64,000 nt of DNA from Candidatus Latescibacterota bacterium (GTDB taxonomy: Bacteria > Krumholzibacteriota > Krumholzibacteriia > WVZY01): positions 288,001-352,000 of the forward strand of contig CAWBQK010000006.1 of NCBI GenBank assembly GCA_963791045.1, given 5' to 3'. Below are positions 1 to 64,000 of this stretch, piece after piece (positions within the stretch are counted from its first letter, which is position 1; the number at the start of each line of letters is the position of its first letter). The notes below the pieces were generated by a model, which searched no databases, was not told where the DNA came from, and saw only the letters and a program-made list of their open reading frames with translations. The position numbers were made by a program, and so were the translations under genes.

Positions 1-637
1 CGTCCGTGGCGAGTATCACGCTGTCGCGGGCGGCCAGTTCGATCGTTGGCCCGATTTCGATGTGCATGTCCGCCGCGCCGATCATGTTTGAAATCAGATG
101 CCGGTCTTCGTGGAACATCGCCGTAGCTTCGTCAAGGAAACCACCCTCGACGGCATATCCGACCGGGGAATGCGCGACTGTTTGAGTTTTGATTTTTCCC
201 CTCTGGCCGACAACGATAATTGTCGAATCGCCAACGTGATACGGACGGACACGGTTTCCCTGGATCTCAAGGGCGGCGAGGGTCGTTGCCGCCCCGATTC
301 CCATTTCCAGGACGTGTTTGTTCGCCTGTTCGAAGCCGTTCAATATGCCGTAACGGAGGTCGCGTTCTTCTTTGAGTGCGTCGGTGATGGATTTCTCGAG
401 GAGTGTTATCGCGATTCCTGATGCCTGCTGGCCGCCTCGAAGCCCGCCGCAGCCATCGGCAACGGCAAGTACGGCGGTGTTTTCCCCGAGCCGCAAAACC
501 GCGGCGGAATCCTCATTTGAGTCCCCGTTGCGGTTGCGGTCGGGAGATCGCGCCGAGTATATCGCCGCGTTACCCGATTCGAGGGAAACGATCTCTCCCT
601 CCTGCAGATCCTGGTTGATGAAAAGGCGTGATTCCAG
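1..637 (-). CDS. PP2C/SpoIIE-family protein serine/threonine phosphatase (3' end runs off the window; absent from the ORF track)
   Basis: Manual minus-strand translation gives ...NEDSAAVL...LAVADGCGGLRGGQQAS...AATTLAAL...YHVGDS...HLISNMIG...VILATD, i.e. the PP2C NED, ADGxGG, GDS and xxTD motifs. GGAGG lies 5 nt before a CTG at 637; the frame stays open to an ATG at 793, so the start is uncertain. Confidence 0.85.
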   Translation of the reverse strand, partial: MESRLFINQDLQEGEIVSLESGNAAIYSARSPDRNRNGDSNEDSAAVLRLGENTAVLAVADGCGGLRGGQQASGIAITLLEKSITDALKEERDLRYGILNGFEQANKHVLEMGIGAATTLAALEIQGNRVRPYHVGDSTIIVVGQRGKIKTQTVAHSPVGYAVEGGFLDEATAMFHEDRHLISNMIGAADMHIEIGPTIELAARDSVILATD

Positions 638-883
638 CGTGGCCTCCCCAAAAATCCGCAAAGCAACGGCCTTTTCAGGAGTACAACGGGTTGGAGATTT
701 TTTGGCAAGGGAAATGTCAGGTGTTTTTGAGGCGCATTTTGAGGGCGGCAAGTACGGCGCCGAGATCTTTGTTGTCGCCGCCGGGCTTTTCATTGGTTTT
801 TCGCGGCCGTGACGATATGATAAACAGCTACTTAGATGCAATCGACAGACACTCCGCGGGTTCGATCTTCAACGAGGAGCAAG

Positions 884-1664
884 ATGAAATCGATTTTGTT
901 TTTGGGTATCGTCACGTTGGTTGTGTCGATTCTGATGGCGAGCTGCCCCGTGCGGGCTCAGGTGAATATCGAAAAGCTCCGCGACGAGCCTCCCGAGGGC
1001 GAATTGGAGGGTAATTTTGCCCTACTGTTCTCCTCCCGGTCGGGTAACGTCGATATCACCCAGTTCAGTGGAAACCTTAGGATGGATTACGCCTCGAAAA
1101 GCTGGAAGTCGTTCCTAATCGTAAGGGGCGTATATGGCTGGCTCTCGGGCGAGCCTTTCTCCAACGAGGGACTGGTTCATCTTCGTTATGTCTACCGCGC
1201 CCGCGGGTGGATTCACCCCGAAACGTATGGCCAGATAGACTACGACGAGGCGCGAAAACTCGATTTTCGCTCGCTCTTCGGCGCGGGATTTCGTTTTAAC
1301 CTCGTTGAGCGCGAGAACTTGAAATTGTCCTGGGGAACCGGGTACATGTACGAATACGAAAGGTTCAATCTCGCGCCCGAGGATCTTCACTCGGAAGAAC
1401 GAGACCAGCCACCGATGGTCCAACTATCTCTCGCTCAAGATCCCTCTTTCCGAGACGTCTGCGATCGTGTGGACGGCCTACGTCCAGCCGCGTTTCGACG
1501 ATTTCCAGGATTTAAAGACATTGAGCGAGGGGGGTGTTGAAACGAAACTCACGAGCGTGCTTACGTTGACAGTTGTCGCGCAGCTAAGATACGATAGTGC
1601 TCCGCCCGACGGAGTGGTTAAACGAGACACGCTTCTTTTGGCCGGTATCGGGATTCAATTTTGA
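884..1664 (+). CDS. DUF481-like outer-membrane beta-barrel protein (one apparent frameshift near 1395-1400)
   Basis: AGGAG RBS, signal peptide MKSILFLG...VRAQVNIE, SGN motif, alternating beta-strands, C-terminal GIGIQF. The frame switches from ORF 836..1540 to ...HRWSNYLSL...WTAYVQP (ORF 1467..1664). Confidence 0.75.
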
Positions 1665-1717
1665 CGAATCGCCGGGGGCTTCTTGATGTGCGCCCCCGGG
1701 AAATGGGAGGACGACGA

Positions 1718-2119
1718 ATGGAAATCACAGTCAGCTTGCGCGAAGGCAAGAAAGTATCGGCAAGGATCAAGGAATTCGACATTGTAACCGATCAATCAAA
1801 AAAAGGTGGGGGCGAGGGTTCGGCGCCCGCGCCGTTTGATTTGTTTCTCGCTTCGATAGCGACATGTGCGGGGTTTTATGTACTCGATTTTTGTCGCACC
1901 AGGAAAATCTCCACCGATCAAGTTCAGTTGGTGATGCGCCCGCGCCGCGATAACGAGATCAAGATGATAGACAAAATCTCGATCGAGGTGCAGCTTCCCG
2001 CTGATTTCCCGGAGAAATATAAGCCCGCTATCATCAGGGCCGTCGACCTTTGTACAGTGAAAAAACACATCGTTCAGGCGCCGGAGTTCGAGACGTATAC
2101 AGCGGTTGCCGGCGAATAG
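1718..2119 (+). CDS. OsmC family protein
   Basis: GGAGG RBS; TDQ...GGEGSAPAPFDLFLASIATC...LCTVKK with both OsmC-family cysteines. Confidence 0.9.
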   Translation: MEITVSLREGKKVSARIKEFDIVTDQSKKGGGEGSAPAPFDLFLASIATCAGFYVLDFCRTRKISTDQVQLVMRPRRDNEIKMIDKISIEVQLPADFPEKYKPAIIRAVDLCTVKKHIVQAPEFETYTAVAGE

Positions 2120-2154
2120 ATCGCGGGATTTGAAGAAATTATAAAGGAGCCGGG

Positions 2155-2934
2155 ATGATCGCCGTCAAAGACCTTTGGAAAACGTTCAAGCTGTCGCGCC
2201 AGCAAAAAAAGGAACTCAAGAACACGCCCGACGAGCCAAAAAACGGCACTGTGGACGCTGTGGCCGGCGTGAGTTTTGAGTGCCGCCCAGGGCGTATTTT
2301 TTCGCTCCTGGGGCCCAACGGGGCGGGAAAGACCACGACGCTACGGATGATAGCCACGCTTTTGAAGCCGTCCGCCGGATCGATCGTGGTCGGAGGTGTC
2401 GATGTGGAGAAAGATCCCCAGGAGGTCAGGCGGAGGCTTGGTTTCCTGACGGGAACGACAAAACTCTACGACCGGTTGACGCCGAATGAGCTTGTGAAAT
2501 ACTACGCGGATCTGCACCGGATGGACGGGGCGGTGTTCGAGAAGCGGCGGGACGAGCTGTTTGAGCTTCTCGATATGAAAGGATTTGCCGGGCGGAGGAT
2601 CGGCAAACTCTCCGGCGGAATGCGTCAAAAAGTCTCTATCGTCCGCACGATGATTCACGATCCGGATGTTGTTGTATTCGACGAGCCGACCGTCGGTCTC
2701 GACGTGATCACTGCGAAAAACATTATCGAGTTGATACGGAACTGCCGGGAGCAGGGAAAGACGGTTATCTTCTCTACTCATATTATGGGAGAAGTGAATC
2801 TTTTGAGCGATGACATGGCGATCATCCATAAGGGAAAACTTGCATTCAACGGCACCAAAGAGGATTTTATGGCACAAATGCAAAGCGAATCGCTCGAAGA
2901 AGAATTCATCCGTTTGGTAGAGGGGGTGAAGTGA
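2155..2934 (+). CDS. natA: ABC transporter ATP-binding protein, NatA-like (Na+ export)
   Basis: Walker A GPNGAGKTT, signature LSGGMRQK, Walker B VVFDEPT, FSTH; coupled to a NatB-like permease. Confidence 0.85.
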   Translation: MIAVKDLWKTFKLSRQQKKELKNTPDEPKNGTVDAVAGVSFECRPGRIFSLLGPNGAGKTTTLRMIATLLKPSAGSIVVGGVDVEKDPQEVRRRLGFLTGTTKLYDRLTPNELVKYYADLHRMDGAVFEKRRDELFELLDMKGFAGRRIGKLSGGMRQKVSIVRTMIHDPDVVVFDEPTVGLDVITAKNIIELIRNCREQGKTVIFSTHIMGEVNLLSDDMAIIHKGKLAFNGTKEDFMAQMQSESLEEEFIRLVEGVK

Positions 2935-4130
2935 TGAGGACGATCACCACGATTTTCAAGAAAGAGCTCGTCGATTCGATTCGCGACCGTCGCACACTTA
3001 TGGCGATGATTGTGGTTCCGCTTTTGCTTTATCCGTTCCTGATAAGTGTCTCGTCGAGCATGATGATTTCACAGGCGAGAAAGGCGCAGGAGAAAACGCT
3101 GAAGATCGCGCTGATTGCGAACGGTAACGTAGCGTCGTTCCGTGAGATGCTTCTCGAGCGCGACGATCTTCTCGTTGCCGAAAATATGCCTCTCGAAGAG
3201 GCGAAAGAACTCGTTCGTATCGACTCGCTCGATGTAGTGCTCGTCGTCGACGCCGACTTCGACAAACGCGTCGGCGAACTCGGAGCGGGCGGAATGATGC
3301 TGTATCACAAATCGACAGAGAGCAGTGAGATAGAGGTCCGACGGGTCCGTCGGATGGTCGAGAGCTACGGAGATGACCTCCGAGACGAACGTTTTGCCCG
3401 ACTCGATCTCGATGTATCGATGATAGAAACAATCGAGATAAACGACGAAAACCTCGCGTCGGCAAAGGAGAGAATTGCCGAGGAGGTCGGCGGTTTTCTC
3501 CCGTACTTGATAATTATTTTCTGTTTTATGGGAAGCATGTACCCGGCGATCGACCTGGCGGCGGGCGAAAAAGAGCGGGGCACGCTGGAGACTTTGTTGA
3601 CGTCCCCGGCAGGTCGTCTCGAAATTCTCCTGGGAAAGTTCGGGGTGGTCGTTCTGACGGGAATCGTCACGGCGGGCGTTTCGATTTTCGGGATGTATCT
3701 CGGAATCCGAACGAGCAAGGAAATCCCGCAGGAGCTTCTCCAGGTGATTATGAACATGCTCGAGTGGGATTCTATCGCGCTAACCCTGTCTTTGTTATTA
3801 CCGCTCACCGTGTTCTTTGCCGCGTTCTTGCTGTCGATATCAATATTCGCCAAATCGTTCAAGGAAGCCCAGAGTGTGATTTCTCCGTTGTTCGTCGTGA
3901 TTATTATTCCCGCGTTCATCGGTCTTATGCCCGGGATGACTCTGAATACGAAGACGGCGTTGATCCCGATTCTGAACGTGTCGCTTGCCACCAAGGCGAT
4001 CATCGCCGACACAATTACACCGATGATATTCGTGGAGGTTTATCTGTCGCTCATTGCACTTGCTCTCGTGAGTTTGTGGGTCTGTGCATGGTTCTTTGGG
4101 CGCGAGAGTACGATCTTTCGTGGATCGTGA
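2931..4130 (+). CDS. natB: ABC transporter permease, NatB-like
   Basis: KKELVDSIRDRRTL N-terminus, AGEKERGTLETLLTSP and AKSFKEAQ motifs, multiple TM helices; 4-nt overlap with natA. Confidence 0.85.
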   Translation: MMRTITTIFKKELVDSIRDRRTLMAMIVVPLLLYPFLISVSSSMMISQARKAQEKTLKIALIANGNVASFREMLLERDDLLVAENMPLEEAKELVRIDSLDVVLVVDADFDKRVGELGAGGMMLYHKSTESSEIEVRRVRRMVESYGDDLRDERFARLDLDVSMIETIEINDENLASAKERIAEEVGGFLPYLIIIFCFMGSMYPAIDLAAGEKERGTLETLLTSPAGRLEILLGKFGVVVLTGIVTAGVSIFGMYLGIRTSKEIPQELLQVIMNMLEWDSIALTLSLLLPLTVFFAAFLLSISIFAKSFKEAQSVISPLFVVIIIPAFIGLMPGMTLNTKTALIPILNVSLATKAIIADTITPMIFVEVYLSLIALALVSLWVCAWFFGRESTIFRGS

Positions 4131-4190
4131 TCCGGCCCGGTTCGTTCAAGTGTTGCGTCCGCAAAGCGCTGATCAGTGTGAGGTGTCCGA

Positions 4191-5021
4191 TTGATCGAAC
4201 ATGATCTCCTGGGGATTCGATATTTCTCATACGATATTTTCGAGCCCTACCAGAATTTGACGAGCGTAGTAACGACGCGCCGGCGGGGCCGGAGCAAGGC
4301 GCCTTATGATTCGCTAAACCTGGGGCTTCACGTTGGCGATGATCCGGATGCCGTTCTCGAGAACAGGGCGATCGCCGGGCAGATTTTCGGGTTTGAGCCC
4401 GAGACGTTCACGGTGGCGCGCCAGGTTCACGGGGCAAATGTCCTCGCCGTTGGATCGGCCGACGAGGGTAGAGGCGCGATCGTTGAAGACGATGCGTTGC
4501 CCGATGCCGACGCCATGATTTCCAGAGCGCCGGGTTTTCCACTCGCCGTTCTCGTCGCTGATTGCGTTGCTCTTTCGTTTTTTGATCCAGTCAAGATCGC
4601 GGTTGGTGTCGCGCACGCGGGTTGGAAGGGAACACTCGGGAGAATCGCCGAAGCCACGGTTGGCGCGATGACGACAGAATATGGTACGTCGCCGTCGGAC
4701 CTCCGTGTCGGTGTGAGTCCTTCGATCGGGAAATGTCACTACGAAATCGATGGGGATGTCGCCGGATTATTCCGGGACGAATTTGGGGAAAACGCCTCTG
4801 TCTTTCTCAGCGAAGATTCGGACAAGCTCCATCTCGACCTTTGGGAAGCCAACCGTCTCCAACTCGTCGGCGCCGGTGTGCCAGCGGATCGAATCGAGAT
4901 CGCGGCGAAGTGCACCGCCTGCGAATCGAACATGTTCTACTCCCACCGCGGGGACAAAGGTTCAACCGGTCGCTTTGCCGCCATCGTCATGCTCCATTAC
5001 TCCGGTAGCCGAACCTACTAA
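4191..5021 (+). CDS. pgeF: PgeF/YfiH (laccase-domain, purine nucleoside phosphorylase-like) protein
   Basis: SLNLGLHVGDD, QVHG, VADC, HAGWKG, CTAC...FYSHR...TGR motifs. Confidence 0.9.
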   Translation: MIEHDLLGIRYFSYDIFEPYQNLTSVVTTRRRGRSKAPYDSLNLGLHVGDDPDAVLENRAIAGQIFGFEPETFTVARQVHGANVLAVGSADEGRGAIVEDDALPDADAMISRAPGFPLAVLVADCVALSFFDPVKIAVGVAHAGWKGTLGRIAEATVGAMTTEYGTSPSDLRVGVSPSIGKCHYEIDGDVAGLFRDEFGENASVFLSEDSDKLHLDLWEANRLQLVGAGVPADRIEIAAKCTACESNMFYSHRGDKGSTGRFAAIVMLHYSGSRTY

Positions 5022-5210
5022 TCCACTTCCAGGCTGCCCCCTTCCTTCCTGTGCCCGTTCCGATCCGTCCCCCACGCAACTTAGCCTGCGGCAAATACGT
5101 AGTAATTATCAGCGTCAGACGGTTCATTTATAATCTTGACACAAAGACGGGTATCGGGCATATAAGAATAAGAATTCGTGTTCTGGTATCTGGCTTTTCT
5201 GTCTGAAAGG

Positions 5211-5915
5211 GTGAGCAGGTTGTCAAACACCAGAATCGGGATATTGATCGTGGCGGGCGTTCTTCTGGCCGTGAGTGCTTTGATGCCGTCCCCCAGTGTG
5301 GCCGGCTGGAAACACGACAACGAAAGAGTTAAGGGGTCCGGCCACGTCGTCGAAAAAGTGCTGGATCTGGACGGGTTTGACCGGGTTCGAATCAACGCGG
5401 TGGCGGACGTCGACATAAAGATCGGTCGAAAATTCAGTGTGGTGCTTGAGGCCGAAGATAATATCATCGATCTCGTCGAGGTCGACGTGGTTGGCGGGAA
5501 ACTCGTAATCGATATGGATAACGACTACAGCATCGATACAGACGAGGACATTCATTTTGAGATAACGATGCCCGAACTCGAAGGTCTTGATTTTCGGGGG
5601 GTCGGCGACGTCCGCGTAACGGACCTTGACGCCGAGGAACTCGAGATCGAATGCCCGGGAGTGGGTAAGTTGTATTGTGAGGGGAAGGCGAAGCGCCTCG
5701 ACATTGATTTCTCCGGCGTCGGTTCGATGGATCTGGGTGACCTGGTGGCCGCCCGCGCAAGAGTTCGGGTCGACGGCGTCGGGAATGTGACCGTGAACGT
5801 GCAAGACGATCTCGACGTGAATGTCAACGGGATGGGAAAGGTCAAATATTACGGAGATCCCGACAAGGTGCGGTCGAGCATAAATGGTTGGGGAAAGATA
5901 TCGCGCGCAAAGTGA
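5211..5915 (+). CDS. DUF2807 / head-GIN-domain secreted protein
   Basis: Signal peptide, VKGSG motif, repeated GVG/SGVG beta-solenoid units, YYGDP C-terminus; start uncertain (5211 GTG or 5220 TTG). Confidence 0.8.
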   Translation: MSRLSNTRIGILIVAGVLLAVSALMPSPSVAGWKHDNERVKGSGHVVEKVLDLDGFDRVRINAVADVDIKIGRKFSVVLEAEDNIIDLVEVDVVGGKLVIDMDNDYSIDTDEDIHFEITMPELEGLDFRGVGDVRVTDLDAEELEIECPGVGKLYCEGKAKRLDIDFSGVGSMDLGDLVAARARVRVDGVGNVTVNVQDDLDVNVNGMGKVKYYGDPDKVRSSINGWGKISRAK

Positions 5916-5986
5916 TGCGGTATTTGTTGTTATAACAGAACCCGAATACTAGTTCGTAATTGTGGTGCTCTGACACCCAGGATTCG

Positions 5987-6643
5987 ATGATGAACCATCT
6001 GCGTCCTCCAAAACAACGCCGGAGTCGTGAAACGCTCCAGAAGTTTCTCGACGCCACGAGAGAGCTTCTCGAGGAGAAGAGCTTCGACGATATCTCCGTG
6101 GCCGAAATAACGCGTAAAGCGGGCGCGTCGGTCGGGGCTTTTTACGCCCGTTTCGATGACAAAGAGGGGTTGCTCGAATACCTCAACGGCCTGTTCGATG
6201 CCGAGATCACCGGAGACGTTCGCCGGACTATCGATTCAAAAAATTGGAATGAAGCCCCTTTGGAATCAGTGGTAACTGAACTACTCCAGGTTCTGGTTCG
6301 AAGCCACCGTCACCACCGAGGGACATTGAGGGCCCTGGTTCTTCGGACCCTGGCCGGTGGCGGTGGGGCGGAGCGGCCGAACGACATGCCCGAGGGGCTT
6401 TCGCCGGCGAAGCCCCTCGTCGACGAGATCCTCAGACGCCGGAATCTCATCAACCACCCCAATCCGGATGTTGCGGTTCACCTCGGTCTGGCTATGGCGG
6501 CGAGCGCGGTGCGCGACAGGGTTCTCTACCCCGAGCTTGGGGCTGACACCCGCCCGCGGACCCCGATTACCGATGCCGTTTTTGTCGAGGAACTCACCCG
6601 TGTTTTTCTTGCCTTTCTCGGCTTTAGTCCCGACAATCGATAG
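5987..6643 (+). CDS. TetR/AcrR family transcriptional regulator
   Basis: PKQRRSRET...SVAEITRKAGASVGAFYARFDDKE helix-turn-helix. Confidence 0.9.
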   Translation: MMNHLRPPKQRRSRETLQKFLDATRELLEEKSFDDISVAEITRKAGASVGAFYARFDDKEGLLEYLNGLFDAEITGDVRRTIDSKNWNEAPLESVVTELLQVLVRSHRHHRGTLRALVLRTLAGGGGAERPNDMPEGLSPAKPLVDEILRRRNLINHPNPDVAVHLGLAMAASAVRDRVLYPELGADTRPRTPITDAVFVEELTRVFLAFLGFSPDNR

Positions 6644-6667
6644 TCGGGCAGCGGGAGGGCCCCCACA

Positions 6668-7195
6668 ATGCGGCGTAATTCCGACGCGATATTCTTCGAA
6701 GAACAGCCCCTTAGAGATAACAAGTTTTTCTATCTGGTTCTCGTTGGCGGGATCGGCATGATTGGTTTCTTCGCTTACGCGATGTATGTCCAGCTTGTCG
6801 AAGGCAAGCCCTACGGCGACAGGCCGATGGGGGATACGGGTCTTGCGATAATGGGGACCTTGTATATCTTGTTGGGCGTCGCGATGTTGTATTTCTTCTT
6901 CAAGGGCCGTTTGACCACCGAGGTGCGCCCGTCGGGTCTGTTTGTCAGGTATTTTCCGTTTCACATGCGGTACCAACAGATAGCGCTGGATGGTATTGAA
7001 ACGTGCAGTGCACGTACGTACCGCCCGATAAGGGAGTATGGTGGGTGGGGAATACGGAGCGGGCCGGGAAAGAAGGCGTACAATGTAGCGGGAAACAGCG
7101 GCGTCGAGATTGTGTACGAAAACGGCAAGACCCTTCTGATCGGCTCCAGGAAATCGGGGCAGCTCGAAAGCGCAATAGACTCGATCCGGAGATAG
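6668..7195 (+). CDS. Small membrane protein (DUF6141 / bacterial PH-domain-like)
   Basis: Two TM helices followed by YRPIREYGGWGIR...AYNVAG...LLIGS, typical of this family. Confidence 0.7.
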   Translation: MRRNSDAIFFEEQPLRDNKFFYLVLVGGIGMIGFFAYAMYVQLVEGKPYGDRPMGDTGLAIMGTLYILLGVAMLYFFFKGRLTTEVRPSGLFVRYFPFHMRYQQIALDGIETCSARTYRPIREYGGWGIRSGPGKKAYNVAGNSGVEIVYENGKTLLIGSRKSGQLESAIDSIRR

Positions 7196-7211
7196 CCGTG
7201 CGATCATTAAG

Positions 7212-8117
7212 ATGAAAATTGAAATTCCCGATCCCCACAAAAAACATCTCAGGCTCGGTACCTGCTCATGGAAGTATGATTCCTGGAAGGGCCTCTACTA
7301 CGATTCCGCACGCAAATACCGCGCGGACGATTACCTGGCTGATTACTCGTACTGGTTGAATTCGGTCGAGGTTGATCAGTGGTTCTGGAGCCTGTTCCCC
7401 GGCGGGGTCAGACTCCCCGAGCCAACGACGGTTAAAACGTATGCCGAAAGCGTGCCCGATGATTTCGTGTTTACGGTCAAGGCGCCAAACTCGATTACGT
7501 TGACGCATTATTATTCGCGACAGCCGAAAAACTACAAGGAATTTGCGGGACGACAAAACGAGCACTTTTTGGACAACGGATTGTTGGAAAGATTTCTCGA
7601 ACTACTCGCTCCTTTTGGGAAAAAACTGGGGCCGGTGATGTTTCAGTTCGAGTATTTGAACAAGAACAAGATGCCGTCCAGGGAAGTGTTCCTCGAAAGA
7701 TTTGGCGAGTTTATTGATCGGGCTCCCGCCGGTTTCGAGTATGCGCTCGAGTGCCGGAACCCCAACTATTTTTCGCCGGCTCTGTTTGAATTTATGGGGA
7801 ATCACAAGATTGGCTTTGTATATTTGGAGGGGTACTACATGCCTCCGATCGGCGACGTTTTCGAAAAGTACCGTCCCGCGACGTCGGATAGCTGTGTGAT
7901 CCGACTTCACGGGGGCGACAGATCCGAGATCGAAAAAGAAACAGGCGAGGTCTGGAGCCGGATCGTTGCTCCGAAGCCAGAAGGGATCGAAGCGGCGGCA
8001 AAGATTGTTGCGGAAAACACGGAGAAGGGAACCCGGACGTTTCTGAATGTCAACAATCACTACGAGGGAAGCGCCCCGCTCACGATCGAGCGGTTTCTTG
8101 AGGTGCTTGCCCGTTAA
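7212..8117 (+). CDS. DUF72 domain protein
   Basis: LGTCSWKYDSWKG, VEVD, FTVKAP...THY, LECRN, IRLHG, VNNHYEG motifs. Confidence 0.9.
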   Translation: MKIEIPDPHKKHLRLGTCSWKYDSWKGLYYDSARKYRADDYLADYSYWLNSVEVDQWFWSLFPGGVRLPEPTTVKTYAESVPDDFVFTVKAPNSITLTHYYSRQPKNYKEFAGRQNEHFLDNGLLERFLELLAPFGKKLGPVMFQFEYLNKNKMPSREVFLERFGEFIDRAPAGFEYALECRNPNYFSPALFEFMGNHKIGFVYLEGYYMPPIGDVFEKYRPATSDSCVIRLHGGDRSEIEKETGEVWSRIVAPKPEGIEAAAKIVAENTEKGTRTFLNVNNHYEGSAPLTIERFLEVLAR

Positions 8118-8129
8118 GCGCAGGACGAC

Positions 8130-8822
8130 ATGATCGATTTCAATCGTCATAGAATTCTCACTTTCGATTGTTTTGGGACGCTGATCGATTGGGAGGGCGG
8201 AATCCTCGGCGCGGTGCGGCCGGTGCTCGCGCGATGCGGGGTGGAAGCCGATGATCGCACGATCCTCGAGACATACGCGGAAATCGAGGCCAAACACGAA
8301 GAGGGCGACTTCGTTGATTACAGGTTCGTGCTTCGTTTTGTGATGACCGAGATGAGTCTGCGGTTCGGTTTCGATGCGGAACCGTCGGAACTGGATTGTC
8401 TGTCGAAATCAATAGGCGGCTGGGAACCGTTCCCCGACACGATTGACTCTCTGCGTCAACTGAGGAACCGGTTCAAGCTGGCGATCGTGTCGAACATCGA
8501 CGACGAGTTGTTTGCCGATACAGCAAGACGGCTCGAAATTCCATTCGACTGGATCATCACCGCCCAGCAGGCCCGCGCCTACAAGCCGTCGCCTCGAATG
8601 TTTGAATATGCGTTGCGAGAGATTGGACGACCACGCGAAGAAATCATCCACGTCGCACAGAGTATTTACCACGACATAGTCCCGGCCCGCGCGCTCGGGC
8701 TTGCCACGGTGTGGGTGAACCGCCGCGCCGGCAGGGAAGGATACGGTGCGACCCCGGCGGCCGCCGCGACGCCCGATCTCGAAATCCCCGACCTCGCCAC
8801 CCTTGTCAAGCTTATCGACTGA
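8130..8822 (+). CDS. Haloacid dehalogenase type II (HAD hydrolase)
   Basis: TFDCFGTLIDWE, SNIDD, YKP, HVAQSIYHDIVPA, WVNR motifs. Confidence 0.9.
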   Translation: MIDFNRHRILTFDCFGTLIDWEGGILGAVRPVLARCGVEADDRTILETYAEIEAKHEEGDFVDYRFVLRFVMTEMSLRFGFDAEPSELDCLSKSIGGWEPFPDTIDSLRQLRNRFKLAIVSNIDDELFADTARRLEIPFDWIITAQQARAYKPSPRMFEYALREIGRPREEIIHVAQSIYHDIVPARALGLATVWVNRRAGREGYGATPAAAATPDLEIPDLATLVKLID

Positions 8823-8842
8823 TCACAATCCGGCGCGGGTCG

Positions 8843-8955
8843 GACGGTGCGATCTTTCTCTGGCCCTCGCTCCGCTTCGCTCGACTAACCGTCGGCTGCG
8901 CCGACGGTGGATTCTCGCTCGCTCCCGCGGAAGGGCCTTTCGAAAGACCGCACCG
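8843..8955 (+). repeat. Structured dispersed repeat, copy 1 (REP/MITE-like)
   Basis: Aligns by eye with the reverse complement of 24077..24210 (about 10 substitutions and one 21-nt indel); ends CGGTGCG...CGCACCG are complementary; internal hairpins. Confidence 0.9.
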
Positions 8956-9249
8956 ACCTTTTAAGGTGTAGGCGCGGGTGGCCGTTCACGATCTGGGTAG
9001 TTGAAGCGTTTGAGCTTAACAACCCACACTCGCTTCGCTCGCCGGTGGGGCCCCCAGGACGGCGGAGCGTCGCGGAGTGCGGGTGGCGTGCACGGCGCTT
9101 TTGTCGACGAATTAGTGGTCGTGTCGTGACCGGTGCTACTATCGGCGAATCAGTAAGCCGCACGAAGCGTAAGCGAGCACGCCTGGGGTGGCCGATGACA
9201 GGACCCGTGCCGGGCCAGAAGGAACCCTTGCAGGACAACCAGCAGGGAG

Positions 9250-10959
9250 CTAGTAGCCGGCGGCGTGGCCGTCTTTGCGTGACTCCGATGCGGCGAAATA
9301 GACCTTGTTGACGGGGTCGTAGAGGATCGCCTGATATCCCCCGAAGCCGCCTTCGCTGTGCGCCACACGGTGACCCATCTTCTGGAGATCGCGGATCACT
9401 TCCTGCGAGAATCCGCTTTCGAGATACACTGTGCCTCCGGTCGTCATTCGTTGCCCCGTGGGCTGCGACGATCCGCCGTGGCGGATGCGCGGCGCGTCAC
9501 CCGCTTCCTGCAGAGACATTCCAAAGTCGATCAGATTGACGATGATTTGCGCGTGACCCTGCGGCTGCATCGATCCGCCCATCACGCCGAAGCTCATCAA
9601 CGGTTTGCCGTCCTTCGTCACGAAGGCGGGGATGATTGTGTGAAACGGCCGCTTCTTGGGTTCGTACGTGTTGAACCGTCCCGGCTCAAGGTCGAAGAGT
9701 TCGCCGCGGTCCTGAAAAATAAAGCCCAGGTTGTCGGGGGACAAACCGCAGCCCATGCCGCGGTAGTTGCTCTGGATGAGCGAGACCATGTTGCCATCCT
9801 TGTCGGCGACGGTCAGATAAATTGTGTCTCCGGCGTCGAGGGCGGGGTTTCCCGCATCGTAGCGTCTTGCCGCACGATCGGGTGAGATGAGTTTTCGGCG
9901 CTCGGCCGCGTAAGGTTTGGAGACGAGTGCATCAACGGGGATGTTGTTGAATTCGGGGTCCGCATAAAACTTCGCCCTGTCTTCGAAGGCAAGTTTCTTG
10001 GCCTCGACAAACGCGTGTACATATTCGAGCGACCCGAAACCCATCGACGCGACGTCATATCCTTCCAGAATATTCAGGATCTGAAGCGCCGCGATTCCCT
10101 GCCCGTTTGGCGGAAGCTCCCAGACATCGTGACCGCGGTAGTTTGCCGACACCGGTTCGACCCATGTGGACGTGTGGGAAGCAAGGTCTTCGTACGAGAG
10201 ATACCCGCCCTGCTCTTTCATAAACCGGTCGATTGTCTTTGCGATGCGGCCCTTGTAAAACACGTCGCGCCCCTCTTTGGCGAGAGCTTCGTACGTGTCC
10301 GCGAGCTTGGGGTTCTTGAAGATTTCGCCTTTTTGCGGCGCTCGCCCGCCGGGCATGAACGTTTCCTTGAACCCGGCATACTCTTCGAGAAGCGGAACGC
10401 TCAGTCCCCAGTAATACGCAATGAGTTCCGTCACCGGAAAACCATCCCGCGCATAACCAATCGCGGGTTCGAGCACGTCCTTCATGGGCAGGCTGCCGAA
10501 ACGGTCATGAAGCTCGAACCACCCGTCAACACAACCCGGCACGGTGACGGGGAGTGGGCCGCGCGGGGGAATCCTGTCGAGTCCCGCATCTTTGAACACA
10601 TCGAGTGTTAGCGATGCCGGCGATCGCCCGCTGGCATTGAGGCCGTAGAGTTTTTTCGTCTTCGAATCCCAGACGATGGCGAACAGGTCGCCGCCGATCC
10701 CGGAGCCTGTTGGTTCCATCAGTCCGAGCGCCGCGTTGGCCGCGATCGCCGCGTCGACGGCATTTCCGCCGTGTTTGAGTACGCTTATCGCTATCTGTGT
10801 GGCGAGCGGATGGCTCGTGGCCGCCGCCCCGTGTGGGGCTATCACTTCGGATCTTGTCGCAAAAGCGCGGCCCGTCAACCGGTCCTGCGCCGCCGCGGAC
10901 ACCGCAACCATTAGCAGAATAACAAGAAGCATCGTCATTTGACGCGGGTGCGAGATCAT
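9250..10959 (-). CDS. ggt: Gamma-glutamyltransferase
   Basis: Signal peptide, GGNAVDAAIA, SGIGGD, autoprocessing site GD|TIYLTVAD, KRPFHTIIP, GVMGG motifs; GGAGG RBS. Confidence 0.95.
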   Translation of the reverse strand: MISHPRQMTMLLVILLMVAVSAAAQDRLTGRAFATRSEVIAPHGAAATSHPLATQIAISVLKHGGNAVDAAIAANAALGLMEPTGSGIGGDLFAIVWDSKTKKLYGLNASGRSPASLTLDVFKDAGLDRIPPRGPLPVTVPGCVDGWFELHDRFGSLPMKDVLEPAIGYARDGFPVTELIAYYWGLSVPLLEEYAGFKETFMPGGRAPQKGEIFKNPKLADTYEALAKEGRDVFYKGRIAKTIDRFMKEQGGYLSYEDLASHTSTWVEPVSANYRGHDVWELPPNGQGIAALQILNILEGYDVASMGFGSLEYVHAFVEAKKLAFEDRAKFYADPEFNNIPVDALVSKPYAAERRKLISPDRAARRYDAGNPALDAGDTIYLTVADKDGNMVSLIQSNYRGMGCGLSPDNLGFIFQDRGELFDLEPGRFNTYEPKKRPFHTIIPAFVTKDGKPLMSFGVMGGSMQPQGHAQIIVNLIDFGMSLQEAGDAPRIRHGGSSQPTGQRMTTGGTVYLESGFSQEVIRDLQKMGHRVAHSEGGFGGYQAILYDPVNKVYFAASESRKDGHAAGY

Positions 10960-11320
10960 AGTGTCCTCCGTGGCTTGGGCAACTGGCGGTTAAGGCTTGT
11001 CATTGAGTCATTAATTGTATAGACTACAGTTAGGTGCAACGCATTCTAGATTACGGAAAATCTCATGTCAACGCCCGTGCCAGAGGGCTCCTGTGACGGG
11101 ATTTTAGTGATCGTTGGGGGGATCGCCTGCTCTCATAAGTGATGTCGAGTCACGACGTGTGTCTATTTTGCATACGTTCCAGCCGTGTATTGTTAGCAGG
11201 TGCGAGGATATCCCCATTTGCATAGCGTAGTAAAGCCACGACTTGGACTAATTTTGGCGATGTCGTGCGGGTGAGCCATCCATCATGGCGGCCTGCGTAA
11301 TCATGGAGAGGAGAGTCCAC

Positions 11321-12217
11321 ATGGCCGAATATGCGGATTCCCAAGTGCTCGTGTCCACAAATTGGGTCGAGGAAAACAGGAACGATCCGAATGTCACGAT
11401 CGTTGAAATCGACGAAACCGTGGAAGTCTACAACGAAGGCCACATCCCAGGCGCGATTTCATGGAATTGGCAGGTAGACCTGGCGGACAGGACACGGCGG
11501 GATATTCTTGGGCCATCGGATCTGGAAGAACTCCTGTCGAGGTGCGGGATTTCCAACACCACAACCGTGGTGCTTTACGGGGATCGGAGCAACTGGTACG
11601 CAGCATGGGGTTTCTGGCAGCTCAAAATTTATGGACACAGGGATGTTCGTATTCTCAACGGCGGACGCGAAAAGTGGATCGCGGAAGGTCGCAAACTCGT
11701 GCGGGCCATTCCGGAACCGGAGCCGACGACATACCGCTCGAGGACGCTCAACCAGGAACTGCGGGCGTTTCTCCCACACGTGAAACTGGCCGTCAAGGGG
11801 TCGGGTTTTGCGATCGTCGACGTCCGGTCGCCCGATGAGTTTACGGGACGGCTCGTAGTCCCGCGTGAAACGCCGCAGATCGCCCAGCGAAAGGGGCACA
11901 TTCCCGGGGCAAAAAGCATCCCCTGGGATGATGTCTGCGAACGCGACGGGACGTTCAAAGAGCCGAGGGAATTGCGGGAGCTGTTCGAATCAAAAAGCGT
12001 TACCGCCGACAAAGAGGTTATCGTCTACAGCCGGATCGGCGAGCGATCGAGTCACACCTGGTTTGTGCTCAAACACCTTCTCGGATATCCCGTCGTCAAG
12101 AACTACGACGGATCATGGGCCGAATGGGGAAATCTCGTGGGTGTGGCGATTGAGATGGGTGACGAGAAACCACCGCGTTTTGCCAGGATCGGAAGCGACG
12201 CCCTGGGTCACAAATAG
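11321..12217 (+). CDS. Tandem-domain rhodanese/sulfurtransferase (SseA/CysA type) with Ser at the catalytic Cys position
   Basis: GHIPGA twice, DVRSPDEF, YDGSWAEWG; the active loop reads YSRIGERSSHTWF where the family has YCRIGERS. Confidence 0.9.
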   Translation: MAEYADSQVLVSTNWVEENRNDPNVTIVEIDETVEVYNEGHIPGAISWNWQVDLADRTRRDILGPSDLEELLSRCGISNTTTVVLYGDRSNWYAAWGFWQLKIYGHRDVRILNGGREKWIAEGRKLVRAIPEPEPTTYRSRTLNQELRAFLPHVKLAVKGSGFAIVDVRSPDEFTGRLVVPRETPQIAQRKGHIPGAKSIPWDDVCERDGTFKEPRELRELFESKSVTADKEVIVYSRIGERSSHTWFVLKHLLGYPVVKNYDGSWAEWGNLVGVAIEMGDEKPPRFARIGSDALGHK

Positions 12218-12301
12218 CCGCGGCGGAGCCGCAGCCAATATGTCGATCTGGAGAATTTGTCGGCGTACGCCCTTTACCATAATTGGATATTGATACGTTA
12301 C

Positions 12302-12331
12302 GGCCGGGAGTTCGAACTCCGGTCTTTTTTT
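12302..12331 (+). terminator. Probable intrinsic terminator after the sulfurtransferase
   Basis: GGCCGGGAGTTCGAACTCCGGTC hairpin followed by a T-run. Confidence 0.7.
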
Positions 12332-12485
12332 GTGTCGTAACCCCGGCCGGTCGGGTGCATCTCGCTATTGATTGGGCGGGCCGGATGGTGGATACTCTTG
12401 GCCCCGCAGTCGCGGCGAGGTTCGAGCCTGCGGTTTGATCGCCGGAGTTTCCTGGGGAACGGTAATCCAAAAAAGGGGAAATAAC

Positions 12486-14498
12486 TTGGCTTCACTGGTC
12501 GACCAGAAGTGTATCAACACGATCCGGTTTCTTGCGGTCGATGCGATTGAAAAGGCCCGTTCGGGGCATCCGGGGATGCCGCTCGGCGCGGCGCCGATGG
12601 CGTATACGGTGTGGGACCGATTTCTAAACCACAATCCCGCGAATCCCGATTGGTTCGACAGGGATCGTTTTGTTCTATCGGCGGGACATGGCTCGGCGCT
12701 TCTTTATGCGCTGCTTCATTTGTACGGGTACGATGTTTCGCTCGATGACATCAAAAACTTTCGCCAGTGGCAAAGCAAGACTCCCGGGCATCCGGAATAT
12801 GGGCTGACACCAGGTGTTGAAGTGACGACGGGTCCATTGGGGCAGGGTTTCGCGATGGGTGTGGGAATGGCGGTTGCCGAACGGCGTCTCGCGGGTCTCT
12901 ATAATCCGCCGAATGACGATGCCTCGCGGGTCGTGGATCATTTTACCTATGCGATCGTTTCGGACGGCGATCTCATGGAGGGTGTCGCGTCGGAGGCCGC
13001 GTCGCTCTCTGGTCACCTCGGATTGGGCAAACTCATATATCTTTATGACGACAATCAAATCACGATCGACGGTGGAACCGACCTTTCGTTTACCGAAGAT
13101 GTCGGCGCCAGGTTTTCCGCCTACGGCTGGCAAGTGCAAACCGTTGATGACGGGAATGACATCGACGGGATTGAAGCGGCCATTCGCAACGCCAAGGCAG
13201 ACACCGCCCGCCCCTCACTGATCTGTGTGAAGACGCACATCGGGTACGGAAGTCCGAAGCAGGACTCATCGTCCGCCCACGGCGAACCTCTGGGTAAGGA
13301 AGCCTGTTTGGAGACAAAGAAAACGCTCGGGTGGCCGACGGATGGGTCGTTTCTCGTCCCGGAAGAAGCGGCGGATCATTTTGGTTGCGCCGGCGCCCGC
13401 GGTAGGGATCTCGAGGCGGAATGGTCGAAGCGGCTCTCCAGTTATCGTGAGCAACATTCCGAAAAAGCACACGAGTTTGAACGCGCAATTCGCGGAGAGC
13501 TCCCCGAAGGGTGGGAGCGCGCCCTCCCCGTGTTTGAAGCCGATTCGCCGGCGATGGCAACCCGCGCCGCTTCGGGCAAGGTGTTGGGCGCGCTTTCGAA
13601 AGTGATTCCTGGTCTCGTCGGCGGATCGGCCGACCTGGCGCCGTCGAACAAGACGTTTCTCAGCGATTATCCGGTGTTTTCAAGGGTGGAGGCGACCGGA
13701 CGTAATTTCCATTTCGGCGTCCGCGAGCACGCGATGGCCGCGCTAGTCAATGGAATAGCTATCCACGGCGGAATGATTCCTTATTGCGGGACATTTCTTG
13801 TTTTCTCGGATTACATGAGACCCTCCATAAGACTTGCCGCGCTCATGCAATCACCGTCGATTTTTGTCTTTACTCATGATAGTCTTGCCGTTGGGGAGGA
13901 CGGTCCGACGCATCAGCCCGTCGAACAACTTATGAGTCTCCGGTTGATCCCGGGGCTCACCGTGATTCGGCCGGCCGACGCAAACGAGACCGCCGCCGCC
14001 TGGCGGGTGGCGATCGAATCTCGCGGACCTGTGGCGCTGGTGTTTACGCGCCAGAACCTGTCCGTCCTTGACCCCGAACTGTACGATTCGGCGGCCGGCA
14101 CGGCCTGCGGGGCGTATGTTCTTTCCGACCCCCAAAAAGGCCGCGCAGGTGTTATACTGATCGCCAGTGGTTCAGAGGTATCACTGGCGCTCGACGCCAG
14201 TCGAGTACTCGGCGAGAAGGGAATTGACGCGCGAGTCGTGTCGATGCCTTCATGGGAATTATTTGCGGAACAACCCCGTGATTACCGGGAGGGCGTTCTT
14301 CCCGCGGACATCCCAAAACTCGCAATCGAAGCGGGATCAACACTGGGGTGGCGTGATCATGTAGGGGACAGTGGTGATGTGGTTGGGCTGGACCGGTTTG
14401 GCGCTTCGGCGCCCGGCCCGGTTGCGATGAAGAATCTTGGGTTCGATGTCGACCGCGTCGTTGACAAAGCGTCGAACCTGGTATACAAAAAACGCTGA
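12486..14498 (+). CDS. tkt: Transketolase
   Basis: [59 protein letters not shown] start after AAGGGG. Confidence 0.97.
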
Positions 14499-14561
14499 GA
14501 TTTCGGAGATCCGAAGCTGCATCAAGAGGCGAAGTAACAGTCCGAAAGAAAGGATTTCTTG

Positions 14562-15665
14562 ATGAACCCCCTCAAACGACTCTACGAAGAGGGTCAATCG
14601 GTATGGCTCGATTTTATTCGAAGAAACTTGATCACGAGCGGAGATCTCAACCGTCTGATCGATGAAGACGGTGTCCGGGGGATGACGAGCAATCCGACGA
14701 TATTTCAGAAAGCTATCGCCGGCAGCGCCGATTATGATGAAAGCCTCGAAAAGGCCCTGGCGGCGAACCCGAACACTGAAATTAAGGACCTTTACGAGAC
14801 GCTGGCGATCGAAGATATCAAAAGCGCGGCGGATGTTCTGCGTCCAATCTACGATGAAAGCAAAGGGGCCGACGGTTATGTAAGCCTCGAAGTATCGCCG
14901 ACGCTGGCCGATGATACCGAGGGAACGATCGAGGAAGCGATCCGGCTTTGGAAAACCGTGGACTGCCCGAACGTCATGATCAAAGTACCGGCGACAGAAG
15001 CCGGGGTGCCGGCGCTCGAAGCGCTCATCGCAAAAGGCGTCAATGTGAACGCCACTCTCATGTTTTCGATGAAACACTACGAGGCAATTGCGCAGGCATA
15101 CGTAAGAGGCCTCAAGCAGTGCGAGCAGCCCGACCGCGTGGCTTCGGTCGCATCGTTCTTTGTGAGCCGTGTCGACAATGCCGTCGACAAGACACTCAAT
15201 GAAATCGGTTCGCCCGAGGCCCTTGAACTTCGCGGGAAGGCGGCGATTGCAAATACAAAACTTACCTACAAACGGTTCTCCGAAATTTTCGGGAGCGATG
15301 AGTTCAAAGCGCTGGCCGCGCGAGGGGCTCGTGTTCAGCGACCGCTTTGGGCGAGCACGTCCACCAAAAATCCCGACTACCGGGATGTCCTCTACGTCGA
15401 AGACCTGATTGGCCCCGATACCGTCAATACCCTTCCGCCGGCGACGATGGACGCGTTCCGCGATCACGGGATTGTTGATTCCACTCTCACCAGGGATGTC
15501 GAAGCCGCCGAGGATTGCCTCGCAAAGCTCGGCAACCTCGGGATTGATCTGATTGCGGTGACGGATAAGCTGCAGGTGGACGGTGTGATTTCTTTTGCCA
15601 AGTCATTCGATGAGCTTCTGGAAGCGCTCGCGCAAAAGAAAACGGGACTTTCTTCGGACGCGTGA
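14562..15665 (+). CDS. tal: Transaldolase (long type)
   Basis: GQSVWLD, TSNPTIF, VSLEVSP, MIKVPAT (Schiff-base Lys), ASFFVSRVD, LWASTSTK. Confidence 0.95.
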   Translation: MNPLKRLYEEGQSVWLDFIRRNLITSGDLNRLIDEDGVRGMTSNPTIFQKAIAGSADYDESLEKALAANPNTEIKDLYETLAIEDIKSAADVLRPIYDESKGADGYVSLEVSPTLADDTEGTIEEAIRLWKTVDCPNVMIKVPATEAGVPALEALIAKGVNVNATLMFSMKHYEAIAQAYVRGLKQCEQPDRVASVASFFVSRVDNAVDKTLNEIGSPEALELRGKAAIANTKLTYKRFSEIFGSDEFKALAARGARVQRPLWASTSTKNPDYRDVLYVEDLIGPDTVNTLPPATMDAFRDHGIVDSTLTRDVEAAEDCLAKLGNLGIDLIAVTDKLQVDGVISFAKSFDELLEALAQKKTGLSSDA

Positions 15666-15791
15666 CACGACTGGATAAACGCAGGCCCGACCCGGCCGGA
15701 GATTTTATCGACAATAACTGGTCCAAAAAGACCGCAGCCAACTCAAAACAGTGGAAAAGAGTCATCCTTTCAATTCTTACAGGAGGCAAAA

Positions 15792-16715
15792 ATGACAGAC
15801 ACCGTTCAGAAAATCCTCAGTCACTATCAATCCGACAACCCGGGAACCCGCGCCAATCTCGTTCGGTTGCTTACGCACGGCCGACTTGCCGGTACGGGCA
15901 AGCTTGTCATCCTCCCCGTCGACCAGGGATTCGAACATGGACCGGCGAGAAGTTTTGCGGTAAACCCGGCCGGGTACGATCCGTTCTATCACGCCGAACT
16001 CGCTATCGATGCGGGTTGTAATGCCTACGCGGCGCCGCTTGGTTTTCTCGAAGCAGTTGCGGCCCGGTACGCCGGCGAGCTTCCGTTGATTCTCAAACTG
16101 AACAACCATGACAGCCTGAGCGCCGAGGATGATCCGATTCCGGCGCAAACAGGATCGGTCGCGGATGCGCTTCGTTTGGGTTGTGTGGGGATCGGCTTCA
16201 CGATTTACCCGGGTTCGGCGGCCTGGCGTGAAATGTACGAGCAGCTTCGCGAACTGGCGGAAGAGGCGAAAGCCTGCGGGCTGGCCGTCATCGTGTGGTC
16301 GTACCCGAGGGGAACGTCGTTGAGCAAGGAAGGCGAAACGGCGATCGATGTCGCAACCTACGCCGCGCAGATCGCCTGTCAAATGGGCGCCCACGTGGTT
16401 AAGGTTAAGCTCCCCAGCGATTACGTCGAACTTGGCGCCGCCAAAAAGGTTTACGAGTCGGAAAAAATTCCTGTCTCGACGCTCACCGAACGTGTGAAGC
16501 ACGTAATCCAGAGCGCGTTTGACGGACAAAGAATCGTGATCTTCTCGGGCGGAAGCAAGCAGTCCGACGAAGCGGTGTTTGACGAGATCCGCGCGATTCG
16601 TGACGGTGGCGGTTTTGGTTCGATCATCGGCCGGAACTCTTTCCAGCGCCCGCGTGATCATGCAATCAAGTTCCTCCACACCGTGATGGACATCTATTCG
16701 GGAGCCATCGACTAA
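15792..16715 (+). CDS. fbaB: Class I fructose-bisphosphate aldolase (DhnA/FbaB type)
   Basis: ILPVDQGFEHGP, WSYPRG, VKVKLP, FSGG, GSIIGRNSFQR; AGGAGG RBS. Confidence 0.93.
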   Translation: MTDTVQKILSHYQSDNPGTRANLVRLLTHGRLAGTGKLVILPVDQGFEHGPARSFAVNPAGYDPFYHAELAIDAGCNAYAAPLGFLEAVAARYAGELPLILKLNNHDSLSAEDDPIPAQTGSVADALRLGCVGIGFTIYPGSAAWREMYEQLRELAEEAKACGLAVIVWSYPRGTSLSKEGETAIDVATYAAQIACQMGAHVVKVKLPSDYVELGAAKKVYESEKIPVSTLTERVKHVIQSAFDGQRIVIFSGGSKQSDEAVFDEIRAIRDGGGFGSIIGRNSFQRPRDHAIKFLHTVMDIYSGAID

Positions 16716-16753
16716 CGGTTGAGCTCCCCGGTTGTGCGGGTGTGATTCTTCTT

Positions 16754-16820
16754 AAGCCCTCTCCGCAAGTTCTTGCGTCCAGCTCTCCAGCGGACGGCGG
16801 GAATGCGGAGAGGGCTTTTT
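16754..16820 (+). terminator. Long hairpin terminator after fbaB
   Basis: AAGCCCTCTCCGCA / TGCGGAGAGGGCTT perfect 14-bp stem, additional inner pairing, then a T-run. Confidence 0.75.
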
Positions 16821-16885
16821 GTATTGCCGCGGGGACCGGAATCGCCCCGTCGATATCACTCAAACCGCTCCCCATGAAACCCTGC

Positions 16886-16915
16886 TTGACAGGCGTGGCA
16901 CTCAATATCTAATGT
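16886..16915 (+). promoter_or_regulatory. Putative sigma70 promoter of the zf-TFIIB/lemA/htpX unit
   Basis: TTGACA-18 nt-TAATGT. Confidence 0.45.
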
Positions 16916-17007
16916 CTTGCCATAACTAAACATACACATCATTGAATATGGGAACGCCTGGGCGGGTAGTATTTTGACATACGCCCTCGGGCGAAAAGGA
17001 GACTTTC

Positions 17008-17409
17008 TTGAACTGCCCTTCATGTCACGAGCCGATGGTTGTCCTCGAGGTGGAACGCATCGAGATCGATCACTGTCTGTCGTGCAAAGGCGTGTGGCTG
17101 GACGGCGGAGAGCTTGAACTCATGCTTGAAACAGCGGCGAACAAAAATGAACTCATCGCCACGCTCGATGCCGCGGTGGAGGGCAAGGAAAAGAAGATCC
17201 GCTGCCCGATCTGCCGCAAGAAAATGGAAAAAACCAGTTTTGGGGTCGAAAACAAAATCATCCTCGATAAATGTCCTCGCAATGACGGGATTTGGTTCGA
17301 CGCCGGCGAGCTGAGTCGCGCGATGAGGATGGCGGAGTTCGAAGGCCGTCCCGTCTACGAGATTCTCAATGAAATATTTGGCGACAGGCAAAGAAACGAT
17401 TCAGAGTGA
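17008..17409 (+). CDS. Protein with two zf-TFIIB-type zinc ribbons
   Basis: Two repeats of CPxC...D-x-C...G-x-W-x-D-x-GEL; AGGAG RBS before a TTG start. Confidence 0.85.
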   Translation: MNCPSCHEPMVVLEVERIEIDHCLSCKGVWLDGGELELMLETAANKNELIATLDAAVEGKEKKIRCPICRKKMEKTSFGVENKIILDKCPRNDGIWFDAGELSRAMRMAEFEGRPVYEILNEIFGDRQRNDSE

Positions 17410-17451
17410 TAAACAGGTAACGTACGGCCCGGGAAAAAAAGGAGGCCCAGA

Positions 17452-18009
17452 ATGTTTGGATGGTTTTTGCTGATAGTGATCGTGGTGGCGGTCGCGTACT
17501 TTGTAGGAATCTACAACGCGCTCGTCCGGTTTGCGGAACCAGGTGAAGAATGCCTGGTCGCAGATCGACGTGCAGCTCAAGCGGCGGCACGATCTGATCC
17601 CCAATCTGGTCGAAACGGCCAAGGGGTACATGCAGCATGAGCGTGAGACGTTCGAAGAGATCACAAAGGCGAGAAGCCAGCGCGATGGGTGCCGGCACCG
17701 TCGGCGAAAAGGCGCAGGCAGAGGCGGGCTTGAGTGGGGCTCTCGGCCGCTTCATGCTTGTCGTGGAGAACTACCCGGACTTGAAGGCCAATGAGAACTT
17801 TCTGGCGCTGCAGGAAGAGCTTGACCTCGCACGGAGAACAAGATCGCGTTTTCACGCCAGAGCTACAACGACTCGGTGTCTGTTCTTCAACAACAAGATC
17901 CAGATGTTCCCGTCGAACATCATCGCGAACACATTCAACTTCACGGCAGGAAGAATTCTTCGAAATCGAAGAGCCGACCGAAAGGGAAACACCCAAAGTG
18001 AGTTTTTAG
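17452..18009 (+). CDS. lemA: LemA family protein (several apparent single-base insertions)
   Basis: Pieces in alternating frames reassemble LemA: N-terminal [84 protein letters not shown]. Confidence 0.85.
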
Positions 18010-18036
18010 ACAAGTAGTGAACAGGGGCGCACAGCC

Positions 18037-19497
18037 ATGATGTGGGAACTGATAAGCGCGAATCGAAAGAAGTCGCTGATTCTCTTTGCGGGGATGGCGC
18101 TGTTTCTTTCCGTTCTTGGCTATATGTCGGAACCGTTTTCATCGGTAGTGAAAACGGCGGCCTTTTCGGTCTCGCCATCGCGATAGGGATATGGCTGATG
18201 CTGACATTATCAGTGTGAGTTCGGGAGACGACATCATTCTCAAGATAAGCCGCGCGAGGGAATCACAAGGGACGTGAACCCCCAGTTGTTCAATGTGGTC
18301 GAAGAGATGAAGATCGCCGCCGCGCTTCCCGCGATGCCAAAGGTCTACATCATCGATGAAGCGTCTCCAAATGCTTTCGCCATCGGGATCAAACCGGAGA
18401 AAAGCGCCATCGCGGTTACCGCGGGCCTGCTGTCAAAGCTGAACCGCGACGAGCTGCAAGGGAGTTGATCGCCCACGAGATTTCCCATATATGAACCGGG
18501 ATTCGCAATTGATGACTGTTGCGGGGATCATGCTGGGAAGCATCGTTTTGCTTTCGCATTTTTTCCTGCGGAGCATGTGGTTCATGCCCTCATCGGCCGG
18601 CGGTACAGAAAGGGTGGGGACGGGGGCAGATCCTCAGCTCCAACTGGTGATGATCGTGATGACGATTCTCCTCGCGATTCTCGCCCCGATCTTCGCTCGT
18701 TTGATCTATCTGGCCGTTTCGAGAAAACGTGAATATCTTGCCGACGCAACCGCAGCTCAGCTTACGCGTTACCCGGAAGGGCTCGCGTCGGCGCTGGAGA
18801 AGATTTCGCATCGGCGGGAATCCCCCTGGAATCGGCCAACAAGGTTACGGCGCCGATGTTCATCGTCAGTCCGTTTCATGCAGAAAGAGATGAAGCTCTC
18901 CAGCATGAGCAGCACGCATCCGTCGGCACAAGAGCGTATCAAGATCCTCAGAAATATGGCCGGCCGCGCCGATTATCGGAGCTATCAGCGAGCGTTCGCC
19001 AAGATAAAAGGCACGCCCGCAGCGATGATCCCTTCGTCGGGGATTCGGGAAACCAAACGGGTGGATGCGCGCGGTACCGTAGGCCGGCGATCCGCACAAG
19101 GAGCAGGAAACAAGTCCGCGCGTGACGTCATGGATCTGATGCGCGCGGTGAACGGTTACGCGTTTCTCGTCTGTGCTTGCGGGCTCAAAATCAAGGTCCC
19201 GCCGGATTTCGACAAGAAATCATTGGAATGCCCCAAATGTGGGCGGGAGAACGAGATGCCCGTGGCCGAAATGGCCGCGATGGGCGCCGTCGCTGATGCC
19301 GTCGCGGGCGCCGAAGAAGGGGCCCGGAAGGGCGGGGCGGCAGCGAAAGATCTCCGCCGGGCGCTATGAGTACATCCGCAAAGGCACCGGATGGGAGTCG
19401 TTCGCATGTCCGTGCGGCAATCTCCTCCAACTCTCGCCGGCTTTTAGGGACGGTGCTTGCCTGCCGGCACTGCCGGCGGATCACCACAATAAAATAG
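18037..19497 (+). CDS. htpX: HtpX-like M48 zinc metalloprotease with two C-terminal zinc ribbons (several apparent frameshifts)
   Basis: MWELISANRKKS, NVVEEMKIAA, PNAFA, VTAGLL..LNRDELQGVIAHEISH, SRKREYLADA, LASALEKI, STHP..ERI; C-terminal CACG..CPKCG and CPCG..CRHC; end approximate. Confidence 0.8.
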
Positions 19498-19581
19498 TAG
19501 ACGCCCCCCTCGATTCGCTTAACTAGTACTGTCGATCGAACAAATCGTCCACGACAACCCAGACAAAAGGAGGGAGCGAAC

Positions 19582-20049
19582 GTGTTTCGTACCTTGGTCA
19601 TTGGATATTGGCATTAATGGTCATCGCGGGAAGCGCCGCGGCGCAGGGCAATTTCGGTTTGGGAATTATTGTAGGAGAGCCCACCGGTTGTCCGGCAAAC
19701 TCTGGGTGTCCGAGAGAACGGCAATTCGATGGCGCAGCGGCCTGGTCGTTTAGCGATGAGGCGGCCCTTCACCTCCACGCGGATTATCTCTTTCACGATT
19801 TTGGCTTGATCGATGTCGAAAAGGGAAAGCTCCCCGTGTATTTCGGTATTGGCGCGCCGGGTGAAATTCGAGAGTAAAAGCAAATTTGGCGTGAGGGTCC
19901 CAGTGGGTCTCGCGTACGTGCTGCAGGACGCGCCCATCGATTTCTTTTTTGAACTGGTGCCTTTGCTCGATCTGATACCCGATACCGATTTTGCGTTCAA
20001 CGCGGCAATCGGCGCCCGTTATTTCTTTGGAGGCGGCGGATCGGAGTAG
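19582..20049 (+). CDS. Small outer-membrane beta-barrel protein (DUF3996-like; apparent frameshifts)
   Basis: GGAGG RBS; FGLGIIVGEPTG, HLHADYL, GVRVPVGL, DFFFELVP, IGARYFF in successive frames. Confidence 0.7.
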
Positions 20050-20224
20050 CCGACCCGCGGTGGTTTCCGGGTACGCATTCGCGGCGGCCCGCCGGGACGA
20101 CTATTGCCCCAAATAGTCTCCGGGAGCGCGGCAAACTTTTTGGCATTTAAAGCGGATTTGGTGTATTATTCTCTCTCCCGAGTTCTCAGCTCGGGCGAGT
20201 TTTTTCTATTTGGGAGGTCCGCGG

Positions 20225-21907
20225 ATGAGATTGGTCGAATGCGTACCGAATTTTAGCGAAGGTCAAAATCAGACTATTATAGACGCCATTGCGGCGGCGA
20301 TCAGTGATTCGGACGGCGCGCACCTGCTCGATGTCGATCCGGGGAAAGACACGAACAGAACCGTTGTGACATTTGTCGCTGATTATGACGAGGTTGTCCA
20401 GGCTGCTTTCAACGCGATCCAAACAGCGTCACGTCTTATCGACATGAGTAAGCACACGGGGGCGCACGCACGAATGGGCGCCACGGATGTTTGTCCCTTC
20501 GTTCCAGTGAGCGGCGTCACAATGGAAGACTGCGTCACTCTGGCCAATGAACTGGGACGACGGGTCGGTGAAGAACTGGGAATACCTGTTTATCTCTACG
20601 AACACGCGGCCAAAACCGAGGAGCGGAGAAACCTCGCCACGGTCAGGTCCGGCGAGTATGAAGGGCTTGCCGACAAGCTGGCCGATCCCCATTGGAAACC
20701 GGATTACGGCCCCGCCGAGTTCAACCCGAGGACCGGGGCCACGGCTATCAGCGCGCGCGAATTCCTGATTGCTTACAACGTCAACCTGAATACGCGCGAT
20801 CCAAAGCTTGCCAACGATATCGCGCTTTCGATCCGCGAGGCGGGCCGCAACAAGCGCGACGAAAATGGAAAATTTGTGCGCGACGAAAATGGAGTTCCGA
20901 TCAAGGCGCCCGGCACGCTCAAGGCCTGCAAGGCGGTGGGATGGTACATCGAGGAGTATAAACAGGCCCAGATATCGATAAACCTCGTGAACTACAATAT
21001 TACGTCGCCGCACGCGGCTTTTGACGAAGCCAAACGTCAGGCGGAAGAGCGCGGGATGCGTGTGACGGGGAGCGAACTCGTAGGGCTCCTTCCGCTCGAC
21101 GCGATGCTGCAGGCGGGGGAACACTACTTGAAACTTCAGGGCCGATCGACGGGGGTACCGGAGAAGGATCTCATCCGGACTGCGATCCAGTCGCTGGGTC
21201 TCGAGGACATAACCCCGTTTGATCCCCAGCAAAAAATTATCGAGTACCGGGTCGCCGGCGAGACGGTGCTTGCTGACAGCACCATCCGCGATTTCCTCGA
21301 CGAGACGTCGATCGACTCTCCGGTCCCGGGTGGAGGCAGCGTCGCGGCGCTCATGGGTTCGCTCGCCTGTGCGCTCGGAGCCATGGTGGCAAACCTCACC
21401 GTGGGCAAAAAAGGGTACAAGGATGTCAGCGAGGAAATGAAATCCGTAGCCGCCGCCGCGCAGAAGCTCAAAGACAAGTTTCTCAAGGCCGTGGACGATG
21501 ATTCCAATGCTTTCGACAATGTGATGGCGGCGTTCAAGCTCCCCAAAAGTAGCGAGGCGGAGGGCCGTCACCGCGACGAGATGATAGAGGCGGCGACCCG
21601 GGGAGCCGTGGACGTGCCGATGTCGGTTCTCAAGTGGTGCGACGAGTCGCTTGACCTGATAGAAGCGGTTGCCAAAAAGGGGAACGAGAACTCGTTGAGT
21701 GACGCCGGAGTGGCCGCCCTGGCCGTCAGGGCGGGTGCGGCGGGTGCGGCGCTGAACGTTCTGATCAACCTGCCGGGCTTGTCGGACGCGGCTTATGTCA
21801 AGACGGCCAGAAAAGAGGCGTCGGAACTGTGCGATCGGGTTACGGAGCGCAGCAACGCCATTTATCAGCATGTGCTCGATCATCTTGAGAAGAGCTTCGA
21901 AGGGTAG
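20225..21907 (+). CDS. ftcD: Bifunctional glutamate formiminotransferase / formiminotetrahydrofolate cyclodeaminase
   Basis: LVECVPNFSEG, NRTVVT, HARMGATDVCPF, GSELVGL, then the cyclodeaminase domain PVPGGGSVAA...SDAGVAA. Confidence 0.95.
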   Translation: MRLVECVPNFSEGQNQTIIDAIAAAISDSDGAHLLDVDPGKDTNRTVVTFVADYDEVVQAAFNAIQTASRLIDMSKHTGAHARMGATDVCPFVPVSGVTMEDCVTLANELGRRVGEELGIPVYLYEHAAKTEERRNLATVRSGEYEGLADKLADPHWKPDYGPAEFNPRTGATAISAREFLIAYNVNLNTRDPKLANDIALSIREAGRNKRDENGKFVRDENGVPIKAPGTLKACKAVGWYIEEYKQAQISINLVNYNITSPHAAFDEAKRQAEERGMRVTGSELVGLLPLDAMLQAGEHYLKLQGRSTGVPEKDLIRTAIQSLGLEDITPFDPQQKIIEYRVAGETVLADSTIRDFLDETSIDSPVPGGGSVAALMGSLACALGAMVANLTVGKKGYKDVSEEMKSVAAAAQKLKDKFLKAVDDDSNAFDNVMAAFKLPKSSEAEGRHRDEMIEAATRGAVDVPMSVLKWCDESLDLIEAVAKKGNENSLSDAGVAALAVRAGAAGAALNVLINLPGLSDAAYVKTARKEASELCDRVTERSNAIYQHVLDHLEKSFEG

Positions 21908-22030
21908 GGGGGCGGCCCCGTCTTTGTGAACCAGGGGGCGCATAGGTAGTTGCATCGGTGTCCGAATTGCTGTATTTTTACCCGGAACATCGAGCACATG
22001 TCAATCAACCAACAAAAAAAAGGAGGAAGC

Positions 22031-22303
22031 ATGAGCGGTGATAACTTCAGGGGAATCCTCGAATCCTGGGTTGGAAGCCAGGTAACCGTTGTTAACCCAG
22101 AAAGCTTCAAATCGACAGCACTCGGACAGGGACTGTCTTTTCAATCATACGCAGCCCAGGTCGTCGTTGTTGGCGACGATTACGTCAAGCTGTCTTTCGC
22201 GGCGGTCAAGAAGGATGCTCAGACCGATGTGGAGCAGATCATTCCCGTCTATCTGATCAAGAGGGTTTCTATCTGGGGTGAGGAAAAACTCATTCACCTG
22301 TAG
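22031..22303 (+). CDS. Small hypothetical protein, possibly Sm/LSm-like beta fold
   Basis: AGGAGG RBS, 90 aa; helix followed by beta strands (WVGSQVTV...VGDDYVKL...IIPVYLIKRV). Confidence 0.65.
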   Translation: MSGDNFRGILESWVGSQVTVVNPESFKSTALGQGLSFQSYAAQVVVVGDDYVKLSFAAVKKDAQTDVEQIIPVYLIKRVSIWGEEKLIHL

Positions 22304-22883
22304 ACGCCTGGATTGAACACTCGATACCGGGCCACTTCGCACGGGGTGGTTCCGGTTTGAGCTGTTCAAGCGCCTTTTCGAAATAAGCGATGTAGTTTCT
22401 TAAGCCCGTTTTTCTCATATCGACCGCACGCCTTGCGATGGAATGGACCAGCATGGCGCACTCCGGTCGGATCCCCCCACCAGTAGTGTGATATTCCACG
22501 GGCAGCCGGACATAGTATGGCGGAGAGTCGATCAATGTCCAGTGTCTGGCCAGCGCAAAGACGTCACAACTTCTTTCTCCCGCGGGAACCCCGTGGGCGC
22601 CCTGAAGAAGATGGACGAATTCGTGCGTAAGCGAGTGGTACGATGTCTGCGCCGGGTTGATCCACAGTTCGTCGCCGCCCGGCACCGCCATCCCGGCGGC
22701 GGCGCGTGTCAGCCCAACCTTCAATGTCTTTCCATCCAGTTCGGGAAAAAACCGTCTTACATAGTGGAGTTTTCGGATGAGACCGTTGAGGTAGCGATGC
22801 CTCAACAGCGGACGCGTAAATACGAATCCGCTTTCGTTCTCGTCAAAAGAGAGGGAGAGTTGACTGGATGGTTTTTTTGCCAC
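22290..22883 (-). CDS. Hypothetical protein with an HExxH zincin-like motif
   Basis: LTHEFVHLLQ...GERSCD; GTG start 4 nt after the aminopeptidase stop. Confidence 0.65.
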   Translation of the reverse strand: MAKKPSSQLSLSFDENESGFVFTRPLLRHRYLNGLIRKLHYVRRFFPELDGKTLKVGLTRAAAGMAVPGGDELWINPAQTSYHSLTHEFVHLLQGAHGVPAGERSCDVFALARHWTLIDSPPYYVRLPVEYHTTGGGIRPECAMLVHSIARRAVDMRKTGLRNYIAYFEKALEQLKPEPPRAKWPGIECSIQASTGE

Positions 22884-22887
22884 GGCA

Positions 22888-23850
22888 CTAAATCGTGAGC
22901 TTGCCGTTCTTCATTATCGTCTTGCCATCCAGCGTGATCGTGGGTTTGAACACGATCGTATCGATATGAAGCGTACTGGGATTCTTGCCGCCAGGATAAC
23001 TCGTGTTATCCCCGAAGGCGACGTGACACGTGCCGTAGACCTTTTCATCTTCGAGAATAAGCCCGGTTACCTTCGCGCTCTTATTGGTGCCGATTGCGAA
23101 CTCGGCGACAAAAGACGCGCCGTCATGGCCGTCCCTCTTCGACGCGTTTTCGACGAGCCGTTTGAACCGCCGCCCCGATGGATTCCCATCGTACTTGACG
23201 ATGTGGCCGTTTTTAAGTTCGAGTACGGTGGGTTCGGTGATCCATTCGCCGCATCGGTCGACGACAAGTATGCCTTTTGCCGTTTTTGGCGCCAGTTCGG
23301 TCTCGCCGGTCGGAAGGTTCGTGCACATTCCTTTTTTCTGGAGGTTGCCGTCGCTGACGACCGCCCTATTCCGGATATCGAGAACCAGTTCGGTGCCCGA
23401 TTTCGATGTCACGTGCGCGACTTTGGCTTTGTCGAGATAGCCATGGACCTTTTTGGTCAGTTTCTGAATCTCCTCGTAATCCGCGCTAAGCCCGCGGACA
23501 AAAAAGTCTTCCGAAATACCGGGCATCGTCGCCATGCGGGCCCCGGCTCTGCAGGCGCGTTTTCTTGCCGCGGTATGTGTAATGCTCATGATCGTCGGGG
23601 CGACGATAACGTCGGATTTGGCCATGGCATCCGCCACGAGGGGGGGCGGTTCCTCGCCGTTCATTTCGCCGGTCGGGTAATATACAAGGGCGGCCTGGGC
23701 GCCGAGCTTGACCCCTTCGTTGTACAGGGCTTCGCCGATCCGCTGATTCTCGGGGTTGGTCACGATGAGAAGTTTTTCGTTATGTTGGACCGCAAGACAC
23801 TGCGTAAGCGCCGTTCGAGCCGCGCGGGCCATCTTTTTATCGGTGATCAT
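22888..23850 (-). CDS. Aminopeptidase (M29 / thermophilic metalloprotease family)
   Basis: EEPP..VA.AM, SITHT.ARK, NLPTGE, AEFAIGTN, LEDEKVYGTCHVAFGDN, LHID. Confidence 0.9.
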   Translation of the reverse strand: MITDKKMARAARTALTQCLAVQHNEKLLIVTNPENQRIGEALYNEGVKLGAQAALVYYPTGEMNGEEPPPLVADAMAKSDVIVAPTIMSITHTAARKRACRAGARMATMPGISEDFFVRGLSADYEEIQKLTKKVHGYLDKAKVAHVTSKSGTELVLDIRNRAVVSDGNLQKKGMCTNLPTGETELAPKTAKGILVVDRCGEWITEPTVLELKNGHIVKYDGNPSGRRFKRLVENASKRDGHDGASFVAEFAIGTNKSAKVTGLILEDEKVYGTCHVAFGDNTSYPGGKNPSTLHIDTIVFKPTITLDGKTIMKNGKLTI

Positions 23851-24076
23851 CCCGCTCTCCTTTTTTTGGGTTTATAAAAGTCGCCGGGCGAGGGCGCGAG
23901 AACAAAATCGGCCGGTAGGAATAAACTCTTGTATGCAAAGCGAATAGTGGCATTTCCAGGTGGATTCCATTTTTTTACAGGTGTATTACTACCAGAGTTA
24001 CATTAGCGTAAGTCCGCGTCAACTGGTTTTTTGCGCCGTTTATCCCCAGACACGACGCGACTGGCACGGGTCCGTC

Positions 24077-24210
24077 CGGTGCGGCCTTTCGAAAGGCCCT
24101 TTCGCGGGAGCGAGCGAGGCCGAAGGTCCGGCTCATCCGGAACCACTGTCGGCGTAGCCGACAGTTAGCCGAGCGAAGCGGAGCGAGGGCCGGAGAATGA
24201 TCGCACCGTC
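24077..24210 (-). repeat. Structured dispersed repeat, copy 2 (inverted relative to 8843..8955)
   Basis: Reverse complement matches copy 1; contains the perfect palindrome GGCCTTTCGAAAGGCC and the hairpin ACTGTCGGC-GTA-GCCGACAGT. Confidence 0.9.
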
Positions 24211-24322
24211 GCCAGAAGGCAGCTGTTCCGAACCGAAATATATCGTTGAAGGCGAAGTATTCTGTTGCGGAAACGCCGCGGGAACGTTAATATCTTCACA
24301 ATCTACTTGTGCATAGTTTGAT

Positions 24323-24354
24323 CCTTTTAATCTGGTCCGGGAGGCCAGGAAAGG
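24323..24354 (+). promoter_or_regulatory. PyrR-binding RNA stem-loop (anti-antiterminator)
   Basis: CCUUUUAA-UCUG-GUCCGGGAGGC-CAGG-AAAGG resembles the PyrR site pattern (CUUUAA...RUCCnGnGAGGY...AAAGG) and lies directly upstream of pyrR. Confidence 0.8.
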
Positions 24355-24374
24355 GCAGAGGAGATGGTTGAACT

Positions 24375-24411
24375 TCACCCCCGACATTAGACGCGGCGGG
24401 TGATTTTTTTT
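24375..24411 (+). terminator. Attenuator terminator of the pyr leader
   Basis: TCACCCCCG...CGGCGGGTGA stem followed by a T8 run, between the PyrR site and the pyrR RBS. Confidence 0.75.
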
Positions 24412-24465
24412 GCCCTCATCGACCTTCCGTATTTTGATCAGATCTCCCAAACCGGAGGAACCACA

Positions 24466-25023
24466 TTGGGATTCAAGGCAAAAGCCACAATCATGGACGA
24501 GGACCAGATACGCCGTGCGATCAAACGGATTTCACATGAAATCGTCGAGCGCAACCGGGGTATCGAAGAGGTTGTTGTCGTCGGGATTCGCAGGCGAGGA
24601 GTGTTTCTCGCGCAACGGATAGCCGAATATCTTCAGAAAATCGAGGGCGCCGAAGTTCCCTTTGGCGCGCTGGACATCACGCTCTACCGGGATGATTTCC
24701 AGGTCACTCGCAATATCCAGACGAGACCGGTGGTTGGCACTACCGAGATCAAGACTCAGATTACCGAAAAAGTAATCGTCCTCGTCGATGACGTGCTTTT
24801 TACGGGGAGGACCATCCGGGCGGCGCTCGATGAACTTATCGATTTCGGCCGGCCAAAACAGATACAGCTCGCTGTTCTCGTTGATCGGGGACACAGGGAG
24901 TTTCCAATTAAAGCGGACTATGTCGGTCGCAATGTTCCGACTTCTGAAAACCAACTCGTCGAGGTCCGGCTTGCTGAACTCGACGGAGTGGACGAAGTCC
25001 TTCTTGGGGAGATGGCAGAATGA
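24466..25023 (+). CDS. pyrR: Bifunctional pyrimidine regulatory protein PyrR / uracil PRTase
   Basis: [63 protein letters not shown] and TTG start. Confidence 0.95.
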
Positions 25024-26006
25024 GTCGACTTTTCCAGAAAGACCTGCTGGGTCTAGAGGGGGTTACCACCGAAGAACTCGGATTGATTCTCGATACGGCC
25101 GCTTCTTTCAAGGAGATATCGGAGAGACCTGTGAAGAAGGTTCCGGCGCTCCGCGGCAAGACGATCGTCAATCTGTTCTTCGAGGCGAGCACGAGGACAC
25201 GCGCGAGTTTTGAGCTTGCGGAAAAGCGTTTGAGCGCCGACACCGTGAACATCTCAAAATCGGGCAGCAGTGTCGCCAAAGGTGAGACGCTGCGCGACAC
25301 CGCCGAAAATCTTGAGGCGATGAAAATTGATTTGATCGTCATCCGCCACGGTGCTTCCGGCGCGCCGCACCTGCTCGCATCGCTGCTCGACGCGTCGGTC
25401 GTAAACGCCGGCGATGGAACTCATGAACATCCCACACAGGGACTTCTCGACATTTTCACCCTGCGTGAAAAATGGGGAAGCCTCGAAGGGAAAAACATCA
25501 CCATCATCGGTGATATCACTCACAGCCGGGTGGCCCGGTCGAATATTTTCGGCCTGGTGACGCTTGGGGCGAATGTGACGGTATGTGGACCGCCGACAAT
25601 GATCCCGCCGCAGATCGAAGAACTTGGCGTTACCGTGCAGACGAATCTCGAGAAGGCGATAGTAGACGCCGACGCGGTGAACGTCCTTCGAATCCAGCTA
25701 GAACGGCAAAACGTCAGCCTCTTCCCGAGTTCCGCCGAGTACGCGTCGGTGTACGGGATAAACCGCAAACGACTCTCAATGATGAGGCCGGAATGCATCA
25801 TTATGCACCCGGGCCCGATGAACCGCGGTGTCGAAATTAGCCAGAATGTCGCCGACGGCGACCGCGCGGTGATTCTCGAACAAGTTACCAACGGTGTCGC
25901 GGTCCGAATGGCCGTTCTTTACCTGCTCTGCGAAGGGGCGCAGAAGGGGAAAGCATTTTCCGAAGTCAAAGTCGAAGAGGCGAAAGCGGACTCGACGGCG
26001 GTGTGA
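25020..26006 (+). CDS. pyrB: Aspartate carbamoyltransferase catalytic subunit
   Basis: [49 protein letters not shown]. Confidence 0.97.
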
Positions 26007-26025
26007 CTCACTTCAAGGGGGATCG

Positions 26026-27354
26026 ATGCAAGATCTATCAAAATGGCAGGGTGAAACAGAATATGTCGTAGCGAATGTCACCGTCGTAGATCCCGAGCGG
26101 GGCAGTGTCCAGTCCGGTCACGTCGGCGTGCGAGACGGTAAGATCGTGTTCGTGGGAGGCGGCGATCCCGAGGTGACGACGATGCCCGTGTTCGACGGCG
26201 GCGGATTGCACCTGGCCCCGGGTTTTGTCGATATTCACGTGCATCTTCGCGAACCGGGGTTCGAATACAAAGAGACCATCCTCACCGGTGCGATGGCGGC
26301 GGCCGCGGGCGGGTTTACGTCGGTGGCGTGTATGCCAAACACAAACCCCGCGATCGACGAGAAAAGTGTCGTCGAATTTATTATACGCAAAGCAAAGATA
26401 GCCGGATTTGCGAAAGTATATCCCGTCGCCGCGGCGACGGTGGGGCGAAAAGGCGAGACGCTTTGCGAATACAGCGAACTGGTCGAAGCGGGCGCCGTTG
26501 CGGTGAGCGACGATGGCTCGCCGGTGTCCTCGGCTCAGATGGCGCGGCGCGTTCTCGAGTACTCGTCGAAATACGACATTCCTTTCATGGAGCACTGCGA
26601 AGACAAATCGGCGAGCGCTGGCGGAGTAATGCACGAGGGGTACTATTCCACAAAACTTGGGCTCCGCGGCGACCCCGCTTATAGCGAAGAGATTTGTCTG
26701 GCGCGCGACCTGTTGATCTTGAAGACGATTCCAGCAAAATACCACGCGCAACATCTTTCCTCGGGCGGATCGATAGAGCTCGTCCGCGACGCAAAAAAAC
26801 GGGGACTTCCGGTGACCGCTGAAACGGCGCCTCATTACCTCTGTCTTGAGGACAAGGATCTCGAAACGTACAATACGTCGCTCAAGATCAACCCGCCGAT
26901 TCGGGCCGCATCGGACCGGGAAGCCCTGATTGAAGGACTCAAGGATGGCACGATAGACTGTATCGCGTCGGATCATGCGCCGCATGCCGCCCATGAAAAA
27001 CAGGTGGAATTCGACGTGGCGCCTCCCGGCGGTATTGGCCTCGAGACCACTTTTTCGGTTATAATGACCCATCTCGTGAAGCCGGGCCACCTGGGTCTGG
27101 CCGACGCGCTTGCGCTTATAACACACCGGCCGGCGAGGATCATCGGTATCCCAGCCGGAACTCTCGACACGGACGCGCCGGCGGATTTAACGTTGTTCGA
27201 TCCAGACGAGGAATGGACTGTCGAGGCGGGCTGCTTTCACTCGAAATCCAAAAATTCGCCGTACATCGGACACAAGATGGTCGGCAAGGTCAAACACACG
27301 ATTGTTGACGGGCGGGTTGTCACCTCGTTGCTTCAGAAAGACGAAGCGGTCTGA
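26026..27354 (+). CDS. pyrC: Dihydroorotase (class I)
   Basis: PGFVDIHVHLREPG, MPNT, SDDG, HCED, KINPP, SDHAPH, SKSKNSP. Confidence 0.95.
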   Translation: MQDLSKWQGETEYVVANVTVVDPERGSVQSGHVGVRDGKIVFVGGGDPEVTTMPVFDGGGLHLAPGFVDIHVHLREPGFEYKETILTGAMAAAAGGFTSVACMPNTNPAIDEKSVVEFIIRKAKIAGFAKVYPVAAATVGRKGETLCEYSELVEAGAVAVSDDGSPVSSAQMARRVLEYSSKYDIPFMEHCEDKSASAGGVMHEGYYSTKLGLRGDPAYSEEICLARDLLILKTIPAKYHAQHLSSGGSIELVRDAKKRGLPVTAETAPHYLCLEDKDLETYNTSLKINPPIRAASDREALIEGLKDGTIDCIASDHAPHAAHEKQVEFDVAPPGGIGLETTFSVIMTHLVKPGHLGLADALALITHRPARIIGIPAGTLDTDAPADLTLFDPDEEWTVEAGCFHSKSKNSPYIGHKMVGKVKHTIVDGRVVTSLLQKDEAV

Positions 27355-27390
27355 TCTCGTTTGTGCGTGATCGAAGATACGGAAATTGTC

Positions 27391-28827
27391 ATGAAGACTA
27401 ATCGTCATACACTTTTGGTTTATGGCCTGGCCGGCGTCCTTGTGCTCGCCGTCGTGATCGGCGGAATGGGGTGCGCGTACTACAATACGTTCTACAACGC
27501 CAAGCGGCTTTACGGGGAAGCCCAGGAGACGCCCAGGGCAAAAGATGGGACGGTGAGCCGGGCGGTCCAGGACAAGTATGACGAGGTGATCAAGAAATGC
27601 GAACAACTGCTGGAAACCTACCCGAATAGCAAACATGTAGATGATGCGATTCTTCTGATCGGCAAATGTTTGTATGAAGTGGAGGAATACGACGACGCCC
27701 TGGTCAGGTTTGCCGAACTAGATGAAAACTTTCCCGACAGCAAGCTGAATAATGAAGCCAAGCTCTTCGTGGCGAAATGTTACATCGCCAAAGGAGATGA
27801 TGACCTCGCCGTTCCCGTTCTTGAAGCGGCGGTTGGAGACAAACCCAAAAAGGCCTCCGATGAGATGCTGTATCTCTTGGGAACCTCTCTTTTGAGGGCG
27901 GACAGGGATGATGATGCGGTGCAGTACTTCGAGATACTCGCCGACAAATATCCCAACAGTCCCTACCGCGTCGACGCGGACCTCGAGGCGTCGAACGTGT
28001 ACTCCGAACGCGGCGAGTATGACAAAAGCCTCGTGATATACGAGAAGTTGAGAAAGGTCAGATTAAAGGAGCCCGAACACATCCGTTTTCTCTCGAGCCT
28101 GGCGGAACTGTACGTCAACATGGGCCAGTACGAAAACGCCCTCGTCGTGTTCGAGGAATTGGAGGGCTTTGTTATCGATCCGACGGTCAAAGCGGGGAAC
28201 TCGCTGATTCTCGGGAGGGCGCAGGCGGGAATGGATTCGGTCGCGACCGCGATCGGCACGTATACGATGATTACGACGAGCTATCCGCGGTCAAAGTTCA
28301 GCGCGGAGGCGTATTTTCGCCTGGGAGAACTGTACCAGGATAGCCTCGACAGTCTCCAGGTTGCGCAGCAGAAATTCGACAATGTTCCCCGGCAGTACGC
28401 GAGTTCCGAGTTCGCCGATGAGGCGGTGTCGCGGAGCGTGAGTATCTCGAAACTCCTCAGGCTGCGCGCGTCGATGGAGTCCGGCGAGGGCGAGAACAAT
28501 GCCGCGGTTCAGTTCGATCTTGCCGAGATACAATTGTTTCAGCTCAAGGATTACAACAAAGCGCTCGAAGGTTACACCAAGGTGCTGAACGATTTCCCCG
28601 ATGACGAACTCGCTCCGAAAGCGGCCTACGCCATAGCGTTTATATACGAAACTTATCTGAAGGATGAGATAAAGGCCCAGGAGGCGTACGAGGTCTTGTT
28701 GATCCGGTATCCGGACTCGCAGCAGGCCGGTTTTGCAAGGTCGGCGCTGGCTCAGATACGAGGCGAGGTTCAATTTGATCCTCAAAGCGAGGAACAACAA
28801 GAGATTCAAAGTCAGGAACCAGAATGA
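27391..28827 (+). CDS. Tetratricopeptide-repeat lipoprotein
   Basis: Signal peptide with lipobox GMG|C, then AYYNTFYNAK; many TPR units with YP.S motifs. Confidence 0.85.
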   Translation: MKTNRHTLLVYGLAGVLVLAVVIGGMGCAYYNTFYNAKRLYGEAQETPRAKDGTVSRAVQDKYDEVIKKCEQLLETYPNSKHVDDAILLIGKCLYEVEEYDDALVRFAELDENFPDSKLNNEAKLFVAKCYIAKGDDDLAVPVLEAAVGDKPKKASDEMLYLLGTSLLRADRDDDAVQYFEILADKYPNSPYRVDADLEASNVYSERGEYDKSLVIYEKLRKVRLKEPEHIRFLSSLAELYVNMGQYENALVVFEELEGFVIDPTVKAGNSLILGRAQAGMDSVATAIGTYTMITTSYPRSKFSAEAYFRLGELYQDSLDSLQVAQQKFDNVPRQYASSEFADEAVSRSVSISKLLRLRASMESGEGENNAAVQFDLAEIQLFQLKDYNKALEGYTKVLNDFPDDELAPKAAYAIAFIYETYLKDEIKAQEAYEVLLIRYPDSQQAGFARSALAQIRGEVQFDPQSEEQQEIQSQEPE

Positions 28828-29666
28828 GCGACCACCCCATAACGAACCGGGTCCTCCCCCATCGTTATACTTCTTCGATAATAGACAAAAAAGAATTGAG
28901 CGCGCGGTATTACCTCGTGGTTCTTGATCGGCCGCGGGGTTTTCCTGATCCGGGCGCGGGAACATTCATTCATTTGCTGCTCCCCAACCCGCGCGAAGAC
29001 GGCGCGGCGGGCAGGTTTTTTCTCAGACGGCCGTTCAGTATCCTGGACTGTGACGGCAGGACGTTGTCGCTTCTCATTGTCGAGAAGGGGGCGGGTACAC
29101 ACCTTCTTCGCCAGATCCCTTGCGGAACAAAACTCGATTTTATCGGTCCATTGGGGAGCGTGTTTCCCGAACTACCCGGGCGGAAGGTGCTTGCCGTCGG
29201 CGGAGGTGTCGGTCTGGCGCCGTTGTATTTCTATGGAGCGGCGTGGACGACGGCGGTGTGCGATGAGTATCGGTTGATTTACGGTGCGCGGACACGGAAC
29301 GATCTTTTTCTCGATGCGTTTGACTGGCGTGTCGATGGGGTGAAATTTTCGACGGATGACGGAAGTTTCGGAATGAAGGGCGACGTTGCCCAGCTGGCCG
29401 CGGAAGAGATCGAGGGCTCGAAGTATGACGCGATTTTCTCATGCGGACCGACTCCGATGCTGAAGTCAGTGGACGAGGTTGCCCGTTCGAACGGGATCAC
29501 TCATTATGTGTCTTTGGAAAACAGAATGGCGTGTGGTGTTGGGGCGTGCCGGTCCTGCGTCGTGTTATGGAAGGGCGGAGGGCTGGAAGAATACAAGACT
29601 GTGTGTCATGACGGGCCCGTGTTCAACGCGGATGACCTCGTCTGGGATAAACTCCCGGAAATTTGA
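28824..29666 (+). CDS. pyrK: Dihydroorotate dehydrogenase electron-transfer subunit
   Basis: LRRPFSI, GPLG, GGGVGLAP, TDDGS, CGP.PML, MACGVGACRSC...VCHDGPVF [2Fe-2S] motif. Confidence 0.93.
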   Translation: MSDHPITNRVLPHRYTSSIIDKKELSARYYLVVLDRPRGFPDPGAGTFIHLLLPNPREDGAAGRFFLRRPFSILDCDGRTLSLLIVEKGAGTHLLRQIPCGTKLDFIGPLGSVFPELPGRKVLAVGGGVGLAPLYFYGAAWTTAVCDEYRLIYGARTRNDLFLDAFDWRVDGVKFSTDDGSFGMKGDVAQLAAEEIEGSKYDAIFSCGPTPMLKSVDEVARSNGITHYVSLENRMACGVGACRSCVVLWKGGGLEEYKTVCHDGPVFNADDLVWDKLPEI

Positions 29667-29677
29667 GGGTAAAGAAA

Positions 29678-30580
29678 GTGAAACAAGATAACGCAAACGA
29701 TCTCGAACTCCGCATCGGTCCGGTGAGCTTCCGCAACCCCGTGTTTCTCGCGTCCGGTATCTGTGGGTATGGAGAGGAATATTCGTCACTCATCGATATC
29801 GAGGCGATCGGCGGCGTTGTTACCAAGACGATAACGATCCGCCCGCGGATGGGAAATCCTCCGCCGCGGATCCACGAACTCCCCGCGGGTGCGCTCAACA
29901 GTATCGGCCTCGAGAACGTCGGACTCGACGTCTATGTGGCGGAGAAACTCCCGGCGCTAAATAACAAGAACGTCGATGTGATCGTCAGTGTCGCCGCCGA
30001 ACACGTTGAAGAGTTCGAGCAAATTGCCGAAGCGTTCGCCGGCGTCGATGGGTACAAGGGAATCGAACTCAATCTGAGCTGTCCTAATGTCGAAGAGAAA
30101 TCTCTCGATCACGGCCGAAATCCTGAATTTGTCAAACGCATCACGAGCATTGTAAAAAAACGGATTCCCCACCGTGCGCTTCTTGTCAAGATAACGCCCA
30201 ACGTAACCGACATCGGCAGCGTCGCGCTGGCCGCGCAGGAAGGCGGCGCCGACGGGATCTCGGCGATAAACACGCTCATCGGAGTTGATTTCAACCTCGA
30301 GACGGGAAAACCGATTTTCTTCCGCGGTAGCGGCGGTTATTCCGGCCCCGGGATCCTTCCGATCGCGCTCCAAAAAGTGTTAGAGGTGTCACGGGCCGTG
30401 ACGATTCCAATTATGGGGATGGGTGGAATCAGTTCCGTAGATGACGCGAGAAAGTTTTTTATCGCCGGGGCTTCGGCCGTGCAGATAGGCACGTCGCTGT
30501 GGCAGGACCCGGATCTTCCCGCGCGGATCATCGAGACGTTCTCAGCACATCCCGAATACATGAGGAAAGGACCGTACTAA
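29678..30580 (+). CDS. pyrD: Dihydroorotate dehydrogenase family 1B catalytic subunit
   Basis: NPVFLASG, GNPPPRI, NSIGLEN, ELNLSCPNV, VKITPNVTD, INTL, GGYSG. Confidence 0.95.
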   Translation: MKQDNANDLELRIGPVSFRNPVFLASGICGYGEEYSSLIDIEAIGGVVTKTITIRPRMGNPPPRIHELPAGALNSIGLENVGLDVYVAEKLPALNNKNVDVIVSVAAEHVEEFEQIAEAFAGVDGYKGIELNLSCPNVEEKSLDHGRNPEFVKRITSIVKKRIPHRALLVKITPNVTDIGSVALAAQEGGADGISAINTLIGVDFNLETGKPIFFRGSGGYSGPGILPIALQKVLEVSRAVTIPIMGMGGISSVDDARKFFIAGASAVQIGTSLWQDPDLPARIIETFSAHPEYMRKGPY

Positions 30581-30582
30581 TC

Positions 30583-31293
30583 GTGATCAGTGAAGCCGGC
30601 AAAAAGCTCATCGTTGCGATCGATGTCAAAAGCTATGACGAGGCGGCTGCGCTCGTCGAATCGCTTACCGGACTCGTGGGGTGGTTTAAAATCGGGAGTG
30701 TTCTTTTTACGCGCGAAGGGCCAAGAATTTGCCGGCTGGTAAAGGAGTCGGGCGCGGGGCTTTTTCTCGACTTGAAATACCACGATATTCCGAATACTGT
30801 ATCCGGAGCCGTGCGGGCGGCGTGCGATATTGGCGCCGATATGCTCACGGTTCACCTTTCCGGCGGAGAGGCGATGCTCGAAGCGGCGGTCAAGGCGAAG
30901 AACGACGCCGGCCGTGACGAGATGATGATAGTCGGGGTGACCGTATTGACCCATTTGACTTTCGACGATTTTCATTCGCTTTTTGTGAGCGACCGCCCGA
31001 AGAACGAGACGGTCCTTGCATTTTCCAAACTCGCGGGACGCGCCGGCCTCGAAGGGGTCGTGGCGTCGGCGCTGGAGCTTCCGCTCATTCGGCGGCACAT
31101 GGGTCCCGACTTTACCGTGGTTACGCCAGGCATTCGTATGGCGGATGCCGCGAAGGATGACCAGGTCCGCATCGTGACACCGGGTAAGGCGATCGCGACG
31201 GGAGCCAGTTATATCGTTGTGGGGCGGCCGATTATCGCGGCGGATGATCCCCGCCTGGCCGCTCGCAAGATCGTTGAAGATATGACCGTTTGA
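30583..31293 (+). CDS. pyrF: Orotidine-5'-phosphate decarboxylase
   Basis: FKIG, FLDLKYHDIPNTV, VTVLTH, VTPGIR, DDQ.R, VVGRPI. Confidence 0.96.
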   Translation: MISEAGKKLIVAIDVKSYDEAAALVESLTGLVGWFKIGSVLFTREGPRICRLVKESGAGLFLDLKYHDIPNTVSGAVRAACDIGADMLTVHLSGGEAMLEAAVKAKNDAGRDEMMIVGVTVLTHLTFDDFHSLFVSDRPKNETVLAFSKLAGRAGLEGVVASALELPLIRRHMGPDFTVVTPGIRMADAAKDDQVRIVTPGKAIATGASYIVVGRPIIAADDPRLAARKIVEDMTV

Positions 31294-31435
31294 ATACGGG
31301 CAAAATCCGCGGTTGGATTCCTTGGAGTTCCTCTCGTTCCAGAACCACAGCCATCGCCGTAGCGATCGCGATACTTCTCGCGTCGATGTTTTTCTATTTT
31401 GTTTAGTGAGAGACGATGTGGAGGAAGTTTGTAAA

Positions 31436-32425
31436 ATGAAGTTGAAATCATTAATTACTACCTGGGCATGTCTAATCTGCATGGGTATAACGCTGAATTC
31501 GTGCGGCCAAGGATCTAACGCGTCGCTGAACACGAAGGATCCGGGTGTACAACCTGGATGGGTTACGCAAGGCGACCCGGAAAACATGAACCATTTTCTC
31601 GATGTGTGGTTCATCGATGGAATGACGGGTATGGCGATCGGATCGAATGGAATGATCCTCCGGACCGCCGATGGTGGGGAGACGTGGGATGATATTGACA
31701 GTGGGACGACCGAACAGCTTTCGGCAGTGACTTTCTTTGATGATATGAACGGAGTTGTTGTGGGGAGCCGAGGTCTCATCCTTCGCACCAAGGACGGCGG
31801 TTTATCCTGGAGCCAGGAGAGCAGTGGGACGGATAAACTCTTATGGGATATCGATTATCGAGATAATAAAATTGCGACGGCCGTTGGGATTCTCGGCACG
31901 GTGACCCAAACGAAAAACGGGGGCAAAGATTGGGACGTCTGTTACAGTGCCAGTCAAGAAGCTCTTATGGGGGTTTGTTTTGTAGACTCGAAAAAGGGTG
32001 TCGCAGTGGGGACGCACGGGACCATCCTCAAGACCACCGACGGCGGCGAAACGTGGGAGCCTCAAGATAGCGGGTCAGACAACCAGCTTATCGATGTAGA
32101 ATTCTTCGATAAAAAAACAGGAATCGCGGTTGGCGATGCCGGTACGATCCTTCGCACTATCGATGGGGGAGGTTCGTGGAGCCGGCAGCCGTGCGACCTG
32201 TTCGAGTTTCTTTTCGATGTGACACTGGTAGGCGATCAAACGGGTTTTGTAGTGGGGACAGGTGGGACGATTCTCAGATCGACCGATGGCGGGTTAACAT
32301 GGCAACAACTCGATACGAGTACATCGGATACATTCCGTGGGTCGTGTGTCACCGAAGCCAATACTCTTGTTATTGTCGGCGACAACGGGACGATCCTCCA
32401 GACCACCACTACCATAATCCGTTGA
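31436..32425 (+). CDS. YCF48-like/BNR-repeat beta-propeller lipoprotein
   Basis: Lipobox LNS|C; about seven repeats of G.AVG..GTIL.T.DGG.TW. Confidence 0.85.
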   Translation: MKLKSLITTWACLICMGITLNSCGQGSNASLNTKDPGVQPGWVTQGDPENMNHFLDVWFIDGMTGMAIGSNGMILRTADGGETWDDIDSGTTEQLSAVTFFDDMNGVVVGSRGLILRTKDGGLSWSQESSGTDKLLWDIDYRDNKIATAVGILGTVTQTKNGGKDWDVCYSASQEALMGVCFVDSKKGVAVGTHGTILKTTDGGETWEPQDSGSDNQLIDVEFFDKKTGIAVGDAGTILRTIDGGGSWSRQPCDLFEFLFDVTLVGDQTGFVVGTGGTILRSTDGGLTWQQLDTSTSDTFRGSCVTEANTLVIVGDNGTILQTTTTIIR

Positions 32426-32540
32426 GTGACGTGGGGGGCGAACCGGAACGCCGGATGGCAATTCCTTCCCTTGTGCGATTCACAACGTTTATGGGGTGAA
32501 GTGGGCTGCTGTTTTTGAGTTTGAACGGAAAGGTCTCAAG

Positions 32541-33626
32541 TTGACCGTGCCAATCGTTCTTGTGGTTTTTGGGTTGGTTGCGCTGGTGGTTGGCGGTGAG
32601 CTACTTGTGCGCGGAGCGTCGCGTATCGCGCTTTTCTGGGGTGTCTCGCCGATGGTTATCGGGTTGACGGTGGTAGCGTTCGGCACCAGCGCGCCCGAAG
32701 CGGCGGTCAGCGTTTTCTCGGCGCTGCGGGGCCAGACAGACATAGCGCTCGGCAACGTGATCGGCAGCAATATTATTAATGTTCTTGTTGTGTTGGGGCT
32801 TTCTGCGCTCATCGTTCCTCTGGTCGTGAATCAGAAGGTGGTTCGATTCGAAGTGCCCCTCGGTGTCGCCGTTACGCTGCTCCTGGTGGGTATGGCTTGG
32901 GACGGGACCATTAGCAGGCTCGACGGTTCAATCCTTTTTTTCTGTATAGTTGCATACGTCGTGTGGGCGATCCGTAAGAGCCGGAGCGAGTCGGACGAGG
33001 TTCAGAAAGTATACGCCCGTCAATTTGAGACCCTGGCGCAAAAAAGCGGCCATGTTGCGAAGCAGGTGCTGGTTATCGCCGGAGGCGTCGGGCTGCTCGT
33101 ACTCGGATCGAAATTTCTGGTGGACGGTGCTTCCTCGATTGCGAGGCACTTTGGCATCAGCGATCTCGTTATTGGATTGACCATCGTTGCGGCCGGGACC
33201 TCGCTTCCCGAGGTCGCTACTTCCATTGTCGCCGGAGTCAAAGGGGAAAGGGATATCGCGGTCGGGAATGCGGTGGGCAGCAATCTGTTCAATATTCTGT
33301 TCGTGCTGGGGCTGTCCGGAATTGTATCTCCCAATGGTTTGCCGGTACACCCCGAGGTGCTGCGGTTCGATTTGTGGGTCATGCTTGGTGTTTCCGTTTT
33401 GATGTTGCCCGTTTTCTTTTCGGGATACCGCGTCGCGCGCTGGGAGGGTGGCGTGTTCGTCCTTTTTTACGGGCTCTATATTGGTTATCTCGTTCTGTCC
33501 GCATCCGAGTTCTCCGGTCTGCCGCGTTTCAGGTTTGGGGTGCTTCTATTCGTTATTCCCATGGTTGTCCTGATGAGCGGAACGGCCGTGTACCAGTTGA
33601 TCTTTCGGAGGCAAAAGCAGGTCTAA
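32541..33626 (+). CDS. Calcium/sodium antiporter (YrbG/CaCA family)
   Basis: Two alpha repeats: GTSAPE...GNVIGSNI and GTSLPE...GNAVGSNL. Confidence 0.93.
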   Translation: MTVPIVLVVFGLVALVVGGELLVRGASRIALFWGVSPMVIGLTVVAFGTSAPEAAVSVFSALRGQTDIALGNVIGSNIINVLVVLGLSALIVPLVVNQKVVRFEVPLGVAVTLLLVGMAWDGTISRLDGSILFFCIVAYVVWAIRKSRSESDEVQKVYARQFETLAQKSGHVAKQVLVIAGGVGLLVLGSKFLVDGASSIARHFGISDLVIGLTIVAAGTSLPEVATSIVAGVKGERDIAVGNAVGSNLFNILFVLGLSGIVSPNGLPVHPEVLRFDLWVMLGVSVLMLPVFFSGYRVARWEGGVFVLFYGLYIGYLVLSASEFSGLPRFRFGVLLFVIPMVVLMSGTAVYQLIFRRQKQV

Positions 33627-33752
33627 GTTTGAGTCTGTCAGGAATCAGGCAATGAGGCCTCCAAACGAAAATGAATAATCAAGAAATTTGATGAGTTCCG
33701 CCCCGAAGCCTCGCCCCCGCAAGCCGCCCATGCACGCAAATCCCGAAACCCT

Positions 33753-33781
33753 TTGACTTTACTTGCATTTTCACGTAACCT
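33753..33781 (+). promoter_or_regulatory. Putative sigma70 promoter of the nucleotide-sugar cluster
   Basis: TTGACT-17 nt-TAACCT about 30 nt before the ATG at 33814. Confidence 0.5.
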
Positions 33782-33813
33782 TATGCGGTTCAAAAACGAC
33801 GAAAGGGTTGCAA

Positions 33814-34764
33814 ATGAAAGTTCTCATAACCGGAATCACCGGGTTTGCGGGGAGCCATCTCGCTGACTATTGCCTGGCACGCGGCGGGATGGACGTGTAC
33901 GGGATTGTCCGCTGGCGGAGCCGGACCGAAAATATCGAACATCTTTATAACGACGTGAAATTTGTCGAATGCGACCTGCGTGACGCGTCATCGACGCGTG
34001 ACGTTATCGACGATATCCGTCCCCACTATATCTTTCATCTGGCCGCTCAGAGTTTTGTCCCGACGAGTTGGCACGCGCCGACCGAGAGTCTGACGACAAA
34101 TGTGATCGGGCAGCTTAACATTTTTGAGGCGGTCCGCAAAATCGATCTCAAGGCACGAATTCAAATTGCATGTTCGAGTGAAGAATACGGGATGGTCGCG
34201 GAAGACGAACTTCCGATTACCGAAGATTCGCCGCTTCGCCCGTTGAGTCCGTATGGGGTGAGCAAGGTGGCGCAGGATCTCCTCGGATACCAGTATTACA
34301 TGAGCTACAAAATGGACATCGTCCGTACGCGGGGATTCAACCACACCGGGCCCCGCCGAGCGCCTGTATTTGTCGTTTCCGATTTTGCAAAGCAAATAGT
34401 AGAGGTGGAAAAGGGTCTGCGCGAACCGGTGCTTTCCGTGGGAAATCTCGACGCCGAGCGTGATTTCACCGATGTCCGCGACATGGTGCGGGCGTATTTC
34501 CTGGCCCTTGAGAAGGGCAAGAGCGGTGAGGTGTACAATATCTGTTCGGAGACGTCGTGGAAGATCCAGACGATGCTGGACAAGCTGATCTCGCTGACAA
34601 CGGTCAATATCGAAGTCAAAACCGATCCCGCCCGTCTTCGCCCGTCGGACGTCCCGCGGCTACGCGGTGACTGTTCGAGGTTCAAGAAGGACACCGGTTG
34701 GAAACCGGAGATTCCCTTCGACAAGACTCTTCAAGACATGCTCGATTACTGGAGAAATCGTTAG
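33814..34764 (+). CDS. GDP-sugar SDR (GDP-mannose dehydratase / Rmd reductase family)
   Basis: TGITGFAG, HLAAQSFV, CSSEEYG, YGVSK, FNHTGPR, GNLDAERDFTDVRD. Confidence 0.85.
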   Translation: MKVLITGITGFAGSHLADYCLARGGMDVYGIVRWRSRTENIEHLYNDVKFVECDLRDASSTRDVIDDIRPHYIFHLAAQSFVPTSWHAPTESLTTNVIGQLNIFEAVRKIDLKARIQIACSSEEYGMVAEDELPITEDSPLRPLSPYGVSKVAQDLLGYQYYMSYKMDIVRTRGFNHTGPRRAPVFVVSDFAKQIVEVEKGLREPVLSVGNLDAERDFTDVRDMVRAYFLALEKGKSGEVYNICSETSWKIQTMLDKLISLTTVNIEVKTDPARLRPSDVPRLRGDCSRFKKDTGWKPEIPFDKTLQDMLDYWRNR

Positions 34765-34774
34765 GAGCGACACG

Positions 34775-35731
34775 GTGAGCCGGGTGCTGGTGACAGGTTG
34801 TGAAGGGTTTGTCGGACCTTACGTCGTCGACGCGCTTGCGCGCGGCGGCCACGAGGTTTGGGGAACCGACATCAAAGAGACGTCTCGACGTCTCGAAGAC
34901 GCTCGCTATGCGGTAGCCGATCTCTGCGACCAGCGCGCCGCGAAGGCTCTGCTCGAAGAAATAGAACCGGACGCGGTTGTTCATCTTGCCGCGCAGTCGA
35001 GTGCGGCAAGGTCGTTTGGAGAGCCGTTCGTCACCGTGACACAAAATTTGCTCCCCGTCCTCAGTCTTCTCGAGTATGCAAGAACTCGAGCCGGCGGGAT
35101 GCGTATCCTTGCCGTGGGGTCTGCGGATATATACGGGCCTGTGAATCCGTCGGATATTCCGCTCAAAGAGACACTCCCGCCCAACCCGGTAAACCCATAC
35201 GCGTTGAGCAAGGTGTTCCAGGAACGCTGCTGCGTTCAATACGCAAGTTTGTACGGGATCCAGGCGGTGATGACGAGGAGTTTCAACCACACGGGGAGCG
35301 GTCAGCGCGACATTTTCGTGCTCCCGAGTTTCGCCAGGCAGGTTATTGAAATCAAAAAGGGGCTGAGGGAGCCGGTGGTGACGGTCGGCAATGTGGATGT
35401 CAGGCGTGATTTCAGCGACGTTCGGGATGTAGTCGCCGCATATGCGCTGCTTCTCGAACGCGGTCGCCCGGGAGAGATGTATAATGTGTGCTCGGGCGAA
35501 TCGCACAGTCTGCGCGATCTTCTCGGGACGTTGTGCGCGCTCGCGGGAGTGGGTCCCGAGATCAGGGTTGACCCCGAGAGAATCAGGCCTGTTGACATGG
35601 AGGAACTTCGCGGAGACAAATCGAAGATTGTGTCGGATACGGGGTGGGAGGCAAAATTCACGATTGAGGATACCATGAAGTCGCTTCTTGATTTCTGGGA
35701 AGAAGAAATCGGGTCCGGCGGCGCGAACTAG
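34775..35731 (+). CDS. GDP-4-keto-6-deoxymannose reductase (Rmd)-like SDR
   Basis: TGCEGFVG, HLAAQS, GSADIYG, YALSK, FNHTG.GQ, RDFSDVRD; AGGAG RBS. Confidence 0.8.
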   Translation: MSRVLVTGCEGFVGPYVVDALARGGHEVWGTDIKETSRRLEDARYAVADLCDQRAAKALLEEIEPDAVVHLAAQSSAARSFGEPFVTVTQNLLPVLSLLEYARTRAGGMRILAVGSADIYGPVNPSDIPLKETLPPNPVNPYALSKVFQERCCVQYASLYGIQAVMTRSFNHTGSGQRDIFVLPSFARQVIEIKKGLREPVVTVGNVDVRRDFSDVRDVVAAYALLLERGRPGEMYNVCSGESHSLRDLLGTLCALAGVGPEIRVDPERIRPVDMEELRGDKSKIVSDTGWEAKFTIEDTMKSLLDFWEEEIGSGGAN

Positions 35732-35771
35732 AAATTTAACGGAGAAATAACACCACTACGGAGGAAACAGA

Positions 35772-37109
35772 GTGATACGAGTTTGTATGATCGGAACAGG
35801 GTACGTCGGGCTGGTTTCCGGTTCCTGTCTCGCCGACTTTGGAAACACGGTCAGATGCGTCGATATAGACGCCGCCCGGATAGATATGCTAAACGACGGC
35901 GGAATACCGATTTACGAGCCGGGGTTGAAAGAAATGGTCGCGAGAAATGTCGAGAGCGGAAGACTTACATTTGCGACTGACCTCGCCGACGCGGTCAAAA
36001 ACTCGGACGTGATTTTTGTCGCGGTGGGTACTCCGCCTCGGCCCGATGGTTCAAGCGACTTGTCATATGTATACAACGTCGCGGAATCCGTGGCGAAGTA
36101 CCTGGACGAGTACAAAGTCATCGTGTCCAAGAGCACCGTGCCTGTTGGGACGACACGCGAGGTTGCCGCCTATATCAAAGAACGCGCGCCGGAGGGCGCC
36201 GAGTTCGACGTGGTGGCGAACCCGGAATTTCTCCGCGAGGGATCGGCCGTCGAGGATTTCATGCGGCCAAACCGCGTGGTTATCGGCGTCGAATCGGACA
36301 GGGCGATGGAAATGATGAAGAAAGTCTACCGTCCGCTCTACCTGATCGAGACTCCGATCGTTTTCACCGACCTCGAAACAGCCGAGCTGGTCAAGTATGC
36401 GAGCAACGCGTTTCTTGCGACAAAGATCTCTTTTATTAACGAGATCGCGGCGATAAGCGAACTCGTCGGGGCGAATGTCGATGATGTTGCCAAGAGTATG
36501 GGCCTCGACCAGAGAATAGGTTCGAAATTTCTCCATGCCGGTGTGGGTTTTGGCGGGTCGTGCCTGCCCAAAGACATTTCATCGCTCTACCATCTGGCGG
36601 TGTCGAAGGGGTACGAACCCCGGATCGTCGGCGCGATTTCGGATCTTAACAAAGCGCTCCCCGCAAAAGCGGTCCAGAAGGTGAGAGACGAAATCGGTGG
36701 TCTCGAGAGCAAAACCATTGGAATCCTTGGGCTTGCATTCAAACCCAATACCGATGATTTGCGCGACGGCGCGGCGACGAGCATCATCACCGAGCTGCTC
36801 GAAGAGAAAGCGCATGTCCGTGTGTTTGATCCCGTGGCAATGGAGAACTTCGAGAAAACATATAAGTTTCCGATCGACTACTGTAAGAGTTCGTACGAGG
36901 TGGCGGAAGGATGCGACGCGCTCATGCTCGTGACCGAATGGAACGAATTCAGACAACTCGATCTGCCGAGGCTCAAAGAGCTGATGCGCCGGCCGATTTT
37001 TATCGATTGCCGCAATGTTTACAAACCGCAGAGAATGATTGATGCCGGATTCCGTTACCGCTCTTTTGGACGCGGAATTGAACGGCAGGGAAAAAAGGAG
37101 AACAAGTAA
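35772..37109 (+). CDS. ugd: UDP-glucose 6-dehydrogenase
   Basis: GTGYVGL, KSTVPVG, NPEFLREG, KYASNAFLA, GFGGSCLPKD, FKPNTDD.R. Confidence 0.93.
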   Translation: MIRVCMIGTGYVGLVSGSCLADFGNTVRCVDIDAARIDMLNDGGIPIYEPGLKEMVARNVESGRLTFATDLADAVKNSDVIFVAVGTPPRPDGSSDLSYVYNVAESVAKYLDEYKVIVSKSTVPVGTTREVAAYIKERAPEGAEFDVVANPEFLREGSAVEDFMRPNRVVIGVESDRAMEMMKKVYRPLYLIETPIVFTDLETAELVKYASNAFLATKISFINEIAAISELVGANVDDVAKSMGLDQRIGSKFLHAGVGFGGSCLPKDISSLYHLAVSKGYEPRIVGAISDLNKALPAKAVQKVRDEIGGLESKTIGILGLAFKPNTDDLRDGAATSIITELLEEKAHVRVFDPVAMENFEKTYKFPIDYCKSSYEVAEGCDALMLVTEWNEFRQLDLPRLKELMRRPIFIDCRNVYKPQRMIDAGFRYRSFGRGIERQGKKENK

Positions 37110-37567
37110 TGATCGATGGCGTCATTGTCAAAAAGCTCAAACTCATTCCGGACGAGCGCGGTTACCTGATGGAGATGTTGCGGGCCGACGATCCGTTTTT
37201 TCAGAAGTTCGGGCAGGTATACCTCACCGTGGCCTATCCCGGCGTCGTAAAAGGGTGGCACTATCACAAAGTCCAAACGGACCATTTTGTCGCCGTGTCG
37301 GGGATGGTCAAGGTGGTTCTCTACGACAGCCGGAAGGAGTCAAAGCACATACGGAGAGGTGAACGAGTTTTTCATGGGTGAACATCAACCCGATGCTTCT
37401 TGTCATCCCGCCGATGGTGGCGCACGGGATGAAAGGCGTTGGCACGAAGCCGGGGATGATCATCAATTGTCCGACAGAAGTCTACAAATACGACGATCCC
37501 GACGAGCACAGGATCGACCCGCACAACAACGATATTCCGTACGACTGGGAACGGAAAGAGCAGATAG
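37109..37567 (+). CDS. rfbC: dTDP-4-dehydrorhamnose 3,5-epimerase-like cupin (apparent single-base insertions)
   Basis: DERGYLME, PGVVKGWHYH, then YGEVNEFFMGE and LLVIPPMVAHG...IPYDW in shifted frames. Confidence 0.8.
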
Positions 37568-37577
37568 GAGGGTGTCC

Positions 37578-38616
37578 GTGGCAGTCCTTTAAGAAGATTC
37601 TTGTGAGCGGCGGAGCAGGGTTTATCGGTTCCAACTTTATTCATTACATGCACGCACGTCACGGCGATTGCCGGATCGTCGTCCTCGACGCGCTTACCTA
37701 TGCGGGTAACCTCGAGAACCTCGCCGGTCTCCTCGACGGTGGGCGTGTCGAATTTGTAAAGGGATCGATATCGAACCCCGATATCGTCCTGAAGGCGATG
37801 GAGGGTTGCGACGCGGTGTTCAATTTCGCCGCGGAAACACACGTCGACCGTTCGATCCGCGAGGCGGCGACATTTATCGATACCGATGTTAACGGAACTT
37901 ACACGATGCTTCGCGCCGCCTCGGAATTGGGAGTCAAGCGGTTCATCCAGGTGTCGACCGACGAGGTCTACGGGAGTTCCGCGGGCGAGTATTTCACAGA
38001 ATCGTCGCCGCTCAAACCGGGCAATCCGTACTCGGCGAGCAAGTGCGGTGGCGACCTGATGTGCCAGGCCTTCTTCAACACCTTTGATGTTCCTGTGGTT
38101 ATCACCCGTAGTTCCAATAACTTCGGGCCGTTCCAGCATGTCGAGAAATTCATTCCCCTATTTATCACCAATACGATAGAAGGAAAGGAACTCCCGCTCT
38201 ACGGCGATGGGCGGCACGAGCGCGATTGGATCTTCGTCGAAGACAACTGCTCAGCGATAGAAGCGGTTGGGCTTCGCGGCGAGCCGGGCGAAATCTACAA
38301 CATCGCCGTCGGTCAGAGCCGTCCCAATATCGAGGTGGCGGAGATCATTCTCGATTTCCTGGGGGCGCCGAGATCGCGGATCGTTTTCATTGAAGACCGC
38401 AAGGGGCATGACCGCGCCTATCTCATGGACAGCTCGAAAACCGAAAGTCTTGGCTGGAAGCCGGAGTCTGATTTCAAAACCGCCCTCGAACGCACCGTTG
38501 CGTGGTACAAGGACAACGAGGAGTGGTGGCGGCGGGTCAAGTCCGGCGCGTTCCGCGAATACTACGACAGTCACTATTCGGACAAATTGAAAAAAGGCAA
38601 ATCGCATGGCGTATAA
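37578..38616 (+). CDS. rfbB: dTDP-glucose 4,6-dehydratase (apparent insertion near the start)
   Basis: GGAGFIGSNF, DALTYAGN, FAAETHVDRSI, STDEVYG, YSASK, RDWIFVED, DRKGHDRAY; GGAGG before the GTG at 37578. Confidence 0.9.
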
Positions 38617-39695
38617 AGTTGTCGCCGTGGTGGGGGCCCGGCCGAACTACATGAAAGTCGCCCCCATCTGGCGTGAACTCGACAAGCACGATCACGTATC
38701 GAAACGTCTCGTCCACACGGGACAGCATTATGATCGCAACATGTCGAAGGTTTTCTTTGACGACCTCAAGCTGCCAAAGCCCGATGTGTTTCTGGGCGTC
38801 GGTTCGGGTTCGCACGGCGAACAGACCGGCAAGGTAATGACCCTGTTCGAAAAAACGCTTGTTCGTGATCGCCCCGACATCGTCATCGTCGTCGGGGATG
38901 TGAATTCGACAATGGCGGGGACACTCGTCGCGGTGAAAATGGGGATCCCGGTGGCCCACGTCGAGGCGGGCTTGCGGAGTTTTGACCGTGAGATGCCCGA
39001 AGAGATCAACCGGATGGTCACCGATATTCTCGCCGGGCTTTTGTTCACATCCGAGCGCGGAGCCGAGGAGAATCTTCTGCGCGAGGGCGTTGACAAGGAC
39101 AAGATCCACTTCGTCGGCAACGTGATGATCGACAGCCTCAACTTCTACCGGCCGATGGCGGAGAAATCGACGGTTCTCGAGGACCTCGCGCTGGAGCGGG
39201 GAGGTTACGGACTCGTTACCCTGCACCGTCCGTCCAATGTCGATCGACCCGGAAAGTCTCCGGGGCATCCTGGGGGCGCTCACCGAGCTCGGAGCCACAT
39301 GTCCGCTCGTTTTTCCCGCGCATCCGCGGACTCGTAAGATTATTGAAGACAATAAGATAGATATCCCTCCCCAAAATATCCAAATTTTAGATCCCATTGG
39401 GTACCTCGATTTTGCTAAGTTAATGATGTACTCGCGCATCGTTCTCACCGATTCAGGAGGTATTCAAGAAGAGACCACTGTGCTCGGCATTCCGTGTTTG
39501 ACGATTCGGGAAAACACAGAGAGGCCAGTCACCATCGAGATCGGTACCAACCGGCTCGTCGGTGTCTCTCCCAGGCGGATTCTCGAAGAGGGAATGGACG
39601 TTCTCTCTCGCGGTCCGAAGGAAGGGAGAGTTCCCGAATTATGGGACGGTAAGACCTCTCAACGAATTGTTCGCGTGATCAACGAGTATCTATGA
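38606..39695 (+). CDS. wecB: UDP-N-acetylglucosamine 2-epimerase, non-hydrolysing (one apparent frameshift near 39245)
   Basis: GARPNYMK, HTGQHYD, GDVNST, HVEAGLRSFD..MPEEINR, TLHRPSNVD; second frame HPRT...TDSGGIQEE...RENTERP...LWDG. Confidence 0.9.
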
Positions 39696-41200
39696 ACGCA
39701 CCCAAAGCGAGCTGGTCTTTTCAGAATACGTCACTCGAGCGTAGCTTCATCTGGAGTCTTGCCATCACCGCACTGCCCGTAATCACGGGCTTCGTCGTGT
39801 CGTGGGTAATCGCGCGGTGGGCCGGTCCCTCGGTCGTTGGAACGGTGTCATGGGTGATGTCGTTCGCCACCACGCTTCTTATTCTCGCCAAGTTTGGTTT
39901 GGACCTGGCGACATCGAGATTGGCCAGTGAATACGGTGTGAAATCGCCCGGGAAGCTTCGCGCGCTTTTTCGCGCCGGGTTTGGCCTGCGGGCGGCGCTC
40001 ACATTTGTCGTGTCAATGAGCGCGCTTATATTCGCCCCGCAAATCGCGACGTTTTTCAACGACGCCGATCTTACCGCTCCGGTCCGCGTCGGCGCCGTCA
40101 TTGTAGTGTGCGCGAGTTTCTACGAATTCAAAGAAAACTTTCTGATCGGTCTCAACAGATTTAAAACCGTTTACAAGGTGCGGAGCCTCCATCTGTCACT
40201 TCGCATTGCTCTGACTATGCTGCTCGTTGTAACCGGCGCCGGCGCGACGAAGATTCTCGGCGGCTACTGTATCGCCTGGGTGATTGCGATCGTGGTGTAC
40301 GCCCTCCTGCTCTACAGGTTTTTGCCGCACGCCGATTCGCTGCCCGGGCCCGACGACCATTTCGGGCGTCTTGTCCGGATGAGCCTGGCGCTTGCGGTCA
40401 GCGGCGCGTCAGTGACGATTTATTCGCACATGGACAGGCTCATTCTCGGGTACTTCTCCGGCGTGGCGGAGGTGGGGCAGTACACAGTGGCGAGGAATAT
40501 CACCGAAGTGTCGCTTTTCCCCGTTTTCGCGGCGATGATGATGTTGCGGCCGGCGCTTGCATCGAGGTTCTCGACGGATGGGGTCGGGGAGTGCTCCAGG
40601 ATTATTCGCAACACCCTGAGGTTCGCGTTTGTGTCTGGAATCCTTTTCTGCTCGGTTTTTGTGGTTCTCGGCGCGCCCCTCGTCACGCTGGTTTTTTCGG
40701 AAGAGTTCGCTTACTCGGGGCAGCTGCTCGTCTTTTTTGTGGGAGTCATCGCTTTAAGGTCGCTGGGCGCGGTGATCCTCCCCGCGCTGATCGCGGCCGA
40801 ACGAACCCGATTGTACGCGTATTTGACTACCGCGTCGGCAATTACGTACTTCGCGCTGAGCCTTTATCTAGTGCCGCGTTTCGCGTCGAAGGGGGCTATC
40901 GTGGCGACGGTGATTTCGTACGGTTTGATTCTCGTTCTGGGACTCAGAGAGGTTTTCTCGATTTACCAGGTCAGGATTGGATGGCGTCCTTTATCACTTT
41001 TTTTTCGCACGATTCTTGCTGGAGCGATGGCGAGCGGCATTACGTGGCGGATTGTTGGACGATCGCCCGCCAACTGGACTGTGATCCCGTGGGCGCTGCT
41101 CATATCCGTTCTCTATCTAATTTTGATATTTGCACTTCGAGTTGGCAGTTTCAGCGAAGTTAAGGGTCTGCTGACTAACATGAAGCAAACAAATAAGTAA
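39692..41200 (+). CDS. Polysaccharide flippase (Wzx/MOP family)
   Basis: About 12-14 hydrophobic segments, D.LILG.F....VGQY motif, position in a sugar cluster. Confidence 0.85.
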   Translation: MNAPKASWSFQNTSLERSFIWSLAITALPVITGFVVSWVIARWAGPSVVGTVSWVMSFATTLLILAKFGLDLATSRLASEYGVKSPGKLRALFRAGFGLRAALTFVVSMSALIFAPQIATFFNDADLTAPVRVGAVIVVCASFYEFKENFLIGLNRFKTVYKVRSLHLSLRIALTMLLVVTGAGATKILGGYCIAWVIAIVVYALLLYRFLPHADSLPGPDDHFGRLVRMSLALAVSGASVTIYSHMDRLILGYFSGVAEVGQYTVARNITEVSLFPVFAAMMMLRPALASRFSTDGVGECSRIIRNTLRFAFVSGILFCSVFVVLGAPLVTLVFSEEFAYSGQLLVFFVGVIALRSLGAVILPALIAAERTRLYAYLTTASAITYFALSLYLVPRFASKGAIVATVISYGLILVLGLREVFSIYQVRIGWRPLSLFFRTILAGAMASGITWRIVGRSPANWTVIPWALLISVLYLILIFALRVGSFSEVKGLLTNMKQTNK

Positions 41201-41212
41201 CAGTTTTCCCGC

Positions 41213-41241
41213 TTGACAGGCCGCAAATGGCCAGATATCGT
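41213..41241 (+). promoter_or_regulatory. Putative sigma70 promoter
   Basis: TTGACA-17 nt-TATCGT upstream of the WecA-like gene. Confidence 0.5.
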
Positions 41242-41286
41242 CCACCTTGAGCGGGAGGGATTGAACAAAAAGTGTTAGGAGGAGGC

Positions 41287-42372
41287 TTGGCTGGTCTTCA
41301 CGCATTGGTGGCGTTTTCGCTTTCGTTCGTCGTGGTTGCTGCGTCGACGCCAATCATCAGAAGATACGCGCTTCAGTGGAAACTCGGTGACAAGCCTAAC
41401 GGGCGGAAGATCCACACGAGCACTATTCCGCACCTTGGTGGTATCGGGATGGTCATCGGTGTATTCGGAAGCCTCGGTGTTGTGGCCGGCTTCCTGGCCG
41501 CGCCCGGCTCCGGCCTTTCCGGATTCCTCCTCAAGATTCTGATCCCCGTGCTGATGGTCGCCGCGCTGGGTGTCACCGATGACACCAAGAATCTGCGGGC
41601 GAGCCAGAAACTCGCCATCCAGACTCTGGCCTCGATAATCATTGCCGTGTCGGGCATCCATCTTCTCTCCGGTATCCCGGCATTGGATTCGCATCTGATG
41701 TTCGTGATTATTCTGACAACATTCTATCTCGTTGGTATTTCGAGCTCGGTAAACCTCATCGATGGCCACGACGGATTGGCCGCCGGTGTGACGTGCATCT
41801 CGGCGATCGCGTTTGGCTTGACGGCGTTTCTTCTCGACGCCCCGGTTCTCGTTTGTACGTCGCTTGCCGTCGCCGGGTCATGTTTGGGATTTCTTCTTTA
41901 TAATTTCCCCCCAGGCAAGATCTTCATGGGCGATACGGGCAGTCTTTTTCTTGGAATCATTCTCGGCATTCTCGCTTGTTCGGTTACGATGCTCGCCCCC
42001 AGCGTGAATACATTTTTCGGTGTTTGTTTTATCCTCTCGATCCCGATGCTCGATTCGTGGCTCGCGATCGCGAGACGCGTCGCGCTGCGACGACCGGTGT
42101 TTGAGGCGGACTGCATGCACATACATCATGTGTTGAGGTCTTTTGGTTTCTCTCCTCGCAAGACACTCGTGATTCTCTATTCGATGCAGGCCGTGATGGC
42201 CGTGTTTGGTGTTCTTGCCATCAAGGGGTTTGTTTTTCCGATCATCGCCGGGCTCGCGTTCCTGCTCCTCGTCTTCGTCGCTTTTTACAGGATGATGGTG
42301 GTGTCGAAAGGGACTCAGCCTGAGTTGTCTTCGGAATTTGTTCCCGGTTCGATCCCCTCTCTTGAGAAGTAG
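41287..42372 (+). CDS. wecA: Undecaprenyl-phosphate GlcNAc-1-phosphate transferase (WecA/MraY GT4 family)
   Basis: DKP..RKIH..IPHLGG, G..DD, NLIDGHDGLA, YNFPP.KIFMGDTGS, D..HIHH; AGGAGG RBS. Confidence 0.88.
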   Translation: MAGLHALVAFSLSFVVVAASTPIIRRYALQWKLGDKPNGRKIHTSTIPHLGGIGMVIGVFGSLGVVAGFLAAPGSGLSGFLLKILIPVLMVAALGVTDDTKNLRASQKLAIQTLASIIIAVSGIHLLSGIPALDSHLMFVIILTTFYLVGISSSVNLIDGHDGLAAGVTCISAIAFGLTAFLLDAPVLVCTSLAVAGSCLGFLLYNFPPGKIFMGDTGSLFLGIILGILACSVTMLAPSVNTFFGVCFILSIPMLDSWLAIARRVALRRPVFEADCMHIHHVLRSFGFSPRKTLVILYSMQAVMAVFGVLAIKGFVFPIIAGLAFLLLVFVAFYRMMVVSKGTQPELSSEFVPGSIPSLEK

Positions 42373-42411
42373 TTACAGCACTAGAATCCCTTCCGCGCGC
42401 GTTTTCCCCCG

Positions 42412-42440
42412 TTGACGATGACGGTCTTGTGTGGTATTTA
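42412..42440 (+). promoter_or_regulatory. Putative sigma70 promoter of hemC-like/serS
   Basis: TTGACG-17 nt-TATTTA with an extended -10 TG. Confidence 0.5.
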
Positions 42441-42492
42441 TTAGTCCACTCAGGTGTCGCGTTTTTTCCGCCCATACGTCGGGAGTTCGACC

Positions 42493-43416
42493 GTGCCCAC
42501 GATGACCCGCTGCCGGATCGCGAGTGACGTTGACTATCTCTCCAAGCTTGAGTTGGAAGAAGTAGCGCAACGGCTCAAGGAAGAGGCGCCAAAGCTTTCG
42601 GTCGAACAAGTTGTTTCGGAAGACGAAAAATCCGGCGCCGGCAGTCGCGACACACCGAATTCGCCGTCGCGTGTCGCCGGTTTGATGACGGGATTGCTCG
42701 AAGAACAATTCGATGCAATTGTTGTCAACGCCGCTTACCTGCCTTCGAGACTTCCAGCGGGTTTGACCCTCGGTGCGATCACCAACCGGCTCACACCTTT
42801 TGATGTTTTGATATCCGAATCCGAGCGTCTTCTCGACGAATTGGTTTCGAACGCCGTCGTCGTGGCGAACGACGCTCGCCGCGAAGCGCAGCTCTTGTAC
42901 TATCGGCCGGATCTCAAGATCGTTAAATCAAGAGGCAGCGTCGATTCGATCATCCAGAAGGTGAAAAACGAGAAGATCGATGGAGCCGTTCTGGCCGCCA
43001 GCGATGTAGAGCGGCTTCACAAACAGGATCATGTTGTCGAGTTTCTTACTTGTTCTATTTGTATTCCCGCGGCCGGCCAGGGTTCACTGGCTGTTCTCGT
43101 ACGGTCGGACGAGGACCTGGTCAAGAAAGCCATCCACGGGATCAATCACCCCGCTTCTTATGGTGAAATCATCGCCGAATGGGCCTTCCTCGATCATCTC
43201 AAAGTGACCGAGAACATGCCGGTGGGCGTCCTCGGAAGCATCGAGGGCAAGGCGCTCGAGCTCGAAGGGATGGTCGCGTCGGCGGATGGTCGCGAGAGAA
43301 TCCATTCGGTCGTCAAGGGGTCGGTTGGGCACGAGGTCGAATTGGGACAGAAACTTGCGCAAGAGGTTCTCGAAGCGGGTGGACAAGAGTTATTGCGCGA
43401 GATGAACCTCCATTGA
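42493..43416 (+). CDS. Porphobilinogen deaminase (HemC)-fold protein lacking catalytic residues
   Basis: Collinear with HemC (LP..LP.GL.LGAI..R, RREAQL...RPDL, RG.V, D..VLA....RL, PAAGQG.L, AE.AFL, LG..LA..L...G) but without VHSLKD and GGC. Confidence 0.8.
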   Translation: MPTMTRCRIASDVDYLSKLELEEVAQRLKEEAPKLSVEQVVSEDEKSGAGSRDTPNSPSRVAGLMTGLLEEQFDAIVVNAAYLPSRLPAGLTLGAITNRLTPFDVLISESERLLDELVSNAVVVANDARREAQLLYYRPDLKIVKSRGSVDSIIQKVKNEKIDGAVLAASDVERLHKQDHVVEFLTCSICIPAAGQGSLAVLVRSDEDLVKKAIHGINHPASYGEIIAEWAFLDHLKVTENMPVGVLGSIEGKALELEGMVASADGRERIHSVVKGSVGHEVELGQKLAQEVLEAGGQELLREMNLH

Positions 43417-43447
43417 TTCCCCTTACATTCCCAGGAGAAAAATAAAA

Positions 43448-44716
43448 GTGTTGGACCGCCGTCTAATTCGCGATGCCCCGGAACGGGTTATCGAGGGAGT
43501 TAAGTCCAAAAACGTTGATGTGGATATCGACAAAGTGATTGCTCTCGACCGTCGGCTTCTCGACAACATGCGGGAGAGCGAAGAACTCAAACACGAGAGA
43601 AACGTGAAGAGCGAAGAGGTTGGGGCGAAGAAAAGGGCGGGGGAGAATGCAGATGAGCTTCACGCATACCTGAAGGAGCTTTCCCGGAAGATCAAGGATT
43701 TCGAGGCAAAAGACAAAGAGATTACCGCGGAACTGGAAGCCTTGCTTCTTACGATTCCCAATCTACCGCACGAGAGCGTGCCTGTTGGCATGGACGAGAC
43801 GGGCAATGTCGTCCGCCGCGAATGGGGGGAATTGAAAGAAGAGATTTTTGAAGTCAAACCGCACTGGGAGATCGGGGAACAGCTCGGTATTCTCGATCTC
43901 GAGGCCGGGCGAAAAATATCCGGGCGCGGCTTTATCGTTTTTCGGCGGGATGGTGCGCGGTTGTGCCGGGCGCTGATCAATTTGATGCTCGATGTTCATG
44001 GAAAGCAGGGGTACGACGAGGTGCTCGTGCCTTATCTCGTCAATCGCGATTCGATGATTGGAACCGGACAGCTTCCCAAAATGAAAGAGGACATGTACCA
44101 TTGCGAGATCGACGACCTCTTTCTGGTTCCCACGGCCGAGGTGCCCGTGACAAACATCGACCGTGACAATTCCTTTCCGGTGGATGATTTGCCGGCCAGG
44201 TATACGGCGTACAGTCCGTGTTTTCGCCGGGAGGCGGGGAGCCACGGTGCGGACACGCGAGGCCTTCTCCGTGTCCACCAGTTCGACAAGGTGGAGATGG
44301 TCAAGATCGTGTACCCCGATAGTTCGTACGATGAACTCGAGACGTTGACGAGAGATGCCTGCGAAATAATTGAGCTGCTCGGACTCCCGTACCGGGTTCT
44401 CGAGCTTTGCTCGGGGGATCTTAGCTTTGCGGCGGCGAAATGTTATGATCTCGAAGTGTACGCGCCGGGTGTGGCGAAGTGGCTCGAAGTGTCGTCGTGC
44501 AGCAACTTTGAGGATTTCCAGGCGCGGCGCACAAATATAAAAATCAAGAAAACAAAGGGTGAAAAACACCGGTTCGTCCATACGCTCAACGGGTCCGGTC
44601 TCGCTTTGCCGCGAATCGTTGCCGCCATTCTGGAACATCACCAAACACCAACCGGAAGAATACGGTTGCCCCAGGCGCTGATTCCATATATGGGCGGTCA
44701 GGAATTTCTGGGCTGA
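43448..44716 (+). CDS. serS: Serine--tRNA ligase
   Basis: MLD, IPNLPH, GTGQLPK, PTAEVP, CFRREAG, RVHQFDKVE, EVSSCSN..DFQARR, HTLNGSGLA. Confidence 0.98.
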   Translation: MLDRRLIRDAPERVIEGVKSKNVDVDIDKVIALDRRLLDNMRESEELKHERNVKSEEVGAKKRAGENADELHAYLKELSRKIKDFEAKDKEITAELEALLLTIPNLPHESVPVGMDETGNVVRREWGELKEEIFEVKPHWEIGEQLGILDLEAGRKISGRGFIVFRRDGARLCRALINLMLDVHGKQGYDEVLVPYLVNRDSMIGTGQLPKMKEDMYHCEIDDLFLVPTAEVPVTNIDRDNSFPVDDLPARYTAYSPCFRREAGSHGADTRGLLRVHQFDKVEMVKIVYPDSSYDELETLTRDACEIIELLGLPYRVLELCSGDLSFAAAKCYDLEVYAPGVAKWLEVSSCSNFEDFQARRTNIKIKKTKGEKHRFVHTLNGSGLALPRIVAAILEHHQTPTGRIRLPQALIPYMGGQEFLG

Positions 44717-44740
44717 TACGACCAATTCAGAATCGGTACA

Positions 44741-45997
44741 ATGGGTCTTTTTTCGGATTACCGGGGAAACATACGCTTCTGGCTCAAGAGCTACCTCTTC
44801 CTGGGCGTAGCGCTCTTGATCCTGCTAGTGCTGCTCTATACAAACCGGGTTATCCAGCGTATGGAAGAGCAGTCGCAGGCAACCACCCGCCTCTTTTCGC
44901 GATTTATTGCCGAGGTGGTTCTCCAGGTCGATGATACCGGCAAGGAAAACATCCTCCAGGATGTTCTCGCGGAAATCAAACTTCCTATCATACTCACCGA
45001 CGCCGAAGGTCGCCCGTTCGCGTGGCACCGCGTGGGAATTCCGGAGCCGGCCGATGACGAGTTCGAATCTCTCTTTTTGATAGACCCCGAGAATCCGCCA
45101 CCGGGAAATATAAGCGATCTTATCGAACTCACACACAAGTTCGATTCGGCGAACGAGCCGATCCCGGTTAGTTTTGGCCCCGAGGGCGCCGTACAGGCAT
45201 ACGTCCACTTTGGCCCGTCGCGGCTGCAGAATGAGCTTCGGTTGATGCCGTTCATTCAGCTGGCGCTCTTCCTTGTTTTTATGGCAGTTGGGCTCCAGGG
45301 ATTCCGGTACCTCAAGTTGAGCGAACAGCGTTCGATTTGGGTCGGCATGGCCAAAGAGACCGCCCACCAGCTCGGAACTCCGCTTTCGGCGCTTCTCGGA
45401 TGGACCCATCTGATAAAAGATCAGGTGAGTGAAAACCGCACCGATGCCATCGCGGCATCGGTCGAAGAGATGGAAGAGGATCTAAAACGGCTGAGCAAGG
45501 TCACCGAACGTTTTAGCAAGATCGGTTCGCGCCCCGAGCTCAACAACGTAAGTGTCTCCGAAGTTCTCGACCGCACGGCTGAGTATTTTCACCGGAGACT
45601 TCCAACGCTTAAAGCTGATTCCACCCTGTCATTGAATCTCGAAGAAACACCGTTGATTCGAGGAAATGCGGAGCTTCTCGAATGGGTCTTCGAGAATCTT
45701 ATAAAGAACGGGCTCGACGCGCTCGGAGACAAAGGCGGCGGAATCGAAATTAGCACCCGTTACGATCCCGATCGAAAAAAAGTCGACGTGTTCGTCAAGG
45801 ATTCCGGTAAAGGTGTTCCCGCCTCTCATCGGGAACGTATCTTCTCGCCCGGGTTTACAACAAAGAAGAGGGGGTGGGGTTTGGGGCTGGCGCTGACGCG
45901 CCGGATCGTCGAGGAATATCACGGTGGAGATCTGCGGCTTGCCGAGTCCCAGCCGGGGAAGGGAAGCACGTTTCTCGTCCGGTTCCCGATCGCGTAG
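44741..45997 (+). CDS. Membrane sensor histidine kinase
   Basis: Two TM segments, H-box KETAHQLGTPLS, N-box ENLIKNGLDA, D.G.G, FSPGFTTK, GWGLGL. Confidence 0.93.
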   Translation: MGLFSDYRGNIRFWLKSYLFLGVALLILLVLLYTNRVIQRMEEQSQATTRLFSRFIAEVVLQVDDTGKENILQDVLAEIKLPIILTDAEGRPFAWHRVGIPEPADDEFESLFLIDPENPPPGNISDLIELTHKFDSANEPIPVSFGPEGAVQAYVHFGPSRLQNELRLMPFIQLALFLVFMAVGLQGFRYLKLSEQRSIWVGMAKETAHQLGTPLSALLGWTHLIKDQVSENRTDAIAASVEEMEEDLKRLSKVTERFSKIGSRPELNNVSVSEVLDRTAEYFHRRLPTLKADSTLSLNLEETPLIRGNAELLEWVFENLIKNGLDALGDKGGGIEISTRYDPDRKKVDVFVKDSGKGVPASHRERIFSPGFTTKKRGWGLGLALTRRIVEEYHGGDLRLAESQPGKGSTFLVRFPIA

Positions 45998-46101
45998 CAA
46001 TACCCGGTTAAAATACGGTATCCTCCTTCCCCGCGGCACCTTATATTGTCATCAGTCAGAGTTGTCGTGCGGCTTCAGCACAAATACAAAAAGGAAACAA
46101 A

Positions 46102-47652
46102 TTGGCGCAACAGCATATATTGTGGGTCGACGACGAGATCGAACTCCTCAAATCACATATTCGCTATCTCGAGGGCAAGGGCTATCGGGTGAGCACAGCG
46201 GCCAACGGAGAGGATGCGATCCGGCTTGTTGGAAGCGAGAAGTTCGACATCCTCTTGCTCGACGAGTCCATGCCCGGCAAGGGCGGTCTGGAGACGCTAA
46301 CGGAGATCAAGGATCTCGACCCCGGTCTCCAGGTCGTGATGATTACCAAGAATGAAGCCGAACAACTGATGGATGACGCGATCGGCATGCAGATCGCGGA
46401 CTATCTTCTCAAGCCGGTCAACCCGATGCAGATCCATTCGGCGTGCAAGCGGATTCTCGACTCGCACCGGCTCCAGGAAGATCGGTTTTCACAAGACTAT
46501 GTCAAAGAGTTCACCAACATCCATTCGCTCATCGAAGACGATTCGTGGGAGAGCTGGGTGACGATCCATTCCAAATTGAGCCGGTGGGATCTCGAGTTCG
46601 ATAGATTTCGCGACAGCGGGCTCGAAGACACGCACGACGACCAGAAGCAACAGACGAGCATGCACTTCAGCCGGTTCATCGAGAAACACTACCGCGATTG
46701 GGTCGCCTCCGAGGATCGCCCGCCGCTGAGTGTGGATATTTTTAAGAATTTTGTCGCGCCACAGATGAAGCAGAACGACAACGTGATGTTTATCGTCATC
46801 GACTGCGTGCGGCTCGACCAGTGGTTTATTATCGAGGAGATCCTCAGGGACGAATTCGATATCCGCAGAGATTACTACGTTTCGATTCTTCCCACCGCAA
46901 CGCCCTATTCACGCAACGCAATATTCAGCGGGCTTTTCCCCGACGAAATCGCGCGAAAGTATCCGCAGAGGTGGCTCGAGCGGTCAAAGGATGAAATCAG
47001 CAAAAACCGTTTCGAAGAATACTTTCTCGGCGAACAGATGAAGCGCCACGGATTCGACGCCACCAAAATGAAGTATTCGAAGATCTACGCCGTTCAGGAA
47101 GCCAACGAGTTGAAAAAGAAGGTGGACGCGCTGGTGTCGCTTCCGTTCAACGCGATGGTTTTCAACGTTGTCGACATTCTCACTCACGGACGAAATCAGT
47201 CGGAAATCCTCCAGCAAATCGCGCCGGATGAATCGGCGTTCCGGTCCGTGGTTCGTTCGTGGTTTTCACATTCGGTCTTGCTCGAAATTCTCAGGGCGTG
47301 TGCCCGCAAAAAAGTCCCTGTTGTAATGACCACCGACCATGGGTCGATTCTTGGACGCCGTGCGAGTCTCGTCTACGGCCGTCGTGACACGTCGACCAAC
47401 CTCCGGTATAAATTCGGCGACAATCTCAAGTGCGACGAGAAACAGGCGATCGTGACCCGCAAACCGGGCGAGTATCGTTTGCCGGCCGAATCAAAAACAA
47501 AAACCTATCTCTTTGCCAAAGAGTATTTTTATTTTGTTTACCCGACGAATTTCCGCGATTATGAGAAGCATTATCAGGGCAGTTTTCAACACGGGGGTGT
47601 ATCCCTCGAAGAGATGATTCTCCCTTGTTTAACCCTGACGCCAAAATCCTGA
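46102..47652 (+). CDS. porX: PorX-like response regulator (receiver plus PglZ alkaline-phosphatase-fold domain)
   Basis: WVDDEI...LLDE.MPG...MITK receiver; IVIDC.R.DQW, ILPTATPYSRNAIFSG, VDILTH, TTDHG, NLRYK.G, FQHGG.SLEEM; tsaE directly downstream. Confidence 0.85.
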   Translation: MAQQHILWVDDEIELLKSHIRYLEGKGYRVSTAANGEDAIRLVGSEKFDILLLDESMPGKGGLETLTEIKDLDPGLQVVMITKNEAEQLMDDAIGMQIADYLLKPVNPMQIHSACKRILDSHRLQEDRFSQDYVKEFTNIHSLIEDDSWESWVTIHSKLSRWDLEFDRFRDSGLEDTHDDQKQQTSMHFSRFIEKHYRDWVASEDRPPLSVDIFKNFVAPQMKQNDNVMFIVIDCVRLDQWFIIEEILRDEFDIRRDYYVSILPTATPYSRNAIFSGLFPDEIARKYPQRWLERSKDEISKNRFEEYFLGEQMKRHGFDATKMKYSKIYAVQEANELKKKVDALVSLPFNAMVFNVVDILTHGRNQSEILQQIAPDESAFRSVVRSWFSHSVLLEILRACARKKVPVVMTTDHGSILGRRASLVYGRRDTSTNLRYKFGDNLKCDEKQAIVTRKPGEYRLPAESKTKTYLFAKEYFYFVYPTNFRDYEKHYQGSFQHGGVSLEEMILPCLTLTPKS

Positions 47653-47661
47653 CAGCAAAAA

Positions 47662-48126
47662 ATGCGAACCGAGAATATAGTCATCCAAACTACATCGGAA
47701 TCCGCGACCACGGATCTGGGCGCGGCGCTGGGCCGCCGGATCGAGGGGGGCGTGTGCATTTGTCTCGTCGGTTCTCTTGGCGTCGGCAAGTCCGTGTTCG
47801 TGCGCGGCCTGTGCAGGGGATTGGATGTGCGTGAAGATGTGCTCAGCCCGACGTTTATTTTGTTCGAGGAGTACGCGGGGAGACTGCCGGTCATCCACCT
47901 CGATTTGTACAGACTCGAGCACGAGAGCGACATCGAAGAGCTCGGTGTTTTTGACCGGATTGGTGACGGTTCGGTGGTGGTTGTGGAGTGGGGGGAGCGT
48001 TCGGAGTATATTTTTGATGTGTCCGATGTCGTTTTGACCCTGGAGATCACCGGCGAGAACGCTCGCAAGATAAGCGTCAGTTGCGGCAGCGAACACGCGT
48101 ATTTATTCGAAGGACTAAAGCCTTGA
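47662..48126 (+). CDS. tsaE: t6A biosynthesis ATPase TsaE
   Basis: G.LGVGKS, SPTF, HLDLYRL, VEWGE. Confidence 0.93.
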   Translation: MRTENIVIQTTSESATTDLGAALGRRIEGGVCICLVGSLGVGKSVFVRGLCRGLDVREDVLSPTFILFEEYAGRLPVIHLDLYRLEHESDIEELGVFDRIGDGSVVVVEWGERSEYIFDVSDVVLTLEITGENARKISVSCGSEHAYLFEGLKP

Positions 48127-48851
48127 AGATTCTTGCCGTCGATACATCTCAACCCGTCGGAAGTGTCGCGCTTTCCAGCGACGGCGACCATGTCGGCAGT
48201 GTCCGGCTCGGGAGTTCCGAATCGCATCTCGTGGAACTCGGGCGATCGATAGATGGGCTCTTGAAAACGGGGGGCATCGCGATTACCTCCATCGACAGAG
48301 TGGCCGTCGTCACGGGGCCGGGGAGTTTTACCGGTCTTCGAATCGGAATGGCGTACGTCAAGGGGCTCCACGCGGCCCTGCGGATGGATCTGGTCGGGAT
48401 AACGAGCCTCGAACTGCTCGCCCGCCAGATGGGGTCGGTGGGGAAGTCCGTCGTGCCGATGATCGATGCCCGCAAAGATGAAGTGTACGTGTCGTATTAC
48501 GAGTCCCGCGAAGGCACGGGAGAGGCTGCCGACCGGGGATCCAGGCTCGAAGAAAAAATCCCGGCTCGCGCCGTCGCTCCCGCCGAGTTTATCGCGGGTC
48601 TCGATGTCCGCCCGACGGTATTTGTCGGCTCGGGTGCTGTGAGATACGCCGGGGAGATTGAAAAGGTTTTTGGCGAATTCGCCGCCGGGCCGGCGGATGG
48701 GAAGCACGAACCCGATACGGCTCTTTTGTGCTGTATCGCCGCGGAATTGGAACCGCTCGACCCCGATGCCATTGAAGCTCTGGAACCGTTCTACGTCCGG
48801 CCGACCGACGCTAAGCTAAAACCACTCAAAGGGTTACACGCGCATGACTAG
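48123..48851 (+). CDS. tsaB: t6A biosynthesis protein TsaB
   Basis: ILAVDTS, GPGSFTGLRIG, IDARKDEVY, LEPFYVR. Confidence 0.93.
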   Translation: MKILAVDTSQPVGSVALSSDGDHVGSVRLGSSESHLVELGRSIDGLLKTGGIAITSIDRVAVVTGPGSFTGLRIGMAYVKGLHAALRMDLVGITSLELLARQMGSVGKSVVPMIDARKDEVYVSYYESREGTGEAADRGSRLEEKIPARAVAPAEFIAGLDVRPTVFVGSGAVRYAGEIEKVFGEFAAGPADGKHEPDTALLCCIAAELEPLDPDAIEALEPFYVRPTDAKLKPLKGLHAHD

Positions 48852-49356
48852 GGTGGACATAATCCCGATGGAGATGGGACATCTCGACGAGATACTCACG
48901 ATCGAGGAGATCGTTTTTCCCACACCATGGACGCGGGGGATGTTCGAGCAGGAGATCATGCGGCGCGAAGTCCTCCAGGGCCCCGGTTCCTACGCCGTGG
49001 TTGCGATTCACGAGGGCGAGGTCATCGCCTACTCGATTGCTTGGATGCTTCTCGATGAAGCACACCTTGTCAATATCGCCGTCCGGCCGGATCACCAGGA
49101 ACACGGTGTCGGCACACTGCTCGTCAATCACTTGATCGACGAAGCATGCCGCACCGACAAAATCATCATTACACTCGAAGTCCGCGAGAGCAACCTCTCC
49201 GCCCAGGCGTTTTACCGAGGGTTTCTTTTTCGGGAGATCGGTGTCCGGAGGAGGTACTACTCGGACAACCGCGAAAACGCCGTTCTCATGATCCTCGATC
49301 TCAACCCCATAATTGAGCGGAGGCGACTTGGCACCGGCAGATCCGAAGAAGACTGA
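48844..49356 (+). CDS. rimI: Ribosomal-protein-alanine N-acetyltransferase RimI
   Basis: F.TPW, EAHLVNIAV.P, LEVRESN..A..FY, G.R..YY.D..E.A..M. Confidence 0.9.
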   Translation: MTRVDIIPMEMGHLDEILTIEEIVFPTPWTRGMFEQEIMRREVLQGPGSYAVVAIHEGEVIAYSIAWMLLDEAHLVNIAVRPDHQEHGVGTLLVNHLIDEACRTDKIIITLEVRESNLSAQAFYRGFLFREIGVRRRYYSDNRENAVLMILDLNPIIERRRLGTGRSEED

Positions 49357-50167
49357 TCCATCGGTTTTCGATGGCGTCACAACGGGGATCGTTCTCGGAA
49401 GCGGACTTTTTGGCGTCGGCGAAACTTATCCCGCCCGCGTCGTAATTCCATTCGAGGACGTCGAAGGTCTTGACTCGCCCGGTGTTCCCGGTCACGCGGG
49501 GGAGTTCCGGTTGTGCGATGTGGCGGGCCGGCCATGCCTGTTTGTGTGTGGCCGAAAACACTACTATGAGGGCGGCGCCGACGCCATAGAATCGCTTCTC
49601 CGGTTCGTCCGCGATTGCGGTGTCAGGAGGCTGCTTCTCACATCCGCCGCGGGCAGCGTGATCAAATCGATCCGTCCTGGCGAGCTGGTTCTTGTCGATG
49701 ACATTCTCGATTTTCAGTTTCGCGTCCCCGTGCGCGCCGGAATCGGAAATGCCGTGTCTGCGGCGGCGAGACCCGGAACCCACCGGCCGCTGACGCCCGA
49801 CGCCAGACTCGGCGAGGAAGTCCGGAATGCGGCGTCCTCCGCGCGCGTCCGCCTGGCGCGTGGCAACGCGGTAACCTGCGCGGGGCCCATGTATGAGAGT
49901 CCGGTCGAGATACGGATGATTCAGCAGATGGGAGCGGCGTTGGTGACCATGTCCGGCGCGCCGGAGATTGCCCTGGCAAGTGAACTGGGGATTCGCGCGG
50001 TCATGATCGGGCTTGTGACCAATTGGGCGTCGGGGATATCGGGGGTTCGGCTTCACCATAAAGATGTGCTGGGGAAGGCGGAGGCGGCCGTGAGTGAACT
50101 CCGGCAACTTGTTGAAAAATTTGTCGCACAGGGGCCCCCGTCGGGGGTCCGGCCAGGGAGCGGGTAA
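49328..50167 (+). CDS. punA: Purine nucleoside phosphorylase (trimeric family, divergent)
   Basis: IVLGSGL, VPGHAG, GRKHYYEG, TSAAG, GPMYES..E, VTMS..PE, VTNWASG. Confidence 0.8.
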   Translation: MAPADPKKTDPSVFDGVTTGIVLGSGLFGVGETYPARVVIPFEDVEGLDSPGVPGHAGEFRLCDVAGRPCLFVCGRKHYYEGGADAIESLLRFVRDCGVRRLLLTSAAGSVIKSIRPGELVLVDDILDFQFRVPVRAGIGNAVSAAARPGTHRPLTPDARLGEEVRNAASSARVRLARGNAVTCAGPMYESPVEIRMIQQMGAALVTMSGAPEIALASELGIRAVMIGLVTNWASGISGVRLHHKDVLGKAEAAVSELRQLVEKFVAQGPPSGVRPGSG

Positions 50168-50252
50168 TTTGTAGTTGTGGGATAACCTCCCAGAGAGTAT
50201 AGTTTTCCCGAGTTGGGATGAACCCGTATTTTATTGCGAGGGGCTCTGCCAA

Positions 50253-51152
50253 ATGTCCTGGTTCAAACGCGCAAAAAAGAGTGTGAAGGTCGCGCAGAAG
50301 AAATCACTCCCGGATGGTCTGTGGCGTAAGTGTGATTTCTGTAGCGAGATTCTTTACACCAAGGAACTCGAGAAACGGCTGTGGGTGTGCTCGAAGTGCG
50401 GTTATCACTTCATGATAGACACCGATCAGTACATCGAGATCCTGTGTGATCCCGACTCGTTTGCCGAGACCCACATGGGACTGCTCTCCGGTGACCCCCT
50501 CAAATTCAAGGATATCAAGCGTTACGATCAGCGTCTCAAAGACGCGATCAAGAAAACGGGCCGCGAAGACGCGGTTATCACGGGCATGGCCCGGATCGAC
50601 GGTCGCACCGTGGCCATATCGATTATGGATTTCTCGTTCATGGGTGGAAGCATGGGGTCGGTGGTCGGCGAGAAAATCGCGCGGTCGATATTCGATGGTG
50701 TTGAACAGGGTTGCCCGGTCATTATTGTCTGTCGTTCCGGCGGCGCGAGAATGCAGGAGTCGATCCTCTCTCTCATGCAGATGGCAAAAACGTGCGCCGC
50801 TCTTTCGAGACTTGCAGAAGAACGGTTGCCCTTTATTTCGATCCTTACAAACCCGACCACGGGGGGCGTGACGGCGAGTTTTGCCAGCCTCGGCGATGTT
50901 ATCATCGCCGAACCCAAGGCTCTCGTCGGTTTTGCCGGCCCCCGGGTTATCGAGCAGACGATCAAACAGGAACTCCCGGAGGGTTTCCAGCGCAGCGAGT
51001 TCCTGCTGGACCATGGCATGGTCGACGTTGTCTGCTCCCGCGAGAATCTCCGGCAAACACTCGAAGTGCTTCTGCCATTCCTGGAGGTACGGATCGCGGA
51101 AACCACACACGAGGCGGAGAAAGATGAGGAGGACTCCTCCGCTGTATCTTGA
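50253..51152 (+). CDS. accD: Acetyl-CoA carboxylase carboxyltransferase beta subunit
   Basis: MSWF, GLW.KC..C...VC.KC zinc finger, FMGGSMGSVVGEKI, SGGARMQE, PTTGGVTASF, GFAGPRVI. Confidence 0.97.
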   Translation: MSWFKRAKKSVKVAQKKSLPDGLWRKCDFCSEILYTKELEKRLWVCSKCGYHFMIDTDQYIEILCDPDSFAETHMGLLSGDPLKFKDIKRYDQRLKDAIKKTGREDAVITGMARIDGRTVAISIMDFSFMGGSMGSVVGEKIARSIFDGVEQGCPVIIVCRSGGARMQESILSLMQMAKTCAALSRLAEERLPFISILTNPTTGGVTASFASLGDVIIAEPKALVGFAGPRVIEQTIKQELPEGFQRSEFLLDHGMVDVVCSRENLRQTLEVLLPFLEVRIAETTHEAEKDEEDSSAVS

Positions 51153-52473
51153 ACCACGCCGCCCATTACCCCCCCATCTTTCCTTCGTGCTGGGGTTATC
51201 CCCGTCGGCCATGACCCTGGGGCTTGGGAACATGCTTCGGTTGCTCGAAGCTCTCGGTAATCCCGAAAAGAATTTCAAATCAATCATCATAGCCGGAACA
51301 AACGGCAAGGGATCGGTGTCGGCATACCTCGCCTCTATTCTCAAGGCTAATGGCGAACTAGTCGGCTGGTACAGCTCACCGCATGTTTATTCGGTGAACG
51401 AACGAATATCCATCGACGGCGCGCCCGCGGATCTCGATGACATGGAACGGGCGGCCGCCGCGATTGCCCCTCTTCACGATGAAATCGGATACAGCTATTT
51501 CGAGGCGTTGACTGCGATTGCTTATCAGCTTTTTGCCGAGAAAAATGTCGATATCGCGGTTCTGGAGACCGGTCTGGGCGGGCGCTTCGATGCGACGAAT
51601 GTTGTCGAACCGGAAGTGTCGGTGTTGACGGGGATCGCGCTCGATCATCGGAGGATCCTCGGGGATACCGTGGAAGAAATATTGATGGAGAAACTCGGGA
51701 TCACGCGGCCGGGCATCCCTCTGGTGTGCGGCAAACTTACTCCCGGCCTTCGCGAGATCGTCGAATCACGGGCGGAGCGCGATGGAATCCCGCTTCCGGA
51801 CGCCGGAGCGGTAACCCTCGGCGAGATGTCGATCGACGGGATGAGCGCGCGAATAGTCACGCCGGTTCGGGACTATGGGCAAGTCGAATTACCTTTTATC
51901 GGAAGTCACCAGCTGGGCAACGGACTCATCGCCGTTCGCGCGGCGGAAATCGTGCTCGGCGGGGCCGTCGAGCTTGGGGCTGCGGCGTCGCTTGTGAGAA
52001 TGCCAGGGCGGTTCGAAGTCCACAAAATCGGCGAAAAGAGGCTCGTGTTTGATGTCGCGCACAACGATCAATCCTTGATTGCCACAACCACCACACTTGC
52101 GTCATTGTCACCACGTGAAGAGAACGGTATTATTCTCGGGATTATGCGGCGCAAAGAGCTGAGGGAATTCCTCCCCGAGCTCCCGAAGGCCGCGCGGTAT
52201 CTCTGGCTCATCGACCCTCTTGCCGACGAGGCGGTCGAAGTGCGGGAGGCGAGAAGCGCCGCCGAACTCCTCGGCAAGATCGGGGTGGAAAAGGTGGTAA
52301 ACCGCCGTATGGATATCGTGCTCGACAACAGTTTGCTGGATTCGGATTCGTGGGCTCGTTTTATCGATCGGTTGTTGTCCCCCGGGCACCCCGCGCGGGT
52401 GCTGCTCGTGACCGGCTCGCACAAGACGGTCGAGGTGTTTGGACGAGAGCTTCATCGACTGGGGTTGTATTGA
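51124..52473 (+). CDS. folC: Folylpolyglutamate / dihydrofolate synthase
   Basis: AGTNGKGS, SSPH, ETGLGGRFDATNV, DH..ILG, HQ..N, PGRFE, DVAHN. Confidence 0.9.
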   Translation: MRRTPPLYLEPRRPLPPHLSFVLGLSPSAMTLGLGNMLRLLEALGNPEKNFKSIIIAGTNGKGSVSAYLASILKANGELVGWYSSPHVYSVNERISIDGAPADLDDMERAAAAIAPLHDEIGYSYFEALTAIAYQLFAEKNVDIAVLETGLGGRFDATNVVEPEVSVLTGIALDHRRILGDTVEEILMEKLGITRPGIPLVCGKLTPGLREIVESRAERDGIPLPDAGAVTLGEMSIDGMSARIVTPVRDYGQVELPFIGSHQLGNGLIAVRAAEIVLGGAVELGAAASLVRMPGRFEVHKIGEKRLVFDVAHNDQSLIATTTTLASLSPREENGIILGIMRRKELREFLPELPKAARYLWLIDPLADEAVEVREARSAAELLGKIGVEKVVNRRMDIVLDNSLLDSDSWARFIDRLLSPGHPARVLLVTGSHKTVEVFGRELHRLGLY

Positions 52474-53441
52474 AAAAACGTGTATTTGTCGGAATCGACA
52501 TCGGCGGGACGAATATCAAAATCGCGGCTGCCGGAATCGACAAGCGGGTCTACGCGCGCGGTTCGATCCCGACTCTTGTGGCCGACGGCCCGGCCGCTGC
52601 CTTCGAACGAGTCGCCGACGCGCTTCCCGCCATCATCGGGAATAACACGGAGCTCCAGGCGGCCGGTGTTGGTTGCGCGGGCCTTGTGGATCACGAGCGC
52701 GGATGGCTCCACGTGTCGCCAAATCTTCCGACGTGGCGAAATACGCCGCTTGCGCGGATAGCAAGACGCCGGCTTGGTGTATATACCGTTGTGGACAATG
52801 ACGCGAACTTGGCCGCGTGGGCCGAGTACGTTCTTGGAACTCGTCGCGGCCGGGGGACGTTTGTGTGTTTGACACTGGGCACAGGGGTGGGGGGCGCCGT
52901 GATCATCGACGGCCGACCGCTGCGCGGTCAAAACAATTTCGCCGGCGAAATCGGCCACACCACCATCTGCGAAGACGGACCTCTGTGCAGTTGTGGGAAT
53001 CACGGTTGTCTCGAGGCTTACCTGGGCGCGTGGGCTCTGGCCCGCGACGCGCGTGAGAGGCTTCGATCGGGCAAGAGCCGTTATTTGAGCCGCTGGGTTG
53101 AGCGCGGAGACGCGGAATTGACCCCCAGGCTCATCGCCGAAGCGGCGGGAAAGGGAGATCGGATAGCAAAGGCCGTGTACGACGAAGCTGGCGCGCATCT
53201 TGGCACGGCGGTTGCGAATCTGATCCACATTTTCAATCCACACTCGATCGCAATTGCCGGCGCGGTTGCGAAGAGTTTGCATTTGATGAAACCCGCGATG
53301 ATTGCGGAAGTAAAAAAGAGAACGTTTGGCGAGGCGAGACGAAACGTGAAGGTCGGTAGGGCTGTTCTGGGGAAGAACGCGGCCGCCATCGGCGCGGCCC
53401 TCATGGCTTTGCGCCAGGGCGGACCCGACGCTTCATTTTGA
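52470..53441 (+). CDS. ROK family sugar kinase (glucokinase-like)
   Basis: GIDIGGTNIK, NDANLAA, TLGTGVGG, GEIGH, CSCGNHGCLEAY. Confidence 0.9.
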   Translation: MKKRVFVGIDIGGTNIKIAAAGIDKRVYARGSIPTLVADGPAAAFERVADALPAIIGNNTELQAAGVGCAGLVDHERGWLHVSPNLPTWRNTPLARIARRRLGVYTVVDNDANLAAWAEYVLGTRRGRGTFVCLTLGTGVGGAVIIDGRPLRGQNNFAGEIGHTTICEDGPLCSCGNHGCLEAYLGAWALARDARERLRSGKSRYLSRWVERGDAELTPRLIAEAAGKGDRIAKAVYDEAGAHLGTAVANLIHIFNPHSIAIAGAVAKSLHLMKPAMIAEVKKRTFGEARRNVKVGRAVLGKNAAAIGAALMALRQGGPDASF

Positions 53442-53453
53442 AAGGAACCCGCA

Positions 53454-56400
53454 TTGCGACATCGCCGCCCGGACAAGCTCTTTTCGCATCGCCCCCTCTT
53501 GTTCCTTGTTCTCGCTGTATTTGTTTATCTCCCCAGCGCCGTTCTTTCACAAAATGAATCCACGGACAGCAGTCCGCCGCCCCCAACCCGCCGCGACAGC
53601 GTATTTCGATACGATGCGGGAACGACTTCAATAAGAGAAATAAACGGGGAAACGGTTCTCGAGGGAAGGGAAGGCGTCAGAATCATCCACGGGGATGTAA
53701 CCATCACCGCGGACCGCGGGCTGCATTACAGGGGGCGCCAGCTCACCTATTTTATTGGCAACGTCAATATCGATCAGGACGAAATGCACATGCAGGGGGA
53801 TGAGGGTGAGTACCGGCGAGCCGATGACATCGCCATCCTCAGGAACCATGTGCAAATTCGCGACCGGGGGCTCGAGATTGATTGTGACGAGGCGACCTTC
53901 CACAGGACGACCGAACGCGCCTGGCTCAAAGGGAATGTAGTGGTCGTAGATTCGGCCACGACGCTTACCGCCGACAGCCTCTACTACGACAAGGCAAATC
54001 TCGTTTCCGAGGCGTTCGGCAACGTGGAGATCATCGATCGCAAAGAGGGAATCCGGCTGACGGGACGGCATGGTTTTTATTACCGGGAAACCGGCGTGGG
54101 AATCATGGACCAGCTCCCCCGGCTCACAGTGGATCCCGACAGCAAGGAACCCACGACGGTCGACAGCGATACGATGTTGTTTTACCCCGACAAGAGAATG
54201 GCCGTTGCCCACGGCCGAGTGAAGATCCTCAAAGGCGGGACGGTCACGCAGTGCGATTCCGCCGTCGTTCTCGATGACCTGCAGCGGGCGGAACTCTACG
54301 GGAACCCCCTCGCCAAACAGGGCAACGTGTCGATGCAGGGCGACAAGCTGGTTATGGGTTATGACGAAGATCAGGTCAACCAGATCGATATCATCGGCAA
54401 GGCGACAATAAAGGAGACGCCCAAGGACTCGCTGGTGATAGACAGGGACAGCTGGGTGCGCGGCGATTCCATGGTGCTATATATGCGTGAAAACAGACTC
54501 GATTCGATGAGCGTGTCCGGGTCTGCGGAAAGCGAGTACTACCCGGCGAGCGTCGACCGTGTCGAGGCGAACTACGCTCGCGGTGACAGTATGTTCTTCA
54601 CCTTCAAAAACGACTCGCTGGACCACGTGTGGATAATCGGTAAGGCCGACGGCGCCTATCGATATGTGAGACTCGCGCCGAACGAGACGGCCGATTCGCT
54701 CCGCGCCGCGCGGGACACGTCGTACACGTATATCCCATTTGTCGAGAATGCGGAGCGGGTTGTATATGCGGCGGATACCATTCAGTATTTTTCGAAGCAG
54801 CATGATCTGGTTTTGAACAGCAAGGCAAAGGTCGACTATCGTGGCAAGACGCTTCTCGGCGACAATATTACCTACTCGGCCGATCTCGAACTTCTCGACG
54901 CGACGGGGTCCCCGGTCCTGATAGAAGGTGTCGATAAGCTATACGGAGACCGGATGGACTATGACATGGATCTGGGGACGGGACTCGTCCAGGAAGGGGC
55001 GACCCAGTTCATGGACGGATTTTATGACGGCCGTCGAATCGCCAAAGTGGGGGACAATATTCTCAAAGTGTGGGATTCGAAATATACCACGTGCGATCTC
55101 AAGATTCCGCACTATCATTTTACAAGCAACAGGATGAAGGTGTATCTCGACGACAAGGTCGTTTCGGGTCCGATCGTTCTCTACATAGGCGAAACTCCGA
55201 TCATAGCTCTTCCGTTTTTTGCGCAGAACATCCGCCGCGGTCGGCGTTCGGGGATCTTGAGACCGACTTTTGAGTTCGGGGTGAACTCCAACAAGGACAG
55301 GTTTATTCGAAATATCGGTTATTACTGGGCCACTAACGACTATACCGATTTCACTTTCATCTCCGACTTCAATGAGAATCGCTCGGTGAGGTTCCGGATC
55401 GATAACCGCTACAAACTCAGATATGCCTTCAACGGCGGGTTTAATTTCTCGTGGTTCCGGGATCTCCAGGAGTATCGCAACGAGTGGACATTCCAGGGGC
55501 GGCACGATCAAACCCTCGGCGAGAAGGCGTCTTTTAACGCGAACTTGAGATTTGTCAGCAGCGACCGGGCGCCAAAGGATGTCAGCCGAATCGACGAGGT
55601 CGCCGATGTGATCGACCGCCGCATCGAATCAACGGCGAGTCTTCGCAAGACCTGGAGCGCATTTGGTTTCAGCGCGTCGGGCAGGCGAACCCAGCTTCTC
55701 GACGTTCCCGACACAACGACCGTTCGCGTGAGCACGACACTTCCGAGCATCGCGCTGTCCGTCCCCGCTATCACGCTCTACTGGGGAGAAAAGAGAAAAG
55801 CGGGATTCGAGACGATTTGGCAGAAGGTTTTCGACAAGGTCAGGATATCGCCGGGCATTTCGGGCAACCGCAAAGTTGACGAAAAAGCGTACGAATGGAG
55901 AGAGGTTATCACCGCGAACGCCTCGCTCGGCGCGACCGCGCCCTTCAAGCTGGGTTTCCTGAACCTGACACCCCGGATATCGGCGAGCGACGCGTACAAC
56001 CGCACAACGATCGATCGCTGGTCGCATGAAGTTGATGTCGATGATTCGACGGTGGTTATCGTCAAGGGTGATGGTCCCGTCACCGAGTCGGACAACGTGT
56101 TCAGCTGGAATGCGGGAGCCGGGGCCACCACCAATTTCTTCGGGACCTTCTATCCTCGTGTGGGGGCCCTGCGCGGTCTTCGCCATACGATGACGCCGTC
56201 GGTGAGCTATACCTACACTCCGCCGCGCGCAAGCCGGTCGGCGAATCAGAGGTTCAATGTGAGCCTCAAGAATGTCATCGATCTGAAAATACTAAGCAGC
56301 AAGCAGGTTGATGAAGGCGACTACGACCCCGAGGGAGGGAGTTCTTCGCTTGCCGAGAGGGCCGATCACAAGGAGCTGAGGAGGGGTGATGTGGAGACGG

Positions 56401-57131
56401 AAAGCGACGAGAATGCTCCTAAGTCCGCCGAGGAAGAACAGGAGGAAGCGGAGGAGCTCAAAAAGCTCTCAGGCGTCTTCATTTGGACGCTGAGTTCTTC
56501 CTACGACCCGGCGAAGGTATTCAACCAGGGATGGTCGAATATCAGCAGTTTGATGAATCTCAAAGTGCTGGGAACGAGTCTCTCGATAACCCAGTCGATA
56601 GATCCCTTCGATTTCAATATTCTGTCGACACGGTTGTCGACATCGTTCCAGTTCCGCGGGCACCACCCGTTCGGGTCGGCGGTGGCGACAAAGCGTGAAC
56701 TCAACATCGTCGCCGCGGACACGACGGAGGCCGTGGGGCTCGATGTGGGCGGCGAGCCCGAAGCGGAGGAAGAAGAGGACAAGGGGCTTCCGTGGAACGT
56801 CGGGCTCGGATTTAGCTATTCGAAAGCGGATGGGTTCGACGAACCGAGTTCGACGCTTAATCTCAACGGCGGAATCTCGCTGACACACGGGTGGCGGCTT
56901 TCGTACAGGACGAATTATGACGTCGTCGACCGCGACTTCCTTGGAGAGTATTTCAGTGTTGCGCGAAATTTGCATTGCTGGCAGATTTCGTTTTCCCGAC
57001 AGAAACTCGGTGACGAATGGGAATTTTATTTCAAGATCAGCATCACGTCGCTTCCCGAACTCTATGCCGAACAGGGCAGCCGCGGTTTGGGCAGCGGTAA
57101 TAGCACTTTTGGTTCTCCTTTGGATTATTGA
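53454..57131 (+). CDS. lptD: LPS-assembly protein LptD with a long N-terminal OstA/LptA beta-jellyroll region
   Basis: Signal peptide, repeated GNV.I/ADS..Y OstA strands, YTTCDL..PHYHF, SGIL.P, GYYWA, C-terminal RNLHCWQ. Confidence 0.85.
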   Translation: MRHRRPDKLFSHRPLLFLVLAVFVYLPSAVLSQNESTDSSPPPPTRRDSVFRYDAGTTSIREINGETVLEGREGVRIIHGDVTITADRGLHYRGRQLTYFIGNVNIDQDEMHMQGDEGEYRRADDIAILRNHVQIRDRGLEIDCDEATFHRTTERAWLKGNVVVVDSATTLTADSLYYDKANLVSEAFGNVEIIDRKEGIRLTGRHGFYYRETGVGIMDQLPRLTVDPDSKEPTTVDSDTMLFYPDKRMAVAHGRVKILKGGTVTQCDSAVVLDDLQRAELYGNPLAKQGNVSMQGDKLVMGYDEDQVNQIDIIGKATIKETPKDSLVIDRDSWVRGDSMVLYMRENRLDSMSVSGSAESEYYPASVDRVEANYARGDSMFFTFKNDSLDHVWIIGKADGAYRYVRLAPNETADSLRAARDTSYTYIPFVENAERVVYAADTIQYFSKQHDLVLNSKAKVDYRGKTLLGDNITYSADLELLDATGSPVLIEGVDKLYGDRMDYDMDLGTGLVQEGATQFMDGFYDGRRIAKVGDNILKVWDSKYTTCDLKIPHYHFTSNRMKVYLDDKVVSGPIVLYIGETPIIALPFFAQNIRRGRRSGILRPTFEFGVNSNKDRFIRNIGYYWATNDYTDFTFISDFNENRSVRFRIDNRYKLRYAFNGGFNFSWFRDLQEYRNEWTFQGRHDQTLGEKASFNANLRFVSSDRAPKDVSRIDEVADVIDRRIESTASLRKTWSAFGFSASGRRTQLLDVPDTTTVRVSTTLPSIALSVPAITLYWGEKRKAGFETIWQKVFDKVRISPGISGNRKVDEKAYEWREVITANASLGATAPFKLGFLNLTPRISASDAYNRTTIDRWSHEVDVDDSTVVIVKGDGPVTESDNVFSWNAGAGATTNFFGTFYPRVGALRGLRHTMTPSVSYTYTPPRASRSANQRFNVSLKNVIDLKILSSKQVDEGDYDPEGGSSSLAERADHKELRRGDVETESDENAPKSAEEEQEEAEELKKLSGVFIWTLSSSYDPAKVFNQGWSNISSLMNLKVLGTSLSITQSIDPFDFNILSTRLSTSFQFRGHHPFGSAVATKRELNIVAADTTEAVGLDVGGEPEAEEEEDKGLPWNVGLGFSYSKADGFDEPSSTLNLNGGISLTHGWRLSYRTNYDVVDRDFLGEYFSVARNLHCWQISFSRQKLGDEWEFYFKISITSLPELYAEQGSRGLGSGNSTFGSPLDY

Positions 57132-57219
57132 TTTCCTCGACAACGCGCGTTCGCAGGCCCTCTGGGGTGAGTTCGATTTGGGTGGATGAGAATTCGTGCA
57201 TTCTAATGCGAAATATCTG

Positions 57220-57249
57220 TTGACAGGATTTTCGGGATACGGCTAAAGT
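57220..57249 (+). promoter_or_regulatory. Putative sigma70 promoter of the HU gene
   Basis: TTGACA-18 nt-TAAAGT, followed by an AAGGAGGT RBS. Confidence 0.55.
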
Positions 57250-57278
57250 GCCGATAATGAGAGGAAGGAGGTGTAAGC

Positions 57279-57572
57279 GTGAACAAAACTCAGCTAGTAG
57301 AGAAGGTCGCCAACAGAACTGGTATGACACTTAAGGACTCAAAAATCGTAGTCGATGCGATTTTCAGCACGGTCCCGAAGGAGGGTATTATAGCCTCTGA
57401 GTTGAATGCGGGTCGTAAGGTCCAGATTACGGGTTTTGGCACTTTCCAGATTCGGAAAAGGAAAAAGAGAGAAGGCAGAAATCCCCAGACGGGTGAGCCG
57501 ATCATGATTCCTGCATCTCGTTTTCCGTCTTTTTCGGCTGGTAGGGCTCTGAAAGATCGAATCCGCAAGTAA
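57279..57572 (+). CDS. hup: DNA-binding protein HU
   Basis: MNKTQLV, V.ITGFGTF, R.GRNPQTGE...IPA...P.F.AG..LK. Confidence 0.96.
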   Translation: MNKTQLVEKVANRTGMTLKDSKIVVDAIFSTVPKEGIIASELNAGRKVQITGFGTFQIRKRKKREGRNPQTGEPIMIPASRFPSFSAGRALKDRIRK

Positions 57573-57599
57573 GGATTTACTGCTTGCCGGATAGTTTAC

Positions 57600-57627
57600 A
57601 AGCGGGGCTTCGAGCCCCGCTTTTTTT
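57600..57627 (+). terminator. Intrinsic terminator after HU
   Basis: AAGCGGGGC-TTCGA-GCCCCGC followed by T7. Confidence 0.9.
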
Positions 57628-57741
57628 GTGTCCGTTTGGATCGGAGTCCCACCTTGCAGCGGTCTTGCCTCTGTACGGGCCGTGTGGTATTTTTACTGGA
57701 GACTCAATCAGACGAACGCCGCTGAATTCGAGGAGAGCGAT

Positions 57742-59145
57742 TTGAAAATCATCACGATCATCGTTCTGTGTGCAGCCGTGCTGGCCGGTATGTCCCCACC
57801 GTCCTCGTCCGAGGATGTGGGTATGAACACGATCCAGCTGGTCTACCACAGCGATACGCGCGGGTACTATCTGCCCTGTGGCTGAAACACCAGCGCGGCG
57901 GGCGGTCTGGCCCGCAGAGCAAGTCTCTTGGCCGAATACCGGTCGGGGGGGCTCCCGCTTCTCCTTGTGTCGGGCGGCGATGTTTATGGTGGAAACGACG
58001 CCTACAACAGGCCTAAGTGCAGTTTTCTGGCGCGCATGATGGCACGGTTGGGTTACGACGCGGTGGCGCTTGGAGAGAAAGATCTCAATTTCGGCCTGGA
58101 TGCCATCGTCGAAGACGATGAGACGTTCGGGCTCAACGTTATCTGCGCCAATCTTTTCCCAAAGAAGACGTCCGGGGATGGTGCCGCTGAAATGGCTGGG
58201 TCCGGCGTATCCCCCGTTTTTCCGGCGTATAAGATTGTCGAGCGTGGTGGGGTTCAATTTGGTGTGGTGGCCGTGCTTTCGCCGGCGGCAAAGAACGAAC
58301 GGATCGCGGCTGAAAAAGGCGAAGTCGAAACACTCAACTATATAATCAAAAACCCGATTCCCGTGTTGGCCGAAATCATTCCCGAAGTCGAGTCCCAGTC
58401 CGATGTCGTCGTGCTCGTCGCTCACATGAGAAAATCCGAACTCGATCAAATCTTTGAATCGGTGTCCGGGATCGACATGGTCATCCTCGGTCACAGCGCG
58501 AAGGCGCAGGTGACGCCCGAGCCGACTATCATCCGTGAGATTCCCGTTTATATGGCGAGCCACCAGGGCCAGTATATAGGTCGCGCGTTGTTGTCGTTCG
58601 ATTCAGCCAACCGGCTTGTTGAGACGGTCAACGAAGTCAAGCTTCTCGACAGCAGCGTTCCCGATGATCCCGAAATGAAAATTCTCCTGACCGAATTCGA
58701 AAAAGAAAACAGGAAAATCCAAAAGGAACTATTCGTTCGCGAGCAGCTACAGGCCAAAACAGGGAAGGCGGCGGTCCAGGATGTTTACCTCGGCATCGCC
58801 AACTGTCAGGAGTGTCACGCCGATGCCTTCGATTCTTACCTTGGTACGATGCACGCCAGGGCCTACTCGACGCTCTCCGAAGCGTTCATGCACAGAGACT
58901 CCGGGTGTGTGCCGTGTCATTCGACGGGCTATGGATTGAGGGGTGGGTTCGACGGCGTCCGCGTGCCGGGAAGCATGGTTGATCTGGTCGATGTTCAGTG
59001 TGAGGCCTGCCATGGGCCCGGCGCCGCACACTCGCGTGACGGTCGCTATCGAACCACTGCGCGGGAAAGTTGTATAAGATGTCACACGGAAGAACAAGAT
59101 CCTGACTTTGATTTCGAAAAGGCATGGGAAAAAATTGCTCACTAA
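57742..59145 (+). CDS. Probable selenoprotein: secreted UshA-like metallophosphoesterase-fold domain (C-G-U) fused to a tetraheme cytochrome c (c554-like) domain
   Basis: GAGGAG RBS and TTG start; ORFs 57628..57885 and 57928..59145 share a frame and are separated only by TGA 57883-57885 in HSDTRGYYLPCG*NTSAAGGLARRA; four CxxCH motifs (CQECH, CVPCH, CEACH, CIRCH). Confidence 0.85.
57883..57915 (+). promoter_or_regulatory. UGA codon with a bacterial SECIS-like hairpin
   Basis: GCGGGC-GGUCUG-GCCCGC stem-loop beginning 12 nt after the UGA; GGU CUG falls at codons +7 and +8. Confidence 0.75.
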
Positions 59146-59926
59146 GGTTTGCCTAATTATTGTCTGCGTTCTCTCGGTGTTCGCACCGCCGGTTTTATCG
59201 CAGACAAGTGATTCATTTCTTATCCCCGGCGCGGACTTCTCGCAACTCGTCCTCGAAGCGGGTGGATGGTGTCGGTATCTTGTTGTCGATGAAGCACTTG
59301 GACAGGCTGACTCAACCGAGGTTTATATTGGAATCCCGGGGAGCGAAATCACCGAGCGGGGACGAGCGTATTGGGTCGAACTTGTGTCGACGCCGCTCCC
59401 GGCGGTTTCCGGTGGTGGCGAAGTTATCAAACTACTTGTCCTGGAGCAAATCACGGAATTTTCTGATGGAGATTCTCTTGGTCAATACGTGCTCAAACTC
59501 TATATTAAAAAAGGCGCCCAACCTATCGAAGAAAAGGATCCGGAAAGTTACGAGGACTTTTCTCTTATAGTGCCCACCGCTGAAGCGTTGTGGGAGTCCT
59601 CCCCGGGAACAGAAGTTTCCACGAAGGGAGGTGCTTTTAACTGTACGAAAAAAACGCGCAGCGCTCAGAGTAACCAGGAAATCCCCACCGGCAAAATCAA
59701 GCTGATCAAGAAATCACGGGATGATTACACCGTCTGGTTTTGCAACGACGTTCCAGTTTTCCGTTTGGTCAAATGCGTAATCGAGCGTTCCAGAGAGACC
59801 GATACGGTTCCACGAATTGCCGGGATCCCCGTTTCGGGGCCCAAATACTCGAGAACGGAAGCTGAGTTGACCGCGTTTGGCGATGACGCCACGCCAATCC
59901 TCGGAACCGGTGACTCGACCCGGTGA
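59135..59926 (+). CDS. Hypothetical secreted protein
   Basis: Signal-peptide-like N-terminus (LLTKVCLIIVCVLSVFAPPVLSQ); overlaps the stop of the upstream selenoprotein; EV.TKGG.F.C...VWF...VPV beta-rich tail. Confidence 0.7.
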   Translation: MLTKVCLIIVCVLSVFAPPVLSQTSDSFLIPGADFSQLVLEAGGWCRYLVVDEALGQADSTEVYIGIPGSEITERGRAYWVELVSTPLPAVSGGGEVIKLLVLEQITEFSDGDSLGQYVLKLYIKKGAQPIEEKDPESYEDFSLIVPTAEALWESSPGTEVSTKGGAFNCTKKTRSAQSNQEIPTGKIKLIKKSRDDYTVWFCNDVPVFRLVKCVIERSRETDTVPRIAGIPVSGPKYSRTEAELTAFGDDATPILGTGDSTR

Positions 59927-59949
59927 TCCGCACAAAGGAGGATGGCCCG

Positions 59950-62307
59950 ATGAGATACCCCTGGGGATTCATAGCTGTCTGCCTGGTGACAATCGCAGTC
60001 CTGGCACCGACCACCCCCCTTTCCGCTTTTACCCATTCCGAGACTCCCTCTCTCGTTGCCGTCGGTGAGACACCGAGCATTTCGGCTGAACGTTATTACG
60101 TTAATGCGCAGGCGGTCGATGAGTTGGAGTTGATTGCACTTCGCAAAGCACTCATCGAAAACGGCGCGCAGAAGGTGAATCTTTTTCTCCCCCAGAAAAT
60201 AATTGTCTGTGACGTGCCTGAGACCATGGATTTGGGGCGTTTCATCACGGACCCGCGAGTTTCATTCTTCGAGGAAGCCCAGGTCGGTCCGCGGCTGATC
60301 GCGGACAACGGCGGCGGTCTGGATTTCGTGAAGATGTGCTACGACCGGTTGCAGCGGCAATCTGCGGCCGGTGTGAACCACGATTTCAACGATGTCGTGG
60401 TGAGGTCCAGGCCGGAGGATATCGAGGCGTCAAAACACAAAATGACGATGTCTCCCGTGTCAGGCATGGTCGAGGAAAGGACCATCGAACAAAACTCGGA
60501 GTTTCTGGTTGGAGATATACTTGTTCAGCTCGTTTTTCCCGAGAGTGCGGGCAGTGCGGAAAACTGGACGGACGAGGTCATTGCCGATGCCGCATCGGGG
60601 GCGTTTGCCGCCGTGATGGATTTCCAGGCGCAGTTCGGTTTTGCTCCGATTCATTATGTGCTGAGGAGTGAATCGAAGGTGCCCACGACCTACGAGCCGA
60701 TTCGTACGGAGATGGACGAGCATGTCGAGTGGATCTATGAAGTCATGACAAACCTCGGAATCACGGCCGGCAGGTCGGCTGAACTGATGGTGCATGATTT
60801 CAACAACTTCTTCAGGCGATACTACGCGACCGACTGGGCGTTCACCGCGTTTATCGCGAACAGCGAGAACGCTCCGAACCACAGGTTCGCCGATCAGTTT
60901 TACACCGCATACGCGACGCTCGGCGGTCCCTATCTTGTGATACCATTTCCCGCGGGCGAGAATCCAAACGATATCGATCCCTGGCTCGTTTACTCCACAG
61001 TTTTTCAGCACGAGATGGGTCACGTTTTTTGGGCGCTCGATGAGTATCCTGCGGAGATCAACTTGTCCACGTGCTCCTCCCGTACAGGGTATCTCAATTA
61101 CGCGAACGGCAACAAGGTCACGCAGCTTCTCGATGGCACTTACGGACACTGTCCGGGAGTGGAAACCGAAGTCTGCATTATGTGGCTTGCCAAGGAGGAC
61201 CACGGCCGACCGGTCTGCCCATTCACGGAGGGGCAGCTCGGGATCATTGATTTTAACAAGAACAATATCCCCGATGTGTTCGATGCGGCCCCAATGGTTG
61301 AGTTCGAAGGCGCGGCGGTTGAAACCGTCCAGGCTCCCGATCTGACGATCAATATGAAGGCGATTGCGGGCGCCGTGCAAAATATTAACCCGCTCCAGGA
61401 TCCCGATGCCCGGCGAAGCTACGCGCCGCCGCTCAAGGACGCCGTGCTCACAGTCGACGGGATCGGCAATGTTCGGCTCTCGCCACAGGATGGCAGGTGG
61501 GACGAGACGGAGGAGGATCTGTCGATCACAATCAAGGGGATTAAGGTTGGGTTGACGGAAGTTGGCCTGACTGTCAGGAACTCGTTCGGGAAATCGTCCG
61601 CCGAGATCATCAAGAAGATTTATTTCGCCGGAATTAATTTCGCGTTGTTCGATGCCAAACCGAGATCCGACGGCATCGAGGTGAAGTGGAGCACCGTGGG
61701 CGAGACTTTTGGCGCGCGTTTGGATCTCTACAGGATCGACACGTCTTTCGGCGCGCCCGATACCACACTTCTCGCGGGAGATGTCCAGCCCAATCCGCAC
61801 TCTGGCGGCGCTTTCAATCAGTATGCGTATATGGACAAGGATATCCGTCCCGGCTACGACTACAGGTATTTCGTCGAAGGTTACTTCGAATTTGTTTACA
61901 ACGATACGACGATCGAGTACAACCCGGTTTCCGGCACGTTCGGGGCGCAGAGCATGTTCCCGATACCGTCCGGACAGCTGTCGTCTTACGTGTCGCCGAA
62001 CCCGTTCAACCACGTTACGAAGATATCGGTTCGTGTCCCCAACACGTATGCGGCACCTGTCGGAGACAACCCGAACGCGACGAATGGAGTATCCCAACCG
62101 CAGCAGTCGGATGTGGAAGTCACCGTGTTCGATGTTCAAGGCAAAAGGGTCAAACGGATATTCAAGGGAAGCATGTATGGGGGAGTGAGGAACTTCGAAT
62201 GGGACGGAACAAATGAGAACAACATCGCGGTTACATCGGGTGTCTACTTTGTTAAGACTAACGCTGGGCCCGCCGCCGAGGTTAGAAAGATAGTTCTGGT
62301 TCGGTAA
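59950..62307 (+). CDS. Secreted zinc metalloprotease-like protein with a C-terminal FlgD-Ig / T9SS-type sorting domain
   Basis: AAGGAG RBS, signal peptide, QHEMGHVFWALDEY with a Met-turn-like CIM, C-terminal SPNPFN...VFDVQGKRVK...WDG.N...TSGVYFV...KIVLVR. Confidence 0.8.
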   Translation: MRYPWGFIAVCLVTIAVLAPTTPLSAFTHSETPSLVAVGETPSISAERYYVNAQAVDELELIALRKALIENGAQKVNLFLPQKIIVCDVPETMDLGRFITDPRVSFFEEAQVGPRLIADNGGGLDFVKMCYDRLQRQSAAGVNHDFNDVVVRSRPEDIEASKHKMTMSPVSGMVEERTIEQNSEFLVGDILVQLVFPESAGSAENWTDEVIADAASGAFAAVMDFQAQFGFAPIHYVLRSESKVPTTYEPIRTEMDEHVEWIYEVMTNLGITAGRSAELMVHDFNNFFRRYYATDWAFTAFIANSENAPNHRFADQFYTAYATLGGPYLVIPFPAGENPNDIDPWLVYSTVFQHEMGHVFWALDEYPAEINLSTCSSRTGYLNYANGNKVTQLLDGTYGHCPGVETEVCIMWLAKEDHGRPVCPFTEGQLGIIDFNKNNIPDVFDAAPMVEFEGAAVETVQAPDLTINMKAIAGAVQNINPLQDPDARRSYAPPLKDAVLTVDGIGNVRLSPQDGRWDETEEDLSITIKGIKVGLTEVGLTVRNSFGKSSAEIIKKIYFAGINFALFDAKPRSDGIEVKWSTVGETFGARLDLYRIDTSFGAPDTTLLAGDVQPNPHSGGAFNQYAYMDKDIRPGYDYRYFVEGYFEFVYNDTTIEYNPVSGTFGAQSMFPIPSGQLSSYVSPNPFNHVTKISVRVPNTYAAPVGDNPNATNGVSQPQQSDVEVTVFDVQGKRVKRIFKGSMYGGVRNFEWDGTNENNIAVTSGVYFVKTNAGPAAEVRKIVLVR

Positions 62308-62612
62308 CTTGCCTGGTCCGCGGCGGTACAACCGTCAACCGAATCGACGCGGGATGTATTGATGTCGCGCGAGCGCGCTGGAGTTCGCGCGCGGATCAAC
62401 TGCGATCGCCGATACGTCGCCGCGTTTGATTGTTAGTGTCGACAACGTTGAAGAAATTCTTTCCGCACGTTGCTTTCCTACTGCAAGAGTTGATTTGTTG
62501 AAAGTAAAATCACTTTCACGCCGCGTACGCCTTGCACGCGCTCTCCCGTTGTGATATATTTCATCTGTTGCTGCTGTTTTACCGCTTTTTCGAATTGGCT
62601 TGCATTTTGTGC

Positions 62613-62641
62613 TTGACGGAATCCCCGAGATACTCTAATTT
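62613..62641 (+). promoter_or_regulatory. Putative sigma70 promoter
   Basis: TTGACG-17 nt-TAATTT in an AT-rich intergenic region. Confidence 0.5.
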
Positions 62642-62744
62642 TACACAAGATATTGTGTAGCATCTTCATCCAAGCACAGCATCCTGTGGCTCCCCAATTG
62701 GTGTTTTTAGACCGTTTTGCGCCATTTACCATGAGGAGAGTGTC

Positions 62745-62927
62745 ATGGGTAAGCCCGAAAAAGCGAACTTGTTGACCAAAGATAAAGAATATGTAAAGTA
62801 CGTTCAGCTTTTGCGGCGAGCGGAGATGGATGGTCGTTTGGATGGGAAGTACACATGCAGACTCTGTGGAATGAAGTTCCACACGAGAGAACAGAGTGAA
62901 GCATGTTGCAAGATTCCGGTCGCTTAG
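62745..62927 (+). CDS. Small zinc-finger-like protein
   Basis: GAGGAG RBS; 60 aa; YTCRLCGMKFHTREQSEACC. Confidence 0.65.
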   Translation: MGKPEKANLLTKDKEYVKYVQLLRRAEMDGRLDGKYTCRLCGMKFHTREQSEACCKIPVA

Positions 62928-62943
62928 AATCGGGTGAGCATCG

Positions 62944-63348
62944 ATGCCAGGAACAAAGACGAATATAATCAACCAATACTGTTCCGTATGCAAAGACCAC
63001 TTCGATATGGAAGTGGTCAAGCAGGGAAGCAGTAAGGGTGTGATTTGGTTGAAATGTCCGGGATGCCAGGGCTTCTTGCCCTACATGTCGGACGAGAACG
63101 AGGAGCCCTCGGATCGCGACGGCCAGCAGGGTGCGGGTAACGAACTCGCGCTCGAAGATCTGGATATCGAAACTGCGAAAGAGTACTCGGAATCCCAGAT
63201 CTACGATGTTGGCGATATCATCCATCACCGCTCATGGAACGACTTTGGGAAGATAATTTCCAAAGAGACGTTGCCCGGGAATCGCAGGACGATTTGTGTT
63301 CAGTTTCTGAGACAGGGAAAAATTCAGCTTCTCGAAGGGGTGGCATAG
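62944..63348 (+). CDS. Hypothetical protein: N-terminal zinc ribbon and C-terminal Tudor/SH3-like domain
   Basis: CSVC...CPGC, acidic linker, then Y.VGDIIHH..W.DFGKI...I.VQF...G...L. Confidence 0.7.
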   Translation: MPGTKTNIINQYCSVCKDHFDMEVVKQGSSKGVIWLKCPGCQGFLPYMSDENEEPSDRDGQQGAGNELALEDLDIETAKEYSESQIYDVGDIIHHRSWNDFGKIISKETLPGNRRTICVQFLRQGKIQLLEGVA

Positions 63349-64000
63349 GAACAGTCTTCTATAGTCTTCTTTCGAAGCCCCGGTTTTGGCCCGGCGTAAG
63401 GAACAGGTTTCTCCTTGCGGCCGGGTTATTGTCTTTAATAACGGCTTCCCCTGCCTATGCGATCGGCCCGTTCGAAGACGTCGCGCGATTGTCGACATTT
63501 TTGAGGTCGCCGCAGCGAGGGACCATCTCGAGCTCGATAACGCGGGCGAACGCGCAGGGCGAAGCCTCCTCCTTTTTCTGGCTCGCCGGCCAGGTCCCCG
63601 TCCGATCCAACTTCTTTTTGCAGGTAGATGTTCCGTATATATCCGTTGCGCGTGGCGAAGACATTGAGGATGGTTTTGGTGACATCAATGTTCTGGCCAG
63701 GGTCCGGGCCTGGGAAGGAAACCGGAAGCGGCTTTTCCTCATGGGGACATTCAGGCTCGGTTCGGGGTCTGCGTCTCTTTTTCCGTATTCGACGGCGAGC
63801 TCGGATGTCGAAATCGGACTGGCTTTCGTCGATTCCGTGGGGACGGTGTCAGGGATGGGTGGTTTGGAACCCCTCCGTTCGATCTCCTATTGGATGAATT
63901 TGTCAGCTTCTTATATTGTTCGACTCAACGACAGGCTCGACGAGGCCGAGCTTCACGGCGACCATCTCGATTTTGGCGGAGGCGTCATTTATCCGCTGAC
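63345..64000 (+). CDS. Probable outer-membrane beta-barrel protein (partial; absent from the ORF track)
   Basis: Manual translation gives an open frame: ...RNRFLLAAGLLSLITASPAYA|IGPFED...LQVDVPYI...EDGFGDINVLARVR...FGGGVIYPL. Start codon uncertain. Confidence 0.6.
   Translation, partial: MGTVFYSLLSKPRFWPGVRNRFLLAAGLLSLITASPAYAIGPFEDVARLSTFLRSPQRGTISSSITRANAQGEASSFFWLAGQVPVRSNFFLQVDVPYISVARGEDIEDGFGDINVLARVRAWEGNRKRLFLMGTFRLGSGSASLFPYSTASSDVEIGLAFVDSVGTVSGMGGLEPLRSISYWMNLSASYIVRLNDRLDEAELHGDHLDFGGGVIYPL

Follow-up and report, generated by a model that had tools for sequence, protein, structure and literature searches.

Hydroxymethylbilane synthase (HemC; EC 2.5.1.61) is a three-domain enzyme covered by the Pfam families PF01379 and PF03900 and represented by structures such as 1pda, 1ah5, 5ov4 and 7aak. 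According to PMC7959689, the substrate site consists, in E. coli numbering, of R11, S13, Q19, S81, D84, R149, N151 and R155, the cofactor is contacted by S81, K83, D84, T127, S129, R131, R132, R155 and R176, and the D84A and D84N variants of the E. coli enzyme yield no product. The dipyrromethane cofactor is carried by C242. Full-length HemC homologues that have lost C242 and, in part, D84 are annotated as hydroxymethylbilane synthase in Thermaceae and in 'Eisenbacteria'. A dead enzyme paralogue with a regulatory role is known from another pathway, where HisZ, a catalytically dead paralogue of HisRS, regulates HisG. No description of a HemC-derived pseudoenzyme was found in the full-text literature searched, subscription journals lying outside it, and the one paper whose text holds both 'HemC' and 'pseudoenzyme' deals with a TrpC-TrpF protein. 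Here we describe a paralogue from an uncultured phylum that has the three-domain architecture and the length of HemC and has neither its cofactor Cys nor its catalytic Asp. We put at roughly 85% the probability that it is a tetrapyrrole-independent pseudoenzyme held under selection. Its likeness to HisZ would be one of concept, that of a dead housekeeping-enzyme paralogue which selection keeps for binding or regulation, in a different protein family.

The gene lies in a 64-kb stretch of DNA, called the window, on contig C6 of genome G000 (21 contigs, 81% complete). The listed open reading frame that contains it runs from 42454 to 43416 on the forward strand and is intact, with its stop ending at 43416. 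Upstream alignments with relatives showed that coding conservation sets in at the GTG at 42493, which gives a protein of 307 aa (42493..43416, +); counted from the ATG at 42502 the protein would have 304 aa. A ribosome binding site, GGGAG (42479..42483, +), stands 9 nt ahead of the GTG, and GGGGG or GGGAG is kept there in loci L003 and L004. In Pfam profile searches the protein matched PF01379 with an E value of 6.7e-33 (114.4 bits) and PF03900 with 4.1e-9 (37.1 bits), and it matched solved HemC chains with an E value of 1e-31; the homology to HemC is thus far above chance. Its score with TIGR00212, the hemC equivalog model, was 161.9 bits, narrowly below the curated cut-off of 164 bits. The AF2 model is confident (pLDDT 93.4, pTM 0.91), with disorder only in lid-loop residues 42-47, and its top PDB matches in Foldseek were all HemC structures (TM 0.85-0.92, rmsd 1.6-3.6 Å). 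Profiles and fold together display the PF01379 plus PF03900 architecture typical of HemC. The intact frame of about 307 aa, collinear with HemC, that the original prediction had read at these coordinates is therefore confirmed as a full-length three-domain HemC homologue.

Domains 1 and 2 adopt the type II periplasmic-binding-protein/LysR effector fold. The best Foldseek matches below the HemC chains were OccJ, the LAO-binding protein, TauA and the regulatory domains of OxyR and MetR. These proteins reach a TM of only about 0.4 and an identity of 10-14% with the paralogue, which, unlike them, has the additional, HemC-specific domain 3. Of the features of a solute-binding protein of type II, there is no export signal, the N-terminus going straight into strand 1 from residue 3 of the AF2 model, and the residues of the cleft change from one family to another. 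A feature search of the ESM Atlas with the HemC families removed gave a best value of 0.87, in archaeal clusters, under the level of 0.9 used to call a lead.

The residues for catalysis and cofactor binding were compared in E. coli numbering, which was checked on an alignment of the paralogue with 1pda. The motifs CRIASDVDYLS, VVNAAY, VVANDARRE, SRGSVDSII, AEWAFLDHLKVTE and PAAGQG were all present in the translation. On the alignment R11 is replaced by D9, S13 by D11, Q19 by E17, S81 by N76, K83 by A78, D84 by Y79, T127/S128/S129 by A122/N123/D124, N151 by S146, R155 by I150, R232 by W227 and C242 by E237. R131/R132 (R126/R127), R149 (R144), R176 and Q198/G199 are retained. Each altered motif of the original prediction, including the loss of Asp84 and Cys242, was recovered in this way, as were the several Arg residues and the PAAGQG that it had listed as kept. 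With the roles assigned in PMC7959689, only one of the eight substrate-site residues is kept, D84 and the seven others (R11, S13, Q19, S81, R149, N151 and R155) being now Y, D, D, E, N, R, S and I, and three of the nine cofactor-binding residues remain. Judged by its residues, the paralogue cannot act as a hydroxymethylbilane synthase, since the cofactor Cys and the catalytic Asp are missing and one of eight substrate-site residues is left.

The substitutions hold in a set of 120 orthologues collected by a word-indexed search (54-100% identity). At the R11 and S13 positions all 114 orthologues that align there have Asp, A-N-D replaces T-S-S, W replaces R232 in 110 of the 120, and a new lid motif, P-N-S-P-x-R, is conserved in place of the lid loop of HemC. 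The D84 position is variable (Y, H or S). So is the C242 position, which carries E, D, G and others among the 120 and never a conserved Cys; the Cys is missing as well from 18 of 18 paralogues extracted from eight families and from locus L018. Like HemC, the paralogue keeps the hinge motif PAxGQG and the core R101, Q, E and P residues, with R131/R132 kept in families f1 and f2.

By the Nei-Gojobori method, applied to 105 pairs from 15 loci, dN/dS of the paralogue was 0.04-0.21 in the 22 closest pairs, and that of SerRS was 0.065-0.23 in 21 of those same pairs, with dS saturated in one. These values strongly argue for purifying selection on the paralogue, similar to that on SerRS next door. Selection has not kept one common site: the former active-site residues differ from family to family, f3 still having VH-LKE, and only R96, P99, Q130, E170, P189, G194 and E226 are invariant across 66 paralogues. 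All of these columns except P99 are also conserved in canonical HemC. What defines a pseudoenzyme, clear homology to an enzyme family together with loss of essential catalytic residues, was thus found here along with purifying selection and wide retention.

The ancestry of the paralogue was analyzed in a tree of 79 rows, 35 of which are Cys-less copies from the phylum of the window and metagenomic kin. The 35 copies fall outside the canonical core (SH-aLRT of the core, 95). One clade, A, holds f1, f2, f5, f8, f9 and L018 (SH-aLRT 96), and another, B, holds f3, f6 and f7 (SH-aLRT 87). The AU test did not reject a single origin for the two (p 0.745); under that constraint the tree was 27 lnL better than in a short free search. 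Shared gene order ties A and B together independently of the tree. We read the paralogue as an old duplicate from near the base of one uncultured phylum, and not as a remnant of a local haem operon. The Cys-less copy of Thermaceae (Calidithermus/Meiothermus; P0204) falls inside the canonical core and is 65% identical to canonical Thermus HemC, and the 'Eisenbacteria' copy (P0139) lies outside the core on an unresolved backbone, in neither A nor B. Both appear to be events separate from the family described here.

In contrast with canonical HemC, the paralogue is acidic. Its median net charge is -14 and its pI 5.0 (n=120), as compared with +1 and 7.7 for canonical HemC (n=100 representatives). 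In f6 and f7 the protein carries Asp/Glu tails of 50-100 residues and has a net charge of -31 to -61, and a single basic exception was seen in an f5 member, L036 (pI 8.3). In 116 f1/f2 paralogues, about 45 positions reach a conservation of 90% or more and yet vary in 113 canonical HemC sequences. Among them is a series of domain-3 Glu residues (E248, E253, E255, E265, E278, E288 and E300), besides D112, E113, E128, Y133, Y134, Q152, D168, E170, K174 and Q175. The cleft is also strongly conserved in f1/f2, at D9, D11, N53-S54-P55, R57, N123, D124, R126, R127, S146, D148 and W227.

With these features in view, a tetrapyrrole-independent, non-catalytic binding protein, made of the HemC scaffold and new acidic surfaces, is the reading that we favor, as a whole at odds only a little better than even. 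The paralogue would be a cytoplasmic protein with the full HemC fold, that is, two hinge-linked domains like those of periplasmic binding proteins plus domain 3. Scaffold and newly fixed acidic surfaces may serve to hold a partner of basic character, be it another protein or a ligand with positive charge, and the candidate surfaces would be the conserved domain-3 Glu residues in f1/f2 and the long Asp/Glu tails in f6/f7. The role might be a housekeeping one, connected with the envelope-glycan locus or with the serS operon that contains the gene. Several points weigh against this reading. The conserved f1/f2 cleft is no less compatible with a site for a small molecule than with a protein interface, and neither neighbor is universal, the linkage to serS being missing in f6/f7 and that to the glycosyltransferase in f3/f6. 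Gene order could, moreover, mirror descent and not function.

In an unlikely alternative, the remodelled space between the domains would bind a small molecule other than a tetrapyrrole (for instance an amino acid, a cation, a UDP-sugar or a uronic acid) and the protein would act as a cytoplasmic sensor or carrier for the glycan pathway next to it. The fold of domains 1 and 2, with its best post-HemC matches at a TM of about 0.4, is consistent with such a role, as is the fact that cleft residues are conserved in 114-120 of 120 f1/f2 sequences with R131/R132 and Q198 kept. The gene also follows same-strand nucleotide-sugar or glycosyltransferase genes in every family checked. However, the cleft is not conserved between families, the R11 position alone being D, R, N, S, K, V, P, L or A, and the columns invariant in 66 paralogues are, except for P99, those that canonical HemC also keeps. 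Of the original prediction of a retained non-catalytic HemC fold, possibly a ligand sensor or binding protein, the non-catalytic fold stands, and the implied porphobilinogen (PBG) or tetrapyrrole ligand is not supported, given the differences in the cleft between families and the 43 genomes, considered below, that have neither hemB nor canonical hemC.

The gene neighborhood is that of an envelope-glycan locus. Immediately upstream is a gene for a WecA/MraY-type glycosyltransferase of family 4 (GT4; 41272..42372, +; 366 aa; PF00953), preceded by a Wzx-type polysaccharide-biosynthesis flippase (39692..41200, +; PF01943 and PF13440). Further upstream (33763..39695, +) are nucleotide-sugar genes: two epimerase/dehydratases, a gene of the UDP-glucose/GDP-mannose dehydrogenase family, a third epimerase and a UDP-GlcNAc 2-epimerase, the last of which is frameshifted in this assembly. 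Downstream of serS follow a histidine kinase (44741..45997, +) and a response regulator with a PglZ domain (46102..47652, +), likewise in close relatives. The order flippase, GT4, paralogue, serS, kinase was kept in 15 of 15 close loci. Pfam scans of the neighbors placed the paralogue downstream of same-strand nucleotide-sugar or glycan genes in all families examined, the upstream set comprising genes for the UDP-glucose-dehydrogenase family, epimerases, UDP-GlcNAc 2-epimerase, a DegT aminotransferase, a flippase and GT4. The GT4 orthologue adjoins the paralogue in f1, f2, f5, f8 and f9 and in f7 (7/7 genomes), where the gap is 3 nt in two loci; in f3 and f6 it is not adjacent, and the paralogue is placed after UDP-sugar genes. 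Overall, of the eight families with the paralogue, six have it beside a sugar cluster with WecA-type GT4 and flippase. The gene of 323-326 aa that follows the f7 paralogue had no Pfam or NCBIfam match, and no homologue was found in G000 with that query.

Several enzymes are built on this fold, among them HisG, MqnA/D and THI5. It is conceivable, and in our view improbable, that the paralogue is a neo-enzyme, the HemC scaffold having acquired a new catalysis in the envelope-glycan pathway encoded upstream. Its conserved place at the 3' end of clusters with UDP-sugar, GT4 and flippase genes in f1, f2, f5, f7, f8 and f9, and after UDP-sugar genes in f3 and f6, speaks for such an enzyme. Yet no new set of polar residues is common to the paralogue families, f4 has a cluster of UDPG-dehydrogenase, epimerase, WecB and GT4 genes without the paralogue, and in f1/f2 a separate promoter precedes the paralogue, which is coupled to serS and not to GT4. 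The f4 reading frame downstream of GT4 was tried as a counterpart of the paralogue and ruled out (hhalign probability 0.3%); it is also unrelated to the f7 gene of 323-326 aa.

The coupling to serS was examined at the level of spacing and promoter. The serS gene (43448..44716, +; 422 aa; GTG start; PF02403 and PF00587; TIGR00414) begins 31 nt downstream of the stop at 43416, as the original prediction had it, and the spacer (43417..43447, +) contains its ribosome binding site, GGAGAA, with no terminator-like site called. It is the only copy found in the genome, represented by one TIGR00414 match in G000 (495 bits). The paralogue stands directly ahead of serS in f1 (9/9), in f2 (12/12), in f3 (8/9, the exception lying on a contig edge) and in f5, f8 and f9 (5/5 genomes checked); in 19 more f5/f8 genomes GT4 and serS are 1.07-1.2 kb apart, a distance that fits the paralogue. 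The spacing ranges from overlap to 34 nt in clade A, with the two reading frames overlapping in L036, and from 22 to 97 nt in f3. The linkage is absent in f7 (0/7) and in all f6 genomes with listed places. The expected linkage to serS was therefore upheld in six of the eight families that carry the paralogue and failed in f6 and f7, and the cluster of GT4, flippase and UDP-sugar genes is an equally constant neighbor.

Upstream of the paralogue is a promoter-like element of the sigma-70 type with an extended -10 (42412..42440, +), composed of a -35 TTGACG at 42412-42417, TG at 42432-42433 and a -10 TATTTA at 42435-42440. Across the whole window the pattern TTGAC-N14-16-TGnTAT occurs once, at 42412-42437 (as TTGAC-N15-TGnTAT), against an expectation of 0.14. 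CGTTGAC and TGTG(C/G)TAT show little or no variation in any of the 10 f1/f2 loci aligned, in which the spacer between GT4 and the paralogue is otherwise variable around the element. A strict sigma-70 consensus scan of 42373-42492 called no promoter, and an Rfam scan of 42300-43500 found no RNA family, hence no known leader or riboswitch. The earlier claim that the gene has its own promoter thus draws nothing from the strict scan and finds its backing in the uniqueness and conservation of the extended element. Since the promoter footprint is conserved between loci, a matter of footprinting and not of RNA, the serS transcription unit in the lineage of the window most likely begins with the paralogue as its first cistron. 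Similar extended -10 elements are visible by eye in f5, f8, f9, L018 and two f3 loci.

Two further readings start from this arrangement. One takes the paralogue as an acidic, non-catalytic regulator on the HemC 'polymerase' scaffold, present throughout the phylum and co-expressed with the sole SerRS at the edge of an envelope-glycan locus, possibly as a nucleic-acid or tRNA mimic or as an adaptor that couples translation capacity to envelope synthesis. We hold it to be doubtful; if true, it would constitute a new functional class of pseudoenzyme with its origin in tetrapyrrole metabolism. The other, to which we give slightly less credit still, is an acidic factor associated with SerRS, which would bind the synthetase, for example at its basic tRNA-binding arm, or mimic nucleic acid and so modulate serylation. 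The position as first cistron right ahead of the only serS (f1 9/9, f2 12/12, f3 8/9, f5/f8/f9 5/5 checked), the short spacers with overlap of the frames in L036, the conserved promoter common to both genes and the acidity of the protein are all consistent with such a factor. Against it, the paralogues of f6 (48 genomes) and f7 are far from serS, family f4 and genus g27 have serS without the paralogue, and the SerRS here is of the ordinary bacterial type.

The relation to haem synthesis was assessed in the genome and across the phylum. A canonical hemC with all motifs intact (311.5 bits), which the search proposed with the original prediction was meant to find, is present in a hemA-hemC-hemD operon on contig C12, with hemB 8 kb from it. 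No hem genes were found among the reading frames scanned over 27361-47652 around the paralogue, and none of the families examined has the paralogue in a hem locus. The absence of hem genes nearby, another point of that prediction, is thus correct, the hem genes found lying on C12 and the window on C6. The distribution was followed in 121 genomes spread evenly over the GTDB phylum of the window, with a canonical-grade HemC match defined as at least 234 bits. Depositors label close relatives as Krumholzibacteriota or Latescibacterota.

These genomes are incomplete, so that absence in the counts that follow means 'not found'. A HemC-family match was present in 117 of 121 genomes, and the paralogue, with intact reading frames, in about 111. 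Of the 69 genomes with a canonical-grade match, 63 also have a low-scoring second copy, and the canonical copy stands alone in the other six (five f4 genomes and G052). The low-scoring type occurs alone and without hemB in 43 genomes and together with fragmentary canonical pieces in five. A hemB gene turned up in 73 of the 121 genomes, and its occurrence parallels that of canonical hemC in each family (f1 7/8, f2 5/12, f3 1/9, f4 5/5, f5 0/25, f6 47/48, f7 7/8, f8 0/4, f9 0/1), and 44 of the 48 genomes without hemB retain the paralogue. Among the genomes without a HemC-family match, G074 and G076 have contigs that break at serS, and G025 and G044 have GT4 followed by serS after about 190 nt, a clean deletion of the paralogue. 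Loss without replacement was found in f4 (5/5 genomes), which retains its UDPG-dehydrogenase/epimerase/WecB/GT4 cluster, and in genus g27 (2/2), which indicates that the paralogue is not indispensable.

If a protein persists in genomes that have no means of making PBG, its task is not one of handling PBG or tetrapyrroles. A sensor or binder of PBG or tetrapyrroles, or a hydroxymethylbilane synthase with an unusual mechanism, is accordingly very improbable, even with R131, R132, R149, R176 and Q198/G199 kept in f1/f2. The 43 sampled genomes with the paralogue and without hemB and canonical hemC weigh against it, as does the replacement of R11, S13, Q19, S81, D84, N151, R155 and C242 altogether, and the new acidic residues D9, D11, D124 and E237 line the site that binds carboxylates in HemC. 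Still less credence is due to a functionless relic, whether a hemC copy in decay or all that is left of a vanished haem operon, for which the public annotation of the paralogue as hydroxymethylbilane synthase could be cited and against which stand the intact frames in about 111 of 121 genomes, the dN/dS of 0.04-0.21, the neighborhoods away from any hem locus and the coexistence with a canonical copy in 63 sampled genomes and with an intact hemA-hemC-hemD operon in this genome, the last of which led us to reject the relic of a lost operon.

The paralogue is set apart from HemC not only by its residues and its charge but also by its score below the TIGR00212 cut-off, its occurrence in genomes without hemB and its gene context of serS and glycan loci instead of hem genes. 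Its retention under selection even in haem-less members of the phylum points to some other job. The public label 'hydroxymethylbilane synthase' is routine for this family; it would wrongly give haem-less genomes a tetrapyrrole step and skew metabolic reconstructions of an uncultured phylum. The family also provides a clean natural case in which an enzyme fold has been kept over more than 300 residues with the active site rewritten differently in each lineage, and, as a core, serS-linked gene, the paralogue is amenable to direct expression and testing.

The paralogue lying directly upstream of serS, a HemC homologue without the cofactor Cys and the catalytic Asp, carries three cysteines that are absent from canonical HemC, namely C4, C184 and C187 of its protein P0001 (window 42502-43062). 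Two of them are highly conserved among the 116 paralogue sequences of families f1 and f2, with C4 present in 94% and C187 in 97%. C187 occurs in the f5 paralogues as well, and the PAAGQG hinge motif begins two residues after it. The paralogues of f6 and f7 (loci L027-L031, L042) end in Asp/Glu-rich C-terminal tails of 50-100 residues, which in f6 are preceded by a conserved LLEA(E/D)FP(E/D)GL motif. In f7, a conserved protein of 323-326 aa is encoded after the paralogue; a family search with this protein returned no match.

A TPR protein, pyrK and pyrD are found near the paralogue and the sugar cluster upstream of it in f1, f6 and f7 (window 27361-31293; loci L027, L028, L030, L031). The group in the window additionally contains pyrF, and the orientations differ. 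That all three families share this grouping indicates that the whole region is an old syntenic block. Within the sugar cluster of the window, the wecB-like UDP-GlcNAc 2-epimerase gene (38591-39695, + strand) is divided over two frames: 38591-39337 encodes the N-terminal portion, whereas the C-terminal portion is read from 39129-39695. This reflects either an assembly frameshift or a true pseudogene. Downstream of serS, the kinase gene is followed by a response regulator fused to a PglZ (alkaline-phosphatase-like) domain (window 46102-47652, + strand), and this fusion gene is kept in the relatives. Locus L018 comes from a more remote relative, at 36% identity, and there serS seems to have a broken or fused reading frame (3910-5946): its N-terminal part sits within a 630-aa ORF and its C-terminal part opens an ORF that runs on into the kinase.

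The complete f1 genome G079, the source of the L003 record, has canonical hemC in duplicate, with scores of 336 and 324 bits, besides the paralogue, and hemB is likewise present in two copies. A separate degenerate HemC exists in cultured Thermaceae (Calidithermus and Meiothermus; L057-L080; P0204), in which D84 is replaced by Tyr and the cofactor Cys is missing. This homologue is 64-100% conserved across the Calidithermus and Meiothermus loci and shares 65% identity with a canonical HemC of Thermus igniterrae. Because its host organisms are culturable, the Thermaceae degenerate HemC may be tractable.

Follow-up and report, generated by a model that had tools for sequence, protein, structure and literature searches.

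The window gene and its public annotation

The window (the whole 64,000-nucleotide stretch of DNA analyzed here) contains a gene that runs on the + strand in one frame across 57742–59145, and translation of this region gave a sole internal stop, the TGA at 57883–57885, which is codon 48. The read-through product has 467 residues around HSDTRGYYLPCG[U]NTSAAGGLARRA. The gene and the features in and around it are as follows:

57600..57628, +: intrinsic-terminator-like hairpin and T-run that ends the upstream HU/IHF-like gene
57730..57735, +: GAGGAG, Shine-Dalgarno-like, 6 nt before the TTG start at 57742
57742..59145, +: complete selenoprotein gene, 467 codons and then TAA, with TGA codon 48 read as Sec
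57742..57813, +: signal-peptide-like N terminus by sequence (K2, hydrophobic I3–G16, polar SPPSSSED); no lipobox Cys
57823..58656, +: 5′-nucleotidase/UshA-fold (metallophosphoesterase) domain, residues ~28–305, catalytic His lost
57877..57885, +: codons TGT GGC TGA for Cys46-Gly47-Sec48, with U or C at residue 48 throughout the family
57898..57915, +: SECIS-like hairpin with a 6-bp G/C stem and a 6-nt loop, from folding, pairing, and synonymous-site conservation
58669..58758, +: long linker helix, residues 310–339, joining the two domains, from predicted secondary structure
58774..59142, +: cytochrome c554-like tetraheme domain, from Pfam, PDB profile, and CxxCH motifs
58804–58818, 58906–58920, 58999–59013, and 59071–59085, +: CxxCH motifs C355–H359, C389–H393, C420–H424, and C444–H448, by sequence
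59135..59926, +: downstream gene for a 263-aa exported all-β protein that matches no known family and whose Cys46 is invariant; of 30 related loci, 27 have it beside the target gene
59923..62307, +: third gene of the apparent operon, 794 aa with a C-terminal T9SS sorting domain, from gene annotation and neighborhood

The terminator-like hairpin separates the HU/IHF-like gene from the selenoprotein operon. Under translation table 11, the gene splits into two same-frame fragments, 57628..57885 and 57928..59145, and translation across 57742–59145 bears out the preliminary description of this DNA, in which the TGA alone parts the two. The elements that had been claimed for the 467-residue read-through protein, namely a ribosome-binding site, a signal peptide, the CGU motif, and four CxxCH motifs, were all found, the N terminus being signal-peptide-like. 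The downstream fragment opens with LAEYRSGG and has no hydrophobic N terminus, in agreement with the claim that it lacks a signal peptide when taken alone. It had also been predicted that standard annotation shortens the gene, and database gene calls indeed begin 3′ of the motif in 99 of the first 100 matches listed. By the matches listed, public annotation cuts short the window gene and approximately 140 orthologues in one phylum, and the shortened product loses both the export signal and the sole selenocysteine.

Family placement

The window gene belongs, as a divergent branch, to NCBIfam NF041198, the UshA-like PCGU (seleno)protein family; the family itself is already known and catalogued, and the window gene adds a member. 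NF041198 corresponds to the “COG0737, UshA-like, CxU” selenoprotein in the list of Zhang and Gladyshev 2008 (PMC2398784), and a UshA-like CxU selenoprotein is also found in tables of two reviews (PMC9312934 and PMC13188914), so that the earlier statement that such proteins had already been predicted agrees with these listings. COG0737/UshA homology and CxU at an in-frame UGA are both present in the window protein, which fits the family definition in the literature. Our literature search returned only catalogue tables for the UshA-like CxU family and no experiment on any member. More than 500 related stretches are present in the species-level genome collection.

The match to NF041198 extends across both domains (E = 1.1e-70), and the score of the window protein, with Sec read as Cys, is 238.8 bits, which misses the equivalog cut-off of 275. 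Its nearest relatives, at 239.1 and 245.9 bits, are also under the cut-off, whereas more distant relatives exceed it (L072, 280.7 bits; L066, 283 bits; others, 296.2 and 353.1 bits). L072 and L066 come from the same phylum and have the same gene neighborhood. Because the window protein scores below 275 while distant relatives pass, we file it as a divergent branch and not as an equivalog under the NCBI rule.

Fold and residue conservation of the UshA-like domain

The preliminary description spoke of a UshA- or metallophosphoesterase-like body, and structural and profile comparisons both confirm this. The top Foldseek matches are CD73 and bacterial 5′-nucleotidases (E ~1e-20, TM 0.52, ~320 columns), and the PDB sequence profile match to 5′-nucleotidases has an E value of 3e-26. 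No Pfam Metallophos match was obtained at E ≤ 0.01, and the score against the UshA model NF007109 was 39.8, versus a cut-off of 600. Likewise, there was no match to PF02872, the substrate-binding domain of 5′-nucleotidases; the region past residue 340 is occupied by the heme domain.

The catalytic His of 5′-nucleotidases is lost. Their GNHEFD motif aligns with G111-E112-K113-D114-L115-N116, with Lys in the place of the GNH His, and the six commonest residues of this column in 110 family sequences do not include His. In 68 of these 110 sequences, Arg or Lys replaces the His of motif I. The protein should not be named a nucleotidase. A PCGC...GGL.RR motif had been put forward as typical of related UshA-like/cytochrome proteins; its Cys column held up, but GG-x-AR is not family-specific and aligns with GGVAR of ordinary 5′-nucleotidases.

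Within the clade of the window protein, all 27 sequences have D38, E112, and H228, and 90% or more have D80 and H251; each of these positions matches a metal ligand of 5′-nucleotidases. These residues could mean that the protein is a metalloenzyme, in which D38, D80, E112, H228, and H251 would bind one or two metals, Sec48 (with Cys46) would complete or cap the site, and the hemes would carry electrons; the chemistry would then be SoxB-like, acting on an oxyanion adduct of sulfur or selenium, or would involve a metal-based redox site. The position of the CGU loop directly after motif I and weak matches to SoxB (TIGR04486, 59.4 bits, 1.9e-16; PDB SoxB profile, 2.9e-9) are in line with this idea, and Sec is a metal ligand in formate dehydrogenases and [NiFeSe] hydrogenases. 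We nevertheless consider a metalloenzyme quite unlikely. Family-wide, 72 to 80 of 110 sequences retain the residual metal ligands, versus 110 of 110 for Sec/Cys48, and Sec/Cys48 and the heme ligands are the only universal features. The replacement of the motif-I His also speaks against it, as does a clade with the motif E-L-E-P-C-G-C, whose consensus, by inspection, lacks equivalents of D38, D80, and E112, and the SoxB score is far under the cut-off of 550.

Export signal and tetraheme domain

The hydrophobic stretch that follows K2 comprises 14 residues. In the alignment, the N termini of the relatives are all hydrophobic, and four of them (L031, L032, L036, and L040) carry a G-[GS]-C lipobox-like motif. 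The fusion to a tetraheme cytochrome c, proposed earlier from the letters of the sequence, is supported by a PF13435 match of 50.8 bits (gathering score, 20.8), by the four CxxCH motifs, which are invariant in the 27 sequences, and by a PDB profile match to cytochrome c554 (1bvb, 6.4e-14); the structure model of the heme domain is of low confidence, with a pLDDT of about 40 to 57. Candidate distal ligands are H371, H430, and the C-terminal H467. A search for cytochrome c maturation genes, as the preliminary description had suggested, revealed two Cytochrom_C_asm genes (PF01578) of the system-I type on contig 11, and ResB, of System II, was not found in the window's genome, which is 81% complete.

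Identity of codon 48

The TGA at 57883–57885 very probably is a genuine selenocysteine codon. In the 30 best loci, the motif column contains 26 TGA and 4 Cys codons, which corroborates the claim that the TGA occupies a Cys position of the relatives. A wider set of 80 loci comprises 59 with CxU, 6 with P[AV]GU, 12 with Cys-Cys, and 3 that are not assessable, and in 110 unique family sequences, residue 48 is without exception U or C (Cys in 21). Exactly one in-frame TGA is present in 143 of the 150 matches listed across the phylum; this number and the single TGA/Cys column of the 30 loci place the TGA beyond chance. The window protein is matched in 201 of 208 phylum genomes, including 125 of 125 high-quality ones.

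The Sec machinery, which the preliminary description proposed to look for, is present in the window's genome: selA (460.5 bits), selB (373.7 bits), and selD (373 bits) exceed their curated cut-offs, and tRNA-Sec (66.1 bits, anticodon tca) is likewise above cut-off. Across the phylum, selA was found in 200 of 208 genomes and in all 125 of high quality. Loss of the Sec machinery as the origin of the Cys forms was ruled out, since the Cys-form genomes G178, G179, G189, and G192 all retain selA. The earlier idea of a Cys/Sec pair needs a correction: an obligatory pair is doubtful because 6 of the 80 wider relatives keep Sec although the Cys is replaced by Ala or Val.

Public gene calls that start after the TGA would be expected if the gene were broken or an artifact, whether from an error in sequencing or assembly, from a pseudogene lesion, or from a TGA that truly ends translation and yields a 47-residue peptide and a cytoplasmic protein of 405 residues. 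This is highly improbable and, given conservation of the TGA over approximately 140 genomes, refuted in practice. The single TGA recurs at the same column, or as the one in-frame TGA, in independent assemblies at the frequencies given above, and Cys stands in for it in relatives. Residues Y35, D38, P45, C46, and G47, which precede the UGA, are invariant in 27 sequences, and in the same clade alignment, so are G54, G55, R58, and R59, which follow it. Moreover, a c-type cytochrome that lacks an export signal cannot be matured. Organism-wide reading of TGA as Trp or Gly, which has the open frame and nothing further in its favor, is of negligible probability because TGA serves as the stop codon of 6 of the 10 family-annotated genes of the window, the aligned residue of the relatives is Cys and neither Trp nor Gly, and the genome encodes complete Sec machinery. 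The present analysis shows how the gene is built, its selenocysteine codon, its family and fold, and that the catalytic His is gone.

A probable RNA constraint after the UGA

The stem of the SECIS-like hairpin is formed by 57898–57903 paired with 57910–57915, and the apical loop comprises 57904–57909. The stem begins 12 nt past the UGA, and the hairpin spans positions 16 to 33 counted from the U. Stability of folding does not single out this region: the 63 nt after the UGA form a hairpin no more stable than expected by chance from dinucleotide shuffles (z = −1.1), and comparison of 48 nt with synonymous recodings (30 loci) gave a mean z of −0.74 over the 26 Sec rows, 5 of which reach 0.05. Folding energy is a weak measure here because the Ala/Gly/Arg-rich peptide already forces a GC-rich RNA, and synonymous-site and pair counts were used in its place.

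Third-position entropy in conserved four-fold codons was 0.75 bit for the 7 columns that lie at most 14 codons after the UGA, compared with 1.48 for the 47 columns elsewhere (one-sided Mann–Whitney p = 0.003). The codons of the stem are fixed or nearly so (Gly+6, GGC in 26/26 rows; Ala+9, GCC in 23/24; Arg+11, CGG in 19/19), and the loop codon Gly+7 is free to vary. The core pairs are retained in 24, 24, and 22 of the 24 unique Sec rows versus 1, 4, and 1 of the 4 Cys rows. Two alternative hairpins can be drawn, each of which suits different clades. An Rfam scan of 57500–58300 (E ≤ 10) yielded no SECIS model, and its sub-threshold matches rest on the GC hairpin and U-run of the upstream terminator. 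Conservation of synonymous sites and of pairing supports a probable constraint on the RNA just after the UGA.

Gene neighborhood

The TTG start of the 263-aa gene overlaps the last codons of the selenoprotein gene. Foldseek searches with the 263-aa protein gave weak matches to open β-barrels of the LolA/LolB/RseB/LprG/YmcC type (TM 0.25–0.37), and we take the LolA/RseB/YmcC-like fold of the model (TM 0.3–0.37) as a hint and not as an assignment. The alignment of this protein has 24 rows; L043 was left out owing to a stop codon. In the phylum, the order of the block is LptD-like, HU, the target gene, the 263-aa protein, and then a T9SS-tagged protein or an RNase T-like exonuclease. We rejected the neighbors as a clue to the substrate, since the block looks like housekeeping synteny rather than a pathway.

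In the E-L-E-P-C-G-C clade, the next gene downstream encodes a DsbA-like protein, which has a signal peptide and a CYSC motif, in all 20 loci that have downstream DNA. DsbA-like proteins are rare in the phylum of the window (9 of 129 genomes), and none was found in the window's genome (81% complete), so the link to DsbA stems from a distant Cys-form clade and not from the window gene. In the lineage of the window, DsbB was found in 0 of 129 genomes and VKOR in 2 of 129.

Discussion

UshA-like PCGU proteins are among the few abundant selenoprotein families without an assigned reaction, and the gene described here belongs to the core genes of an entire candidate phylum. The contrasts found give a testable hypothesis, namely that the protein may have a periplasmic role in heme-coupled thiol/selenol redox chemistry. 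The hypothesis is based on the loss of the hydrolytic His, on a Sec/Cys that is universal next to a Cys that is optional, on the adjacent DsbA-like gene in one clade, and on the absence or rarity of DsbB and VKOR where the protein is universal.

Our best guess, drawn from sequence comparisons, is a heme-wired Sec/Cys thiol redox enzyme. UGA48 would be recoded by SelB and tRNA-Sec, aided by the hairpin just 3′ of it; the protein would be exported by the Sec pathway, and four c-type hemes would be attached in the periplasm by the Ccm system. The N-terminal domain retains the 5′-nucleotidase fold without the hydrolytic machinery, and the P-C-G-U loop, located right after the first metallophosphoesterase motif, represents its conserved chemistry. 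Sec48 would be the reactive redox center, assisted by Cys46 where this is present, and the c554-like four-heme wire would carry electrons out or in; we infer that the Sec center is wired to the hemes. The likeliest class of substrates would be thiols/disulfides or a related chalcogen compound. That a single exported Sec protein combines all of these, from a recoded UGA48, four hemes, and a non-hydrolytic fold to Sec48 as redox center and a thiol-class substrate, we regard as likely.

A more specific proposal, which we offer tentatively and hold to be rather doubtful, is that the family serves as a heme-wired thiol-disulfide machine in the bacterial envelope, independent of DsbB, and that in the Krumholzibacteriia/Latescibacterota lineage it is the main catalyst of disulfide chemistry in the periplasm, one that depends on selenium. 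Sec48/Cys48 would then take part in selenenylsulfide or disulfide exchange with client proteins or a DsbA-type partner, and the four hemes would hand electrons to the respiratory chain or take them from it. The counts for DsbB, VKOR, and DsbA-like proteins given above support such a reading, together with the presence of the gene in all high-quality genomes. As to context, the gene shares a conserved block with LptD and with a secreted protein that bears one invariant Cys. In a bolder variant of this proposal, Sec48 or Cys46 would itself be the distal ligand of the heme that has no conserved distal His.

Comparison with known systems

With NF041198, the window protein has in common the P-C-G-U motif, the alternation of Sec and Cys, and the four CxxCH motifs, and profile positions 14–272 and 356–519 are matched, which indicates the same two-domain architecture. 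The window protein and its nearest clade are approximately 50 residues shorter than the 519-position profile, of which positions 273–355 are unmatched.

The fold, GD, GG-x-AR, the His after the β-strand “LAH,” and the GH motif are shared with 5′-nucleotidases, UshA, and CD73. In contrast to these enzymes, the window protein lacks the C-terminal domain for substrate binding; Lys or Met stands in for the catalytic His of GNH[ED], and the motif-I His is Arg in the window protein (by inspection, this motif lying outside the printed alignments). What has been gained is the Cys-Gly-Sec loop and the fused tetraheme domain. SoxB (TIGR04486), a periplasmic member of the same 5′-nucleotidase superfamily that acts on sulfur compounds, resembles the window protein weakly; the latter lacks the dimanganese ligand set and the C-terminal SoxB domain and has hemes instead.

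Cytochrome c554 of Nitrosomonas (PF13435; PDB 1bvb and 1ft5) likewise has four CxxCH motifs, with matching spacing. With three conserved His residues outside the CxxCH motifs of the window protein, one heme would lack a distal His, a putative ligation read from the sequence. One five-coordinate heme is present in cytochrome c554 too. Cytochrome c554 is a free electron carrier, whereas the window domain is the C-terminal part of a larger putative enzyme.

Finally, DsbB and VKOR have no sequence or fold relation to the window protein. If the disulfide proposal were true, there would be a functional analogy in that a DsbA-type partner would be reoxidized and the electrons passed to the respiratory chain; DsbB and VKOR are quinone-using membrane proteins, whereas the window protein is predicted to be a soluble or anchored heme protein of the periplasm.

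Gene structure and predicted export

The stretch 57742–59145 (+) forms one reading frame whose sole internal stop is a TGA at 57883–57885, as the preliminary description had proposed for a gene split by a single TGA. Reading through the TGA yields 467 residues, including Cys46-Gly47-Sec48 and four heme motifs. The start region contains the following features:

57600–57628 (+): terminator-like hairpin closing off the HU/IHF-like gene, just upstream of the selenoprotein start
57730–57735 (+): Shine-Dalgarno-like sequence GAGGAG, the ribosome-binding site noted earlier
57742 (+): TTG start codon, 6 bases 3′ of GAGGAG

The frame is open further back to GTG 57628; this codon lies inside the T-run of the terminator, and relatives start at the TTG position instead. 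The N-terminus consists of K2 followed by 14 hydrophobic residues, and the N-terminus is hydrophobic in 27 of 27 aligned relatives, four of which have a lipobox-like G-[GS]-C. Since c-type cytochromes acquire their hemes outside the cytoplasm, these N-termini together suggest that the selenoprotein is exported from the cytoplasm. The fragment retained by gene callers using table 11 (57928–59145) begins with LAEYRSGG and lacks a hydrophobic segment, in agreement with the earlier remark that the downstream part alone has no signal peptide.

Decoding of the TGA

The genome containing the window (G000; 21 contigs, 81% complete) encodes selA (460.5 bits), selB (373.7 bits), selD, and a tRNA-Sec with anticodon tca, which answers the call in the preliminary description for a check of the Sec machinery. 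The located genes are as follows:

Contig C6, 361456–362382: selD (373 bits), about 9.5 kb past the window's end, on the contig shared with the selenoprotein gene
Contig C18, 158792–158887 and 159590–160189: tRNA-Sec and a GTPase-like frame (loci L007/L019)

SelD, with one in-frame TGA of its own, is probably also a selenoprotein. The GTPase-like frame, some 700 bases 3′ of the tRNA-Sec, contains one in-frame TGA and matches at selB/EF-Tu type weakly, with 66 bits.

Searches across the phylum recovered the selenoprotein from 201 of 208 genomes, all 125 high-quality ones among them, and selA from 200 of the 208, including all four genomes with a Cys form. Exactly one in-frame TGA occurs in 143 of the 150 matches listed, the other seven being four Cys forms, one match starting past the motif, and two second copies. 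These second copies (G188:C1:1515905–1517191 and G190:C5:207242–208483), from two genomes of one sister genus, are 34–35% identical, lack an in-frame TGA, and occur in addition to the Sec-form copy. In the 30 best loci, the motif column, inside an invariant P-C-G-x, is TGA in 26 and a Cys codon (TGC or TGT) in the other 4, which bears out the proposal that the TGA occupies a Cys position. Eighty loci taken from a wider search of species genomes divide into 59 C-x-U, 6 P-[AV]-G-U, 12 Cys-Cys, and 3 not assessable; these loci partly overlap the 208-genome set and are not independent of it.

Because the TGA column is conserved across relatives, sequencing error or a pseudogene is excluded in practice. 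TGA is also the stop codon of 6 of the 10 family-annotated genes in the window, which rules out reassignment of the code. Judged from these comparisons, the gene is very probably a real selenoprotein of the UshA-like family.

A candidate recoding hairpin

Downstream of the UGA lies one putative recoding element:

57898–57915 (+): candidate SECIS-like hairpin with a 6-bp G/C stem and a 6-nt loop, positions 16–33 from the U of the UGA

The loop G-U lies as far from the UGA as in the fdhF element of Escherichia coli. The folding energy is weak, both against shuffles (z = −1.1) and against synonymous recodings (mean z = −0.74), and an Rfam scan of 57500–58300 gave no match to a SECIS model. Conservation appears more telling than these energy tests. 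Third-position entropy at conserved four-fold codons is 0.75 bit in the 7 columns up to 14 codons past the UGA versus 1.48 bit in 47 columns elsewhere (p = 0.003), and three stem codons vary less than any of the 47 control columns, whereas variation at the loop codon is free. Among 24 unique Sec rows, the three core pairs are intact in 24, 24, and 22, compared with 1, 4, and 1 of 4 Cys rows. Because the sequences are related, these counts overstate independence. A second, more distal hairpin retains 9–10 of 10 pairs in other clades versus 6–7 of 10 in the window's clade; hence, the exact recoding element is only a candidate.

Conserved residues and proposed redox role

Across 110 unique family sequences, position 48 is U in 89 and C in 21 and nothing else; G54, G55, H371, and H430 never vary, and 104 of the sequences have C46. 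The Cys/Sec pair suggested in the preliminary description is thus common but probably not obligatory, as six relatives (L079, L080, L086, L093, L105, and L109) retain Sec but carry Ala or Val at the Cys46 position (P-[AV]-G-U-G), which argues that Sec itself would be the essential group.

We propose that Sec48 acts as the redox-active group and that electrons would pass via the heme domain, to which the hemes may be attached by the Ccm-type genes on contig 11 (two Cytochrom_C_asm matches). One such match (G000:C11:182136–182693) lies in an open frame containing TAA and may represent two adjacent genes or one broken gene. The identity of the gene, taken together with this general picture of a Sec redox enzyme wired to hemes, seems likely to be correct. 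As for the reaction, thiol/disulfide-type chemistry is a plausible but tentative assignment. That Sec48 instead completes a metal site is unlikely. The ligands D38, E112, and H228 are invariant in the window's clade, with D80 and H251 in at least 90%; across the 110 family sequences, these ligands are present in just 72–80.

Genomic neighborhood and disulfide genes

In the phylum, the selenoprotein gene sits third in a conserved block, between the second and third of the following genes:

53454–57131: LptD-like gene, the first of the block
57279–57572: HU/IHF-like gene
59135–59926: gene for a predicted exported protein of 263 residues, with a TTG start at 59135, inside the 3′ end of the selenoprotein gene
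59923–62307: gene for a 794-residue protein with a T9SS sorting domain

The LptD-like gene, whose 1225-residue product has additional LptA/LptC/OstA-like N-terminal domains, is kept upstream in 25 of 30 related loci. The 263-residue gene adjoins the selenoprotein gene in 27 of these 30; among the 80 wider loci, 29 have a called homologue downstream. Its product matched no Pfam or NCBIfam family, carries one invariant Cys, within the motif G-x-W-C-R-Y, and was modeled confidently as all-beta (pLDDT 86.9), with at most weak resemblance to LolA/RseB/YmcC-type barrels. A clear PorX-type T9SS response regulator is encoded at 46102–47652 (NF052313, 649.7 bits); given this regulator and the sorting domain, a type IX secretion system is probably present in the organism.

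A Cys-form clade with the motif E-L-E-P-C-G-C (L145–L164; Nitrospirota and Thermodesulfobacteriota), whose proteins are shorter and have lost most metal ligands, carries a DsbA-like gene directly downstream in all 20 loci with downstream DNA; one further locus ends at a contig edge. Translation of one of these DsbA-like genes showed a signal peptide and the motif CYSC. In a gammaproteobacterial MAG (L172), a more distant DsbA-like gene takes this downstream place. Neither DsbB nor VKOR was found in four genomes of the Cys-form clade, which may be incomplete. In the window's phylum, among 129 genomes at least 90% complete, DsbB was found in none, VKOR in two (one over the cut-off), and Thioredoxin_4/DsbA-like proteins in nine; the window's own genome, 81% complete, gave no PF01323 match. 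A bolder reading, by which the selenoprotein would serve the envelope as a disulfide machine independent of DsbB in those lineages that yielded no DsbA/DsbB, strikes us as doubtful, since, to our knowledge, many anaerobes simply do without periplasmic disulfide formation and it is a distant clade that supplies the link to DsbA.

Family assignment and comparison with 5′-nucleotidases

The best NCBIfam match is NF041198, "UshA-like (seleno)protein" (UshA_like_PCGU), which covers both domains (E = 1.1e-70, 238.8 bits). Because this score is below the curated cut-off of 275 bits, as are those of the nearest relatives (239–246 bits), while more distant ones, same-phylum members included, reach 280.7–353.1 bits, we read the gene as a divergent branch of the family and not an equivalog by NCBI's rule. 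It is thus a new member of a known family. As stated earlier, such proteins had already been predicted: "COG0737, UshA-like, CxU" is tabulated among the major marine selenoprotein families by Zhang and Gladyshev 2008 (PMC2398784), who note the absence of a classical redox motif, and is listed in two reviews (PMC9312934 and PMC13188914), the later of which uses NF041198. Full-text searches turned up no paper assigning a function to this family and none on its heme fusion, DsbA adjacency, or this phylum.

Pfam detected the c554-type heme domain as the sole domain. Sequence profiles matched 5′-nucleotidases (3e-26), cytochrome c554 (6e-14), and, weakly, SoxB (2.9e-9). The AlphaFold model (pLDDT 74.9) is mostly above 90 in the N-terminal domain and 37–57 in the heme domain, a consequence of modeling without hemes, and it matches the N-terminal domains of 5′-nucleotidases (E ∼1e-20, TM 0.52). 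The observation in the preliminary description is confirmed, and its interpretation is supported.

The GNHEFD motif of 5′-nucleotidases aligns with G111-E112-K113-D114-L115-N116, so that in this alignment the catalytic His is gone and the Asn has turned into Glu; by inspection, the motif-I His is replaced by Arg40. Finally, 5′-nucleotidases possess a C-terminal nucleotidase domain, whereas the protein described here has none.
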